A stretch of 62,892 nt of DNA, counting the filler, from Nemertoderma westbladi (lineage: Eukaryota; Animalia; Xenacoelomorpha), in assembly GCA_032718475.1 (NCBI GenBank). It is 3 parts of 3 records of this genome, joined end to end, with 100 filler letters (N's around TTAATTAATTAA, not from the genome) between each part and the next. Parts side by side here need not be neighbours in the genome. Positions count along the whole stretch, not along the records: positions 15,209 to 47,016 come from JAUCBJ010002131.1; 2 more parts are not named here. One strand, written 5' to 3'. The notes beneath the pieces are model-generated. The model did not search any database. It was not told where the DNA came from and worked only from the letters and a program-made list of their open reading frames with translations. Both the position numbers and the translations under genes were made by a program. Of this stretch, positions 1 to 62,892 are shown one piece after another (within the stretch, counting starts at the first letter, position 1; each line of letters opens with the position of its first letter).

Positions 1-741
1 CCTCATTAACTAATCTTAACTACTCACTTAATTTAATTGCATTAATCATATTGTTTGTACTGTTATTTTACCGTCAGTTATTAATTGTACCTATTTGTTG
101 ATGGAAATATTGCTCTTTGGATAATACGGATAAATCACCCAAATTCCCAATTTTCTTGATGCACTACAGGTTAGAGAGACCGGTTATACATAACAATTGC
201 GATTTATATTAATGTGGTGTGTATTGAATCCAATGTTATTTAGCAGACCCTACGTGAGTCAATTGCTGCTCTCTTTATGTGTGATCAAATATACTGACTG
301 TCGGCAGAATAGTGTGTATGATTGTGATTGGTAACAAAGTATTTCCTAAAGAATACGCTTTATACTTTAATCATAAGCAGTATCGTTGCGTTTTAGTATA
401 AGTCTTAGTTCTGTTTAAATAGATAAAGCGCCACGTCCTAAAGGAACTGTTAATATTTCCCGAAAGCCAATAATACCTGTCAGAGATTAATTATTGACGA
501 AATATCGAATAATACAGTAGGTATACACTGCAACCTTACACTGCAATAATAAAATTTAAGCATCCGAATTCAGTCTCCCGGGTGTAGATCCATCGGGTGA
601 ATGATCGCGCATGGGCTGACTTCGGCTAATGTTTTGTGTATTAGCATAAATTGTTGTCGTATGCTAAAGGTGTTTTAATTAACGAAAAGACATATAAATT
701 TTGGCAGGTTAAACTGCTAAAGGTCTTCAAAAGCGCGAACA
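1..741 (+). mobile_element. Partial LTR (3' portion) of Bel/Pao family A (diverged copy A0), inserted into another Bel/Pao pol
   Basis: Shares blocks with the LTRs at 18295 and 42683 (GGTTAGAGAGACCGG, GCGCCACGTCCTAAAGGAACTGTTAATATTTCCCGAAAG) and ends in the same GTTAAACTGCTAAAGGTC..AAAGCGCGAACA terminus. Pol-coding sequence follows immediately. Confidence 0.85.
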
Positions 742-2610
742 ACATCTGTCAGCGAATGGCCATTTCAGAAACCATTCGATGGTATTTCGAATACTAATAT
801 TGTTACTATGGAGAATAATACTGATTCTGATTGTTGCGAATCAGCTGTAACACCCTTACTTGATATTACTAACTATAACCTCTATACAAATTCTAAACTT
901 GGACAAATACTGTACCGTGACTACACTGGGTATACCAAACTGTTACACGTAACTGGTTTCGTATTAAAGTTTGTTAAATGTCTTAAAGAAAGTATTAAAG
1001 ACAAACAATCGAAACTGAAAGTAAATCATGTGTCATTAAGAAGTAAGAATGAGTTACCAATCCTTACGGTAGAGGATATTAATGCCGCTGAGCTATATTT
1101 GGTGCGATGTGTACAATTAGAGACGTTTCCTAAGGAAATTATTTACCTGTCTGAGTAACAACGAGATAGTTCTCAATATCACAAGGTTCCTAATTTAGTT
1201 ACCCAACTCCAATTATTCTTAGTGAATGGAGTCATTCATTCAAAGGGTAGGATTGAAATGGCTGACCTCAGTTGGAATGCCAAGTTTCCTATTCTACTTC
1301 CAAGTAAACACAAACTAACTGAACTAATTATTCTAGATTCACATAGATGTGCTATGCATATGCATGTAGGTGTATCACAAACTATCACTTATTTGCGTCA
1401 GAAGTGGTGGATCCCTCGCATAAGACAGCAAGTTTCTTCTCTATTGTCAAAATGCTGGACCTGCCTAAGAGTAGAAGGTCGATCTTATCCTATCCCTCCT
1501 GCACCACCTCTTCCATCGTTTCGAGTACAGTTATCACATCCCTTTGAGAAAACCGGCGTCGATTATACTGGTTGCTTACACATCAAAGAGTTAGATACCT
1601 CATGTAAAGCATATATTGCTTTATTTACTTGCGTTGCTTGTAGAGCTATTCATTTAGAATGTGTCCATGACAATAGTACTGATGCCTTTTTACTTGCATT
1701 CCATCGATTTGTTGGTCGACGAGGTTGCCCTAAGCGGTTCTACGACTTTTGTTTCTGCAGATTTATATTTGCAGGAACTGCAAGTTTCTTCGAAGGTTCA
1801 AGGTTATTTATTGTCACATCGTATTGTCTGGGGCTTTATTCCTCCAGGGTCTCCTTGGATGGATTTTAGGACTATGGGAACGATTAAGATCACTAAGTTA
1901 ATTTTGAAGAAAATTTATTATTTTTTTTTTCGAGCATTTATTTCTTTTGAAGAATTACAAACAATTACCGTGGAGATCGAAGCGAACATCAACGATTGAC
2001 CACTCACTTATGTATGTTCCGATCGTTTAGAACCATTGACCCCTTCTCATCTTCTCCATGGACATAGGCTAGTTTGTTTCCCACATATTCACAATATTGA
2101 CGACGATTATGTCAATGATCCAAGCTATGGTGCTAGTGATGTCTAATCAAAACGTCATTTATATTGTTCATTTATATGTGTTCATTAATCAACAAATTTC
2201 AAGATTGTTGGAACCTCTCTTCGTGAATACCATTATTGATAGGATTCTTCATTGCCTAGACAACACCCATATGTTGGTGACATAGTGCAGATTGGCAGTA
2301 ATCTTCCTCGAGTGCAATGGCCTCTTGGTGAAATTATACAACTGAACACAGGCAAAGATGGTTGGGTTCGATCTGTACAACTAAAAACCGCAAATGGTAT
2401 TTCAATACGACTGATCAAACGTTTATATCCACTGGAGTGTTCATATAATCAGGTTGAGGAACCTGAAGTTTAAAATTTGAGTTATAAAGACATTACACAC
2501 ATTACAACACAACCCGTAATTGCATCATCACGTCCTAAATGGAGGACAGCGTTGGTAGCTAGGGAGAAAATTGCTAACCAATGCGACGAATTAAATGATG
2601 ATTCCGATTA
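742..2610 (+). pseudogene. Decayed Bel/Pao pol 3' half: RNase H-integrase linker, HHCC zinc finger, integrase core, DUF5641-like C-terminus
   Basis: ORF fragments 808-1158, 1222-1869, 1661-1999 and 2252-2473 carry Pao motifs: KFPILLP..H.LT.LII, H..H.G...T...LRQKWWI..C..C, GVDYTG, CRAIHLE, FVGRRGCP, LTPSHLL.G, WPLGEI...G.DG.VRSV, RLYPLE. Multiple stops and frameshifts. Confidence 0.92.
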
Positions 2611-4968
2611 GTTTTATGATATTCTACGAAAGTTTATAATTCTTTTTATCAAACTGTGATTATTTTTGAGAATGACATATTTTGAGAATATTATTAAAAC
2701 ACGGTGGTATATTTTGCTAGTAGGTATTTCTGTTTACATTTAATTTAATGCCATTTTTTGTTAACATATTTACTTGACAATTTGGTATCTTTTCATATTT
2801 GGCTGACTGTAAACATTTAAATTAATTTTTGTTAAATTCTCAGTATTATGGCTTATGTGACCTTAATTGGTAGATAAATATAATTATATGGAATTATTAT
2901 AGGTAATTGTATGGAATAAAAAATTACATCCTATTACTCGATGTAAAGATAAGAACCGAAACCACAAAATGTTCTCACTTCGGATCTCGAGAGTCTAGAA
3001 ATTCTTCGCTGGATACGCTAATATCCAGGGGTTCGAAGGTCTAATAGGTCGAGCCGTTCTAAATGCGGTCTCAACTACCGGTCTAATTTTACTCAGTAGT
3101 CTTCCCACTAAGTCACGCCAACCACTGCTAAACCCCAGCGAACAGCGGATGAATCGAATGATCTTCTTATTCTCGGGCATACAGCTGTTGCTAACTAGTT
3201 CAGGGTACGCACTGGGGCGTGGGCTAATTTAATTTTTTTAATAATTTTATCTGAAAATATCTAATAATAAGTCTGAATACAGAATGCGCTAAACCTGGGT
3301 CAAACATCTGTCAATACAGTAGTACCGGATTACCGACGTGTCAAGTGTGTGTCTATATACAGTCCAACCTTCATGCAATCAACTCCTCAAAATAAATGAA
3401 TGAAAACGTTCTAGCTATTATTTTGTCCGCAAAAGAGAAAGTACTAAGAATGTGCTGACTGGTTTTATTCCAATCACTTAACTTATGTACTAAAATAAAA
3501 TAAATGAGAGAAATTAAACCCCAATGGTACCCAATCCGGCAAAACTAATGCAAATGAGAACTAGTCATTTATTTTAAGTCGGCTAAGCTGGCGCACGAAG
3601 CGTCTATTAAACCCAACCTTTACCTAGATAATGCGCTAATGCTCCGCAAATACCTAAGTATTGCAGTCCAAATTTAAATAATATTAAAGGCGCGTTTATT
3701 GCGTTTCTACTTGGACTTGGTTATCTAGATTGGCGTAGTTTGTCATCTTGTCCACCTGCTCCCAAACGCGCTCCTGGTAGGCACTTCCCTAAGCCACCTA
3801 CTCCATCATGCAGAGTGTCATTCTACAAGTAAGCCGGTTTAGAGTACTGCAAAGGCAGTAGGGGAAAAACAATAACATTGGCAGACAGCTTACATAATAA
3901 TTCAATCAGTCACTCACGGTAATAATTGCGGAAAAAACAAGAAAAATTCCGCACACAACAGCTAATCATAACTATCAGCTAACACCAACTGAAAACTAGT
4001 AAGAGAAAGAATACAGTGAGTGAGTCACCCACAGTAAAGCACAAAAGTTCCTACCATTAAGGCAACCGGGATGGATAAACCAATGAGTGAACAGGTAACC
4101 CTCTCCCCAGAATTATTCCCATATACGGCCATGAAAGTGCTTTCTAGTAGACCTGTACACAAGCTATTACGTAATAGTGAATTCTTAGTGAATAGTGAAA
4201 TAGTGAATAGTGTATTATTGTGGCCATACATTTTACTATCAAAATTCGGTTGCGGTGATATTCCTATTAAATATACACTGCAAACAACAATGTGTTAACT
4301 ATGAATACAAATATTACGCCCAAGTGAATATAAATTCACCCAATTAATGTTCCTCTGTCCCTAATATGACCTAAAATGACCCTGAGGAAAATTATCCTCT
4401 CCCCAATTTCCCGTAATATCTATTAAGATTTTTTATGTAAATACCAAATACAATAATACATGCAGTAATACTGTATTACTTCAATGTTCCTCCGAATAGC
4501 ACTAATATCATTTATCTAAGAAAATCGTAAAAAATTCGAGTCTGTTTCTTACTTACTAAATATCGGACGATTACGAACTAAATAATTTATAAACGATTGC
4601 CTAGGTATTTTAACACTCGACTTCCTTTCACAAGGTGGTTATTATTTCTCTCATCACAATTTCACATATCCTACAACTAAACTAAGGACATCTTATTATT
4701 TTGAGTTAATGGTATAAACCCACAAAAACCAAGTATTTGTTTAGTGGGTTTAAAAAGTAATTTTAATTTAATTCAAAATATTAAGGTTACAGTGGCGGTG
4801 TTTTCTAACAAAAACAATAAACAAAACTTTATTTCATATGCGACCAAATTGCGCTGGAGGGAGACCAACTTTTTTTAATGTACGCCGCTATCTGATTATT
4901 TAACGAAGTCAATATATTTAGCTACTGTAAAATAAAAACGGGTCAGCAATTAAAAAAATTACTTACAT

Positions 4969-5057
4969 TATTTCAGTACAATACAGTACATACAATACAT
5001 TACAGTATTTCAGTACAATACAGTACATACAATACATTACAGTATTTCAGTACAATA
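4969..5057. repeat. Short 37-bp tandem repeat (about 2.4 copies)
   Basis: TATTTCAGTACAATA recurs at 4969, 5006 and 5043. Confidence 0.8.
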
Positions 5058-6119
5058 TGAACAATATAAATTGATTGAAACTGATAAGCTTTTCAGTTTT
5101 CCTGACAGATTATTTTAATTCAGTGGCGTAAGATTTCCAATGGATACTATCAGCACATTCTACCACACGCACCAAACCTATTCTTGAGATTGGATCTTTC
5201 CTTAATCGCTGCTTACCGTTTCAGCACAGAACTTTGACAAACGCGCGCCCGTTGGATGAAATATTTATAAAATCACTTATCTACAACATTTATCTCTATA
5301 ACTATTCACTTGGGAATCTTATCAATAGTAAAATAAATTAAATATATGGATCTTTGCGGAAGGCAAGGGAATTTCCGGTTTCTTCCCTGCGGGGTAATTT
5401 ATAGATTGTATGATGATATCACCATAACCAACATTGCACACAGGAAACACAGGGTGCAATGCAAGTACACGAATAATCAATATTCCTGTAATTACATTGA
5501 AAATTGTTTCCTTGGCGAATTGTAGAAACTTTCAACCATAAATTATATAATTTTTTAGGAAAACAATTTTTACGAAATTTGAAATTTATCCCTTTGGTGT
5601 AGATATCGTCAAATGGAATAATAACAAAACAGTCTGGAAATTTTTAAGCGTAACAAAACATTATTTTGTTGGCATAATTATGTAGAGAAACAAATAAAAT
5701 ATGATCCCAGCAGTGGACATAATAAATACTCATCCGTGGTGCCTGGATGGTAGGTAGGGCAAGGTTTTGTAATAAGATGTTTCCGATGTTGTACAATGTT
5801 GAACAATTAAGGGAAAATTGTATCCTATACCATGAAAACTGAACCGTAAATGGTAGTCATGGAATTTAAATACATAGATGCTGCATGTTTTCGTTCGTAA
5901 ATCAAACCCGTGGGGTTTGCACGATGTACTCTGCATGCACTTTACAGAGTACCGGTACCATTACAATGTAGTTTCAAAAGTGTTGTTCCAATAGAGGATA
6001 AATTTCCCAATTGAATGAATACATATAAAATTTTATTATAAATAAAGGAAATATAATGGAAAGAATCGATCTACAAACTGTTAGTCGTTTTCAAGTTTAG
6101 CGAACCAACTGAATGAAGC

Positions 6120-6632
6120 ATGAATCTCGCATCAAACTATATCATTCAACCAGTAGCAGTTGACACCCTTGGTGGTCTGGGCCCCAGCACCTTTGATTTC
6201 CTTCGGAACATAGGTCTCAGGCTCTAATGTGAGTGGCATCCTCCAATCCACCAGGTATCTTCGGCAAATGATTGGAATTTCAGTGTAGATAGGTAACGGC
6301 AACTGCGCCTGCATTAAAGAGCTGTTTCTTACCGCGAGGCCTTACTCCTAAATTGCCATTACTCCTAACTTCTTGATCAACAATTATTATACCTACAGTA
6401 GTCATTACATGCCATAATGTCCATCCCTTCCGAAACTTTCCAATATATTTGTCCCCGTTTTTTTTTCTTTTTTTTTGTGTGACATATTTTTTATTACACT
6501 TGTTGGGTTAAAAATTACATTGTTTGTGCATGTGCATTAATAATTAATTTTAATATTAACTCTGTAGCTATTCTTCAATAATGTTTCATTATTTAGTGAA
6601 TTATAATAAATTTATTAATTACCAATAAAAAA
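6120..6632 (+). mobile_element. 3' end of a CRE-like (restriction-like endonuclease) non-LTR retrotransposon, 5'-truncated and decayed
   Basis: Manual translation gives NYIIQPVAVDTLGGLGPSTFDFLRNIGLRL*..SG...STRYLRQMIGISV*IGN..CI, matching the C-terminal REL-endonuclease pattern F.PVAVETLG..G....FL..LG..L...FL.QR.S.A.QRGNA.CI. An AT-rich 3' UTR ends in AATAAAAAA. Confidence 0.7.
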
Positions 6633-7117
6633 GTTTATAATATATCAACGTTATAAAACAAAATGAATGAAGAAGTAATTTTATAGGATTTTTTAAGTAA
6701 ATGTTTTTAATTAATTTCTTATGGATGGAGCGCGGCCATATTCCATATTCCATCCAGTGGCTTCCGAGACACTTACCGAGCCACCCCAGTCCAAAGACGG
6801 GAGATCGGTTCCTGCCTCCACACCGTCACACAGGAACCCCTCTACCACAGGTTCCTTCTACAGTTGATCCTGGTATAGCTCACCCGCTCACTTCGACCTG
6901 AGGGAAGGCCACGCCAACGCGTCAGGAATGGGCAATATATCCATTGATACTGTAGACAGATATTGTAAAACCTAACTAAAATATAAAATAAAAAAAAACA
7001 TGAAAATATAAAATGCTTACAAGTTAACTAACTTCTTCTTTATTAACCTCATCCAACCATATCGTACGCAACTCACTTCAGAAATGTCCTATCACTTCCA
7101 GTCCTATGCGTTACCTC

Positions 7118-8301
7118 ACTTAAAAGTGTCCGCGTCTGTACTCCAAGAAATTTTAATTGGCGATATCTCCTTTGCTGAAGTGAAGGCTGCTGCAAAGAGC
7201 ATTAAGACCAATCGAGCCAGTGGAGTAGACGGTATCCTCCCTGAGGTCTTTAAAATACCTTGAGTGTTTGAAGCATCATAGTAGACATGTACAGAACGAC
7301 AAGAGTCCCAAAAGAAATGAAAACAAATAAAGTTAGTGCCAGTTCCCAAGAAGGGCAACCTAACACTCTCTGGTTATTTTCGTGGAATCTCACTGATCTC
7401 AATTGCTGCGAAGCTTTGCAATAGAATCGCATCAGGGATCCCATTGAAAGACAGCTCCGTGGAAATCATAATGGGTTCCGTAAAGGTCGTGGGACCATGG
7501 AGCCCATTTTGGCACTTAGACGGATAATTGAAGAGTTATCAAAAAAGAAAGACAGGCATCTGGCTGTTATCTTTGTTGACTTCTTCAAGGCCTTTGATTC
7601 AGTCTCTCGCTCACGTATGCTCAGCATACTTTCATTATATGGGATTCCTGTTGAAATTCGCAGCAATCAGCAATCACCAATCAGATAAGTATACGATGGT
7701 TCGATGACATTTGTGTGTACTGTTGATGGTGACACAGAACCATTCGAAGTGTTATGGGGAGTCCTCCAGGGAAACACACTTGCACCATTCTTGTTCATAA
7801 TTGTGGTTGACTATATTCTATGCATGTCCTTATATCATCATAATGATGATGGGGTGATGGTAACTCCACCTACTGGCTCCAGAAGTCGAGGAATCCTGCC
7901 AAGTACCTAACTGATCAAGACATTGCTGAAGACTTAGGAGTACTCTCAGAATCAAACGAGGGAGCACTATGGCTACTCAGCTCATTAGAACAGGCTGCTT
8001 CTAGTGTTGGTCTCTTTGTTAACTCCCAATATACCAAAATTTTGACTGTTTGAAAATTCTCAGCAAATCTCTGATCGGATGAGCATAAGCTCAAAGGATG
8101 GTATGCTTGAGCACATGGACGACTTCTGTTACCAGGGATCATGGATCCGGAAGTCAGGTGAGGATCTTCGAATACGTAAGGGAAAGGCATGGGCAGCCTT
8201 GAATAGGCATTCCAGGATGGAAGTCACACAGAATTCATTGGAAACTCAAGATCTTATTATTTACAGCAGGACTAGTTCCAGTACTCTTCTATGGGAGTCC
8301 A
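7118..8301 (+). mobile_element. Decayed RTE-type LINE reverse transcriptase fragment
   Basis: Closely similar to 37465-38635 (PVPKKGNL, RGISL, FRKGRGT, FVDFFKAFDSV, GVLQG.TLAPFLFIIVVD). Frameshifted and truncated at both ends. Confidence 0.9.
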
Positions 8302-8722
8302 ACTTTTTCTTGTGAAAATTTCTTTTATTATGACGTTTTTTGTTCTAGAACAAATATTTGGCCCTCTGACAAAAATATGGTAGCTAGTAAATTTGATTTT
8401 GTGTTAGCTAGTACTTTTTATTACCTAGTGAAAAAAATTATAATTGAAATTTATTCCTGAAATACATTTGTCAATAAGAATAAGAAATATATAAGCATTA
8501 CTATAAGAAATAAAATATTCTTTAAGTAATTTAAAATTTATTTTATTTATGTAACCATAGCAACAAAAATATATAATTCTAGAATAAAATCCATAATACA
8601 AAGCCAAACAACATGTCAAAAATATGTTAATCTAAAATGAAAAAAATAAAATAAAATCCAAAATTTGGGCATAGATACAATACTAATGCCGTTTATACTA
8701 TGTAATCTAAACCCTCAAGTTA

Positions 8723-8870
8723 GGCCCCCCTCACACGACAGCACGTTAGAGCAAATTGTTACTGGACTCCTCACACACAGAAACAAGTTTCGGAAACAAG
8801 TTGCAGCAACAAGTTTCTGTGTGTGAGGGGATCCAGCAACAAGTTTCAGAAACAAGTTGCTCCGTGTGCC
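8723..8870. mobile_element. Short PIF/Harbinger-type MITE
   Basis: Flanked by TTA..TTA. Ends are GGCCCCCCTCACACG and CCGTGTGCC (right TIR partly deleted). Internal inverted CCTCACACACAGAAAC/GTTTCTGTGTGTGAGG and repeated AACAAGTT motifs. Confidence 0.6.
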
Positions 8871-9030
8871 TTAGTTAGAAAGTTCCTGCTGCATGGCTTA
8901 TTATAATTTAGAACGCCTTTGGGTTGGAGTGCCGTTTTAAACTGAAACATCCCAGATGTTTGGTACACCATATAGCGGTAATACTACCAGTATATTTCCA
9001 CCTTTAGCCAATAGCGCACACAATTTTATG

Positions 9031-9430
9031 ATGGCAAAACGAGCGAGAAAGGAAGCTTTCTCGCAGGAGGAAATGACAGCATTAGTTACGGGTTTTGCAA
9101 TTAATATTGAGATTATAATAAGCAAGCACTCAAGCGATGTTACGCAGAAACAAACGTGGAAAAAACCAGACATTAGAAAATGTTAAAGACAAATGGTCCA
9201 ATTTAAAGAAAGGGTTGAAGAAGAAGGCCACAGATTTCATTAGAGGTGAAAACAGGTGATAAGGAGAACCGGGGGAGGGGGGGGGGGGGGGGGGAAGAAA
9301 TAGGGACCCTTGAACGTATCCTTAGTGACATCGAGTTAATAGTGTATCGAGAATTGCCACCTGAAACGGTGATGGGTATTCTGTGGGGCATCCAGACGGG
9401 GTCACTGCAGAATGTTGAAGTTGATGATGG
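9031..9430 (+). pseudogene. Myb/SANT-like (trihelix) DNA-binding ORF of a Harbinger transposon, frameshifted
   Basis: MAKRARKEAFSQEEMTALV...IIISKHSSDVTQKQTWK../..RTLENVKDKWSNLK..LKKK...KTG is the Myb_DNA-bind_5/NAIF1-like pattern. Convergent with the Harbinger transposase remnant. Confidence 0.75.
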
Positions 9431-9859
9431 GAGTGACATAGGAGAGGAGATTACTACTGGTAGGACATGTATGGTGGAGCAAGGACCGTACAACATCCAA
9501 CAGACAAGCCATTCAGGCTTGTCTGGATGTCTGTCTTGGTTAATATATATGAAGGATTAAATGACCGTCCTCGGTGGGTATCCACTAAAAAACATATGAT
9601 GCCACACGATTATTACCAAAAGATGTTGGTGATAGAAGGAAAGAAGGTGAAGATTATGTAGAAGGAGTGTCAATTGCGCAAAACATATTTCGATGAGAAA
9701 ATGTTGTACTACTGGGTGCGAAATCGTCAACAACGTTCTATATCACCCACCTTAGCCAATGGCCCTATCCACAATTTTGTCAAACATCCTCGCCAGAAGT
9801 TCAACCACACCATAACAACTTCATCAAATATTCCAGCCTCAAGTTCAACCACCCCAACA

Positions 9860-10680
9860 ACAACTTCATGAAACATCCCAGCCTCAAGTTCAACCACCCC
9901 AACAACAACTTCATCAAACGTCAATGGCAGATGCCCTAACTTCTGGGTCTTCAGTGCTGTGCTTCTGGCCCCAATTATGGAGACAAGCGCAAGCCATTAT
10001 TATCTTTGATGCACTCTCTGGTGCAAAGTTGATTCCTCTTTCTAGCACACGAAACCGCATTTTCAGGGCACCATTACACCTTTCGATAGACGACCTGGCC
10101 CGTTTATGGGCCAAATTGTTACGTTCTTCGGGTCTGCCATTCGGATAGTCGAACAGCGTAAGAAGCCAACTTGAAATGGGATAGCAACCAACCACCCCCA
10201 ACTCCCAGCTCTGCGATCCCAGCTCTGCGATTGACGAAGCATTAAGGCATCATGTGTAGATCCAGGCCATTTCGTGCTTACATCGAATAGCTCTAAGCTC
10301 CACTAAGGTTGCAGACAAAGTGGTAGTTAATTGAATGAAATTGCTTGCAATTTATGAATGCCGATTCAATGTATGGAGACGCTGGACTTGCTATATGTAC
10401 ATGACAGCCATCGACTACGCCTACAATCTGGGGGAAACATGAGTATGCGAATTATTGTTCCATATTGTGTGACATTTCGACAGAAGTAGGCCACTTTATG
10501 AAATCTGAGTACCTATCACATGTTGCACGAATTCACTGCGATCAAAAATGCCATTTATATCACCAATAACGGGAAGGAAACCACCATGTGCATAATATCG
10601 GAGAGCAGTGCATATTTGACTTTCTACAGACATACTCTCTGACCATTATGTTTAGATTTGCAGCTTTCCTCCACATTTCA
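9860..10680 (-). pseudogene. Harbinger (HARBI1-like DDE) transposase remnant
   Basis: Minus-strand translation shows ALRYYAHG, FPQIVGVVDGCHVHI, N.KQFHSIN, KWPGSTHD, YP...WLLT, HKRARSSIERCNGALKMRFRVL and IIMACACLHN, with deletions and frameshifts. Confidence 0.88.
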
Positions 10681-10857
10681 AAATGTTATTAAAAAATATT
10701 TTAACAAATTGTAATAAAACTATTAAGATTAAGATTATTAATTAGAATTAATTTTACTTTTCCACACAATAATTATATATAACTTGGAAAAATGAGCAGA
10801 GGTACAAACTGACACATGGTACTACTACTAACAAATATAGAGATACTAACAAATATG

Positions 10858-12554
10858 GTACTACTTTGTTTTTGGCACCCCCCCCCCCCCTCTCCTCCTC
10901 ATTATACTAGCTAGTATATGTAACTTTTTAAAAAAATGTTCTAGAATATATTATCTATTCATTTAATATAATAAAATCTGTTCTAGAACAAATATTTTTT
11001 TTGTTTCAGAAAAAAAAGAGAAAAAAAACTCGCTAATTTGTTAATCATTTTAATTTTATATTGTATGTTATCTTTGTAGAAATTTTTTATAGTTAGCTAG
11101 TTTTTGTTTCCTTTTTTAAAATGTTCTAGAGCATATTATATATTCATTTAATATGAAAATTTTGTTCTAGAACAAATATTTTTTGTTCTAGAACAAAAAA
11201 CTAGCTAATTTGTTAATTTTTTATTATATGTTATCTTTGTATCACATTTTAATAAAAATCACTAGCTACAATGAAAATTTGTAGTTTGCTAGTACATCAT
11301 GTCCCGTAATATAGTGTCATTTTCTGATGACACGGACCCCCCCCCCCCCCCCAGATTTTTCTACAAATCTTTATCATATTGCTTGAAATTTGAAACACAA
11401 CTAGTTCCACTCACCGTCGATGACCCCATGAAGCCGGAATTTTCGATTTTGCCTTTAAATTTTTTTTATAAGCGTTTTAAAAAAGTGTCTTTTGCGAAAT
11501 CGCACCCTCCGTATCGTGGCCATTCTTCACATTAGTCGTAATTTTTTCATATCATTAGAAAGCTTGCGTTGCAAGGATTCCAAATATGTAACAATATCTG
11601 AATTTCGTTGAGAAACAGCTGAGATATAGGCGTTCAAAGATTGCAAGAATTATTGTTCGCTGAAGGCCATTTATTCTATTTAATAAATACACAATGTTCT
11701 GGAACATTTTGTTTAAGTATGAATAGCTACGCAATAGATATATTGGATAGGAATACCGCTGTTGCCAACCAACTTATAAAATAAATAACACATTCTAGAA
11801 TTTTGTGTATTTATTAAATAGAATAAATGGCCTGCAGCGAACGATAATTCTTGCAATCTTTGAACGCCTATATCTCAGCTGTTTCTCAACGAAATTCAGA
11901 TATTGTTACATATTTGGAATCCTTGCAACGCAAGCTTTTTAATGATATGAAAAAATTACGACTAATGTGAAGAATGGCCACGATACGGAGGGTGCGATTT
12001 CGCAAAAGACACTTTTTTAAAACGCTTATAAAAAAAATTTAAAGGCAAAATCGAAAATTCCGGCTTCAGGGGTCATCGACGGTGATGGAACTAGTGTCAA
12101 ATTTCAAGCAATATGATAAAGATTTGTAGAAAAATCTGGGGGGGGGGGGTCCGTGTCATCAGAAAATGACACTATATTACGGGACATGGTGTAATTGTTA
12201 TTAACACTTACAAATAAAAAAAACCACAAAAAAACAAATTTTTAAATATGTTCTAGAACAAAAAATATTTGTTCTAGATCATTACTTTTTACAATTTAAA
12301 TAGATGATATGTTCTAGAACATTTAAAAAAAGTAAGCTAAACTGGCTTTGATAACAACGAAACACCTAACTAATTAATTTTGTTCTAGAGCAACAATTAT
12401 TTGTTCTAGAACAAAATTAATAAAAAAATGAATAGACAATATGTTCTAGAACATTTTTAAAGTAACAAATTAACAAAAACTTGCTATGTAAAAAAAAAAT
12501 TATTTTTTTTTTGGGGGGGGGGGGGGGGGTGGGGTGCCCAAAACACAGTAGTAC
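10858..12554. mobile_element. Outer fold-back (MITE-like) element with repeated TGTTCTAGAACA palindromes
   Basis: Ends GTACTACTTTGTTTTTGGCACCCC and GGGGTGCCCAAAACACAGTAGTAC are inverted. Arms carry many TGTTCTAGAACA/ATATTT units in mirrored arrangement. A related fragment lies at about 8310-8670. Confidence 0.7.
11295..12191. mobile_element. Inner fold-back MITE, about 400-bp near-perfect TIRs, TA target duplication (Tc1/mariner-type)
   Basis: 11295-~11705 is the reverse complement of ~11790-12191 (CATCATGTCCCGTAATATAGTGTCA ... TGACACTATATTACGGGACATGGTG). TA on both sides. Confidence 0.9.
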
Positions 12555-14188
12555 TCAAATATAACTTGTATAATGAACAGAGGATTGAATGATATACACT
12601 GTACGTGAATTCAAGTTACTATTTCAATGTACTATGAAACCTATACAAAATAGTTTTCCAGAATGCATTTATTTATGTAGAAACGAACGAAACGCACCTT
12701 AAAGGTGCCTTTTGACGCATGGTGAAAAATACCTTAACGGAGAGACTTCCGATAGTGTAATGGAGCTTCGAGTTTCTGGCTTCCATTGGTTAAAGCCGGC
12801 ATTATTTTAACGGAGGCTTTGTGTCGCTCACAATTTTAGTTAACGGCGTCGTTAGCACTAACATAGCTTCTTGTCGCCCGCCCCTGATTTATAACTTTGA
12901 AATATTGTCTTAGATATATAGGGCAAATTTTTTATTGAATTCTCAGGCACATACTTGGCAACTTTTGAGAAAGACCTCTTATATACAGTACTAATGTACT
13001 CTTACCCTTTATTATTAAAGTTCTTTATTCGACATTATTCGAAATTATGTAACTACGCTACATATGTAGAAAAGGATATATAAATATATAATTTATACGG
13101 TGGGGGAGCTTTTACGGTGAGTGGGATACCAGTAGACTCCGTTGGATCCAGTTTGAGAGTTAGTCCCATTCCCGGTACACCCGGTAAAGGCCAACCGCCA
13201 CTTACTTTCATTTTACTGACTATCGACATACTGTACCGGTAGAGCAGTAGGCTTGCCTCACATTCCTTAGCTAATAATAGGCGTCGTCAGTGCCGGTATG
13301 TCAAAATACTGATGTATATTAATGATATATAGGAATGGAGTAAGCATAAGCAACTATATCTGCATACCCTCACTACAATCAACTAGAACCACTTCAATGA
13401 ACAACATTCACCATTCAACCATTCGCCAGTACTACTTGTTTACTTTAACATTAATGACTTTTGTGGTAATGAATATTTCCATTTTCGAATAAAATGGAGA
13501 CAGGGAGGGGGGGGGGGGGGGGGCTGGATGCAAATACCATCTTGGCGAATTAATATCCCGCCTCAATGTTAATTTCTCAATTTAGGGATAGGAGTAGGTT
13601 ACAGTGACACGTTATTTTAACCAAAACAATAAACTAAACACAATAGAACAGGTTACAGTTTTATTTTTGAGAGTAATCAACTGCTATTTGCGTCCAATTT
13701 CCACTGGAGGTGGATCGGGATGAATTTTTATTAGTGTTCAGTAATTAGTAATAATTAGTAATAGTTTGGACAATTCATATCATGAATGATGTTGTACTAC
13801 GTTCGCTGGGCCTTTAGATTATCCGGTCCATGAACTGTGTCTCTGGAGGGTGTAGCTCTGCTATCTGGCTTTATTATTATTCCTCACCATGGATTGTGCC
13901 TCTCTGCCATGTTACGTGTTCTTATTGCAGGTTGTCGTTACTTTATATTATTCTACGACTTTTCTGAAAGTATTTGATTTAGTATACCTTAATGTATCAT
14001 TCGAACCCTTTGGGTGTAATTATTAGAGTGGACTAGAAACTGACCAGCTTTCAGTTCGCAACATAAACTGTCATAAACTGGGTTATGGGTGTAAAGGCGA
14101 CAACCAAAGCCGATACAACCTATGTATTATAAACGCGAATTAATGTTAATGATGAATTGGGGGAAAGGAACATGGTTTACAGTCAAGG

Positions 14189-15108
14189 TGTGACGGGATC
14201 AGGGGATCCCGACCGGTTCATTAAGTTACGCGTCGCCGTGTTGTTGAGAATAGGAAAATAGTTTGTTGTTGCTTTGATATTTGTTATAGACATGCAAAAT
14301 GGATAATATATGACAGCACAGTTCACAGAATAATATGATAGCAGTATGCAGTATAATAATTGATATGATGTTGTGACGGGGACGGTGCGAAATGTCACCG
14401 GTCTGCACTGAGTGACTGAGTAAACTAAACCGGTATGACAATATACTGATAATATATATCTAATCACCCTTACGGTACTGTGGCCTTATTACTTAGCGGA
14501 TGCTCTCCCGGTCTCCCATTGGCCTATAACCCACTTCACGCCTCTCACCTCTGCGGGAGTGCTTCCCCCCCCCCCCCCCCCCCGCTGTTGGTTATCTGCC
14601 CTCTCGAGGTGGTTTGACCTCTAACCTCCCTTTGTGTGGCTTTTGGGGTGTGCATTGTCCCCGTTATTGGGTGTGATACGAGATTGATTGTTATCAATCT
14701 CGTATCTCCAATATTGCTGAAAAGGGCGCCACTGCTCTAACTTTATGGGGGTAATGGAGTGGAATTGAATCCGCTCACACTCCCCCCCATGCTATCTTCC
14801 CGGTGAGAAGACCTCTGAGTGCGCTTCAATTCCGCTGGAACCCGATCTACTATCGGGTGTGGGGTGGAGTTCTTTAACTATGGAGTCGGCTTTCCAGGCC
14901 GCTCCCTCTGGGTATGATATTACTACCCCTTCTTGCTGCAACCGCAACCTATGTTGCACCAAGACATCTGACGTCTCTGTTTGAGACAATTGTGGAATCC
15001 TCACACAATTTTAAAAACTCTTTCACTCTCTAAACTCTAACTTCTCACTCTACTCTATCTTACTTCACTCTAACTCCACTGTAACTCCACTCTGCTCTCT
15101 CCCCACAC
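14189..15108 (-). mobile_element. 3' end of Bel/Pao family B copy B2: 3' LTR (14189-14779), PPT (14780-14788) and internal 3' region up to the gap
   Basis: On the minus strand the LTR begins TGTGAGCGGATTCAATTCC and ends GATCCCGTCACA, like the LTRs at 23051 and 29036. It is preceded by the same GGGAAGATAGCATGGGGGGGAG PPT block. Confidence 0.88.
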
Positions 15109-15208
15109 NNNNNNNNNNNNNNNNNNNNNNNNNNNNNNNNNNNNNNNNNNNNTTAATTAATTAANNNNNNNNNNNNNNNNNNNNNNNNNNNNNNNNNNNN
15201 NNNNNNNN
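15109..15208. other. Artificial contig/scaffold linker
   Basis: N44-TTAATTAATTAA-N44, with stop codons in all six frames. Identical structure at 47017-47116. Confidence 0.97.
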
Positions 15209-16229
15209 AGGGAGTGAGGGAGTGAGTGAGGAAATGAGGGCTGTGGCTGTGGCTGTGGCTGTGGCTGTGGCTGTGGCTGTGGCTGTGGCTGTGGCTGTGG
15301 CTGTGGCTGTGGCTGTGGCTGTGGCTGTGGCTGTGGCTGTGGCTGTGGCTGTGGCAGCCACAGCCACAGCCACAGCCACAGCCACAGCCACAGCCACAGC
15401 CACAGCCACAGCCACAGCCACAGCCCTCATTTCCTCACTCACTCTCTCACTCACTTCCTCACTCCCTCACTCCCTCACTCCCTCACTCCCTCACTCCCTC
15501 ACTCCCTCACTCCCTCACTCCCTCACTCCCTCACTCCCACTCCCTCCCTCCCTCACTCCCCTCACTCCCTCACTCCCTCACTCCCTCACTCCCTCACTCC
15601 TCACTCCCTCACTCCCTCACTCCCTCACTCCCTCACTCCCTCACTCCCTCACTCCCTCACTCCCTCACTCCCTCACTCCCTCACTCCCTCACTCACTCCC
15701 CCACTCCCTCACTCCCTCACTCACTTACTCACTCACTCCCTCACTCCCTCACTCCCTCACTCCCTCATTCCCTCACTCCCTCACTCCCTCACTCCCTCAC
15801 TCCCTCACTCCCTCACTCCCTCACTCCCTCACTCCCTCACTCCCTCACTCCCTCACTCCCTCACTCCCTCACTCCCTCACTCCCTCACTCCCTCACTCCC
15901 TCACTCCCTCACTCCCTCACTCCCTCACTCCCTCATTCCCTCACTCCCTCACTCCCTCACTCCCTCACTCCCTCACTCCCTCACTCCCTCACTCCCTCAC
16001 TCCCTCACTCCCTCACTCCCTCACTCCCTCACTCCCTCACTCCCTCACTCCCTCACTCCCTCACTCCCTCACTCCCTCACTCCCTCACTCCCTCACTCTC
16101 TAACTCCCTCACTCCCTCACTCCCTCACTCAATCCCTCACTCTCTCACTCCCTCACTCCCTCACTCCCTCACTCACTCCATCACTCCCTCACTCCCTCAC
16201 TCCCTCACTCACTCCCTCACTCCTTCACT
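15209..16229. repeat. Inverted (CTGTGG)n/(CCACAG)n microsatellite plus about 800 bp of (CACTCCCT)n
   Basis: Read directly. The palindrome centre is near 15355, with flanking GAGTGAGGAAATGAGG/CCTCATTTCCTCACTC. Confidence 0.95.
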
Positions 16230-16300
16230 CAAATACAAAATGTAGTATTATTGCCTAGCAACCAATTCATAGCTACTGTATGGTTTTCACTTTGAGACAT

Positions 16301-16319
16301 TTCGCCCTCTAGCGGCAGA
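16301..16319 (-). promoter_or_regulatory. CTCF-like binding motif
   Basis: Minus strand reads TGCCGCTAGAGGGCGAA, matching the CC.C.AG.GGGCR core. Motif match only. Confidence 0.4.
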
Positions 16320-17794
16320 CTGGGGAACTTCAGACTACTATGTGACTCCACAAAGAGATATAGCCTATATTGTAATAGATACCGATTGGGGGGTTAAAAT
16401 TAAGTAATAATATATCTAAATAAGTCTCAAACATCTTGCCTCATGACTCGCCCCTCAGAACTCTTAAGCAATATAGCTTCATAGTTTTTAAGGCAAACTG
16501 GTAAACGAGATTTGTTAATTACGCATACCTCGCAGACTTAAGTAATTAATTATACAGTAGGTTAGATCGTTTTGAGAATAGGACCGTTGGAAACAGCGCC
16601 CTCGAAAACCTCAGTACAAATAAAATTAATAAAGATTAACAGGATATAGCTCGTTATAATAAAACATAAATTATAATACAATAGAACAATTAGGGTTGTA
16701 AATAAAAACAAATTAAATAAATTGAAGATAAACTGTATATAACTTATGTATTAAAAGAGGGCCTTATTTAATTATGTGCGGTTGGGCGCACAGGCTGCTT
16801 CATAAAGTACAATGTGAAAGAAGTCAATCTATTGCAAACCAGATGTTTATTATAATTTTCTTAGGCGATTTGACAATGGTTTACATGATAACGAAGCTGG
16901 AGGTTTGAATAATTTAAACTTTGTGGCAGCCCCACGTTGGTATACAGTATAACTCAACATAGGATTCAATGGGTTAGTCATGCTACGTCTAATAAGAGCC
17001 CAAACAGCCACAGATTATTGAGGGGTTGAGATAGGACCAAACTGGCCCATTTTATTTTCGTGTGAGGCTAATTTATGTTTTGGGCCCCGTTCGCATCTTT
17101 ATATTTCATTCTATCATTCTATTGTACGGCAAAAATAATACAAATGTATTGTATATTGTATTATTGTTCCTATTGTATTGTATATTTCATCTACTGTAGT
17201 ACAATCTATTCATCGCGCGTCCCTATCTGATTGATTTATGTCAAATTAAATTGCCTTTGGCAACATTATTTGATACAAATCGATTGATTAAACAATTAAT
17301 TAATTGTTTAATCGACCAATTAATTAATTGTTTAATTAATTAATGACCTACTTAACACCCAAGGTGCGAAGTGGGTCTAACTGTCGCAGAGGATGGCATA
17401 CTATTACTACTGCCCATATTCATCTCAGCAACATTCATTATTCCACATAAAACTATTTCGCAACGACATTCAGATTTTCTTATTATTTGGAATCTTTCCA
17501 TCAAACAAAGTGGGGGTGGGGGGGGGGCGTTGGGTCAGGGGACCAGTATAGTGTGGGGGACCATAGGCCTACAGACAGTAGCATTTCTCCTTAGCCAGCA
17601 TTCCTGAAATAATAGGTAAAACTGTTGAAACAGAGAGACTTGCACCAATACGAAATAAGGCACATAACTAATCACATTGCTTTTAGTTTTTAGTGTTTTT
17701 ATTTAAATTTAATTTGTCTACAAATTTAATTATTGATTATTATTGTGATCATTAATATTTACAACTTTATTGTTCATATCTCATATTTTCCACA

Positions 17795-18294
17795 ATGTTG
17801 GTCTCTTCTGATGCTACTGATGGAGTGGATCAGCATGCATTCTTAACATTCCTGGGAGACTTTAATGCAAGTCTGCATCAATCACCTACATCGCCCTGGG
17901 TCTATAGCAATAGTGTTAACCGAAATTCTGTCCATCCTCAGGATTTTATCTCTGGAAATGGATTGTTTTTGGCTGGAACCCAGTTCAAGAAGCGAACTGG
18001 AAAGCTATGGACTCATAGTGGACCCAGTGGTCACAAGTCCCAGATAGATCATATTCTGTTTCGTAGGAAATACAGGAGCTCTATACAAGACTGTAATGCA
18101 TTTACACTTCGACCCTTCTCCAGTGATCACCGCCTTATTGTGGCCAAGGTAAGACTTAGTCTGCGTGCTAGTAGAACAACGAAATCTGCCTTGCCGCGGC
18201 ATGACTGGTCCTCTGTGTTGCAACAGCCAAGTGTGAGATCCAGCTTCACACTACAGCTGAGCAACAGGTATGAGGCTATTGCCTCTGAGGCGGC
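17795..18294 (+). mobile_element. RTE-type LINE, 5' part (APE endonuclease C-terminal half), interrupted by LTR element A1
   Basis: LGDFNA, WTH.GP.G.KSQIDHIL and SDHRLIVAKVRL are APE motifs. The sequence resumes at 37011 after TSD GCGGC. Confidence 0.9.
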
Positions 18295-19473
18295 TGTAAA
18301 GGCTTTTGCGGATATAACTAGTCATTTTCCCCGCAAAGTACTCTGTAGGTGTTTTAGCGGACATAAAAAGCCGTTTTCTTACTGTGTAGGTGTTTTAGTG
18401 GACATAAAAAGCCATTTTTCTGTATGTGTACTTTAGCGGACATAACAAGCCATTTTATGCCGCAATACGCCAAAATACTCTTAATACAGTGTGGCTTAGA
18501 TGACGAAATCTATCAGCTGATTTTGATGTCGATGTGGAGCTTTTTAACTCTCTTTGTTCAGCTCACTCGACCAATCAGAGCGATTTTCATTTTATTTGCA
18601 CAGAAGCCTACGGGAAATCGCGCAATGCATGACGGTCTTTGTTTACCTTTTTCCTGAGCCCAGAACATCGGCTTTGGAATTATTCTTAGTTTCAGACTTT
18701 AGCCAAACATTCGACGGCTTTGATTATAGGAACGTATAACTGTTATCCTGACACAGCTCAGCACAGCAAACTCATAGCAAACCAAACCAGACTCACCTTA
18801 CCTTTCACCGCATTATTTTACTGCTATTTACTGTCGGTTATTAATTGTTAGAAGTTGATGGATATGTTGTTATATTTGGAGAATATCGATAAATAATCAT
18901 AAAGCCCCAATCTTCTTGATATACTGAAGGTTAGAGAGACCGGTTACCTGTAGCAATTGCGACTTACATTATAGTGGTTTTGGAGTGAATTGAATGCTAT
19001 TTCATAATCCCTACATGTGTCAGTTGCTGTTCTCCTTATATATGATCAAATTTAGTGAAGGTCGGCAGATCAGTGTGCAGCAGTGTGCGGTAGTGTGCAT
19101 GAGTGTGACAATACAAGTACGAAAATCATTAGCCATCCCGTTGTGTTTAGTGTAAGTCATAACTGTTTACATACTTAGAGCGCCACGTCCTAAAGGAACT
19201 GTTAATATTTCCCGAAAGTAAATAATATTTGTCAGAGATTATATATTATCGATTAATCGAATAGTACAGTCAGTCTACACTGCAATAAGGTCAGAGCCTC
19301 CGAATCCAGTCTCCCTTAACTGTGGGTGAATGGTCGCGAATAGGCTGGCTTCGGCTAATGTAACTTTATATCTTATATGCAACAAATACTTGTTATAGGC
19401 TAAAGTCGATTTATAAACTAGAAGACACCTAAAATTAGCGGGTTAAACTGCTAAAGGTCTAAAAGCGCGAACA
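18295..19473 (+). repeat. 5' LTR of A1 (1179 bp)
   Basis: TGTAAAGG...GCGCGAACA. About 15 substitutions and 2 indels versus the 3' LTR by eye. U3 starts with 3-4 tandem ~45-bp GCGGACATAA..AGCC.TTTT units. Confidence 0.95.
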
Positions 19474-19484
19474 ATAACAGTTAT
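19474..19484 (+). promoter_or_regulatory. Putative self-priming primer-binding site of A1 (non-tRNA)
   Basis: ATAACAGTTAT, flush with the LTR end, is the exact reverse complement of LTR 18736-18746 (ATAACTGTTAT). No TGG. Confidence 0.75.
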
Positions 19485-21360
19485 TCTAGTTTCTTTATTG
19501 CAACGTAGGCAATAAAGTCGAAAAGTACCGGTCGACCGGTAACCTGTAGGCCTGACTGCCTAACCACCCGAACCGGTACTTACAGCAGTACAGGTACAGC
19601 AGTATTATTCTATTTTGATAATTATATACCGGTAGGTCTTGATATTTAATCAGGGACGGCCACCCTGGTTTTTTATTGGGGTTTTACTTATTTCTGTCAG
19701 TTTTATTTATCAGTAAGTGTAATATCGAGCAGAAGGCGTGTAAGCCTGCTCAGATTGTATAAATAATTTGTAGGCTGGATTGTTGTCTGGCTGTTGTCAG
19801 GTCTGAAGGGATTGCAGTGTGTGTAGAGTGTATGTCCGATAAAATACTAGTTAGGAACGTTGGGGCATCCAGTGCTGTAAGGTAAATCCCCTCCGAAAGA
19901 ATAAGTCGTACTACTGGGATAGAACGCATACTAACTAACCATTTTGGAGTCTGCATATACTGTAGTTTATTTAGGCTTGATAGTAGTCTGCCAGCATTTG
20001 GTTTGTATTTTGTTTGTGTAGTCTGTAAGGGTAGCGTAATATTTATTATTCAGAGTTTATGCGATTATTCGCAACATACACAACCCCAAGTTTATTCCTA
20101 CAGTAATTGTGCTTGTTATACATACCGTTATAGTTAAATTAACCCCGGTACTACAACAGGGCTGTTTGGCGTAGGTAAAGACTGGTGATTTTATGCTCTA
20201 GTCACTCCAGCAGATACTGTGGTTCTTTTAGCTGTACAAGTATTTTTAACTGCTGGTTATTTGTTGTATAAGTACTTGTACCTAATTTAGGGTTTAGTGT
20301 ACAGTGCTTTCCGAAGGTAATTAGTTTGTAGGCAGTATATTTGTGTTGTAAAGTGGTTAATAGGCACGTTAGCTATGGTTGGCTGCGGTAATTAACTTCT
20401 AGGTAGGAACACTCCAGGTACGTAACGTAGTACTTATAGAGCTGTAAGCTAGAGACTATAAGTCGTCAGACGGTGGTATTTTCTTATCTAGACAACGCAA
20501 TATATTTACTACTGCTTAATTATTTTCAAATACCGTAGTATCCTGTCCGTTGTAATAACCAGAAATTCTAACCCCTTGTTAGGCTGGTTTGTAAATTTCC
20601 TGTAAAATTACCCTAAAATTCGTACCTGTAATTTTTGTGTTTATTTAGAGATTGTAATCTCACCCCTTAATTGTACGTAATTTGCAGTAATAAGTAACTT
20701 AGTAAATTAGAATTATTTGTTTTAGTGTCCAATAAGTAGCACTACACTGAGAGCGTTCAGCTTCTGTGAAGTGACTCCTTACCTAGAAATAATAACATTT
20801 ATTTCAAATATTGTAACAAAACCCATTAAACGGGTATATATATATTATAAATCAACTCAAACCGATTTATAAAATAGTAGGCCTGTCATCCATCAATTAG
20901 GTCTTAATATCAGTTGGACTACTGCTTAATAACAGTAACAAAGTAAAGAAAGGTAACCCTAAAATTCAGAAATTCAGTTATTATAAAATAATTGATATAC
21001 CGGTATTTACGATAGGCTTATTATATTTATTTCTATAAATTTATGCTGAAATTATATACCGGTATTCTGTAATTTTATGTCTATAATTATACTTATATAT
21101 ACTATAAGTGTAAGCTAAGCTGTATACTGGTATTCACAGTAGGCTTATTATATATTTATATATATTTGCGCTGAAATTATATACCGGTATTCTGTGACGA
21201 AACCTAGTCTGTAATAATACTTATATATACTATAAGTGTATACCGGTATTCTAATATATTGTATATATCACGTTACACTGAGTCACGATAGTTGATACTG
21301 AATTACTAGACTTGCTTTAACTGTAGTTCTAGCAGTAAGCATTCAACTGTACAAACAAAC

Positions 21361-23050
21361 ATGGCTGACACAAAGCAAAATCTGTCAGACAGTCTCCTAG
21401 ATACAACAATCTGTGATCCAGATAGGAGTGCGGAACGTTTGAGACCGAAGTTCAACTCCCCTCCTACTGTAAGAAAGGTCATCCCTCCAGTAGTAGTATC
21501 AGACCCTAGGCTAGTCAAACACCGTAGGTCTATCATAGGCACTCGGGCTCAAGTCAAGCGGGACCAAGAGGCAGCTGTTAAACAACAGCAACACTCGAGC
21601 CGAGAACTTATTTCTCAGCGGCCCGATAGCTCCAGTAGTTCAAATACTGTAGAGTTGACACCCGAGCGCGGAGCAAAGATGGCAGAAGCAGTTTATTCGG
21701 ATCCACTTCTCATTCTTCCTGACGCCGTACTCACTAGAGTATTGATTGCGGTGGAGGAACATCAAATGGATTGGGCGAGAAGTAAGCGATCGACCAAGGA
21801 CAGTTATGCGGGATACACGAAGGAGGAACTGAAGTCTATTGTCGAGACGCAATGGAATTTCCCCGGACCCGGACTCCCGTTTAACTTATCGGAAGCTGCC
21901 TGGGAGGACTTATACAGGATGGGAGTGGTAAGGGACACTAGAGATCCAGCTGTGTGGAAGAGGTCGGCAGCAGGATATGTACAGGGATTTTTCAGCTCTT
22001 TGGAGCGATTAGAGGAACAACTGTTTCAACAACCCCAAGGACCTCAAGAGCAGGGAGAGCTGCTTTATCAAGTTCGAGAAAGAATTCTAAGAATCAGACT
22101 AATCCTATCGGCCTTTGAGGAAGCTTCGAAAAGAAGCCAAGACACGTCGTTGCAAGTTGCCGTAAAGACTTGGTTCCAGCGGGTGGGTCTCAAAGTTCAA
22201 GGAACGGCCCAGTGGAAATTTCAGCTGGCTGAGCGCTCAACCCACGGAGAATCAACAGACGCTACCTTTTCTCAAGTGGAAAGCGAAGCGACAGCAGAGA
22301 AACCTCAGAAGAAGGACGCTTTTGACATCTATCTGTCGGACCATCAACGATTTCTAGGTGACGAAGAGTTGAGGAGACAGCTGGCTGGACTTCGTCCTAA
22401 TAGTGAAGGAGCCAAATTTGTGTTGGACGCAATAGATGCGGAAATGTTAGCTGCGAACCAAGCTAAATTTGATGAAAGCATCCGCATCGCTAGGGTTCAA
22501 GAAGAACAAGTAAAGAAAAAACGTATAGAAGACATAAAGACAGCAGCAGCGGCAGCGGCAGAGGCAGAAGTGGAAAGAAAAGCGGCAGAAGTGGAAAGAA
22601 AAGCGGCAGTGGCAGCGGCAGAAGTGGAAAGAAAAGTGGCAGCGGCAGCGGCAGAAGTGGAAAGAAAAGCGGCAGTGGCAGCGGCAGAAGCGGAAAGAAA
22701 AACAGCAGAAGCGGAAAGAAAGGTAGCAGTGGCAGAAGCAGAACAGAGGGCGTCTGAAGAGACCACCCAACTAGAGTTGGAAAATCTTCAAGAGAAGCAA
22801 GACTACATAGATAAACAGAGAACAGCTAGTCAGTGGCAGATGATAAGTCGATCTACTCCCAAAAGACAGGGATTTACATCATCTGATGAAGGCGATACAA
22901 CAGATCCTGAAGGCGGAGGAAATAGATCTCGTTTCAGTAGGCGTAGAAGAACGCCTCAGAAATTGCCTAATTTGCCCCCAGCTGTGAGAATGCAACTAGC
23001 TAGCACAGACTTAGGTAGTACAGAACCCACAGACCAAATTATTAGAGTAG
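21361..23050 (+). pseudogene. A1 Gag, N-terminal part (interrupted by element B1)
   Basis: Open from ATG 21361. Removing B1 and one AGTAG joins it in frame to 29583 (..IIRV-E-RLPTIVDEP). Contains Ala/Glu/Lys coiled-coil repeats AEVERKAAVAA. Homologous to 45895-47016. Confidence 0.85.
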
Positions 23051-23266
23051 TGTTAGCGTATTCAATTCCGCTAACACAAACCCATAAAGTAAGCCGTTAA
23101 GCAATATTGGGGGCCACGAGGTTGATTACCCAATCTCGTGTCACCCCAACAAAGTGGGAAGGAGAAACACACAATAGGGGTCAGGGGCCATACCCCTGAC
23201 AGAGAGAGAATAGCAAGGGTGAAGGGAAGCACTTCAGAGGGGGGCAAAGGGTGCCAACAAGGATAT

Positions 23267-23360
23267 TAGCCAATCAGGGGGGAAGCATCGACTAGGTACT
23301 GTAACAAGGCCAAACCGTGCAATATATATTACCGGTCGATGCAATACCCATTCAGTCATC
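23267..23360 (+). promoter_or_regulatory. Pol II promoter in B1 5' LTR (CCAAT, TATA, initiator)
   Basis: AGCCAATCAG near 23268, TATATAT at 23323-23329, and TCAGT initiator-like motif at 23352-23356, about 31 nt downstream of the TATA. Confidence 0.6.
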
Positions 23361-23592
23361 TCAGTACAGTCAGGCAGAACGGTGACAGTTAAGACCATCA
23401 CCGCCGTCACCAATATATACTACCATATCATTACCGGTATACTGTGCTATCATTACTGCATTACTCCGTCTATCTCATATACATATTATCAACAATACTG
23501 GAAGAACGACAAACTTTTTTCTTTCATTCACACGGCGGGGACGCGTATGAAACAACACCGGATAAACCGGGATCCTCTCGGATCCCGTCACA

Positions 23593-23601
23593 GTCTTAAC
23601 T
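23593..23601 (+). promoter_or_regulatory. Putative self-priming primer-binding site of B1
   Basis: GTCTTAACT, flush with the LTR end, is the reverse complement of LTR 23387-23395 (AGTTAAGAC). Confidence 0.7.
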
Positions 23602-23665
23602 TACCAAGGCCTACAGACTTAACACTAGGCCTGCCGAACTGTGACTGACAGCTACTAAAGTAAAG

Positions 23666-26600
23666 ATGAGTCGAGAAGGAGAAGCGACACCGCCGCGGAC
23701 CCCGGACGACGATCTAACGATCCGCGAGGCCACGGCGAGACGGTATCAACCCACGACGCCGGATCCGTCGACGAACGATCCAGCGATCCAAGATGAGGGG
23801 GGCCGTCTACAAGGAGAGGACGAGTCGGGAGTCGAAAGGGAGAAAGACAAGTCGACGCGGAGCGAGGGTCGACGTACCGATATCGCCGACCAGCCACAGG
23901 CCGAGGGCGATGGACGGCCCACCGGAACGGCGACGGTGGGGCCGCCGGTACAACGTCGGACCCGGAGAGATGGAGGAGAGGTCGGCGACGAGGACGTCGG
24001 GGTTTCTGATCGACTTCGACGGGCCTACAACGCGACCCGGAAACTACTTAAGGAGGCCATAGAGGGGGCGAGGATAGACGAGGTAAAGTTGACAAAGGGA
24101 CTAGGTGAGTCGGATAAACATTTTGGTTATCTAAAGCGTTTTGGGCAGGAAGAACTAGCCAGCGAGAGAGCGAGAGGGGTTGCCAGCGAACTGTTTGAAC
24201 TATGGGAATGTGGGGGTATGGAACCTAGCGTAGTGTACGTAGGTCCATACTTAGTCGGTGCCCGGGGAGTAAAATTAGTGGGTTGGAAGAGACCTGAGGA
24301 GGGCGAATCCGAGGTTAAACCCGAGGATGCGGTCTCGTCGGTCGGAGGAAGTTCCGGGAGGCGGGGGAAAGTTGGTGGGACGGGGGGCGACGGGAGTCCG
24401 TCGCAACCGATAAGTCTGCTACATCCTCCGAAAAAGAAAGAAGGGTGCGGGAGATAAATCTGGCGTATGATTTAGAAATTGCGGAGCTAGCCCAGAGTGT
24501 TAGAGAGTGGGAAAGGGAGGATAGAGAGAGAGCCGAGAAGTGTAGAGATCAGGAGAGAGAGATAGAGAGTAAGCGCGTGCGGGATGATTTGCGTGCCCGA
24601 CTAGAGTGGCTTACGCAATATCAAGCCAAACTGAATCAGCGCCGACTAGAACTGGCGCGGTTGGAACTATCAGAGAGTGAGACCCCACTTACATACACCG
24701 GGCGAGAGAACCAGAACTGGTGTAGCCGTACGGGCGGGGGGGGGGGGGGGTAGTAGTAGTACGTTAGAAATAGTTGATATTAATAGTACCATAGTAGATA
24801 ACCCTAATCCCTTTATTACAGGAAATATTTTACCCAGTAGGCCTAATTTAAATTTAAATTCAAATAATATTAGTTCAAATATTCAGAATAATTCAAGTAA
24901 TTCTAATTTAAATAATTTAAATAATAATCCCGTCTCAGATCCTAATAATTTAATTGATTTAACAAATAATATTGGGAATGGTGCTATTAATATGAGCGTG
25001 TCGGACGTACATAACCCGGCAGACGGGGGCCTGGTAGGCCACGCAGTTAATAGGCAGGAGGTGGCGGGGTTGAGCCAACCCGACGGCGGCCTGGTAGGCC
25101 ACGTAGTTGGTAGGCAGGAGGTAGTGGGGTTGAGCCAACCCGAGGTGGGCCTGGTGGGCCACGCAGTAGTAGAGAGAGAGGCGGGGGTGAATAGACCCAG
25201 CCATAGTAAAGACAGTGCGTCGACTAGAGAGGGGTGTAGAGACGAAGTAAGAGATAGTGAAGTTAGATGTGGCGAGTGGGGGGGGGGGGCTACCGGCGCC
25301 CCAACACATAAGGTTAGTGGCGAGAGAGGGGGGGCAGAGAATGCCCCACAAGAGGGGTGTAGAGGTGTAGTAAGAGATAGTGAAGTTAGAAGTGGCGGGT
25401 GGGGGGGGGGGGCTACGGGCACCCCACCGCGAGAGATTAGTAGCGAGAGGGGGGGGGGGCAGAGAGTGTCCCACAGGCGTCGGCGGATAATGCGCGGGCC
25501 GAGCTAGGTAAACCGCAACACCCGGCGACGGAGAGTAATAGGGGGATTGCGAGTATCCCCAGCGGCGTGCGATTGAGCAGAGAGAGGCAGGTTGACGTCG
25601 CGAGAGGGCAGACGAAGCGTCGAGCCCGATTAGAAGAGGGAAGAAGAACAATGGAGTTTAACCGGGAGGTCGACGAGAGATCTCACGAGCCGGAATACTG
25701 CACTGAAAAGAGAAGAAGAGGAGATAGTAGAAAAAGCGTCGCCACGAACGATAGGAGTGCGAGGACGGATAACGGACCGTCGATAGTAGAGATGGACTTA
25801 GGGAGTCAGTGGGGTCGAACTTCGGGAGATTGCCGTCGCCCCGGAGAAACGCACCGCACACCAAGAGAGGGGTACAGGACGTCCCAATATAAAGTCGAGA
25901 ACAGGAGAGGGGATTGAAGAGAAGCTTCCCGACGGGATATAGCTGCCGATCGAGAGTGCGGTAGTCGTGGGGAGATTCGAGATTCAAGAAGATTAAACTT
26001 CGGTTCGAAAGGGCACATGCAGACTGCAGGACATACTGTAGGCCTTACTGCACATACTATTATAGGCCATGCTGGGAGAGTTATAATAGGCGATAGGGTA
26101 GCGCGAACGACGGGATTAAACCCGGAAGCCGCGGAGTACATACCGGTAGGTAGGCAAGAAGTGGGTAGGCCTATATCGGTACAGCAGCATGACTATAATA
26201 CACAGGGACATAACATATATCCAGGGAAGGGGAGAGTTATTTGAGATAGATGTATGGGCCCCAATATATTAACATCAACCCCAGTACCAAACATACCGGC
26301 CGGGGGGGGGGGACAGGGTGACATTCCCCCATCACAATATCGACAATATACCCCAATAGGAGCAAGAACATCGAATTCCCTGGACGAGAACAGGTCGTGC
26401 GGACAGTCGCTACCACACGCGGCCATACAGGGGACTGCTAGTCCACAGCTAGCTGGTAGGGCCACACCGTGGCAGGGACAGAAAGAAAATAACACCAAAA
26501 ATAAACACAATCCCAATATACCCAGTAGGCCGAGTCTAGGCAATCGAAACACTAAATCGGTACATATAAACCTACGCGCGATACGTGAAGGACTATACAG

Positions 26601-26820
26601 GAAACGCTATAATCCAGGATTCGAATGTCAATTACATCGGGACGGAACCCATAAGACCAGGAATTGTAAGCACTGGCAAGCGTTGCCCAAACGAGATCGT
26701 GTAGCCTACACAGACGCAAACGGACTATGTCATCGATGTGTGGTAAAAGGACACAGATCTGGAGAGTGTTGGAAAGGGAGAGGATGTGAAAGGGGCAGAG
26801 AAGCCCATGAGCAAACATAA
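23666..26820 (+). pseudogene. B1 Gag remnant (frameshifted)
   Basis: Successive ORFs include VKPEDAVSSVG (Bel/Pao gag P.DS.S motif), a coiled-coil, internal 60-bp and ~123-bp repeats, and terminal knuckles CQLH...H....C, CHRC....H....C. No pol follows. Confidence 0.75.
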
Positions 26821-27213
26821 AGGAGCCGGGAAAGTAGAAGGAGGCGTGTTGCATACGCACGCGGGGCTGGCACGGTGCGAGGGGGCATTGCATGGACGGG
26901 CGTCGTGTATACCGAGGTACGAGCGGGGGTCGTCGAGGCCTTTAATGCCAGCGCACATACGAAGGGGGAGGCCAGCAGAGGTAGTACCGAAGAGAGTGTG
27001 GCGAAGAGTTAGAGGGCGTATAGGAGGGCAGCGGGAGAGTGCCTACTGGAAGAAGGGGCACCTGAGAGTTTTTAGTCGTCCAAAGTTTTGGACTGAGGGG
27101 GGTGGGAATGAGGGCGAGACGCCCTTCCCACGCATAAAATATAAAATAATTATTTAATTAAAAATAATTAAATAATAAAGTAGGTAGAAGTTAGGTAGTA
27201 AGAGAGTAGTACC

Positions 27214-27618
<405 letters not shown>

Positions 27619-28094
27619 GAGGTACGTAGTACCGGTGGTTAGTAGAGTTAGAGGTTAGTAAGAGGGTATGTAGTACCGGTTAGTAAGAGTAGAGTTGGAA
27701 GTTAGTAAGAGTAGTACCGTTAAGAGAGAGTTAGCAGAGTAGAGTTAGTAGTAGAGGTTGTGGGCACCGTAAGCGCCACGTAGAAAGTAGTAGCAGTAGA
27801 GGTTGTGGGCACCGTAAGCGCCATGTAGATAGAGTTAGTAGGGGATGCGCTGAACTTAGTGGGGCACGGGCGTGATGACGTGATTGATGTAAGAGCAGGG
27901 TATGTTAATTAGGGTGGGTGCCGGGCACAAGAGGTGCCGGGCACAAAAGTTAGTAGAGAGTTAGTAGAGTTAGTTGAGTTAGTAGAGAGTTAGTAGAGTT
28001 AGTAAGAGTTAGTAGTAGTTCACATAATTAACGTACCCACTCTGCCGGCACTCAGAGCGTCACGTGCAGTCGAGTAGACGAAAGGGAGTAAGAT

Positions 28095-28480
28095 GTAGAG
28101 AGTGTTAGAAGTAGTAGAGAGGGCACATAGGGTGCCAGAGAGTAGAATAGTAGAGAGGGCACATAGGGTGCCAGGTAGTAGAGTTAGAGAGTTAGAGGTA
28201 ATAGAGTAGTTGAGACGGGCACATAGGGTGCCAGGTAGTAGAGTTAGAGAGTTAGAGGTAGTAGAGTAGTAGAGACGGGCACATAGGGTGCCAGGTAGTA
28301 GAGCTAGAGAGTTAGAGAGTAGAGTAGTAGAGACGGGCACATAGGGTGCCAGGTAGTAGAGTTAGAGAGTTAGAGGTAGTAGAGTAGTAGAGAGGGCACA
28401 TAGGGTGCCAGGTAGTAGAGTAGTAGAGAGGGCACATAGGGTGCCAGACAGTAGAGTGGTCGTGGGCACCGTGAGCGCCA
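28095..28480. repeat. Purine-rich ~36-60-bp tandem repeats with GGGCACATAGGGTGCC cores in the B1 3' region
   Basis: Seven copies of GGGCACATAGGGTGCCAG separated by AGTAG/AGTTAG-rich spacers. Confidence 0.85.
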
Positions 28481-29582
28481 CGTAGTTAGAAGAGTCGGTA
28501 AGAGTTAGAGAGAGTTAGTAGAAGTAGAGAGTTAGTAGGAGTTAGTTAGACTTAGTAGAGTTAAAGTTAGTAGGCTTAGAGAGATAGTTAGAGTTAGTAA
28601 GAGAGTCAGATAGTTAGCAAGTAAGTAGTAGGTAGATAGTATGATAGCACAGGGGTAGCTTTAGAAATTAGGGCCTTAGGGGGTGACAGAGAGTAGAGAG
28701 GTGATAGTGCGGAGTGCGAAGAGAGCGTGGGCGCAATTCAAGTGTGGGGGAGGAGAAGTGAGAGGAAGAGTGTGGGACGAGGAGGTCCGGGAGTATGCGA
28801 GAGTTAGGGTGAGAGTGGTGAAAGTGTTGGGGAAACAAAAATCGTGTGAGAGGAGCGCACGATCGGCCCGACACGAGTCGCCAGAGTGACATCATACCCA
28901 TAGGGAGCGGCCTGGAAAGCCGACTCCAAGAAAATAATACCACCCCACGCCCGATACTAGATCGGGATCCAGCGGAATTGTAGCGCACTTGAGTTGGATG
29001 CTATCTTCTTACCGGGAAGATAGCATGGGGGGGAGTGTTAGCGTATTCAATTCCGCTAACACAAACCCATAAAGTAAGCCGTTAAGCAATATTGGGGGCC
29101 ACGAGGTTGATTACCCAATCTCGTGTCACCCCAACAAAGTGGGAAGGAGAAACACACAATAGGGGTCAGGGGCCATACCCCTGACAGAGAGAGAATAGCA
29201 AGGGCGAAGGGAAGCACTTCAGAGGGGGGCAAAGGGTGCCAACAAGGATATTAGCCAATCAGGGGGGAAGAATCGACTAGGTACTGTAACAAGGCCAAAC
29301 CGTGCAATATATATTACCGGTTGATGCAATACCCATTCAGTCATCTCAGTACAGTCAGGCAGATCGGTGACAGTTAAGACCATCACCGCCGTCACCAATA
29401 TATACTACCATATCATTACCGGTATACTGTGCTATCATTACTGCATTACTCCGTCTATCTCATATACATATTATCAACAATACTGGAAGAACGACAAACT
29501 CTTTTCTTTCATTCACACGGTGGGGACGCGTACGAAACAACACCGGATAAACCGGGATCCTCTCGGATCCCGTCACAAGTAG

Positions 29583-31763
29583 AAAGACTCCCTACTATAG
29601 TAGATGAGCCTGAAATAATTAGGCCTGTTCTCGAAGCCACCCCTTCTGTGATAGAGACCCCTGTACTTCCAGAACCTAACTCTAAATTCCCTTTGCACAG
29701 TACTAAACTACCTGTATCCAGTAGGACAGTTCCTCAGTCAACTCCGGTCCTGGACGCCGAGCGAGACATTAACAATTTGTCACCCGTCGTCCCTCGTCTA
29801 CCCGCTACTATGTTGGCGGCTCCCGCTTCGGTGGTAGAGTGGGTGGATGAGCGACGGCGGGGGATGGATATTCTCCTCGGGCAGATGGAGGAGAATCAGG
29901 CACGCTCCTCCCAGCAGGTCCGAGAGTTGGAGGGTACTGTTCAACAGTTAAAGGGAACATTAAGAGAGAGTAGGTTAGAATTGCAGGAAGTGCAGCAGAG
30001 TATCGCATTAGAACGCGATAAGTTAGTAAATCTACAAAAGGGTATACCACCACCCTCTGTAACCATGTGTCAACCTGTTAGGTCTGAAGTATTTCATGCG
30101 CAAGGTGTGGAGCCTACACACATCTATACTGCTAGTGAAGTAGAAACTGCTATAGTAAACCCTATTAAGGGTAATTATAAACCTGTTGACAATGATATTC
30201 CATATAGACCTATATAATCCAAGAAATTTATATACCGATAACTTGATATTAAATAACACGATGGCCCAAGAAAGTTTTACGCGTCAAATGGCTAGAACCG
30301 AAGCCCGTCAAGCGGTAAAGGTGGGAGAGATCGTCAAGTTCAACGGAGATGAGATGAAATGGTTACCTTTTAATGAATATTATAAAGATAACATACAGAA
30401 CTCTGTGCTATCTAACGGAGAGAAACTTAGATTCCTCATCGAGTGCTTGGAAGGATCTCCCAAGTTAATGGCGTTAAAGTTTATTGGACATCCAGATGGA
30501 TTAAGACAAGTTTGGGATACACTAAACATCAGGTATGGTAATAGGAATAACATAGCTAGGTATTTGTATGCGAAATTAGTAGCGCCACGAAAGTTTCTTA
30601 GCACCGGGATTATAGAATTTTCCGATGAGATCCAGGACATTTGTAGACAATTAGATTGGCTAGGTAAGTCTCATGAGTATCAGAGTTCTATGGTTATTGG
30701 AGCTGTAGCATCTACCTTGCCAAAGGGTGGAGTGGGTACTCGTTGGGACAAAAGAGTTCTGTATATGATGGAACAACAACGAAGAGACCCTACCATGGCT
30801 GATCTCATGTCATTCTTAGATGGAGGAGTAAAATTACAGCTCCTAAAGCAGTCCAGAGAGAAGACACTGGAAAATAAGGTAAGTGAGAAACCCGTTTCTA
30901 GGAGAAAGGTAACACCAGTGTGTTATACAGACGACGGCGAAAGCCAGGCCTCTCAAGAGGAGAACAACGGGAAAGACACCAAAAGATCTTACTATGTCAA
31001 CAAAGCGCCTAAGGGCGTAAGTAAATTTAAGTCTCGAACTAGTGATAGGAGAGAACAGGTAACAAAAACTCCTCCTACTTCTCCTAAGAGAATTCATGTA
31101 AGAAAGCCTGAGGAAAGAACGAGTGTGCACAACACTACCAAAGGTAAAGTAAGTAACATCAAACCAAAATGTGCATTGTGTGACGGGCCCCACCGTTTAA
31201 GTGTGTGTGATGAATTCTTAAAGAAATCCCTAAAAGATAGGCGTGATGTCATGTGGGATAAGCGATTGTGTTATAATTGTCTCAGACAAGGACACCAACG
31301 GCGAACCTGTTACTCCGATGCGAGGTGTGCTAAGTGCGGCGCGAAACATCATATCTTGTTGCACACCGAATTTGAAAGAAACAGCCCGAGTCAGGTAAGT
31401 GAGTCCGAACTACATGTCCAATTCAGTGATGTGAACGACACTGACCAAAGTTCTGAGATGGAAGGATTCTACACGGATGAATTCTCAGACAAAAACGAAT
31501 CCTGTTATCTAATAAACACCGCAGTGTATCGAGCACTTACGTATGAGACTGAAACCGATAGTGAGCTCCCCCTAACTATTCCTGACCGACAACCATCTTG
31601 GAAAGCGCCAACTTCCAATGTAGGAATCCGAGAATTTCCCGTAGTGCAGTCAAGAGTAGGTTGGTACTTCACTGGACCTTCCCGTAGGACACTCATGGAA
31701 AGGCTACCCAAAGATCAGGTCCATCAGGTGAGTGAATGGGAAGAAGACATTAGTGAGGGATAG
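29583..31763 (+). pseudogene. A1 Gag, C-terminal part: DUF1759-like capsid region and three zinc knuckles
   Basis: KFNGDEMKWLPF..Y..NI....LSNGEKLRFL..CL.G and L..RYGN (Pao DUF1759), then CALCDGPHRLSVC, CYNCLRQGHQRRTC and CAKCGAKHHILLH. One frameshift near 30210. Confidence 0.92.
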
Positions 31764-31819
31764 ACAACAACAACTGAGGGAACACCATACTCCTCAGATA
31801 ATGACGATATTAACTCTAA

Positions 31820-32462
31820 TGTAGATCAATGGAGACATTGCCTTGGGACGATTAATCCAGCCGACATCGCTTCCAGATGAGCAACTCCTCAAGAACTGAT
31901 AGATACTCCAGACTGGTTAGGTGGACCCGACTTCCTAAGTAAAGAAGAGGATGAATGGCCTCCTCATCTCACCACGGCTGAGAATAGACAAGCCAAGGGA
32001 GCGGAGATAGTCAAACCTAAAACCCGGACGAGTAAATCAAAGTTATTTAAACCCACGATTGATCTGTCTGTACTACACATTTCAGGGGACGACGCTGTGG
32101 GTCTAAACTCCCCCGCCACAAATAACTCTGTTGTGGAAATCAGAGAAAGAGACTGGAAATCTGGAACACCAGACGTCTCGCAGGGACTCTCACCTCTCCT
32201 GCAGGGAGCGATAAACCACTATAGCTCCTGGAATCGGCTTTGTAAGGCCGTCGTGTATTTGAAGCGATGTTTCTATCGTCACTATTCCAGAACGAAGAGG
32301 AAACCTGGAATTGTATTCGAAACACAACAACTCAATCGCCCAGTTGGTCGTTTATGTTTACTGGAAAGAGACCGAGAACTGTCCGGAAACTATGGAAGGC
32401 AAGATACTCTTCCCACGACCACCTCCCTAATCCAACAAACATCTAGGGACTCCCCAACGTAA
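31820..32462 (+). pseudogene. A1 pol remnants (end of RNase H region fused to extreme integrase C-terminus)
   Basis: QWRHCLGTINPADIASR*..W.GGPDFL....WP, YSSWNRL..AV.Y and RPVGRLCLLE remain. Protease, RT and integrase core are absent. Confidence 0.85.
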
Positions 32463-34169
32463 CAGCGTCTGGAGTGGGTGTGTGACTATATTATTTTATA
32501 TTTTGTTTTTATTATTTTATATTTATGTATGTATTATTATGTAATTTTATTATAATCGTTTTCTTTAATTTTATTTAGTAGAATGTTATTTTAGCGATTA
32601 TTTAGTAGATTAGTGCAATATATATTAGTGTTTATTACTTACTTACTTATATTATATTATATATTTAGTGCAATGGCGAGAAATAATTCTTTTTCTCTTT
32701 CCTTACTGTCCGTATCATAATATAAATACGTGACTACAGTAAGATGAAATTTCCGTACTTATTAAAGTACAATAAAGCTCCTACTATACTCAAGTATTAT
32801 TGGTAAGTAGAGTATTAGGAATGCAAAGTTCAGATCCTCGTGTCTCGGCTAAACCAAGCTCTGGGTAGACCTTGGAAACGACTTGCCTCTTCTCACTGAC
32901 ATTGCTTCTTGCAATATTGCTCTCCTACCGTATATTAAATAATACATATAGTAGCGTGATGTCCCTTTAACAGTAGCGTAAAACGCAAAATCAATCTGTT
33001 AAACCCTTTGACCATCTGTAATTCTAGTCGATTAAGATATCGCGGCACCCACCAATATACTTGAAAGACAAAATTCTAGAATCAATGGTTAACGTCCCCA
33101 GACATGTTCTGGAATAAACCAGTGCCCATCTTAAATATTAACTATTAATATTTATAAAATCTGTCAAACAAATACAATAGAGTAAATACTTAAAAGATAA
33201 CTCTAGAAAATCTATAAATTAAAATCTGTTAAATTTTAGATCCTTTAAAATTCTAGTCGATTAAGATATCGTAGCACTTACCGATACTTTTAAAAGGACA
33301 AATTTCCTAGAATTAAGGATCCTAGTCCCCAGACATGCTCTGGAATAAAATTATGTCTGTTTTAATGATAAATAATAAAATTTACGGGAATAAATTTAAA
33401 TTCATCTTTTTAATGAATTTGATAAATTGTCATTTTTATACAATTTATAACATTCCCAAAATTCCATTAATTAATAGATCATGGGAGCGGAGATTCACCC
33501 TATTATGTATATTAGTGTGCGAGAATCTCCAATATATAGTCAATAGCCGATAAAATTCATAAAATCATGTATAAAGAAGAATATTGACAATTAAAGAATT
33601 ACTATTAAATAGCATCCCAGATCTGTATGCATGAGAATTACCCTAATTCTACTGCAAGCTTTCCATAATGTCACCATGGCAACAACCACGCTAGAATTAG
33701 AAGTGAGTTAAAAGAACAATAAAGCTTACCCCATTGAATAGCATAAGGAATAAATAGCACACTGCTAGTATCCAAGGATACATAATAATAACGTGGCATT
33801 CTGAAAGGCACTTGACTAACGGACAAATGGCCCGAATGTGTGCGGTTTGTGACAGTTGTGTGGAATTTGTGCGTTTATAGGTGAATGTTACTACTAAAGT
33901 GTGTTTACAGTAGCGAGTCGCAGTTGTGAAAGTAGCTCTACCTCTGCAGTAAGAACCTGAAGTAAATCTAAGCCCTTGGGACGGACAGTGGAGTGACTCG
34001 CGCTGGTTGTTGTTGTCGTTGTGCAGCTACTATGTTGGCGATAGGCACATCGGCGACAGTACATCAGCGCTGAGGATCTTGCGCTGTCCGGGGGCCATGA
34101 GGGGTAGGCAGCGACGCCCGCTAGCCTAATTATAACTAATTATATTATTTATAAACTCATATAGCAGCT

Positions 34170-35720
34170 ATGACTGAGTTGATATAAGATGATCTTGGTA
34201 TCAGGGAGCGATATACTCTACCGTTGCAAGCGTTTGTTGATAGCTTAATACGCGGCGACGCTAGTCCAACTACTACGGAGGACGATGGTCGTTATATCGA
34301 ACCGCCAATGTCCCAGGAGCAACTCACTCGTGAATTGGACTATCGAAAATTCACTGCTCACTATACGCATCGTAATGGTACGCATATGGACTTCTTAACT
34401 ACTGTTCATCCTATCGATTTACACAATACGGACGATGTCGACACCGAAAGGGAAATAGTCCTATTTAAATATCATACCCAGCGGAGTAGGAACGATAAAC
34501 TGAGAATCGAATGCGAAAATTCGATTCGAAATCGACTTGAAAGAGAAGATGTTAAAGAACCGGATAAACGCAGTGACTCCAACGTATATTTGGAATGCTT
34601 GAGAGAAACATTGTAAAACTAAAGAAAGATCACCCGCGTTTCCCCTAGAAGACGTGCGTCTTTGGTATTATTGCGATGAATGCCCAAGACCCAACCAACA
34701 AACGGAAGGACATAAACATCCGCGGAGACGTTGTTCTAAACACAGTTTTACTCGCTATATTTACGGGAGTTTCGAGCGAAACTTGTTTGATGTATCACCT
34801 ACGCTCGCTTGACTCAAACGATCCTTAAATAAACCTATGATCAGAGTTCCGGAATACTCGGTCAGACCTCCTCACTCCCTAGTGAGACCTCAGACTCTTG
34901 ATCCTAATAGTATCACGGATCCTCCCGAACTGTACTCACTGTTCAAAGATCTAGTGTTACCCGAACAATTAGTCGGTGGCACTCCGGTTGTGGGCTCCCT
35001 AAATATTTGCCCATCTTACCTAGCCGGATTGGGACGCGGACATCTAATATCGCCATTCAACCGTATCATCGTCCCAGTTTAACCCGATACAACCTGTCAC
35101 CGAGGTGGAGGAGAGAGTTGTACGAAACGCGTTGGACACTATTCGTCTAAAGATCGGAAAAGGAACCTACAATTGTTTAGAGAAACGTAAATTGCAGCAA
35201 CAAGTCCAAGCGGTAAACGAATTAGCTTTATCTCAGTTCGATCAGGAAATCCAGAATCTATAAGAAGATATCGAACTTGGACGACTCTACTTTCTGCAAG
35301 AGTTTGGACGAATGTTTTCAACAACAAGCGGAGGAAAATCAGCTCGAGGAGAAGCATATCGATTCCGATAGAGCCTGAGAACGCGAGTTGGAAAGAATCA
35401 TCAAACCGAGGAAATTTCTCTCTACACACGGTCCACCTACCGCTCTCGTGCAAACGACCCGTCAGGGACCAGTAAGAGCTGCTGTCTTAAAACGCGCTCT
35501 CAAGGTTGTTCGACCTCGTTCCACTGAGGTTGATACCGATCAACCGGGTACCTCGACCGGCGGATACACCGACCGTAACCCTAAACCTTCTGATGCAATT
35601 GCATTGCACCCTTCACCCAAGAGTTATAGCCCTCCTAGTAAAGTGGCTCGCCCCAAAGAGAAAGGGACTCTTGCTAGCCTCAAAAAACTGCGTAAACGCC
35701 GTTGGCGTAAGAAAGACTAA
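34170..35720 (+). pseudogene. Decayed accessory ORF (about 500 codons) between pol and 3' LTR of A1, unknown function
   Basis: ATG 34170 is in frame with the 34224 ORF (one TAA). Consecutive ORF pieces 34224-34616, 34837-35082 and 35388-35720 are bridged by open stretches. Cys/His cluster, coiled-coil and basic C-terminus. Confidence 0.65.
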
Positions 35721-35798
35721 CTGTTTAGAGTATTTTTATATTTTAGAAACTGTGATTTTTTATATTTTATAGAATTAAATCCCATTTTCTGGGAGCGG

Positions 35799-37005
35799 TG
35801 TAAAGGCTTTTGCGGATATAACTAGTCATTTTCCCCGCAAAGTACTCTGTAGGTGTTTTAGCGGACATAAAAAGCCGTTTTCTTACTGTGTAGGTGTTTT
35901 AGTGAACATAAAAAGCCATTTTTCTGTATGTGTACTTTAGCGGACATAACAAGCCATTTTATGCCGCAATACGCCAAAATACTCTTAATACAGTGTGGCT
36001 TAGATGACGAAATCTATCAGCTGATTTTGATGTCGATGTGGAGCTTTTTAACTCTCTTTGTTCAGCTCACTCGTCCAATCAGAGCGATTTTCATTTTATT
36101 TGCACAGAAGCCTACGGGAAATCGCGCAATGCATGACGGTCTTTGTTTACCTTTTTCCTGAGCCCAGAACATCGGCTTTGGAATTATTCTTAGTTTCAGA
36201 CTTTATCCAAACATTCGACGGCTTTGATTATAGGAACGTATAACTGTTATCCTGACACGGCTCAGCACAGAAAACTCATAGCAAACCAAACCAGACTCAC
36301 CTTACCTTTCACCGCATTATTTTACTGCTATTTACTGTCGGTTATTAATTGTTAGAAGTTGATGGATATGTTGTTATATTTGGAGAATATCGATAAATAA
36401 TCATAAAACCCCAATCTTCTTGATATACTGAAGGTTAGAGAGACCGGTTACCTGTAGCAATTGCGACTTACATTATAGTGGTTTTTGAGTGAATTGAATG
36501 CTATTTCATAATCCCTACATGTGTCAGTTGCTGTTCTCCTTATATATGATCAAATTTAGTGAAGGTCGGCAGATCAGTGTGCAGCAGTGTGCGGTAGTGT
36601 GCATGAGTGTGACAGATAACAAAGCATTTCCTAAAGAATGCGCTTTATACGAAAATCATTAGCCATCCCGTTGTGTTTAGTGTAAGTCATAAATCTGTTT
36701 ACATACTTAGAGCGCCACGTCCTAAAGGAACTGTTAATATTTCCCGAAAGTAAATAATATTTGTCAGAGATTATATATTAACAATCAATCGAATAGTACA
36801 GTAAGTCTACACCGCAATAAGGTCAGAGCCTCCGAATCCAGTCTCCCTTAACTGTGGGTGAATGGTGGCGCATAGGCTGGCTTCGGCTAATGTAACTTTA
36901 TATCTTATATGCAACAAATACTTGTTATAGGCTAAAGTCGATTTGTAAACTAGAAGACACCTAAAATTAGCGGGTTAAACTGCTAAAGGTCTAAAAGCGC
37001 GAACA
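35799..37005 (+). repeat. 3' LTR of A1 (1207 bp)
   Basis: Direct repeat of 18295-19473, preceded by the PPT and followed by the TSD. Confidence 0.95.
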
Positions 37006-37010
37006 GCGGC

Positions 37011-39066
37011 AGATCACTGTGAGGGCTATACTGCCTTTACAGAAGCAGTTAAGTTAGCAGCTGCAGAAACAGTTCCTGTATACCCTCGAAACAGGAAAAG
37101 GGCCCCTTGGACTGACAACAAAATTCAGAAGTGCCGAAATGACCTTCATAAGGCGCAGAAAGAGTCCCGACTCAAACAGACTACAGCGGCCAAGAATGCA
37201 GTTAAGGCTGCATCTAGGTCCCTGAACAGGCAGTACTCTGTTAATCTACAGGAGCTAATAAACCAACAGGTTGATGCCATCAATGATGCTGATGACAGCA
37301 GGCAATCATCCCAGGCATGGAAATCGATCAATTTGCTTACTGGGCGGAAAAGCCAACCAAACACCAAGGTTAAGGCTGAATCACCAGCCGATCGCCTCAA
37401 TGGTTGGAAAGCCCACTTTGAAAAGCTCCTCAATAATGACAGGGTATTGCCTGATAACTTTATAGAAGTAAAAGTGTCTGAGTCTGTACCCCCAGATATT
37501 TCCATTGGCGATATCTCCTTTGCAGAAGTGAAGGCTGCTGCAAAGAGCATTAAGACCAATCGTGCCAGTGGAGTAGATGGTGTTCCCCCTGAGGTCTTTA
37601 AAATACCTGAGTGTTTAAAGCTCATCTATCCCATCATAGTAGACATGTACCGAACAACAAGAGTCCCACAAGAAATGAAAACAAATAAGTTGGTGCCAGT
37701 TCCCAAGAAGGGTAACCTAACACTCTATGGTTCTTTTCGGGGAATCTCATTGATCTTGATTGCTGCAAAGCTATACAATAGAATTCTATTAAATCGCATC
37801 AGGAATCCCATTGAGAGACTGCTCCGTGGAAATCAGAATGGGTTCCGTAAAGGTCGTGGGACCATGGAGCCCATTTTGGCACTTAGAAGGATAATTGAAG
37901 AATTATCAAAAAAGAAAGACAGGCATCTGGCTGTTGTCTTTGTTGACTTCTTCAAGGCCATTGATTCAGTCTCTCGCTCACGTATGTTCAGCATACTTTC
38001 ATTATATGGGATTCCTGATGAAATTATTGCAGCAATCAGATCAATATACGATGGTTCGACAACATTTGTATCTACTGTTTTCGATGACACAGAACCATTT
38101 GAAGTGTTATGGGGCGTCCTCCAGGGAGGCACACTTGCACCATTCTTGTTCATAATTGTGGTTGACTATGTTCTACGCTTGTCCTTATGATAACTCCACC
38201 TACTGGCTCCAGAAGTCGAGGAAATCCTGTCAAGTACCTATCTGATCTAGACTTTGCTGATGACTTAAGAGTCTCTCAGAATCACTAGAGGGAGCCCAAC
38301 GGCTCCTCAGCTCATTAGAACATGCTGCTTCTAGTATTGGTCTTTTTATTAACTCCAGAAAGACCAAAATTTTAACAGTTAACTTTGAAAGTCCTCAGCA
38401 AGTCTCTGATCGGATGAGCATAAGCTCAAAAGATGGTATGCTTGAGCATGTGGACGACTTCTGTTATCTGGGATCATGGATCCGGAAGTCAGATGAGGAC
38501 CTTCGAATACGTAAGGGAAAGGCATGGGCAGCCTTGAATAGGCTTTCCAGGATTTGGAACTCCGAGAATTAATCGGAAACTTAAGGTCCGATTATTTAGA
38601 GCAGCAGTAGTTCCAGTACTTCTCTATGGGAGTCCATGCTGGGCTCTAACTGCTGAGGACACCAAATCTCTGGATGGCACATTCACAAAAATGCTACGCC
38701 GGGTTCATTGTGTCAAGTACAATGCACACATCTCCAACCAGACACTATATAACATTGGAGGTGTCTCATTGGTTCCCCCAAGCTTGACACTAGAACAAAA
38801 TCGCCTCCGCTTTGCAGGAGATTGCTTTCGCCGTGAGGACCATCCAGTGCATAATCTTGTACTTTGGCAACCTCATGGAGTGAATAAACATGGTGGACAG
38901 ACCATGACTTTCTTGAGACGCATCTTAAAGGACATTGGCCTTGAAGATGCGGATGATCTAGCAAATGTCAGATAGGGAGTTGTGGCGGCGCAATTTTGTC
39001 GACAAGCCGGCACAGCTTTCTTAAAAATGCAGCTGCAATTCAGCATGCCGATCCTAGTAGTAGTAG
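37011..39066 (+). mobile_element. RTE-type LINE, 3' part (reverse transcriptase, 3' UTR, (TAG)4 tail)
   Basis: RASGVDG, PKKGNL, RGISL, QNGFRKGRG, FVDFFKA.DSV, GVLQG..LAPFLF, DLDFADD, FCYLGS, LLYG and RLRFAG motifs with stops. TAGTAGTAGTAG tail at 39055-39066. Confidence 0.92.
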
Positions 39067-39514
39067 ATAAGACTAGTTCACGTCACGAAATATTTGGATT
39101 TTACAAATTTTCTCCCGTATACATAAGATAAGATCACCTTAGTAGGGGGACTACTAAGGACTACCTGGCCCACTTGCCAGGGAAATTTTCAGTTTGAACC
39201 AAAGGCTTTAAATGGGCTAGACAGAGCTCACCTCAGCTTGAATCATGTTTCCCCGCCCACGCACTCGTTGCAATCTAGCGATATCAAAACCCTGTGGATT
39301 TATTCCGACTCGCTCATTACGCTCGTTCATATGACCAACCAATCGGAATAGCAAACCGCAAAGTGCTATTCTACACACAGGTAACTAATTTATGTAATAA
39401 TAATAATAAAAACATAGTTTTACACACGGGAAATATATCATATAAATAGGCTTTATTGCACCGCAGTAACTAATGTTTGCAGATGCTATGCTATATCTTA
39501 GTCTCATAGAATAT

Positions 39515-40070
39515 ATCATATCATTGTACATCTTCTTGTTCATTATTTTCCCTCTGGAGTCCTCGAACCCTTCCTCTTGGTCGGGATCCCATCTCTCCAC
39601 GGTTTTCTGACTCTTAGTTTCTCCCACAGCGCCAAAGCGTCTTCTATCTGAGTGACGCTCGCGAAATGGGTGGTGTTGGGGATCCCGAGACAGCGCATCC
39701 CGTGGGCGTGACGCCACTCGGCGAAGTGTCGTTGGAAGGCCTTGGGACCGCGGTAGGTCTGGTTGCCGCAGATCTCGCACGAGAAGTTGAGATTCAAGCC
39801 GTGGAGTTTGTAGAGCCAGTAGGGGATGGGTTTACCATCCCACCCGAGTGGCAGGTACTTCGGGTTGTAGGGGACTTCCTCTTCGTCGTCCTCATCCTCC
39901 TCCTCTATCATATCGGCGTCATCCTCGGTGTCCCGCTCGTGGCCGGTTCTCGCCTGTTTGCGTTGGACGTTCTCTCGCGTCGCTTTCCGTTGTTCTCCAA
40001 CCATCTCCACCAGTTTGTAGATTCTCGCTTCCATCGCCGCGATTTGACGTTGTTTGTCGGATTTGTCGAC
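39515..40070 (-). pseudogene. SF3A3: Terminal exon of splicing factor 3A subunit 3 (SAP61/Prp9), frameshifted
   Basis: [35 protein letters not shown]...[47 protein letters not shown] is SF3A3. Acceptor TTTCGTGTATTTAG precedes 40070. A 1-nt frameshift near 39615 separates [19 protein letters not shown]. Confidence 0.9.
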
Positions 40071-40333
40071 CTAAATACACGAAATAAATGAATTGGGGCC
40101 TGAGGTCTTATTATTAATTATTAATGTGAAAGTAAGTAAAAGTGGCCACTGTATGGGTAAAGAAACAGAAGGGCATAAAATTTCAATTTAATTTTCCAAT
40201 TAATTTTTTATCCAAAATCAAATTACTTTCAAATAATAAATAATTTATTATTAGAATTAGAATTACAAATTATTTATTTTCTATAAAATTAATTAATTGT
40301 TTGAAGTAAAATAAGAGGTGGTTTTCGAATACA

Positions 40334-41382
40334 TCCATTATATATATATTATAACGAACCTGTCTTTAGACTGGGTAGTTTTTGTCTAAAGCTGAGGCCG
40401 GCAAAAACACGATGGATATATTTACCTATATCACTCACTATATATGTCACTATATCACTCACTATGTATGTTCACCAAATGGCTTGAAACCACTTGCATG
40501 CATTGTAAAATTGTAAACGCAAGTATTTATCAATTGTTGTCTAGTTGTTGAATAAAAAAGTTGGGAACGATTCGAAGTGCGATATTCGAAATATTTGCAT
40601 ATTTTCAACATTATTGAACGCGAAATTAAATACCCACAACTCCCTTGCTTGAAATGTTTTCAGGTGATTGATATTTAGCAATTATTATGAGGTTACTTAC
40701 TACTGAAATCTGACAGAATGCCAAACGTATTATTATAGTTCTATCTCTATTCAGCCAGTTAGTGTAATGTCAAGCAGTACATCATTTATATATCGTATGT
40801 ATCTATAGGGCCTAATTGTCATCGTTATAATACTGTCATCAACTTAGGCTAATCTCAATTGTAATGCAAAGGCTTAGTAGGTTTTGTATATCTGGGACGT
40901 TTACAACAGCTGTCGATTAAACTAACAAAACCATAAAACTGAACCAGGGTGGCTGCCAGCCGGGTACCAACGGCTGTTGGGTAGACTTAAGGGAACATTT
41001 CACAAACTTTCATAGGATGCTTGTACATGTACATTATATTGGTTGCTCCGATGTTTTTATTAGGCTAACTGAGAATGTATCAGGTATAAATACTGTAATT
41101 ATAGTGTTCTTTATTTTATTTATCTAATACAGAAAAGACCCCTCCGCAGAATAAACTGCTCTTTTGGGCCGTTTCTCAGGTTGCGGATATGGATACCATT
41201 TCACACATCATCGTAGTAATTGTGATTATGATTTGTTTGCCTAGGCGAATGTGTATTACATTAGATGGGAGGCAGTTTTTTGGTTGATGCAAGTCATTCT
41301 TGGTTTGCATCTTCCAATCCCATCTGTTTCTTGGAGTCTGTGTAAGACAGGTTCGTTTAAAGCCATCTTGATGGCGTTCTAG
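40334..41382 (+). mobile_element. Non-autonomous Helitron-like element (about 1.05 kb)
   Basis: A|TC 5' end followed by a TA-rich run. 3' hairpin GCCATC-TT-GATGGC then CTAG|T. 14-bp subterminal inverted repeats AACGAACCTGTCTT (40353) and AAGACAGGTTCGTT (41344). Confidence 0.75.
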
Positions 41383-41914
41383 TATATATATATGTAGGTA
41401 ATGCCGCCAAGAGGTTCATTCTGTATATCAAGTCAAGGATGTCATGGGGTGATGGGAAAGTACGACGATGCCAAGGCAAATACAATTAGGTGAATTAGTT
41501 GAGCCTTGGAAAAGGGAGACACCAATTAACGCAATTAGGAAAATTAAGTTCCATTGTGGCTAGATTAAGTTTGCTGAAACTCACTGGGTAGTGAGAATTG
41601 GAGGACATTTTATCACACTTTTTTTTCTCAAAATTTGCTAATTTAAATTGTCAAAATTTTAAGGTAGCCTCCTACATACCTTAACTACACTGAAATCAAC
41701 TTATCTCATGTTTTCATTAAAGGCTTTTGAGCAGTAAAGTGTTTGGCCTACCAGTTTAATACTGTATAATTTGTTGAAATTCATAAGATGCAATTCAGCT
41801 CAAAAACTCAAAGTCAAACATGGCTTTATTAACAGCATTGTTCACACTAGTGACGGGCCTAGAAGGCCAGATAAAGTACCGACCTTTTTTTTCATAAAAA
41901 CAGTCAACTGGTAA

Positions 41915-42260
41915 CGGTTATGAATTTGAGTTCCTGGTTACAAATCTGAGTTTCTAGTTACAAATCTGAGAGTCCTGTAACAAATTGGAGTCCACGGTTA
42001 CAAATCTGAGCGCCTGGTTACGAATTAGTATTCCTAGTTAAGAATTTGTGTTCCTGGTTACAAATAAGTATGTTTGGTTACAAATCTGAGCACCCAGTTA
42101 CAAATTCAACTGCTCAGTTCCAAATCCAAGTAACCAGTAGTAAATCCAAGCGCCATGTAACAAATATTAGTACCCATGAGCTATGAGCAGATCGGACTAT
42201 CCAGTTACAAATTCGATATCTTAGTTATAAAATCTGAGTGTCAGTTAACTTTGTATCTGC
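41915..42260. repeat. Degenerate ~20-bp minisatellite (CTGGTTACAAATCTGAG core)
   Basis: About 15 diverged copies of GTTACAAAT at ~20-bp spacing. Confidence 0.8.
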
Positions 42261-42682
42261 AACGCAACTTATACTGAATATATGCATAGGCTAAGAATTT
42301 ATAAAAAATTCACATTAATACTGCAAATGCAGTTTTTATCTTTGGTTTAAATAATTTAATAATTTGAAAATACCGAAGCGTGCGTTTTATACTTTTTTTC
42401 CACTTCATTGTTCTACCGGTGCACAAAAGTTGCCAAATGGTAAAAAAATAAGGCAAAAAAAATTTCATTAAATTTCGTCTATATGTTCACGGATCCCAAG
42501 AGGGTTGAAATTTTGATCCATCGCGATGCGCGATGCGATGAAATTTATAGCAATATAACACATGAATGAAAGATCAATGACACAAGAAGAACTTCCTGCA
42601 TGCATTAAATGTCATCAAATGGGTTCAAACTTACAGTAGTTAGAAACCAAAATTTTAACTTTTGGATCAAGGTAACTAGTGC

Positions 42683-45600
42683 TGTAAAAGCTTTTGCGGA
42701 CATAACAAGTCATTTTTCTCCGCAATATACCGTGTAGGTGCTTTAGCGGACATAACAAGCCATTTTCTCCGCAATGTACCGTGTAGGTGCTTTAGCGGAC
42801 ATAACAAGCCATTTTCTGCCGCAATGCGCCTAATACTCTAAAAGACTGGAACTCAGATGACGAAATCTGTCAGCTGATTTACTGTAAACGTGGAACCTCT
42901 CTTTGTTCTGATCAGCCAATCAGAGCGATTTTCATTTTGTCTTGTACAGAGGCCTACGGAAAACCGCGCAATGCATTACGGTCTTTGTTTACCTTTTCTG
43001 AGCCCCAGAACACCGGCTTAGAATTCTTCTGTGCTTCTGTAGAAGTTTCAGACTTTGGCCAAACATTAGATGGCTTTGATTACAGGAATGTAAATCTATT
43101 ATCTGGCTGGTAACATTACTGCAGTAATACCGACTGCAACGCAACCTGGTCACCTGGTCACCTGGAGCACTGCAATCCACATATCAACCAAACTGCTGAA
43201 CTGACTTGCATAAGTAACATATACTGATTGTTCACCGCATTATTTACTGTCTGTTATTAATTGTTATATATTGATGGATATGTTGATATATTTGGAGAAT
43301 ACCGATAAATAATCATAAAACCCCCAATCTTCTTGATTACTGAAGGTAAGAGGGACCGGCTACCTGTAGCAATTCGACTTACATTATAGTGGTTTTTGTG
43401 TGAATTAAATGCTATTTCATAATCCCTACATGTGTCAGTTGCTATCCTCCTTATATATGATCAAATTCAGTGACGGTCGGCAGATCAGTGTGCAGTAGTG
43501 TGAAGTAGTGTGAAGTGGTGTGAAGTGGTGTGACAGATAATAAAGCATCTCCTAAAGAATGCGCTATTTACGAAACTCAGAGGCCATCTCGTTGTGTTTA
43601 GTATAAGTCATAACTCTGTTTTATATACTTAAAGCGCCCATCCTAAAGGAACTGTTAATATTTCCCCGAAAGTGAATAATATTGTCAGAGATTATATAGT
43701 AACGATCAATCGAATAATACAGTAGGTCTGCACCGCAATCATTTCAAAGCATCCGAATCCAGTCTCCCTTAACAGTGGGTGAATGATCGCGCATAGACTG
43801 GCTTCGGCTAGTGTAACTTTATGTGCACTAAATACTTGTTATAGGCTAAAGTCGATTTATAAACAAGAGGACACCTAAAATTGGCAGGTTAAACTGCTAA
43901 AGGTCTGAAAGCGCGAACAATAATAGATTTTAGTTTCTGATTGCAGTGTAGGCAATAAATATTTGTCTATTGTTCTGGTAAGAACAATAATAGATTTAAA
44001 CTCTTGATTGCACCGTAGGCAATAAAGTCGAAGGTACCGGTCGAACGGTAAGCTGTAGGCCTAACTGCCCAACTACCCGAACCGGTACTTACAGGTACAA
44101 CAGTATTATTCGATTTTGATAATTATATACCGGTAGGTCTTGATATTTAATCAGGGACTGTAGCCCTGGTTTTTTATTGGGATTTTACTTATTTCTGTCA
44201 GTTTTATTTATCTGTAAGTGTAATAATGAGCAGAAGGCGTGTAAGCCCGCTCAAATTGTACAGATAATTTGTAGGCTGGATTGTTGTCTGGCTGTTGTTA
44301 GGTCTGAACAGATTGCAGTGTGTGTAGAGTGTATGTCCGATAAAGTACTAGTTAGGAAGGTGGGGGCATCCAGTGCTGTAAGGTAAATCCCCCCCCCCCC
44401 CCCAGAAAGAATAAGTCGTACTACTCAGTTAGAACGCATACTAACTAACCATTTCGGAGTCTGCATATACTGTAGTTTATTTAGGCTTGCCAGTAGTCTG
44501 CCAGCATTTGGTCTGTATTTTGTTTGTATAGTCTGTACGGGTAGCGTAATATTTATTATTCAGAGTCTATGCGAGTATTCGCAACCTACATAACCCCCCA
44601 AGTTTATTCCTACAGTAATTGTGCTTGTTATACATACCGTTATAGTTAAATTAACCCCGGTACTACATCAGGGCTGCTTGGCGTAGGTAAAGACTGGTGA
44701 TTTTATGCTCTGGTCACTCCAGCAGATACCGTGGTTCTTTTAGCTGTACAAGTATATTTAACTGCTGGTTATTTGTTGTATAAGTACTTGTACCTAATTT
44801 AGGGTTTAGTGTACAGTGCTTTCCGAAAGTAATTAGTGTGTAGGCAGTATATTTGTGTTGTAAAGTGGTTAATAGGCACGTTAGCTCTGGTTGGCTGCGG
44901 TAATTAACTTCTAGGTAAGGACACTCTGGGTACATAATGTAGTACTTATAGTTTAAGACTATAAGTCATCAGACAGTGGTATTTTCTTATCTGGACAGCG
45001 CAATTTATTTACTACTACTTTATTATTTTCAAATACCGTAGTTTCCTGTCCATTTGTAATAACCAGAAATTCTAACTCCTTGTTAGGCTGGTTTGTAGAT
45101 TTCTTGTAAAATTACCCTAAAATTTGTACGTATAACCTTTTAGTGTTTATTTAGAGATTGTAATCTCACACAGTAATTGTATGTAATTTGTAGTAATAAG
45201 TAACTTAGTAAAGTAGAATTATTTGTTTTAGTATCCAACAAGTAGCACTTCACTGAGAGCGTTCAGCTTCTGTGCAGTGACTCCTTACCCAGAAATAATA
45301 ACATTTATTTCAAACCTTGTCAAAAAACCCTTGTACGGGTACATAATATATTATAAATCAACTCAAACCGATTTATAAAATAGTAGGCCTGTTATACACC
45401 AATTAGGTCTTAATATCAGTTGAACTACTGCTTGATAACAGTAATAAGTAAAGGGAAGTAACCATAAAAATTCAGAAATTCAGTTATTATAAAATAATTG
45501 ACATTACCGGTATTTATGGTAGGCTTATTATATTTATTTATATAAATTTAGGCCGAAATTATATACCGGTATTCTGTAATTAATCCTAGTCTATAATAAT

Positions 45601-47016
45601 ACTTATACATACTATAAGTGTATGCTGTATACCGGTATTTACGGTAGGCTTATTATATATATTTATATAAATTTATGCTGAAATTATATACCGGTATTCT
45701 GTGACTAAACCTAGTCTGTAATAATACTTATATATACTATAAGTGTATACCGGTATTTTAATATATTATATATATATCACGTTACACTGAGTAACGGTAT
45801 CGGTAATTAATTACTAGGCTTACAGTTGTTACTGAATTACTAGATTTACTTTAACTGTCGTTATAGTAGTAGGCATTCAACTGTACAATCAAACATGGCT
45901 GACACAAAACAAACACTGTCAGATAGTCTCCTAGAAAGAACAGTCTGAGACTCAGATAGGAGTGCAGAACATCTGAGACCGAAGTCCAAGTCCCCTCCTA
46001 CTGTAAGAAAGGTCATCCCTCCAGTAGTAGTATCAGACCCTAGGCTAGTCAAGCACCGTAGGTCTATCATAGGCACTCGTGCTCAAGTCAAGCGGGACCA
46101 AGAGGCAGCTGTTAAACAGCAGCAACACCCGAACCGAGAACTTATTTCTCAGCGGACCGATAACTCTAGCAGTTCAGACACTGTAGAGTTGACACCCGAA
46201 ATCGGAGCAAGGATGGCAGAAGCGGTTTATTCGGATCCACTTCTAATTCTTCCTGAAGCCGTACTCACTAGAGTATTGATCGTGGTGGAGGAACATCAAA
46301 TTGATTGGGCGAGAAGTAAGCGATCGACCAAGGACAGTTATGCGGGATACACAATGGAGGAACTAAAGTCTATTGTCGAGACACAATGGAACTTTCCCGG
46401 ACCCGGACTCCCGTTTAACTTATCGGAAGCTGCCTGGGAGGACTTATATCGGATGGGAGTAGTAAAGGATACTCGAGATCCAGCTGTGTGGAAGAGGTTG
46501 GCAGCAGGATATGTCCAGGCATTCTTCAGTTCTTTGGAGCGACTAGAAGAACACCTATTCCAACAAAGACAAGGACCTCAAGAGCAGGGAGAGCTGCTTT
46601 ATCAAGTTAGAGAACGAATCTTACGGATCAGACTGATCCTTTCCGCTTTTGAGGAAGCCTCGAAGAGAAGCCAAGACACGTCGTTGCAAGTTGCCGTAAA
46701 GACTTGGTTCCAACGGGTGAGTCTTAAAGTCCAAGGAACGACACAATGGAAAATTCAGCTAACTGAGCGCGCGACCCACGGAGAATCAACAGACGCTACA
46801 GCTATATAGCTATAAGTTACATCAGAGAAACCTCAGAAGAAGGACGCTATTGACATCTATCTGTCGGACTATCAACGATTTATAGGTGACAAAGAGTTAA
46901 GGAGAAGGCTAGCTGGACTTCACCCTAATAGTGAGGGAGCCAAATTTGTGTTAGACTCATTAGATGCGGAAATGTTAGCCTCGGAGCAGGCTAAATTTGA
47001 TGAAAGCATCCTCATC
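42683..47016 (+). mobile_element. Bel/Pao family A copy A2: 5' LTR (42683-43919), ~2-kb leader, gag start (45895), cut by gap
   Basis: LTR TGTAAAAGC...GCGCGAACA is homologous to A1. Leader and gag are colinear with 19474-22490. Gag has stops at about 45946 and 46807. Confidence 0.93.
43920..43930 (+). promoter_or_regulatory. Putative self-priming primer-binding site of A2
   Basis: ATAATAGATTT, flush with the LTR end, is the reverse complement of LTR 43092-43102 (AAATCTATTAT). Confidence 0.75.
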
Positions 47017-47116
47017 NNNNNNNNNNNNNNNNNNNNNNNNNNNNNNNNNNNNNNNNNNNNTTAATTAATTAANNNNNNNNNNNNNNNNNNNNNNNNNNNN
47101 NNNNNNNNNNNNNNNN
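47017..47116. other. Artificial contig/scaffold linker
   Basis: N44-TTAATTAATTAA-N44. Confidence 0.97.
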
Positions 47117-47144
47117 AGTATTAGTACATGCAGGACTGTCTTAA

Positions 47145-50100
47145 CTATAAAGATTCTACAAAGATTCTGTACAAGTTATACAACAAGTAGTACAGACTAC
47201 AAAGATTCTGTACAAGTTATACAACAAGTAGTACAGACTACAAAGATTCTGTACAAGTTATACAACAAGTAATACAGACTACAATGATTATGTACAAGTT
47301 ATACAACAAGTAGTACAGACTATAAAGATTCTGTACAAGTTATACAACAAGTAGTACAGACTACAAAGATTCTTTACAAGTTATACAACAAGTAGTACAG
47401 ACTACAATGATTCTGTACAAGTTATACAACAAGTAGTACAGACTACAAAGATTCTGAACAAGTTATACAACAAGTAGTACAGACTACAAAGATTCTTTAC
47501 ATGTTATACAACAAGTAGTACAGACTACAAAGATTCTGTACAAGTTATACAACAAGTAGTACAGACTACAAAGATTCTGTACAAGTTATACAACAAGTAG
47601 TACAGAATACAAAGATTCTGTACAAGTTATACAACTAGTAGTACAGACTACAAAGATTCTTTACATGTTATACAACAAGTAGTACAGACTACAAAGATTA
47701 TGTACAAGTTATACAACAAGTAGTACAGACTACAAAGATTCTGTACAAGTTATACAACAAGTAGTACAGACTACAAAGATTCTGTACAAGTTATACAACA
47801 AGTAGTACAGACTACAAAGATTCTTTACATGTTATACAACAAGTAGTACAGACTACAAAGATTCTCTACAAGTTATACAACAAGTAGTACAGACTACAAA
47901 GATTCTTTACAAGTTATACAACAAGTAGTACAGACTACAAAGATTCTGTACAAGTTATACAACAAGTAGTACAGACTACAAAGATTCTTTACATGTTATA
48001 CAACAAGTAGTACAGACTACAAAGATTCTTTACAAGTTATACAACAAGTAGTACAGACACAAAAGATTCGGTACAAGTTATACAACAAGTAGTACAGACT
48101 ACAAAGATTCTTTACATGTTATACAACAAGTAGTACAGACTACAAAGATTATGTACAAGTTATACAACAAGTAGTACAGACTACAACGATTCTGTACAAG
48201 TTATACAACAAGTAGTACAGACTACAAAGATTCTGTACAAGTTATACAACAAGTAGTACAGACTACAAAGATTCTGTATAAGTTATACAACAAGTAGTAC
48301 AGACTACAAAGATTCTTTACAAGTTATACAACAAGTAGTACAGACACAAAGATTCGGTACAAGTTATACAACAAGTAGTACAGACTACAAATATTCTGTA
48401 CAAGTTATACAACAAGTAGTACAGACACAAAGATTCTGTATAAGTTATACAACAAGTAGTACAGACTACAAAGATTCTGTACAAGTTATACAACATATAG
48501 TACAGACTACAAAGATTCTGTACAAGTTATGCAACAAGTAGTACAGACACAAAGATTCTGTATAAGTTATACAACAAGTAGTACAGACACAAAGATTCTG
48601 TATAAGTTATACAACAAGTAGTACAGACTACAAAGATTCTGTACAAGTTATACAACAAGTAGTACAGACTACAAAGATTCTGTACAAGTTATACAACAAG
48701 TAATACAGACTACAATGATTATGTACAAGTTATACAACAAGTAGTACAGACTATAAAGATTCTGTACAAGTTATACAACAAGTAGTACAGACTACAAATA
48801 TTCTTTACAAGTTATACAACAAGTAGTACAGACTACAATGATTCTGTACAAGTTATACAACAAGTAGTACAGACTACAAAGATTCTGAACAAGTTATACA
48901 ACAAGTAGTACAGACTACAAAGATTCTTTACATGTTATACAACAAGTAGTACAGACTACAAAGATTCTGTACAAGTTATACAACAAGTAGTACAGACTAC
49001 AAAGATTCTGTACAAGTTATACAACAAGTAGTACAGACTACAAAGATTCTGTACAAGTTATACAACAAGTAGTACAGACTACAAAGATTCTGTACAAGTT
49101 ATACAACAAGTAGTACAGACTACAAAGATTCTGTACAAGTTATACAACAAGTAGTACAGACTACAAAGATTCTGTACAAGTTATACAACAAGTAGTACAG
49201 ACTACAAAGATTCTGTACAAGTTATACAACAAGTAGTACAGACTACAAAGATTCTGTACAAGTTATACAACAAGTAGTACAGACTACAAAGATTCTGTAC
49301 AAGTTATACAACAAGTAGTACAGACTACAAAGATTCTGTACAAGTTATACAACAAGTAGTACAGACTACAAAGATTCTGTACAAGTTATACAACAAGTAG
49401 TACAGACTACAAAGATTCTTACAGTTATACAACAAGTAGTACAGACTACAAAGATTCTGTACAAGTTATACAACAAGTAGTACAGACTACAAAGATTCTG
49501 TACAAGTTATACAACAAGTAGTACAGACTACAAAGATTCTGTACAAGTTATACAACAAGTAGTACAGACTACAAAGATTCTGTACAAGTTATACAACAAG
49601 TAGTACAGACTACAAAGATTCTGTACAAGTTATACAACAAGTAGTACAGACTACAAAGATTCTGTACAAGTTATACAACAAGTAGTACAGACTACAAAGA
49701 TTCTTTACAAGTTATACAACAAGTAGTACAGACTACAAAGATTCTGTACAAGTTATACAACAAGTAGTACAGACTACAAAGATTCTGTACAAGTTATACA
49801 ACAAGTAGTACAGACTACAAAGATTCTGTACAAGTTATACAACAAGTAGTACAGACTACAAAGATTCTGTACAAGTTATACAACAAGTAGTACAGACTAC
49901 AAAGATTCTGTACAAGTTATACAACAAGTAGTACAGACTACAAAGATTCTGTACAAGTTATACAACAAGTAGTACAGACTACAAAGATTCTTTACATGTT
50001 ATACAACAAGTAGTACAGACTACAAAGATTCTTTACAAGTTATACAACAAGTAGTACAGACACAAAAGATTCGGTACAAGTTATACAACAAGTAGTACAG

Positions 50101-53100
50101 ACTACAAAGATTCTTTACATGTTATACAACAAGTAGTACAGACTACAAAGATTATGTACAAGTTATACAACAAGTAGTACAGACTACAACGATTCTGTAC
50201 AAGTTATACAACAAGTAGTACAGACTACAAAGATTCTGTACAAGTTATACAAAAAGTAGTACAGACTACAAAGATTCTGTATAAGTTATACAACAAGTAG
50301 TACAGACTACAAAGATTCTTTACAAGTTATACAACAAGTAGTACAGACACAAAGATTCGGTACAAGTTATACAACAAGTAGTACAGACTACAAATATTCT
50401 GTACAAGTTATACAACAAGTAGTACAGACACAAAGATTCTGTATAAGTTATACAACAAGTAGTACAGACTACAAAGATTCTGTACAAGTTATACAACATA
50501 TAGTACAGACTACAAAGATTCTGTACAAGTTATGCAACAAGTAGTATAGACACAAAGATTCTGTATAAGTTATACAACAAGTAGTACAGACACAAAGATT
50601 TTGTATAAGTTATACAACAAGTAGTACAGACTACAAAGATTCTGTACAAGTTATACAACATATAGTACAGACTACAAAGATTCTGTACAAGTTATGCAAC
50701 AAGTAGTACAGACACAAAGATTCTGTATAAGTTATACAACAAGTAGTACAGACACAAAGATTCTGTACAAGTTATACAACAAGTAGTACAGACTACAAAG
50801 ATTATGTACAAGTTATACAACAAGTAGTACAGACTACAAAGATTCTGTATAAGTTATACAACAAGTAGTACAGACTACAAAGATTCTGTACAAGTTATAC
50901 AACAAGTAGTGCAGACTACAAAGATTCTGTACAAGTTATACAACAAGTAGTACAGACTACAAAGATTCTGTACAAGTTATACAACAAGTAGTTCCGACTA
51001 CAAAGATTCTGGACAAGTTATACAACAAGTAGTACAGACTACACAAAGATTCTGTACAAGTTATACAACATATAGTACAGACTACAAAGATTCTGTACAA
51101 GTTATACAACAAGTAGTACAGACTACAAAGATTCTGTACAAGTTATACAACAAGTAGTACAGACTACAAAGATTATGTACAAGTTATACAACAAGTAGTA
51201 CAGACTACAAAGATTCTGTATAAGTTATACAACAAGTAGTACAGACTACAAAGATTCTGTACAAGTTATACAACAAGTAGTGCAGACTACAAAGATTCTG
51301 TACAAGTTATACAACAAGTAGTACAGACTACAAAGATTCTGTACAAGTTATACAACAAGTAGTTCCGACTACAAAGATTCTGGACAAGTTATACAACAAG
51401 TAGTACAGACTACAAAGATTCTGTACAAGTTATACAACAAGTAGTGCAGACTACAAAGATTCTGTACAAGTTATACAACAAGTAGTACATACTACAAAGA
51501 TTCTGTACAAGTTATACAACAAGTAGTGCAGACTACAAAGATTCTGTACAAGTTATACAACAAGTAGTACAGACTACACAAAGATTCTGTACAAGTTATA
51601 CAACATATAGTACAGACTACAAAGATTCTTTACAAGTTATACAACAAGTAGTACAGACTACAAAGATTCTGTATAAGTTATACAACAAGTAGTACAGACT
51701 ACAAAGATTCTTTACAAGTTATTCAACAAGTAGTACAGACACAAAGATTCGGTAAAAGTTATACAACAAGTAGTACAGACTACAAATATTTTGTACAAGT
51801 TATCCAATAAGTAGTACAGACTAAAAAGATTCTGTACAAGTTATACAACAAGTAGTACAGACTACAAAGATTCTGTACAAGTTATACAACAAGTAGTACA
51901 GACACAAAGATTCTGTACAAGTTATACAACAAGTAGTACAGACTACAAAGATTCTGTACAAGTTATACAACAAGTAGTACAGACTACAAAGATTCTGTAC
52001 AAGTTATACAACAAGTAGTACAGACACAAAGATTCTGTACAAGTTATACAACAAGTAGTACAGACTACAAAGATTCTGTACAAGTTATACAACAAGTAGT
52101 ACAGACACAAAGATTCTGTACAAGTTATACAACAAGTAGTACAGACTACAAAGATTCTGTACAAGTTATACAACAAGTAGTACAGACACAAAGATTCTGT
52201 ACAAGTTATACAACAAGTAGTACAGACACAAAGATTCTGTACAAGTTATACAACAAGTAGTACAGACTACAAAGATTCTGTACAAGTTATACAACAAGTA
52301 GTACAGACTACAAAGATTCTGTATAAGTTATACAACAAGTAGTACAGACTACAAAGATTCTGTATAAGTTATACAACAAGTAGTACAGACTACAAAGATT
52401 CATTACAAGTTATACAACAAGTAGTACAGACTACAAAGATTTCTGTATAAGTTATACAACAAGTAGTACAGACTACAAAGATTCATTACAAGTTATACAA
52501 CAAGTAGTACAGACTACAAAGATTGTTTACAAGTTATGCAACAAGTAGTGCAGACTACAAAGATTCTGTACAAGTTATACAACAAGTAGTACAGACGCAA
52601 AGATTCTGTATAAGTTATACAACAAGTAGTACAGACACAAAGATTCTATATAAGTTATACAACAAGTAGTACAGACTACAAAGATTCTGTACAAGTTATA
52701 CAACAAGTAGTACAGACACAAAGATTCTGTACAAGTTATACAACAAGTAGTACAGACTACAAAGATTCGTTAAAAGTTATACAACAAGTAGAAAAAGACT
52801 ACAAAGATTCTGTACAAGTTATACAACATATAGTACAGACTACAAAGATTATGTACAAGTTATAGAACAAGTAGTACAGACTACAAAGATTCTGTACAAG
52901 TTATAGAACAAGTAGTACAGACTACAAAGATTCTGTATAAGTTATACAACAAGTAGTACAGACTACAAAGATTCTGTACAAGTTATACAACAAGTAGTAC
53001 AGACTACAAATATTTTGTACAAGTTATACAATAAGTAGTACAGACTACAAAGATTCTGTACAAGTTATACAACAAGTAGTACAGACTACAAAGATTCTGT

Positions 53101-56100
53101 ACAAGTTATACAACAAGTAGTACAGACACAAAGATGCTGTACAAGTTATACAACAAGTAGTACAGACTACAAAGATTCTGTACAAGTTATACAACAAGTA
53201 GTACAGACACAAAGATTCTGTACAAGTTATATAACAAGTAGTACAGACTACAAAGATTCTTTACAAGTTATACAACAAGTAGTACAGACACAAAGATTCT
53301 GCACAAGTTATACAACAAGTAGTACAGACTACAAAGATTGTTTACAAGTTATGCAACAAGTAGTGCAGACACAAAGATTCTGTACAAGTTATACAACAAG
53401 TAGTACAGACTACAAAGATTCGTTAAAAGTTATACAACAAGTAGTACAGACTACAAAGATTCTGTACAAGTTAAACAACATATAGTACAGACTACAAAGA
53501 TTCTGTACAAGTTATAGAACAAGTAGTACAGACTACAAAGATTCTGTACAAGTTATAGAACAAGTAGTACAGACTACAAAGATTCTGTATATAAGTTATA
53601 CAACAAGTAGTAGAGACTACAAAGATTCTGTACAAGTTATACAACAAGTAGTACAGACTACAAAGATTCTGTACAAGTTATACAACAAGTAGTACAGACT
53701 ACAAAGATTATGTACAAGGTATACAACAAGTAGTACAGACATAAAGATTCTGTACAAGTTATACAACAAGTAGTACAGACTACAAAGATTCTGTACAAGT
53801 TATACAACAAGTAGTACAGACTACAAAGATTCTGTACAAGTTATACAACAAGTAGTACAGACTACAAAGATTCTGTACAAGTTATACAACAAGTAGTACA
53901 GACACAAAGATTATGTACAAGTTATACAACAAGTAGTACAGACTACAAAGATTCGTTAAAAGTTATACAACAAGTAGTACAGACTACAAAGATTCTGTAC
54001 AAGTTATACAACAAGTAGTACAGACTACAAAGATTCTGTACAAGTTATACAACAAGTAGTACAGACTACAAAGATTCTTTACAAGTTATACAACAAGTAG
54101 TACAGACACAAACATTCGGTACAAGTTATACAACAAGTAGTACAGACTACAAAGATTCTGTACAAGTTATACAACAAGTAGTACATACTACAAAGATTCT
54201 GTACAAGTTATACAACAAGTAGTGCAGACTACAAAGATTCTGTACAAGTTATACAACAAGTAGTACAGACTACAAAGATTCTGTACAAGTTATACAACAA
54301 GTAGTTCCGACTACAAAGATTCTGGACAAGTTATACAACAAGTAGTACAGACTACAAAGATTCTGTACAAGTTATACAACAAGTAGTGCAGACTACAAAG
54401 ATTCTGTACAAGTTATACAACAAGTAGTACATACTACAAAGATTCTGTACAAGTTATACAACAAGTAGTGCAGACTACAAAGATTCTGTACAAGTTATAC
54501 AACAAGTAGTACAGACTACACAAAGATTCTGTACAAGTTATACAACATATAGTACAGACTACAAAGATTCTTTACAAGTTATACAACAAGTAGTACAGAC
54601 TACAAAGATTCTGTATAAGTTATACAACAAGTAGTACAGACTACAAAGATTCTTTACAAGTTATTCAACAAGTAGTACAGACACAAAGATTCGGTAAAAG
54701 TTATACAACAAGTAGTACAGACTACAAATATTTTGTACAAGTTATACAATAAGTAGTACAGACTACAAAGATTCTGTACAAGTTATACAACAAGTAGTAC
54801 AGACTACAAAGATTCTGTACAAGTTATACAACAAGTAGTACAGACACAAAGATTCTGTACAAGTTATACAACAAGTAGTACAGACTACAAAGATTCTGTA
54901 CAAGTTATACAACAAGTAGTACAGACTACAAAGATTCTGTACAAGTTATACAACAAGTAGTACAGACACAAAGATTCTGTACAAGTTATACAACAAGTAG
55001 TACAGACTACAAAGATTCTGTACAAGTTATACAACAAGTAGTACAGACACAAAGATTCTGTACAAGTTATACAACAAGTAGTACAGACACAAAGATTCTG
55101 TACAAGTTATACAACAAGTAGTACAGACTACAAAGATTCTGTACAAGTTATACAACAAGTAGTACAGACTACAAAGATTCTGTATAAGTTATACAACAAG
55201 TAGTACAGACTACAAAGATTCTGTATAAGTTATACAACAAGTAGTACAGACTACAAAGATTCATTACAAGTTATACAACAAGTAGTACAGACTACAAAGA
55301 TTCTGTATAAGTTATACAACAAGTAGTACAGACTACAAAGATTCATTACAAGTTATACAACAAGTAGTACAGACTACAAAGATTGTTTACAAGTTATGCA
55401 ACAAGTAGTGCAGACTACAAAGATTCTGTACAAGTTATACAACAAGTAGTACAGACGCAAAGATTCTGTATAAGTTATACAACAAGTAGTACAGACACAA
55501 AGATTCTATATAAGTTATACAACAAGTAGTACAGACTACAAAGATTCTGTACAAGTTATACAACAAGTAGTACAGACACAAATATTCTGTACAAGTTATA
55601 CAACAAGTAGTACAGACTACAAAGATTCGTTAAAAGTTATACAACAAGTAGTACAGACTACAAAGATTCTGTACAAGTTATACAACATATAGTACAGACT
55701 ACAAAGATTATGTACAAGTTATAGAACAAGTAGTACAGACTACAAAGATTCTGTACAAGTTATAGAACAAGTAGTACAGACTACAAAGATTCTGTATAAG
55801 TTATACAACAAGTAGTACAGACTACAAAGATTCTGTACAAGTTATACAACAAGTAGTACAGACTACAAATATTTTGTACAAGTTATACAATAAGTAGTAC
55901 AGACTACAAAGATTCTGTACAAGTTATACAACAAGTAGTACAGACTACAAAGATTCTGTACAAGTTATACAACAAGTAGTACAGACACAAAGATGCTGTA
56001 CAAGTTATACAACAAGTAGTACAGACTACAAAGATTCTGTACAAGTTATACAACAAGTAGTACAGACACAAAGATTCTGTACAAGTTATATAACAAGTAG

Positions 56101-58118
56101 TACAGACTACAAAGATTCTGTACAAGTTATACAACAAGTAGTACAGACTACAAAGATTCTGCACAAGTTATACAACAAGTTGTACAGACTACAAAGATTC
56201 TTTACAAGTTATACAACAAGTAGTACAGACACAAAGATTCTGCACAAGTTATACAACAAGTAGTACAGACTACAAAGATTGTTTACAAGTTATGCAACAA
56301 GTAGTGCAGACACAAAGATTCTGTATAAGTTATACAACAAGTAGTACAGACTACAAAGATTCGTTAAAAGTTATACAACAAGTAGTACAGACTACAAAGA
56401 TTCTGTACAAGTTAAACAACATATAGTACAGACTACAAAGATTCTGTACAAGTTATAGAACAAGTAGTACAGACTACAAAGATTCTGTACAAGTTATAGA
56501 ACAAGTAGTACAGACTACAAAGATTCTGTATATAAGTTATACAACAAGTAGTAGAGACTACAAAGATTCTGTACAAGTTATACAACAAGTAGTACAGACT
56601 ACAAAGATTCTGTACAAGTTATACAACAAGTAGTACAGACTACAAAGATTATGTACAAGGTATACAACAAGTAGTACAGACATAAAGATTCTGTACAAGT
56701 TATACAACAAGTAGTACAGACTACAAAGATTCTGTACAAGTTATACAACAAGTAGTACAGACTACAAAGATTCTGTACAAGTTATACAACAAGTAGTACA
56801 GACTACAAAGATTCTGTACAAGTTATACAACAAGTAGTACAGACTACAAAGATTCTGTACAAGTTATAGAACAAGTAGTACAGACTACAAAGACTCTGTA
56901 TATAAGTTATACAACAAGTAGTAGAGACTACAAAGATTCTGTACAAGTTATACAACAAGTAGTACAGACTACAAAGATTCTGTACAAGTTATACAACAAG
57001 TAGTACATACTACAAAGATTATGTACAAGGTATACAACAAGTAGTACAGACATAAAGATTCTGTACAAGTTATACAACAAGTAGTACAGACTACAAAGAT
57101 TCTGTACAAGTTATACAACAAGTAGTACATACTACAAAGATTCTGTACAAGTTATACAACAAGTAGTACAGACTACAAAGATTCTGTACAAGTTATACAA
57201 CAAGTAGTACAGACTACAAAGATTTTTTACAAGTTATACAACAAGTAGTACAGACTACAAAGATTCTGTATAAGTTATACAACAAGTAGTACAGACTACA
57301 AAGATTCTGTACAAGTTATACAACAAGTAGTACAGACTACAAAGATTCTGTACAAGTTATACAACAAGTAGTACAGACACAAATATTCTGTACAAGTTAT
57401 ACAACAAGTAGTACAGACTACAAAGATTATGTACAAGTTATACAACAAGTAGTACAGACTACAAAGATTCTGTACAAGTTATACAACAAGTAGTACAGAC
57501 TACAAAGATTCTGTACAAGTTATACAACAAGTAGTACAGACACAAAGATTCTGTATAAGTTATACAACAAGTAGTACAGACTACAAAGATTCTGTACAAG
57601 TTATACAACATATAGTACAGACTACAAAGATTCTGTACAAGTTATACAACAAGTAGTACAGTCTACAAAGATTCTGTACAAGTTATACAACAAGTAGTAC
57701 ATACTACAAAGATTCAGTACAAGTTATACAACAAGTAGTACAGACTACAAAGATTCTGTACAAGTTATACAACAAGTAGTACAGACACAAAGATTCTGTA
57801 CAAGTTATACAACAAGTAGTGCAGACACAAAGATTCCGTACAAGTTATACAACATATAGTAGAGACTACAAAGATTCTGTACAAGTTATACAACAAGTAG
57901 TACAGACTACAAAGATTCTGTACAAGTTATACAACAAGTAGTACAGACTACAAAGATTCTTTACAAGTTATACAACAAGTAGTACAGACACAAAGATTCT
58001 GTACAAGTTATACAACAAGTAGTACAGACTACAAAGATTCTGTACAAGTTATACAACAAGTAGTACAGACACAAAGATTCCGTACAAGTTATACAACATA
58101 TAGTAGAAACTACAAAGA
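47145..58118. repeat. 41-bp tandem satellite, about 265 copies
   Basis: Consensus TACAAAGATTCTGTACAAGTTATACAACAAGTAGTACAGAC, period 41, with 39- and 43-bp variants. Confidence 0.98.
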
Positions 58119-58443
58119 CTATGTTTTGTATGGTTTACTTTGGTATCTCATTGTTAGGTGTAGGCCTATAATAAAAGCATTCAATACTGAAACAAACACA
58201 TACACAAAACAAAGTCCTACAGCAAACACCATAAAATTAAGTGTAATTCCAGTTCTCTAAGTGAACCCTTCATAACACTTCTACACAGTGTCTTCGTTTT
58301 TAAGGCTATTTCAAATATCTACCGAATGTCTTACATAAGGATAAGGATCTATAATTCATATTTCTGATTTACTGTATCATTTTCTGCTAGATACTAGTGT
58401 TTTCTTTTAATGAAAATGTTATATATAATTTAATTTATTTCAG

Positions 58444-59196
58444 TTCTATGGCAAACAGTGACTGGATCACTTAGATGGGTGAGTGCTGGCCAAGCTGGAG
58501 TTTGGGGTGTAAACGCAAATGGTAATATTCACTACCGAGAAGGGACATATGGATCATGCAGTATTGGAACGAGATGGATTGGTATCTCTGGGGGACTCAA
58601 CAATATTGCTGTTGGAAATGATATTGTTTGGGGTGTTGATTCTAACAATCAAATTTACTGGCGAGCTGTCAGTCAGCAAAATCCAACTGGCAATGCCTGG
58701 ACAATGATTGACGGAGGACTCACCAGGATAACAGTCGACTCATCCAGCAACGGCGTCTGGGGTATAAATTCCGATAACAATGTCTACCAGAGATTAGGTA
58801 TATCGGCCTCAACACCTGGCGGTACATCATGGTTTCAAATCATTGGTGCAAGCATGGCAGACATCAGCTTCGGAGCATCAGGCCTTTGGGGGATTCATTC
58901 ACAAGGTCTACATTACATGCAAGGCACCTTTGATTCCAATAACATAGTTGGCAGCTTTACAGGATGGGCAGCTGAAGATTGGCTAACGATTAGTTCAGGA
59001 GCAGATGGTGCTTTATGGGCTACAAAGATAAACCATGAAATATACACAGCCACGGTGAAAGAAGGGAATATAAATCCAGTTTGGCAACGTATAGAAGGTG
59101 GACTGAAGCAAGTTAGCGTCAGTGATTGGAATGGTGTGGTTTGGGGAGTGGATAATAATGACTTGATATGGTTCAAAATGGGAGAGTGTCCCCAAG
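58444..59196 (+). CDS. Internal exon encoding a tectonin/tachylectin-1-type (TECPR) beta-propeller lectin domain
   Basis: Repeats of W..I.G.L..ISVG....VWGVN....IY.R, about six blades. Acceptor TTTATTTCAG| and donor CAAG|GTAAGA give a 753-bp open, symmetric phase 1-1 exon. Confidence 0.88.
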
Positions 59197-60090
59197 GTAA
59201 GAGTAGAGTATATAATTATTATACAATTATACACAGTATATATAACACATTGGCAAGGGAGAATAATAATACATTTAAAAATCACTGTTTTTTTTAAATA
59301 TAACCATAAAAAGTAGATTTTTGTTACATAAGAGCCATATAGTACAACATTTAGAATATTATTAGTTATGGCCTAAGCTTCATCAGGTCCAATTGGTCTA
59401 TTGTTGGGATTTTCATTATGTCTGTTGTATGTTACATGTCCTTCCTGTGGCTAGTTTGGAACTTACTGTACCTCATCTTGTTTTATCTGGAAGAAAATGC
59501 ATATCTTTCTGCAACATTGACACTCTTAAAAAAATGTTGTACTTTTTGTAATTGATTATGATTAGTCTCCTAATCAACATCATAGTCTCTATCAATACTC
59601 AGTATCATGCCTAATCATTAGAGCACATGTTAGCATCGCCAATTTCACATCCAACTAAGAAATTAAAAGCTCCCTAATATGAAAAGAAAAACTTCAAATT
59701 CCGACATGATAAATTTGCTCCAGTTATAATTTGAAGGAATTTTCTCACCACCGAAGAGTATGTTTTTTTAGGTAGAACGGGATCCTTCCAATTGGAACAC
59801 AGACAATTCGAACACATACAAATGCTATCATATCTAAAAAATTGGTATCAATTGTCCGGCCCTACTTAGTTAGCACAATTCGGACCTGAAAATAATATAT
59901 CTCCTTTAAATTATTGTCCGCAAAAGTGCGGACAATAAAGACTTCATGTCCCATAAAGAAATTATCTAATCAATTCCAAAAATGCTGATATGAAATATTT
60001 ATAAAATCAACGATTCCGAAGTTTTTTCTGTTTAATAATTTATTCTATCTTTTATTCTGTAATATTATGGTTTTGTTCGGAAATGGAAAA

Positions 60091-60190
60091 AATGAGAAAG
60101 CGCGTTACCGGGGGTTGGACCAGCACTATACGTACGTTTCAGACTATCAGGCTTCATCTGTAGCGCTAACCAGTTCAGCCACTTGCCCCA
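60091..60190 (-). mobile_element. tRNA-derived SINE-like head
   Basis: Minus strand GGGGCAAGTGGCTGAACTGGTTAGCGC (A box) ... GCTGGTCCAACCCCCGG (B-box-like). A second partial copy lies at 60351-60386. Confidence 0.5.
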
Positions 60191-61270
60191 GACATTCGCT
60201 ATCCCACTTAATCCACTTCTCTATTGAACAGGCAGTCTTAAGTTGCATATCCTATCTCTAACAGCGGACCTACCGGCCTCAAGTATGTTAGAGTGAAACA
60301 GGAAGGAAGTACAAATAAATAAATATTCAGCTCGAGTATTGCTGCCAGGTGATGAGAAAGCGCGTTACTGGGAGTTGAACCAGCGCTTTTATTCTACTGT
60401 AGATCAGTAATTATCTTGGTTATCATTAATAAAGTAAACATTTAATTTGCTCCAGTATCAACTTTTTTGGTTTGATTATTTGTTTAAAGTTCCGGAATAT
60501 CATCCTTCACTAAAAAAGTATAGCTACAGTAGTACAGTAGAATAGCTAGCATTATTTACTTATATTAGCATTATTTGATAGGTGAGGTTTTGTGATGTTT
60601 TCACACTCATGTAATAAAATTTAAGAAATTCACTACAAATACTTTTATTCTTAAATTGTTACTTTTTCGCTCGAAATTAGACCTAAATCGGGAGAAAAAG
60701 TTGCAATTTTTTCCCTAGGGAAAAAAGTAACCCATAGGATTGCCTTGATTTTACTTTTTTCCCGGCGAAAAAAGTAAAACAAAATATTTTAGGTGGAATT
60801 TCTTAAATTTTATTAAATGTGCTCAAAGAGCATTGCCGTAGAAAAGGTTTGCACGTAATTTGAGCAAAATCCATTCACACACTCAAACGTTATGGCAAAT
60901 TTAGTGTCTGCGCGGCGTACACCAAAACGGAACTCAATATCCAATATTGGTTTATGTTGTTAAGCGGCTCTCTAGTTACGTAATAAATATTCGAGAACAC
61001 TAAATTATTTAACATTGAGTAAGGCAGCATCAGGAGTTGAAGAGTACAGTAATTTGAATTGCAGTAACTATGGAAGCAATATAATAATACTAGGGCCTAT
61101 ACATTAGTTCAATATATTTTGTTACATTTATGTCAACTTACAGCGTTCTGGTGAATTACTCGTAACGCTGTAAAGTACTACTTTGCAGCGTTGCGGCCTA
61201 TAGGACGGAACGCTGCGAAGTATTCAATGACATGGAAACAACTTCAATTACCGTATTCCAGAATGTATTA

Positions 61271-62892
61271 TTTGAGATTTGAGATTTGAGATTTATTTAT
61301 TTTTATTTATACCGAGTGGTCGTACACAATAATTATAACAATAATTGCATTATTTTTAATTTTTAATTTGCAGGGTAAGCATTTAACAATTTAATAATTT
61401 TGAATGTTGGTAATAATAGTGCACTGATAGTAGTTGGCAGTAGCCGAAGCTAGTTTTGTCAACTGCTATCAACGACCAGTTCGGGGGGGGGGGGGGGGGG
61501 GGTGGGGTGGGGTGGTACTAGCCTATCCAACCAGCAACAGCTCAGGCGATTTCCATTTTTTCGTTTTTCCCACAAAGTACTGTATATTTATTTTACTTTT
61601 TATTCAATTAATTTAATTTGTATTTTTAGGATATGAAACTGGATAAAATCGCAATATTTTGTATTTTTTTGTATTTTATTTTCTTGTATTTTATCTTACT
61701 GTAGCTCATTTATTAGTTTAATTTTTAATTTTCTTCCTAATGATTTTTTCGATTTACTTTGTTTAATATCTACATCTAGCGTGTTCCAGACAATGACACC
61801 GTTATATTTTAATGATTTCTGTCCTTGTAGTAGTCGGGTCCGTGGTACATAGTAGCTTTTTTTTGTTGTTGATCTTGTGTTGTAAGTATGTACAGTAGAT
61901 GTTTGTTGAAACAACGAAGTGATAAAATTTTGTTTTTTGTTATTGTGGATTTCCCACATTAGTTTAGCTGTTTCAAGAAAATGCAGTTTTTCAATCGGTA
62001 GTATATCTAATTGTTTGTAGAGTGGTGATGCGTGTTCCCTGTAGTGACTGAAGGTAATAGCTCTGACTAGTTTATTTATTTTAATTTTAATAGGTTTTGT
62101 ATGTGTAGATTGAGCGTTACCCCAGATCACTATACCGTAATTAATGTAAGGTTGTATCAGTGAACAGTAGAGTAATTTTAATATACGTAGTGGTAGAGTG
62201 TGTCGGAGTTTAAAAAATATACCAGCTGATTTTGAGATTTTCTTCAAAACATAAGCACAATGATTTTTCCAAGATAACTTTCTGTCTATCCAAATTCCTA
62301 AAAATTTTGTTTCATTTACATTTTTTATTGGTTGATTACGTATTTTTATGTTATTGTGTTTTGTTTCTTTTTTATTTGTAAAAAATAGATACTCTGTTTT
62401 TTTAAGATTTAATGATAGTTGGTTGTCGGTTAGCCATAGATCAATTTTATTAAGTTCGGTATTTACAGTTTCAGTTAGTATTTCAAGGTCTTTGTGATTG
62501 TAAAGTAGGTTTGTATCGTCGGCAAATAAAGTTGAGTGAAGTGATGTACAGTTCGGTAAGTCGTTTATGTAAATTAAGAATAGCGTAGCGCTGAGTATAG
62601 CCCCCTGGGGGGTACCGCAAGGGGCCAGTATCGGTTCTGAGTGAGTGTTGCCTATGTAAACTGAGTGTGTTCGGTTGTGTAAGTAGCTAGTTATTAGTTT
62701 ATGGGGGGTTCCACGTATGCCATAGCTGTCTAGTTTGTTTAAGAGAATATTGTGTTGTAAAGTATCGAAGGCTTTCTTAAGATCTATTGATATCAAACAG
62801 GCAGATTCTTGTAATTCTAGAATATTTTGTAATTTTTCGGTTACAGTCAGTATGGCATCTGTTGTTGTAGATTGTTTTCGAAATCCGTATTG
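61271..62892 (-). mobile_element. CR1/L2-group (Crack-like) LINE 3' part: RT ORF (to stop at 61696), 3' UTR and (AAATCTC)n tail
   Basis: Uninterrupted ORF with QYGFRK.QST, IDLKKAFDT, GTPQGAILS..LFLIYINDL, FADDT, FLGIWID..LSW..H and YG..IWG. Tail AATAAATAAATCTCAAATCTCAAATCTC on the minus strand. Confidence 0.9.

Follow-up and report, generated by a model that had tools for sequence, protein, structure and literature searches.

A primer-binding site complementary to its own LTR in a Bel/Pao-derived element of Nemertoderma westbladi suggests self-primed reverse transcription

Introduction

Self-priming of reverse transcription has been described for the Tf1/sushi group of LTR retrotransposons and predicted for Tcn1 and the TAR lineage of Copia, according to the accessible portions of the papers concerned (PMC6317226, PMC4600332). 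Tf1 and Tf2 of S. pombe, Tj1, and the Tf1/sushi group of Ty3/gypsy carry no tRNA site; an 11-nt primer-binding site (PBS) adjoins the LTR and is complementary to it, and the same arrangement is found in the element reported here. In the Tf1 system, the U5-IR stem is a supporting structure. About half of the Tf1 cDNA keeps the copied PBS, as given in the available part of PMC11042837. For Tcn1 (Ty3/gypsy) and for the Ty1/copia elements TAR, Houba, and Osr-1, which are plant and fungal elements of other superfamilies than ours, self-priming was predicted from sequence; the criterion, as worded in the accessible text, is that a stretch of 10 nt or more complements the 5' LTR and begins within 0-5 bp of the LTR end. 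Half-tRNA primers without TGG also occur in Copia, according to the same portions (PMC6317226 / PMC4600332).

For the Bel/Pao superfamily, the ICTV profile of Belpaoviridae gives an 18-nt PBS for tRNA-Arg or tRNA-Gly with a host tRNA as the primer, LTRs of 0.2-1.2 kb, and a purine tract, and it calls the replication of the family poorly understood (PMC8742986). Here, we analyzed a window of 62,892 nt from the genome of N. westbladi (assembly GCA_032718475.1), in which an earlier note had proposed that a Bel/Pao element, termed A, lacks a tRNA-type PBS and uses its own 5' leader as the primer.

Results

Element A and its affinity to Bel/Pao

Self-comparison of the first 47 kb and direct reading delimited element A to 18295-37005, a length of 18.7 kb (12.2 kb without the nested element D), with TG..CA LTRs and a GCGGC target duplication (Table 1). 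TG..CA ends and a short target duplication are traits of Bel/Pao LTRs. The element interrupts a LINE, whose endonuclease-like frame lies to its left and whose RT lies to its right, and its empty site is seen in contigs that continue past 18294 into the right flank. The alignment of the two LTRs has 16 substitutions over 1179 bases (1163 matches) plus indels, so the insertion is fairly young.

Table 1. Coordinates of the features of elements A, B, and D in the window.
Feature	Coordinates	Strand	Remark
5' target-site duplication of A, GCGGC	18290..18294	+	direct reading
5' LTR of A, 1179 bp, TG..CA	18295..19473	+	
Conserved stretch upstream of the primer of A, candidate 5' leader	18692..18735	+	35/40 identical to B over 18696-735
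Candidate self-primer of A, exact complement of PBS	18736..18746	+	
11-nt PBS of A, adjoins LTR, without TGG	19474..19484	+	positions 5, 8, 10 vary in family
Leader hairpin	19493..19517	+	9 bp in A; shorter stem, different loops in B
First ORF of A, interrupted by nested D	21310..23050	+	no Pfam match at E 0.001
5' LTR of D, 542 bp	23051..23592	+	TSD AGTAG before
Candidate self-primer of D	23387..23395	+	
9-nt PBS of D, without TGG	23593..23601	+	complement of 23387-95
Degenerate Cys-His array of D, weak similarity to Bel/Pao gag	26590..26814	+	E 6.4e-4 and 0.012
3' LTR of D	29036..29577	+	7 differences in 542; purine tract before, TSD AGTAG after
Bel/Pao gag of A, DUF1759, triple Cys-His array	30159..31763	+	
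Short pol relic of A, contains stop codon	31812..31961	+	E 5.9e-7 to P0004
Purine-rich tract adjoining 3' LTR of A	35791..35798	+	
3' LTR of A, 1207 bp, TG..CA	35799..37005	+	GCGGC after
5' LTR of sister copy B	42683..43919	+	88% identical to LTR of A, aligned positions
Candidate self-primer of B	43092..43102	+	3 changes vs A
PBS of B	43920..43930	+	3 complementary changes vs A
Second PBS copy in duplicated leader of B	43987..43998	+	12 bp match to 43091-102

The gag of A matched DUF1759 (PF03564, E 5.6e-11). A search of longer proteins gave two matches among 1055 candidates, both of them polyproteins with Bel/Pao domain sets (PF05380/PF17921/PF18701), and these homologues mapped by tblastn to the Cys-His array of A at E 2.7e-15 as well as to its 50-residue pol relic at E 5.9e-7. 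The Bel/Pao identity proposed in the earlier note is upheld by this evidence. When the polyprotein homologues were mapped onto A, no RT or integrase match was found within the element, and no autonomous partner was seen. Given a gag and a pol relic with Bel/Pao matches, together with the lack of RT and integrase matches, element A is, judged from its sequence, a non-autonomous Bel/Pao derivative; with no RT, it cannot copy itself.

Element A resembles Belpaoviridae (Semotivirus) in its DUF1759 gag, Cys-His array, pol relic, 1.2-kb LTRs, and purine tract. It differs from them in having no 18-nt PBS for tRNA-Arg/Gly, in missing most of a pol whose order in the family is PR-RT-RH-IN, in an extra upstream ORF, and in its length without the nested element, which exceeds the 4.2-10 kb of the family. 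We class A by its gag as Bel/Pao-derived and not as a typical member, because a tRNA-type PBS is absent.

Several further features were observed around these elements. In both A and its sister copy B, a long upstream ORF (21310-23050 and 45949-46809) with tandem coiled-coil-like repeats precedes the true gag, some 1.8 kb downstream of the LTR, and neither ORF had a Pfam match at E 0.001. Three 41-bp tandem units occupy 18339-18456 at the start of the LTR of A, where B has 49-bp units. The LTR stretch 19168-19218, with the deepest coverage in all four sequencing runs described below, is nearly invariant in A, B, and a third LTR, C. The latter stops at 741, within another Bel/Pao pol, and offers no PBS for comparison; this second, degenerate pol end plus integrase (742-2440) is interrupted by LTR C, and the one homologue found for it is a bivalve protein with 48% identity. 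Copy B stops at an N gap shortly ahead of an 11-kb satellite (47156-58118; 41-bp unit, 268 copies, 94% matches). Directly after the satellite comes an ORF (58434-59297; 287 codons) whose product has tectonin/Hyd_WA propeller repeats.

The PBS of element A is complementary to its own LTR

Direct reading confirmed that ATAACAGTTAT (19474-84), located directly after the 5' LTR of A, is the exact reverse complement of 18736-46, 727 nt upstream, and that no TGG is present in the 60 nt after this LTR. An 18-nt PBS for the end of tRNA-Arg or tRNA-Gly is likewise lacking in A, B, and D, in all of which TGG is absent within 55 nt of the 5' LTR. When the LTR was dinucleotide-shuffled, 4 of 3000 shuffles produced an anchored match of at least 11 nt, a count that rose to 11 of 3000 with the PBS allowed to start 0-5 nt later. 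Within the window, exact complements of the PBS were present only in the two LTRs of A, the second copy of the primer 11-mer lying at 36240-50 in the 3' LTR. Other partial complements in the LTR of A (19159-67 and 19197-204) were rejected as partners, as they do not follow the PBS of B.

The earlier note had also drawn pairings on both sides of this core and had proposed, on their basis, a primer longer than that of Tf1. The pairings do sit where they were drawn, and the conserved stretch 18692-18735 contains the flanking arms, a TCAGA which we take to be Inr-like, and a YAG/G. However, once primer and PBS were removed, the flanking helices were matched in strength by 63 of 300 shuffled leaders for A, 55 of 300 for B, and 135 of 300 for D, and some of the arms could pair elsewhere, as in 18695-704 with 19398-407 or 19484-92 with 19415-23. 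The longer primer is therefore not borne out by these helices. In the 9-bp stem 19415-23/19484-92 of A, the leader side varies in contigs and the U5 side has no variant row. The 11-bp primer/PBS core is real, and its extension by flanking helices is putative.

A primer assembled by splicing was considered as well. An acceptor-like YAG/G (TAG in A and CAG in B) precedes the primer closely, at 18729-18730; together with a donor-like AG/GT at 18930 it is a candidate signal for splicing or trans-splicing of the leader. For A, no GT/GC..AG intron gives a junction-spanning complement of at least 8 nt; for B, an intron yields 11 nt, which is no gain, and a spliced primer was rejected for both copies; for D, 10 nt versus 9 contiguous nt with a weak GC donor is unconvincing. 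Some nematode Bel/Pao elements encode their own tRNA-like primer. An element-encoded primer of this kind was rejected here, the window containing no tRNA gene, and an Rfam scan over 18295-36000 gave only two weak miRNA-family matches. Among the matches listed in our literature searches, in the text they covered, there was no paper on such a primer in nematode Bel/Pao elements.

Compensatory changes in sister copy B

The internal region of B is 89% identical to that of A. The PBS of B differs from that of A at positions 5, 8, and 10, and the LTR of B differs at exactly the three partner positions. Because all three PBS changes are matched in its LTR, the primer/PBS pairing of B stays perfect; the first four PBS bases are the same in both copies. 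Under a uniform model, given three changes per side, placing and matching them by chance has a probability of about 2e-4. The pairs formed with swapped A/B partners had energies of -4.3 and +0.4 kcal/mol, versus -10.1 and -8.0 kcal/mol for the own pairs. The anchored match of B arose in 6 of 3000 shuffles, a count which is not independent of that for A, since the two copies are related and supply the only two linked primer/PBS pairs of the family. Immediately before the primer, 35 of 40 positions are identical between A and B, compared with 5 of 40 (ungapped) after it, and the BLAST match ends at 18747.

The leader of B contains two PBS copies, both of which match the LTR of B (11 and 12 bp). 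They belong to a duplicated PBS-hairpin unit (43920-44030) with different spacers and a short imperfect inverted copy of the LTR end between them, a structure that was possibly generated by a template switch between two subfamily RNAs.

A second family with a self-complementary PBS

Element D, nested in the first ORF of A, has an LTR unrelated to that of A (best BLAST E 0.27) and a PBS entirely different from the PBSs of A and B. Its anchored 9-nt match arose in 10 of 3000 shuffles, and in 30 of 3000 with offsets. The primer of D is preceded by a TATA-like motif at 23323 and an Inr-like motif at 23354, about 65 and 30 nt upstream. In fold predictions, the primer helix of D had a pair probability of about 0.96 from starts at 23300-23356 and of 0.25 if the RNA begins at the primer; the predicted fold has the layout that had been drawn for A. 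As to its coding content, tblastn gave the two weak Cys-His matches listed in Table 1, no Pfam match was obtained, and the Atlas zinc-knuckle clusters scored 0.85, which is a lead only. D is probably a second family with a self-complementary PBS, and its putative Bel/Pao identity stems from the weak Cys-His matches only. A diverged 3' end plus LTR start of a D-family element, 77% identical, was also seen on the minus strand at 14664-14924, near an N gap; no 5' LTR was found for this piece.

Another reading is that the match is due to chance or is a relic without present function, such as an old inversion or a dimerization palindrome. The PBS of A does form an interrupted palindrome, and the region holds further stems of 8-10 bp. 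Nevertheless, the PBS of B is not palindromic and its pairing is kept, so a palindrome or dimer role was rejected; the anchored matches of A, B, and D were reached by only 4, 6, and 10 of 3000 shuffles, the A and B counts being related; and all three changes in B are compensated. We regard chance or a relic as very improbable.

Variation of the PBS within the family

Contigs from four of seven public runs were aligned to the window; of these four, run X4 had no PBS coverage. The element A family is abundant, with 8633 records in run X2 and 2874 in run X3. Three PBS positions vary in both of the latter runs: 19478 (C>T) at 8% of the summed depth in X2 and 6% in X3 (22 and 9 contigs), 19481 (T>A) at 37% and 44% (20 and 11 contigs), and 19483 (A>T) at 6% and 3% (11 and 2 contigs), these percentages being depth sums and not copy numbers, from alignments in which divergent contigs are clipped and alleles are unlinked to the LTR side. 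They are the same three positions that differ between A and B. No variant rows were found at 19475-77, 79, 80, 82, and 84 in the X2 and X3 contigs; 19474 varies too, in a mixture with 3' LTR flanks, and the spacer 19485-90 is rich in indels. In X5, which has a second organism label, one contig carries another PBS allele before it returns to the leader-hairpin sequence. A pattern scan of a metagenome for more copies returned four loci, all chance matches without similarity to the window, and scans of viral contigs and genome contigs found no relative.

A host RNA, either a tRNA half or another small RNA, could alternatively be the primer, with the LTR pairing acting as a switch that hides the PBS. 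This would agree with the tRNA priming that ICTV gives for the family (PMC8742986), with the TGG-less half-tRNA primers of Copia, and with the first four PBS bases shared by A and B. A polymorphic PBS, on the other hand, agrees poorly with a single fixed tRNA primer. Such a primer should restore the PBS sequence in every cycle, but A and B disagree at 3 of 11 positions, which also vary in two runs, and the PBS of D is entirely different. A host-RNA primer is, in our judgment, distinctly improbable.

Start site and predicted folding of the leader

If element A is primed by its own leader, transcription would start at or upstream of 18736. In whole-leader fold predictions, which over 800-1000 nt are unreliable either way, the primer helix of A had a probability of 0.5-0.8 from starts at 18715-36 and of at most 0.02 from 18660-705; that of B had at most 0.1 from the equivalent of 18692, and the helix with the second PBS of B reached about 0.99 for a start at 43071, compared with about 0.45 at 43092 and 0.1 at 43048.

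A TATA-like sequence at 19037 and an Inr-like TCAGT at 19070 are present in both A and B, downstream of the primer, and they support a different reading, in which transcription starts at about 19070 and the PBS pairs with the 11-mer of the 3' LTR (36240-50), so that the RNA is circularized or the primer comes from the 3' end or a co-packaged RNA. Should these motifs be the promoter, the PBS would have its partner in the 3' LTR copy, whose 11-mer is identical and binds as well (-15.3 versus -15.0 kcal/mol), and the covariation would look the same. Against this, the more distant LTR C keeps neither motif, the TATA/Inr-like pair of D is upstream of the primer, and a donor-like AG/GT at 18930, kept in LTRs A, B, and C, hints weakly at transcription from further upstream. 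We consider a downstream start unlikely.

Discussion

Collectively, reverse transcription in the element A family is probably primed by its own RNA in a Tf1-like manner, as far as can be judged from pairing and covariation. What the earlier note had proposed has gained strength at the level of the self-complementary PBS, through the two-sided changes in B, the PBS polymorphism, and element D, and the priming event itself is still something that we infer from these. A cut is predicted after 18746, which would place the resulting 3' end opposite the final base of U5, and the RT/RNase H making this cut may be supplied in trans by an autonomous relative, the cleavage itself being as in Tf1. The primer would then remain attached and be copied back into the PBS during plus-strand synthesis; such copy-back would account for a PBS that follows its LTR base by base across a mere 11-12 nt.

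The A family resembles Tf1 in this presumed mechanism and is not a member of the Tf1/sushi group, from which A differs in that its gag and pol relic match Bel/Pao and not Ty3/gypsy. The PBS start ATAAC is common to A and Tf1 (accessible part of PMC11042837). By the criterion that was used for Tcn1, TAR, Houba, and Osr-1, as the available text states it, A and B would be predicted self-primers, whereas the 9 nt of D fall below its cut-off.

The earlier note knew of no description of self-priming in Bel/Pao, and in the literature searched we came across no such report either. Full-text searches returned none from the text they covered, with Repbase Reports, GyDB, subscription journals, and bioRxiv supplements lying outside their scope, where a prior mention is possible. 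Within the portions available, PMC3601003, PMC5443660, PMC13524379, and PMC3286476 held no report of it, and the PBS starts had no occurrence in seven supplementary files of PMC13524379. Term look-ups found no PBS or tRNA text in Bel/Pao or LTR surveys (PMC554778, PMC3118150, PMC6238403) or in papers on other retroelement lineages.

A broader reading extends to both families and is put forward tentatively: it is possible that several unrelated Bel/Pao families of this animal have dropped tRNA priming for an internal self-primer 30-45 nt below the cap. A leader fold of several helices, namely the primer helix, a short second one, the leader hairpin, and a closing helix, would hold this primer until a single cut frees it, and its sequence would be returned to the PBS in every cycle, so that primer and PBS evolve as a locked pair. 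Were it true, self-priming would occur in all three LTR-retrotransposon superfamilies, in a form unlike the 5'-terminal 11-mer of Tf1.

A self-primed Bel/Pao lineage, if true, would correct the ICTV description of tRNA priming and would add a third superfamily to a mechanism demonstrated only for Tf1. Such a lineage would account for the empty output of PBS finders on elements of this kind, and it may imply that these elements no longer depend on the supply of tRNA and evade silencing by tRNA fragments at the PBS.

Follow-up and report, generated by a model that had tools for sequence, protein, structure and literature searches.

In the genome of Nemertoderma westbladi, we found an LTR retrotransposon whose primer binding site, GTCTTAACT (23593-23601), is the exact reverse complement of nine nucleotides of its own LTR, AGTTAAGAC (23387-23395), located about 200 nt away. 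The site starts on the first base after the LTR-terminal CA, and self-priming in cis, analogous to that of Tf1, is probably its best explanation; the LTR segment would be the candidate core of a self-primer, with the predicted primer 3′ end at 23395. The element (hereafter B1) lies in a window of 62,892 nt, composed of three parts of assembly GCA_032718475.1 joined with 100 N's (the parts may not be neighbours in the genome); window positions 15,209-47,016 correspond to JAUCBJ010002131.1. Coordinates refer to the window, and all the features of B1 are on the plus strand. The motifs and pairings listed around this site in an earlier note on the same DNA were all present, which confirms its observation.

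B1 is a complete LTR element (23051-29577), and the self-comparison of the window identified it as the sole LTR pair around the finding. Its 5′ LTR (23051-23592, 542 bp) and 3′ LTR (29036-29577) both have TG...CA ends, differ from each other at 7 of 542 bases and are flanked by the 5-bp target site duplication AGTAG (23046-23050 and 29578-29582). There is no spacer between the LTR end and the primer site, nor between the polypurine tract (29027-29035) and the 3′ LTR. The internal region contains a degenerate gag in several frames (23666-26820), with a triple Cys-His knuckle at about 26623-26811, and simple and tandem repeats where pol would be (27214-28603). The empty site also exists, as contigs of two public DNA runs join 23050 directly to the sequence past the 3′ duplication. 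In the contigs of four public DNA runs, from at most three samples, family B is represented by many divergent copies.

B1 is inserted within the first ORF of A1, a larger element (18295-37005, target duplication GCGGC). Pieces of a non-LTR retrotransposon endonuclease and RT lie on both sides of A1 (17756-18436 and 36979-38190), so the nesting order is LINE, then A1, then B1; a further piece of the same LINE is found at 7121-8301. On the basis of the few LTR differences and of the intact duplication, B1 was inserted recently and moved carrying its primer site. Overall, B1 is a young, non-autonomous, BEL/Pao-derived LTR retrotransposon.

The triple Cys-His gag knuckle is a feature of BEL/Pao elements, and its spacing was taken here from eight fetched BEL/Pao polyproteins. 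Using a profile of the zinc-knuckle regions of these eight proteins, built with the window sequence excluded, the B1 knuckle obtained an E value of 4e-8, second among 1,209 window peptides after the A1 gag. It also matched the family A gag along 51 ungapped residues (E 1e-4), and its first and third knuckles are degenerate. B1 further fits BEL/Pao in the TG...CA LTR ends, the polypurine tract and the short target duplication. The capsid-like domain DUF1759 was absent from B1 in Pfam and tblastn searches, consistent with its loss in a non-autonomous copy; it is present in the downstream gag of A1, and all eight long relatives of the A1 gag carry Peptidase_A17. Pol was absent as well (no match to the eight BEL/Pao polyproteins, no RT and no integrase), and for this reason B1 is filed as BEL/Pao-derived, neither as a full member nor assigned to a sub-clade.

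Wider searches for relatives added little. None of 443 candidates was a homolog of the B knuckle ORF, the protein atlas returned for the B knuckle only zinc-knuckle leads, all under 0.9, and scanning viral contigs for BEL/Pao relatives gave 3, 7 and 20 pattern matches, none of them confirmed. The pol remnant of A1, used as query, retrieved two proteins and was uninformative. A 4,004-residue database protein (P0009) matches this short remnant in 25 stretches, and may be an assembly artefact.

Then, we evaluated how often such a primer site would arise by chance. The 9-mer was held by 37 of 20,000 dinucleotide-shuffled B1 LTRs (0.2%), and three non-PBS LTR flanks taken as controls (LTR ends followed by target DNA) reached best flush complements of 4, 6 and 4 nt. 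No TGG, with which a tRNA-type site starts, occurs in the 200 nt after the B1 5′ LTR, and no tRNA genes are present in the window. The nine-nucleotide core is shorter than the 10-nt cut-off for plant self-primer calls given in the available part of PMC6317226.

One could argue that in family B the match arose by chance, or through a single accident of copying in a decayed element, and that real B elements are primed by tRNA. Indeed, it is a match of nine nucleotides in one copy (for the primer site of family B, n = 1) that has lost pol and the capsid domain, and the leader carries a partial repeat of the site, in a hairpin loop at 23618-23. Against this stand the shuffling frequency and the recent movement of B1 with the site already present, as its seven LTR differences and intact duplication indicate. 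Furthermore, contigs of three of the four public runs cover the B primer site, and among the 40 of 153 variants listed the changes start just past it, at 23602-03; among the 12 joints listed, and as read by eye, one contig retains the site to 23601 and continues into a shorter leader that still resembles the R-facing blocks. We consider an accidental origin very unlikely.

A primer made by splicing was rejected for this window: with GT/GC..AG introns of at least 40 nt removed, it would reach at best 10 nt in B1 versus 9 unspliced, and 6 nt in A1 and 11 nt in A2 versus 11 unspliced. A pattern scan with the conserved end of the B LTR found eight stretches in metagenome contigs (54-69% G+C), judged to be chance; one of the eight has a 29-nt window match, without LTR homology past the motif. 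The same pattern gave no matches in viral contigs.

The B1 LTR includes a candidate CCAAT box (23270-23274), found also in the diverged copy B2 described below, and a candidate TATA box, TATATAT (23323-23330), which is the sole TATAWAW of the LTR and is identical in B2 at 8/8 positions. An initiator-like TCAGT follows at 23352-23356, and the TATA-to-start spacing rule places the predicted +1 at 23354, 31 nt past the TATA box. The primer core is 3′ of this single TATA box and thus within the predicted transcript, at nucleotides 34-42 of the RNA, from which a primer of about 42 nt is predicted; the TATA box and the initiator are those of the earlier note, which had put this length at about 40 nt. 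The U5 also contains six-base palindromes, ACGCGT (23540-23547, a block identical in B2 at 8/8 positions) and twice GGATCC (23570-23585), which are candidate dimerisation signals.

By analogy with Tf1, the B1 RNA would fold back and bring 23387-95 onto the primer site, and the RNase H of an RT supplied in trans would cut after 23395. The new 3′ end would be extended across U5 to give minus-strand DNA. As B1 is without RT, the enzyme would come from an unseen autonomous partner. Plus-strand synthesis would copy the primer back into the site, and the pair would stay matched as families diverge.

A comparison with family A, all of whose primer features are on the plus strand, is informative on this last point. 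BLASTN of B1 against the window, with E up to 10, found B2 and none of the family A LTRs, in agreement with the view that the LTRs of the two families are unrelated. Nevertheless, two family A copies, A1 and A2, have 11-nt primer sites flush with the LTR end: the site of A1 (19474-19484) is the complement of its candidate self-primer at 18736-18746, and that of A2 (43920-43930) of its candidate at 43092-43102. The two 11-nt complements occupy the same aligned LTR position and, in this one pair of copies, A2 differs from A1 by three bases on each side, with pairing restored at 3/3. Flush complements of 11 nt were found in 2 of 5,000 and 26 of 20,000 shuffles. Both A1 and A2 are without TGG at the LTR end and the family A gag is BEL/Pao-type. 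A fixed tRNA is not expected to covary in this way, so the compensation favours an element-derived primer; it is the pattern expected if the site is re-copied from such a primer. Covariation evidence comes from family A alone.

The earlier note had proposed that families A and B share the same multi-way junction between the first part of the RNA and the leader, as a clade-wide mechanism. The shared junction was not supported. In family A, the sequence upstream of the 11-mer pairs with the leader no better than shuffles do (1022, 351 and 1162 of 1,500), and the extra helix of A1 joins U5 to the leader instead (9 bp, 19415-23/19484-92). As a point against self-priming by fold-back, the primer helix of family A was not predicted in any of six whole-region foldings, its partners being about 730-820 nt apart. 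What stands of the overall interpretation is that two families with unrelated LTRs, BEL/Pao-type gags and no TGG have flush self-complements; this, and not a shared junction, is common to A and B.

Other features of family A were recorded. A U5 hairpin of A1 (19435-54) is kept in A2 with one-sided changes and, together with the U5/leader helix (19415-19492), is nearer to the Tf1 pretzel than the fold of B is. The A2 leader (43920-43998) has the primer site twice, and the second (43987-98) pairs with 12 LTR nucleotides, one more than the first; the repeated primer sites in the leaders of A2 and B1 could be traces of mis-aligned strand transfer. The A1 11-mer is nearly palindromic. The A1 primer site begins with ATAAC (19474-19478), as do the first five bases of the Tf1 site in the available part of PMC11042837; A2 differs, and this is probably a coincidence. 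The U3 of family A begins with tandem repeats of 41 bp or 49 bp, which differ between A1 and A2 (18339-18456, 35843-35960 and 42690-42826).

We then folded the R region of B1 with its leader. The segment 23352-23670 reached −81.6 kcal/mol (z −3.72), none of 100 shuffles was equally stable, and the whole structure drawn in the earlier note was obtained. In it, GGTG (23381-84) pairs with TACC (23602-05), one pair being G-U; the surrounding block CGGTGACA (23380-23387), identical in B2 at 8/8 positions, has 23602-05 and, locally, 23398-403 as alternative partners. The 5′ part of R (23356-23377) would act as a clamp on the leader through two helices, of modest significance and sensitive to RNA length. 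One of them, 23356-61 with 23664-69, lies over the first AUG and was absent from the earlier drawing. The other had been drawn as 23361-77/23631-48 with 15 pairs: these can be drawn, but 23376-77 compete with a leader hairpin and 13 are predicted (23361-75/23633-48). The leader blocks complementary to R span 23631-23669 and include the first AUG (23666-68). The GCCTA/TAGGC hairpin (23609-13/23626-30) folds, in a longer form of 7 bp (23607-13/23626-32, within 23607-23632), with a probability of 0.89-0.97 in six of seven B1 foldings and of 0.96 in the seventh; its loop is the one that holds the partial repeat of the primer site. The only Rfam match was at chance level and outside the fold.

At the end of the LTR, the U5 hairpin CGGGATCC/GGATCCCG (23568-23587) stops 5 nt before the LTR end, and its stem is kept in B2 at 7/8 pairs. 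All the kept pairs are invariant, and there is no covariation; this may equally reflect conservation of the LTR end. The LTR end and the first two bases of the primer site (23587-23594) form a perfect 8-bp complement of leader 23638-45, a rival helix. Beyond it, no further helices of at least 6 bp were found that pair the leader with the last 150 nt of the B1 LTR. Two segments of the leader are rival partners for the primer site, and the leader alone can fold over it.

Pairing of R (23354-95) with the leader gave −35.3 kcal/mol, a value reached by 4 of 3,000 shuffles. The clamp beyond the 9-mer core contributes −24.6, matched by 122 and 121 of 5,000 shuffles, a modest significance. Its two segments, picked after the claim was seen, had no better partners than each other when 517 LTR windows and 2,815 element windows were compared. 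The primer helix had a probability of 0.76-0.99 at all ten RNA 3′ ends from 23610 to 23790. At three out of three longer ends (23850, 23900 and 24000) it fell to 0.06 or less, and forcing it cost 1.5-4.6 kcal/mol; it did not exceed 0.5 for ends 23800 and 24100, nor for starts 23051, 23378 and 23387. The loss of the fold with starts 23378 and 23387 implies that, in the prediction, the 9-bp core needs the upstream clamp. In folded RNAs of more than about 440 bases, the clamp is lost and replaced by the 23587-94/23638-45 helix or by other local folds. Thus, the idea that about 40 nt at the RNA 5′ end clamp onto the leader beats shuffles modestly but fails at longer 3′ ends, and the predicted 40-nt clamp is plausible but unproven. 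If it forms, extra helices would keep the 5′ part of a primer of about 42 nt, counted from the predicted start, on the leader and would offset the weak 9-bp core.

These foldings bear on the possibility that the primer is element-derived but acts in trans, coming either from the second RNA that is packaged or from a short RNA that host small-RNA processing makes from the LTR. Such a primer would give the same covariation; foldings of long RNAs and of family A do not predict the fold-back, and the isolated R segment folds with the core largely in a loop. On the other hand, cis fold-back is the only demonstrated route, in Tf1 (PMC7175516, available part), and the partners in family B are only about 200 nt apart. 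A trans-acting primer appears unlikely to us.

The R-leader pairing could also serve regulation or packaging, as a switch or by masking the gag AUG, with priming carried out by something else, such as a tRNA half or another host RNA matching the site. Coherently with this, the predicted structure covers the first AUG and the same leader bases take part in several mutually exclusive folds; half-tRNA primers are known in copia lineages, according to the available part of PMC6317226. However, the match starts exactly at the first post-LTR base in B1, A1 and A2, where a regulatory helix has no need to start; in addition, 3 of 11 positions differ between the A1 site and the A2 site, each time in keeping with the LTR of the same copy. 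This explanation, too, has little probability in our judgement.

Self-priming in cis, as the preferred reading, makes an expectation for B2. This diverged copy (14189-14779, minus strand) consists of a 3′ LTR and the preceding polypurine tract; it is identical to B1 at 331 of 542 positions and has no primer site in the window. The clamp block is conserved at 9 of 17 positions, not above the LTR mean (331/542), and pairing of the B2 R with the B1 leader was equalled in 1019 of 5,000 shuffles and is unsupported. At the position aligned with the B1 core, where the alignment is not unique, B2 has ATTTCGCAC; if self-priming is true, a B2-like primer site is expected to begin with GTGCGAAAT or a near variant.

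An extension of this reading is that B1 represents a BEL/Pao lineage whose self-primer is capped and long, at about 42 nt, and in which the leader is a gapped complement of the whole primer and has roles both before cutting and after copying; we regard it as rather doubtful. Before cutting, the pairing would hide the gag AUG and thereby turn the message RNA into a genome RNA. Once copying is done, the plus-strand end would reach the primer 5′ end, as it meets no modified base that could stop it, and the same complementarity would allow the second strand transfer by landing this end on the minus strand. Speculatively, the copy of a long primer would need such a place to land; this could be the reason for the gapped complementarity of the leader to the first 42 nt.

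Several other features were observed in the window. A 41-bp satellite (47156-58118, 268 copies, 94% matches) begins where the similarity of the A2 element to A1 stops. Adjoining the satellite there is an exon of a Tectonin/Hyd_WA propeller lectin (58434-59297), with relatives 30-42% identical in amphioxus, priapulid and starfish. A third BEL/Pao element is represented by a broken RNase H-integrase region (745-2460), which comes directly after an A-like LTR fragment. A fragment of the SF3a60/Prp9 C-terminus (39543-40067, minus strand), without visible introns, is possibly a retrocopy, and a large imperfect inverted repeat (11102-12341, 82% over about 1.2 kb) is possibly a foldback or MITE-like element.

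Taken together, B1 is likely a case of a known mechanism, self-priming, in BEL/Pao, a group not described as using it. So far, Tf1 is the only case in which self-priming has been demonstrated, and for some gypsy and copia lineages it has been predicted; if it is true for BEL/Pao, self-priming lineages would occur in all three LTR superfamilies, and if the long-primer extension is also true, the primer design would be unlike that of Tf1. The presence at one animal locus of two BEL/Pao-type families with unrelated LTRs and flush self-matched sites suggests that tRNA-independent priming is stable in part of the group. This bears on whether self-priming or tRNA priming arose first in LTR elements (a question raised in the available part of PMC3601003), on the escape from control by tRNA fragments and on annotation pipelines that demand a tRNA site. 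Family B is a compact test case, with primer and site about 200 nt apart, a clear TATA box and exact predicted start and cut.

Among known systems, the ICTV family Belpaoviridae (genus Semotivirus) is described as having tRNA-primed replication, the site being an 18-nt complement of tRNA-Arg or tRNA-Gly, and BEL/Pao replication is termed poorly understood (PMC8742986). B1 resembles this family in LTR length, TG...CA ends, polypurine tract, overall size and triple Cys-His gag knuckle, but it has neither the 18-nt tRNA site nor pol. In the literature covered, which did not include the Suzu paper, the primary papers on Tf1 or the databases Repbase, Dfam and GyDB, we found no report of BEL/Pao self-priming; the available main text of four BEL/Pao surveys (PMC554778, PMC3118150, PMC8556966 and PMC6238403), supplements aside, contains no discussion of the primer binding site.

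The closest likeness is with Tf1/sushi elements, whose self-priming involves a pretzel of three duplexes (PMC10085805, PMC4600332, PMC5341516). As reported in the parts of these and related sources available to us, the Tf1 RNA's first 11 bases pair with the primer site with RNase H cleavage falling between bases 11 and 12 (PMC7175516); at the cDNA 3′ end, a single-stranded DNA copy of the primer is made (PMC11042837), and two helices of the pretzel join PBS-adjacent bases to LTR sequence downstream of the primer. Like Tf1, Tf2 and Tj1 of fission yeasts, B1 has no tRNA site, has a post-LTR site that complements its own R and has extra adjoining helices, in B1 predicted ones. Unlike them, it has a BEL/Pao-type gag and is not a member of this group of Ty3/gypsy chromoviruses with chromodomain integrase. 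Its core is not at the predicted RNA 5′ end, and its leader pairs mainly upstream of the core. Likeness to the pretzel is limited to the U5 hairpin and the rival helix between the U5 end and the leader.

In Tcn1 (gypsy) and TAR (copia; Houba, Osr-1) elements of plants and fungi, self-priming has been predicted, according to the available part of PMC6317226, from a complement of at least 10 nt whose start lies 0-5 nt after the LTR. As in B1, the prediction comes from sequence, but superfamilies and hosts differ. Finally, for GalEa, with its conserved hairpin site, and for bivalve TRIMs without PBS, an RNA structure has been proposed in place of a tRNA site (PMC6934838, available part). These are LTR elements without a tRNA site, as B1 is; their inverted repeats, however, lie inside the internal domain, whereas the pairing of B1 joins R to a position flush with the LTR.

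Follow-up and report, generated by a model that had tools for sequence, protein, structure and literature searches.

We found that two LTR retrotransposons in the DNA of Nemertoderma westbladi, A1 and A2, each carry an 11-nt LTR segment that pairs without a mismatch with the 11 nt directly behind the 5′ LTR, the position of the primer-binding site, and that the two elements differ at three positions on either side of this duplex with every pair retained. From these two family-A elements, which form the informative set in that both contain segment and site, we consider it probable that the LTR segment, instead of a tRNA, is the primer of reverse transcription, in a self-priming reaction like that of Tf1.

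Results

Layout and affiliation of the elements

The window (the whole 62,892-nt stretch of DNA analysed here) is animal DNA and rich in repeats; the coordinates of the features discussed below are collected in Table 1. Judged by their sequence, A1 and A2 are sister LTR retrotransposons of the BEL/Pao type. The LTRs of A1 (∼1.2 kb) are 96.4% identical to each other, and a 5-bp target-site duplication (18290–18294 and 37006–37010) flanks the element. DUF1759 was detected in A1 gag with a Pfam E-value of 5.6e-11, gag and the RNase H-end fragment matched BEL polyproteins (BLASTP E-values of 5e-17 and 2.5e-13, respectively), and gag displays a triple zinc-knuckle pattern that we take to be a BEL/Pao trait; a word search with A1 gag returned one homologue. 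No protease, reverse transcriptase (RT), or integrase was found in the A1 copy, which is therefore not self-mobile. The internal region of A2 is 89% identical to that of A1 over 3 kb by self-comparison, and the placement of A2 in BEL/Pao comes solely from this identity; its 3′ end lies beyond the N gap starting at 47017. TG…CA LTR ends, a short target-site duplication, and a purine tract before the 3′ LTR are present both in A1 and in B1, a second element nested inside the gag of A1.

The ICTV profile of the Belpaoviridae gives LTRs of 0.2–1.2 kb and a primer site of 18 nt that is complementary to tRNA-Arg or tRNA-Gly, and describes BEL/Pao replication as poorly understood and tRNA-primed (PMC8742986). 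A1 resembles this family in its DUF1759 gag, zinc knuckles, RNase H-end fragment, 1.2-kb TG…CA LTRs, and short purine tract, whereas A1, A2, and B1 have no tRNA-type site and the copies lack most of pol. A1 and A2 are best described as BEL/Pao-derived elements whose primer site sets them apart from the family profile, and we do not file them as formal members.

A1 itself sits inside a LINE, with the endonuclease side at 17756–18436 and the RT side at 36979–38190, and a related LINE piece lies at 7121–8301. An AT-rich, LTR-like stretch behind a purine-rich run within A1 (32480–32960) is single copy in the window. Positions 742–2610 hold the broken RNase H–integrase end of another BEL/Pao element, interrupted by a family-A LTR. 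Elsewhere, the window contains a 41-bp satellite (47156–58118, ∼268 copies, 94% matches), an open frame with tectonin (beta-propeller lectin) repeats whose matches reach only 27–34% (58434–59297), and a long inverted-repeat element (11102–12341) that is probably a non-autonomous DNA transposon. A 20-nt motif conserved across the window's family-A LTRs had no match in metagenome or viral contigs, and a BEL alignment search of the viral contigs found no relatives.

Table 1. Positions of the family-A and family-B features within the window.
Feature	Position	Strand	Remarks
Third family-A LTR, 3′ part	1–741	+	Without segment and primer site; pol of another BEL element next to it
B2, 3′ LTR of a B1 sister	14189–14779	−	9-mer at 14393–14385; own primer site outside the window
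A1	18295–37005	+	BEL/Pao-type LTR retrotransposon; edges from self-comparison and element-end analysis
A1 5′ LTR	18295–19473	+	
A1 LTR segment, putative self-primer	18736–18746	+	11/11 Watson-Crick with 19474–19484
A1 predicted U5-leader helix	19273–19510	+	19273–19290 with 19493–19510; 16/18 pairs
A1 primer-binding site	19474–19484	+	No TGG; directly after LTR
B1	23051–29577	+	BEL-like element inside A1 gag; 542-bp LTRs, 98.7% identical; 5-bp duplication
A1 gag region	30159–32400	+	DUF1759, zinc knuckles, then RNase H-end fragment
A1 3′ LTR	35799–37005	+	Second copy of segment at 36240–36250
A2 5′ LTR	42683–43919	+	TG…CA, 1237 bp; homologous to A1 LTRs
A2 5′ arm of possible second helix	43083–43089	+	Pairs with 43933–43939
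A2 LTR segment, putative self-primer	43092–43102	+	3′ end 43102; 11/11 Watson-Crick with 43920–43930
A2 variable stretch directly behind segment	43103–43240	+	39/78 aligned columns identical to A1
A2 U5 arm of predicted U5-leader helix	43726–43741	+	15/16 pairs with 43938–43953
Predicted 7-bp hairpin near LTR end	43881–43900	+	7/7 pairs in each of the window's four family-A LTRs
A2 primer-binding site	43920–43930	+	No TGG; directly after LTR
A2 leader arm of predicted U5-leader helix	43938–43953	+	
A2 duplicated LTR end, primer site, and leader start	43960–44026	+	22-nt spacer and second copies
A2 N-terminal gag-region frame	45949–46809	+	Homologous to A1 21310–23100

Pairing between the LTR segment and the primer site

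Both primer sites start at the first base past the LTR-terminal CA, and the 3′ base of the segment pairs with this base, so that extension would copy U5. The sequence-only reading of this DNA had described segments that differ between A1 and A2 at positions 2, 4, and 7, sites that differ at the pairing partners 10, 8, and 5, and duplexes that remain 11/11 Watson-Crick across 740–830 nt. All of this was borne out in both elements, with start-to-start distances of 738 nt (A1) and 828 nt (A2), and 727–817 nt lying between segment and site. When the partners are exchanged, the A1 segment forms seven Watson-Crick pairs and one G-U pair of 11 with the A2 site, and the A2 segment pairs 8/11 with the A1 site. 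The primer helix contains no G-U pair in any copy, and every change in it is double-sided.

The segment is in register between the two elements, being preceded by a gap-free conserved block in which 43 of the 48 aligned A1–A2 columns are identical. On the primer-site side, MAFFT placed a 2-nt gap inside the 11-mer of A2; if this placement is right, two of the three changes are a single event. The gap most likely belongs behind the 11-mer, because contigs of run X1 combine the A2-type 11-mer with a linker of A1's length (joints 43931/43932 to 44002).

The duplication at the A2 primer site is spanned by contigs of runs X1 and X2. Its second primer-site copy (43987–43998), absent from the sequence-only reading, pairs 12/12. 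The spacer (43960–43981) contains the LTR-end/primer-site junction in inverted form, less 3 nt; this stretch resembles the primer plus the first cDNA bases and is possibly the trace of a template switch, although the match is short and may be due to chance. An AATAAA is conserved ∼35 nt behind the primer-site start (19509–19514, 43954–43959, and 44021–44026), and there is none in the A1 LTRs.

Chance and palindrome tests

The pairing might have no function at all and stem from chance, from a near-palindrome, or from a local duplication. The sequences are AT-rich, the sample is n = 2, and the A1 segment and its site share 10/11 bases in a same-strand comparison; in A2, however, same-strand identity falls to 4/11, and on this ground the near-palindrome was rejected. 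We simulated three plus three independent substitutions over 1,000,000 trials, scored for an intact 11/11 duplex, and 216 and 500 trials per 1,000,000 retained it; when the changes are counted as two events, the chance is ∼1 in 300. The complement of the site occurred in 25 and 29 of 20,000 shuffled LTRs. Self-pairing is also present in a second family (B1), and the control BEL loci described below do not show it, all of which makes a functionless origin very improbable. The sequence-only reading held that the covariation excludes chance and near-palindromy; the rejection of both stands, although "excludes" slightly overstates what can be drawn from two elements and from two to three events.

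Self-pairing in the nested family B

The zinc-finger region of B1 is BEL-like (best E-value 8e-7). The first nine bases after its LTR (23593–23601) pair 9/9 with its own LTR at 23387–23395, in a 9-mer unrelated in sequence to the family-A 11-mers, and the complement of the site was found in 66 of 20,000 shuffled LTRs. The 9-mer of B2 differs from that of B1 at four of nine positions, with conserved flanks. The sole other match in the window to the predicted partner of the B2 9-mer, at 9716, was rejected as the B2 primer site, as no LTR end precedes it. In family B a TATA-like box is conserved 72 nt before the end of the segment, which makes it probable that the RNA does not begin with the segment. 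B1 also has an LTR-end hairpin (23568–23587), kept in B2 with an altered loop, and a second hairpin (28998–29026) immediately before the purine tract.

tRNA-type sites in the window and in control elements

No TGG was found within 30 bases after the LTR in A1, A2, or B1, the absence of TGG being the measure by which a tRNA match was judged, and tRNA and Rfam scans of the window detected neither tRNA genes nor Rfam families. As controls, we used 88 loci recovered with an alignment of eight BEL polyproteins from the DNA of other animals in metagenomes and genome bins, and examined the 49 in which sequence is available upstream of the match. We took CA, 0–6 nt, and TGG plus a downstream motif as the strict tRNA-type pattern. 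This pattern fits 34 of the 49 loci, which are partly redundant and in several cases have little upstream sequence; self-complement among the 34 is at most 6 nt in 33 and 9 nt in one (L045). Of the remaining 15, a TGG site is visible by eye in five, and in ten the stretch examined contains no LTR junction. Because the controls, which were found through the integrase of another element and are not the closest kin of A1, are mostly of tRNA type with short self-complement, the self-pairing design is not general in BEL/Pao, which agrees with the ICTV profile (PMC8742986). A 13-nt self-complement at locus L081 was rejected, being absent from the printed 188-bp LTR; a TGG site follows a 50-nt duplication there. 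L081 (6733–12605) and L082 (6571–12765) are complete BEL/Pao elements with paired LTRs on long contigs of two bacterial genome bins, and are probably host DNA in the assembly.

In retroviruses, the primer site is restored by a fixed tRNA primer (PMC4549124), which agrees with the earlier argument that such a primer would forbid drift of the kind seen here. Since a fixed tRNA resets the site, and yet the drift of the site is mirrored in the LTR, the LTR segment is the likely partner.

The duplex could instead be selected for a role other than priming, in packaging, dimerisation, or a translation switch that masks the site, with a host RNA (a tRNA half or another small RNA) priming there or nearby. 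Half-tRNA primers without TGG are described for copia groups (PMC6317226), and the leader does hold other selected helices. One host RNA, however, cannot fit the A1 and A2 11-mers together with the unrelated B1 9-mer; the primer helix stops exactly at the LTR edge, which is the required priming start, and TGG is absent from the 30 bases behind it. We regard this explanation as unlikely.

Neighbouring helices and RNA folding

The predicted U5-leader helix is the leader's best duplex at the homologous U5 stretch in A1 and A2, and was matched by 9/300 shuffles for A2 and 18/300 for A1. It contains one double-sided change, from A-U to C-G, and the allele shares at the two partners of this change disagree in the run contigs (38–53% versus 73–86%). 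The leader duplex is weak for the A1 3′ LTR (53/300 shuffles) and for the second copy in A2 (194/300); in B1 no leader duplex stood above chance (290/300 shuffles as good), and a duplex on the 5′ side of the site was at chance level (42–262 of 300 shuffles as good). The U5-leader helix is predicted to cross the primer helix, forming a pseudoknot that would be part of a Tf1-like "pretzel".

The predicted hairpin near the LTR end survives two one-sided changes in family A. A2 had also been said to keep a second helix next to the primer helix: this helix does form 7/7 pairs in A2, two of them G-U, yet having no double-sided change it is possible rather than established. It forms 6/7 pairs in A1 and 6/7 with the second site copy of A2, and it shares two to three bases with another helix. 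In general, the helices neighbouring the primer helix hold wobbles and mismatches, and their changes are mostly one-sided.

In pseudoknot-free folding of A2, the primer helix had a probability of 0 at three start points and of 0.11 with the second copy, perhaps because the U5-leader helix crosses it. For A1 the probability was 0.9 only if the RNA starts at the segment or 6 nt before it, and 0 when the RNA starts from 46 nt upstream.

These folds bear on the alternative of priming in trans or from the other end, in which the segment would be the 3′ terminus of a short LTR transcript, made separately or processed, or of a genomic RNA ending in the 3′ LTR; neither fold-back nor an RNase H cut would then be needed. 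The cis helix is unfavoured in A2 and has to bridge a long 727–817 nt, whereas in B1 it is strongly predicted (at least 0.95 for 8/9 cis-helix pairs). The segment occurs in both LTRs, with conserved sequence and promoter-like motifs upstream of it, but the A1 LTRs contain neither AATAAA nor ATTAAA, and no GT-AG splice within the A1, A2, or B1 LTRs beats the match length of the unspliced LTR. On balance, priming in trans or from the other end seems an improbable account.

A splice-junction primer was rejected for A1, A2, and B1, as GT-AG splicing never lengthens the complement over that of the unspliced LTR. In both A1 and A2 an acceptor-like YAG (43078–43086) precedes the segment by 6 nt, and the family-A LTRs keep a donor-like site (43344–43352); we take these motifs to be splice-type signals, and cis- or trans-splicing could shape the 5′ end of the RNA.

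Conservation across family A in run contigs

We mapped the contigs of three DNA runs from two samples on A2. Summed depth over 43070–43109 was 42,495, 31,312, and 18,036, and in the next bin 1.4, 0, and 25; nine of the 15 contig joints listed (of 33) leave at 43101–43110. The depth drop and the joints together indicate that conservation ends at the 3′ end of the segment. The drop at 43103 fits cleavage behind the putative primer; the stretch behind the segment is largely private to A2, and a simple lack of constraint would therefore look alike. At primer-site position 5, the A1 letter accounts for 63–71% of the depth (among the 40 of 237 rows listed), and both 11-mer types are present in the runs, each with different letters behind it.

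Within 43270–43950, the 3′ half of the LTR has a summed contig depth several to 30 times that of the 5′ half and leader; this depth does not equal copy number, and one bin near 43350 is low. This half may be common to more distant subfamilies, as it is to the LTR at 1–741. In run X5 (organism B; RNA is a guess), the 3′ part of the LTR is covered and the segment lies outside the coverage. At 43906 a loose end of this run passes from the LTR end into a site that is AT-rich, lacks TGG, and departs from A2 at positions 8 and 10; family A may also be present in a second species.

Discussion

A proposed model for self-priming

For the LTR segment to act as primer, the 5′ part of the transcript would fold back and bring the segment onto the primer site. 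Cleavage of the RNA behind the segment (43102 in A2), for which the RNase H of an autonomous helper is the probable agent, would free the segment's 3′ end to be extended into U5. Plus-strand synthesis would then copy the primer into a new primer site, and a change in the LTR segment would reach the site one cycle later, with no need for a second chance mutation. The covariation probably arises in part from such copying of the primer into the primer site, and we lean somewhat towards copying together with selection over selection alone; the sequence-only reading had named either as a sufficient source. Copying would fit a primer helix that is free of G-U pairs and has double-sided changes only, whereas its neighbours wobble and change mostly on one side. 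Copying is not guaranteed, because the primer sequence is not known to be inherited in yeast Ty1. In retroviruses, copying of the primer into the primer site is described (PMC4549124). More tentatively, and with doubt prevailing, a BEL/Pao lineage may have independently swapped the tRNA primer for its own RNA, cut inside the 5′ leader rather than at the capped end, and rewritten the site in every cycle; primer and site would then change together like a lock and key specific to the family, and would do so faster than the sequence flanking them.

Relation to known self-priming elements

In Tf1, the RNA's first 11 bases anneal to the site and RNase H cleaves behind them (PMC7175516), and two further duplexes join site-flanking sequence to LTR sequence downstream of the primer (PMC10085805). 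The primer pairing in A1/A2 has the same length of 11 nt (PMC7175516). With Tf1/Tf2 of Schizosaccharomyces pombe, Tj1, Tosmo1-3, and the Tf1/sushi group of Ty3/gypsy chromoviruses, A1/A2 share the absence of a tRNA site and an LTR complement of the site directly after the 5′ LTR (PMC7175516, PMC10085805, PMC4600332), as well as an extra duplex, predicted in A1/A2, that joins the leader to LTR sequence lying downstream of the primer (PMC10085805). Unlike in Tf1/sushi elements, the gag (DUF1759) and RNase H fragment of A1 are of BEL/Pao and not gypsy type, and A1 is not a member of that group. A1/A2 further differ from the Tf1 group in a loop of 727–817 nt and in that their self-priming is predicted from sequence; unlike in Tf1, only one of the two side duplexes of the pretzel is supported, in family A only, and the segment may not be formed by the first bases of the RNA.

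For Tcn1 chromoviruses and the copia TAR lineage (Houba, Osr-1), self-priming was likewise predicted from the sequence, by a rule that asks for an LTR complement of at least 10 nt starting 0–5 nt after the LTR (PMC6317226). A1 and A2 have such a complement, and that of B1 is one base short; Tcn1 and TAR elements are plant and fungal gypsy or copia elements, whereas A1, A2, and B1 are animal elements of BEL/Pao type. The fungal GalEa copia elements also have no tRNA-type site, but differ in that the partner of the site is a conserved local hairpin, with no LTR complement found (PMC5445492).

Self-priming has been shown for Tf1 and predicted for Tf1/sushi, Tcn1, and the copia TAR lineage (PMC6317226, PMC4600332, and PMC2864245). 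A literature search by title and start of abstract, with subscription papers, Repbase reports, and supplements outside its range, found no report of self-priming in BEL/Pao, and two BEL/Pao surveys, judged by term counts, do not discuss primer sites (PMC3118150, PMC554778).

We conclude that the feature is real and that it probably works like Tf1 without A1 or A2 being a Tf1/sushi element. If self-priming in A1/A2 is true, all three LTR-retrotransposon superfamilies would have members that dropped the tRNA, which would bear on whether self-priming or tRNA priming came first, a question raised in PMC3601003. Self-priming would, moreover, account for BEL elements that annotation tools report as lacking a primer site. 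A family that is abundant and has at least two primer types would offer a natural test of primer copying versus stepwise selection as the source of long-range covariation.
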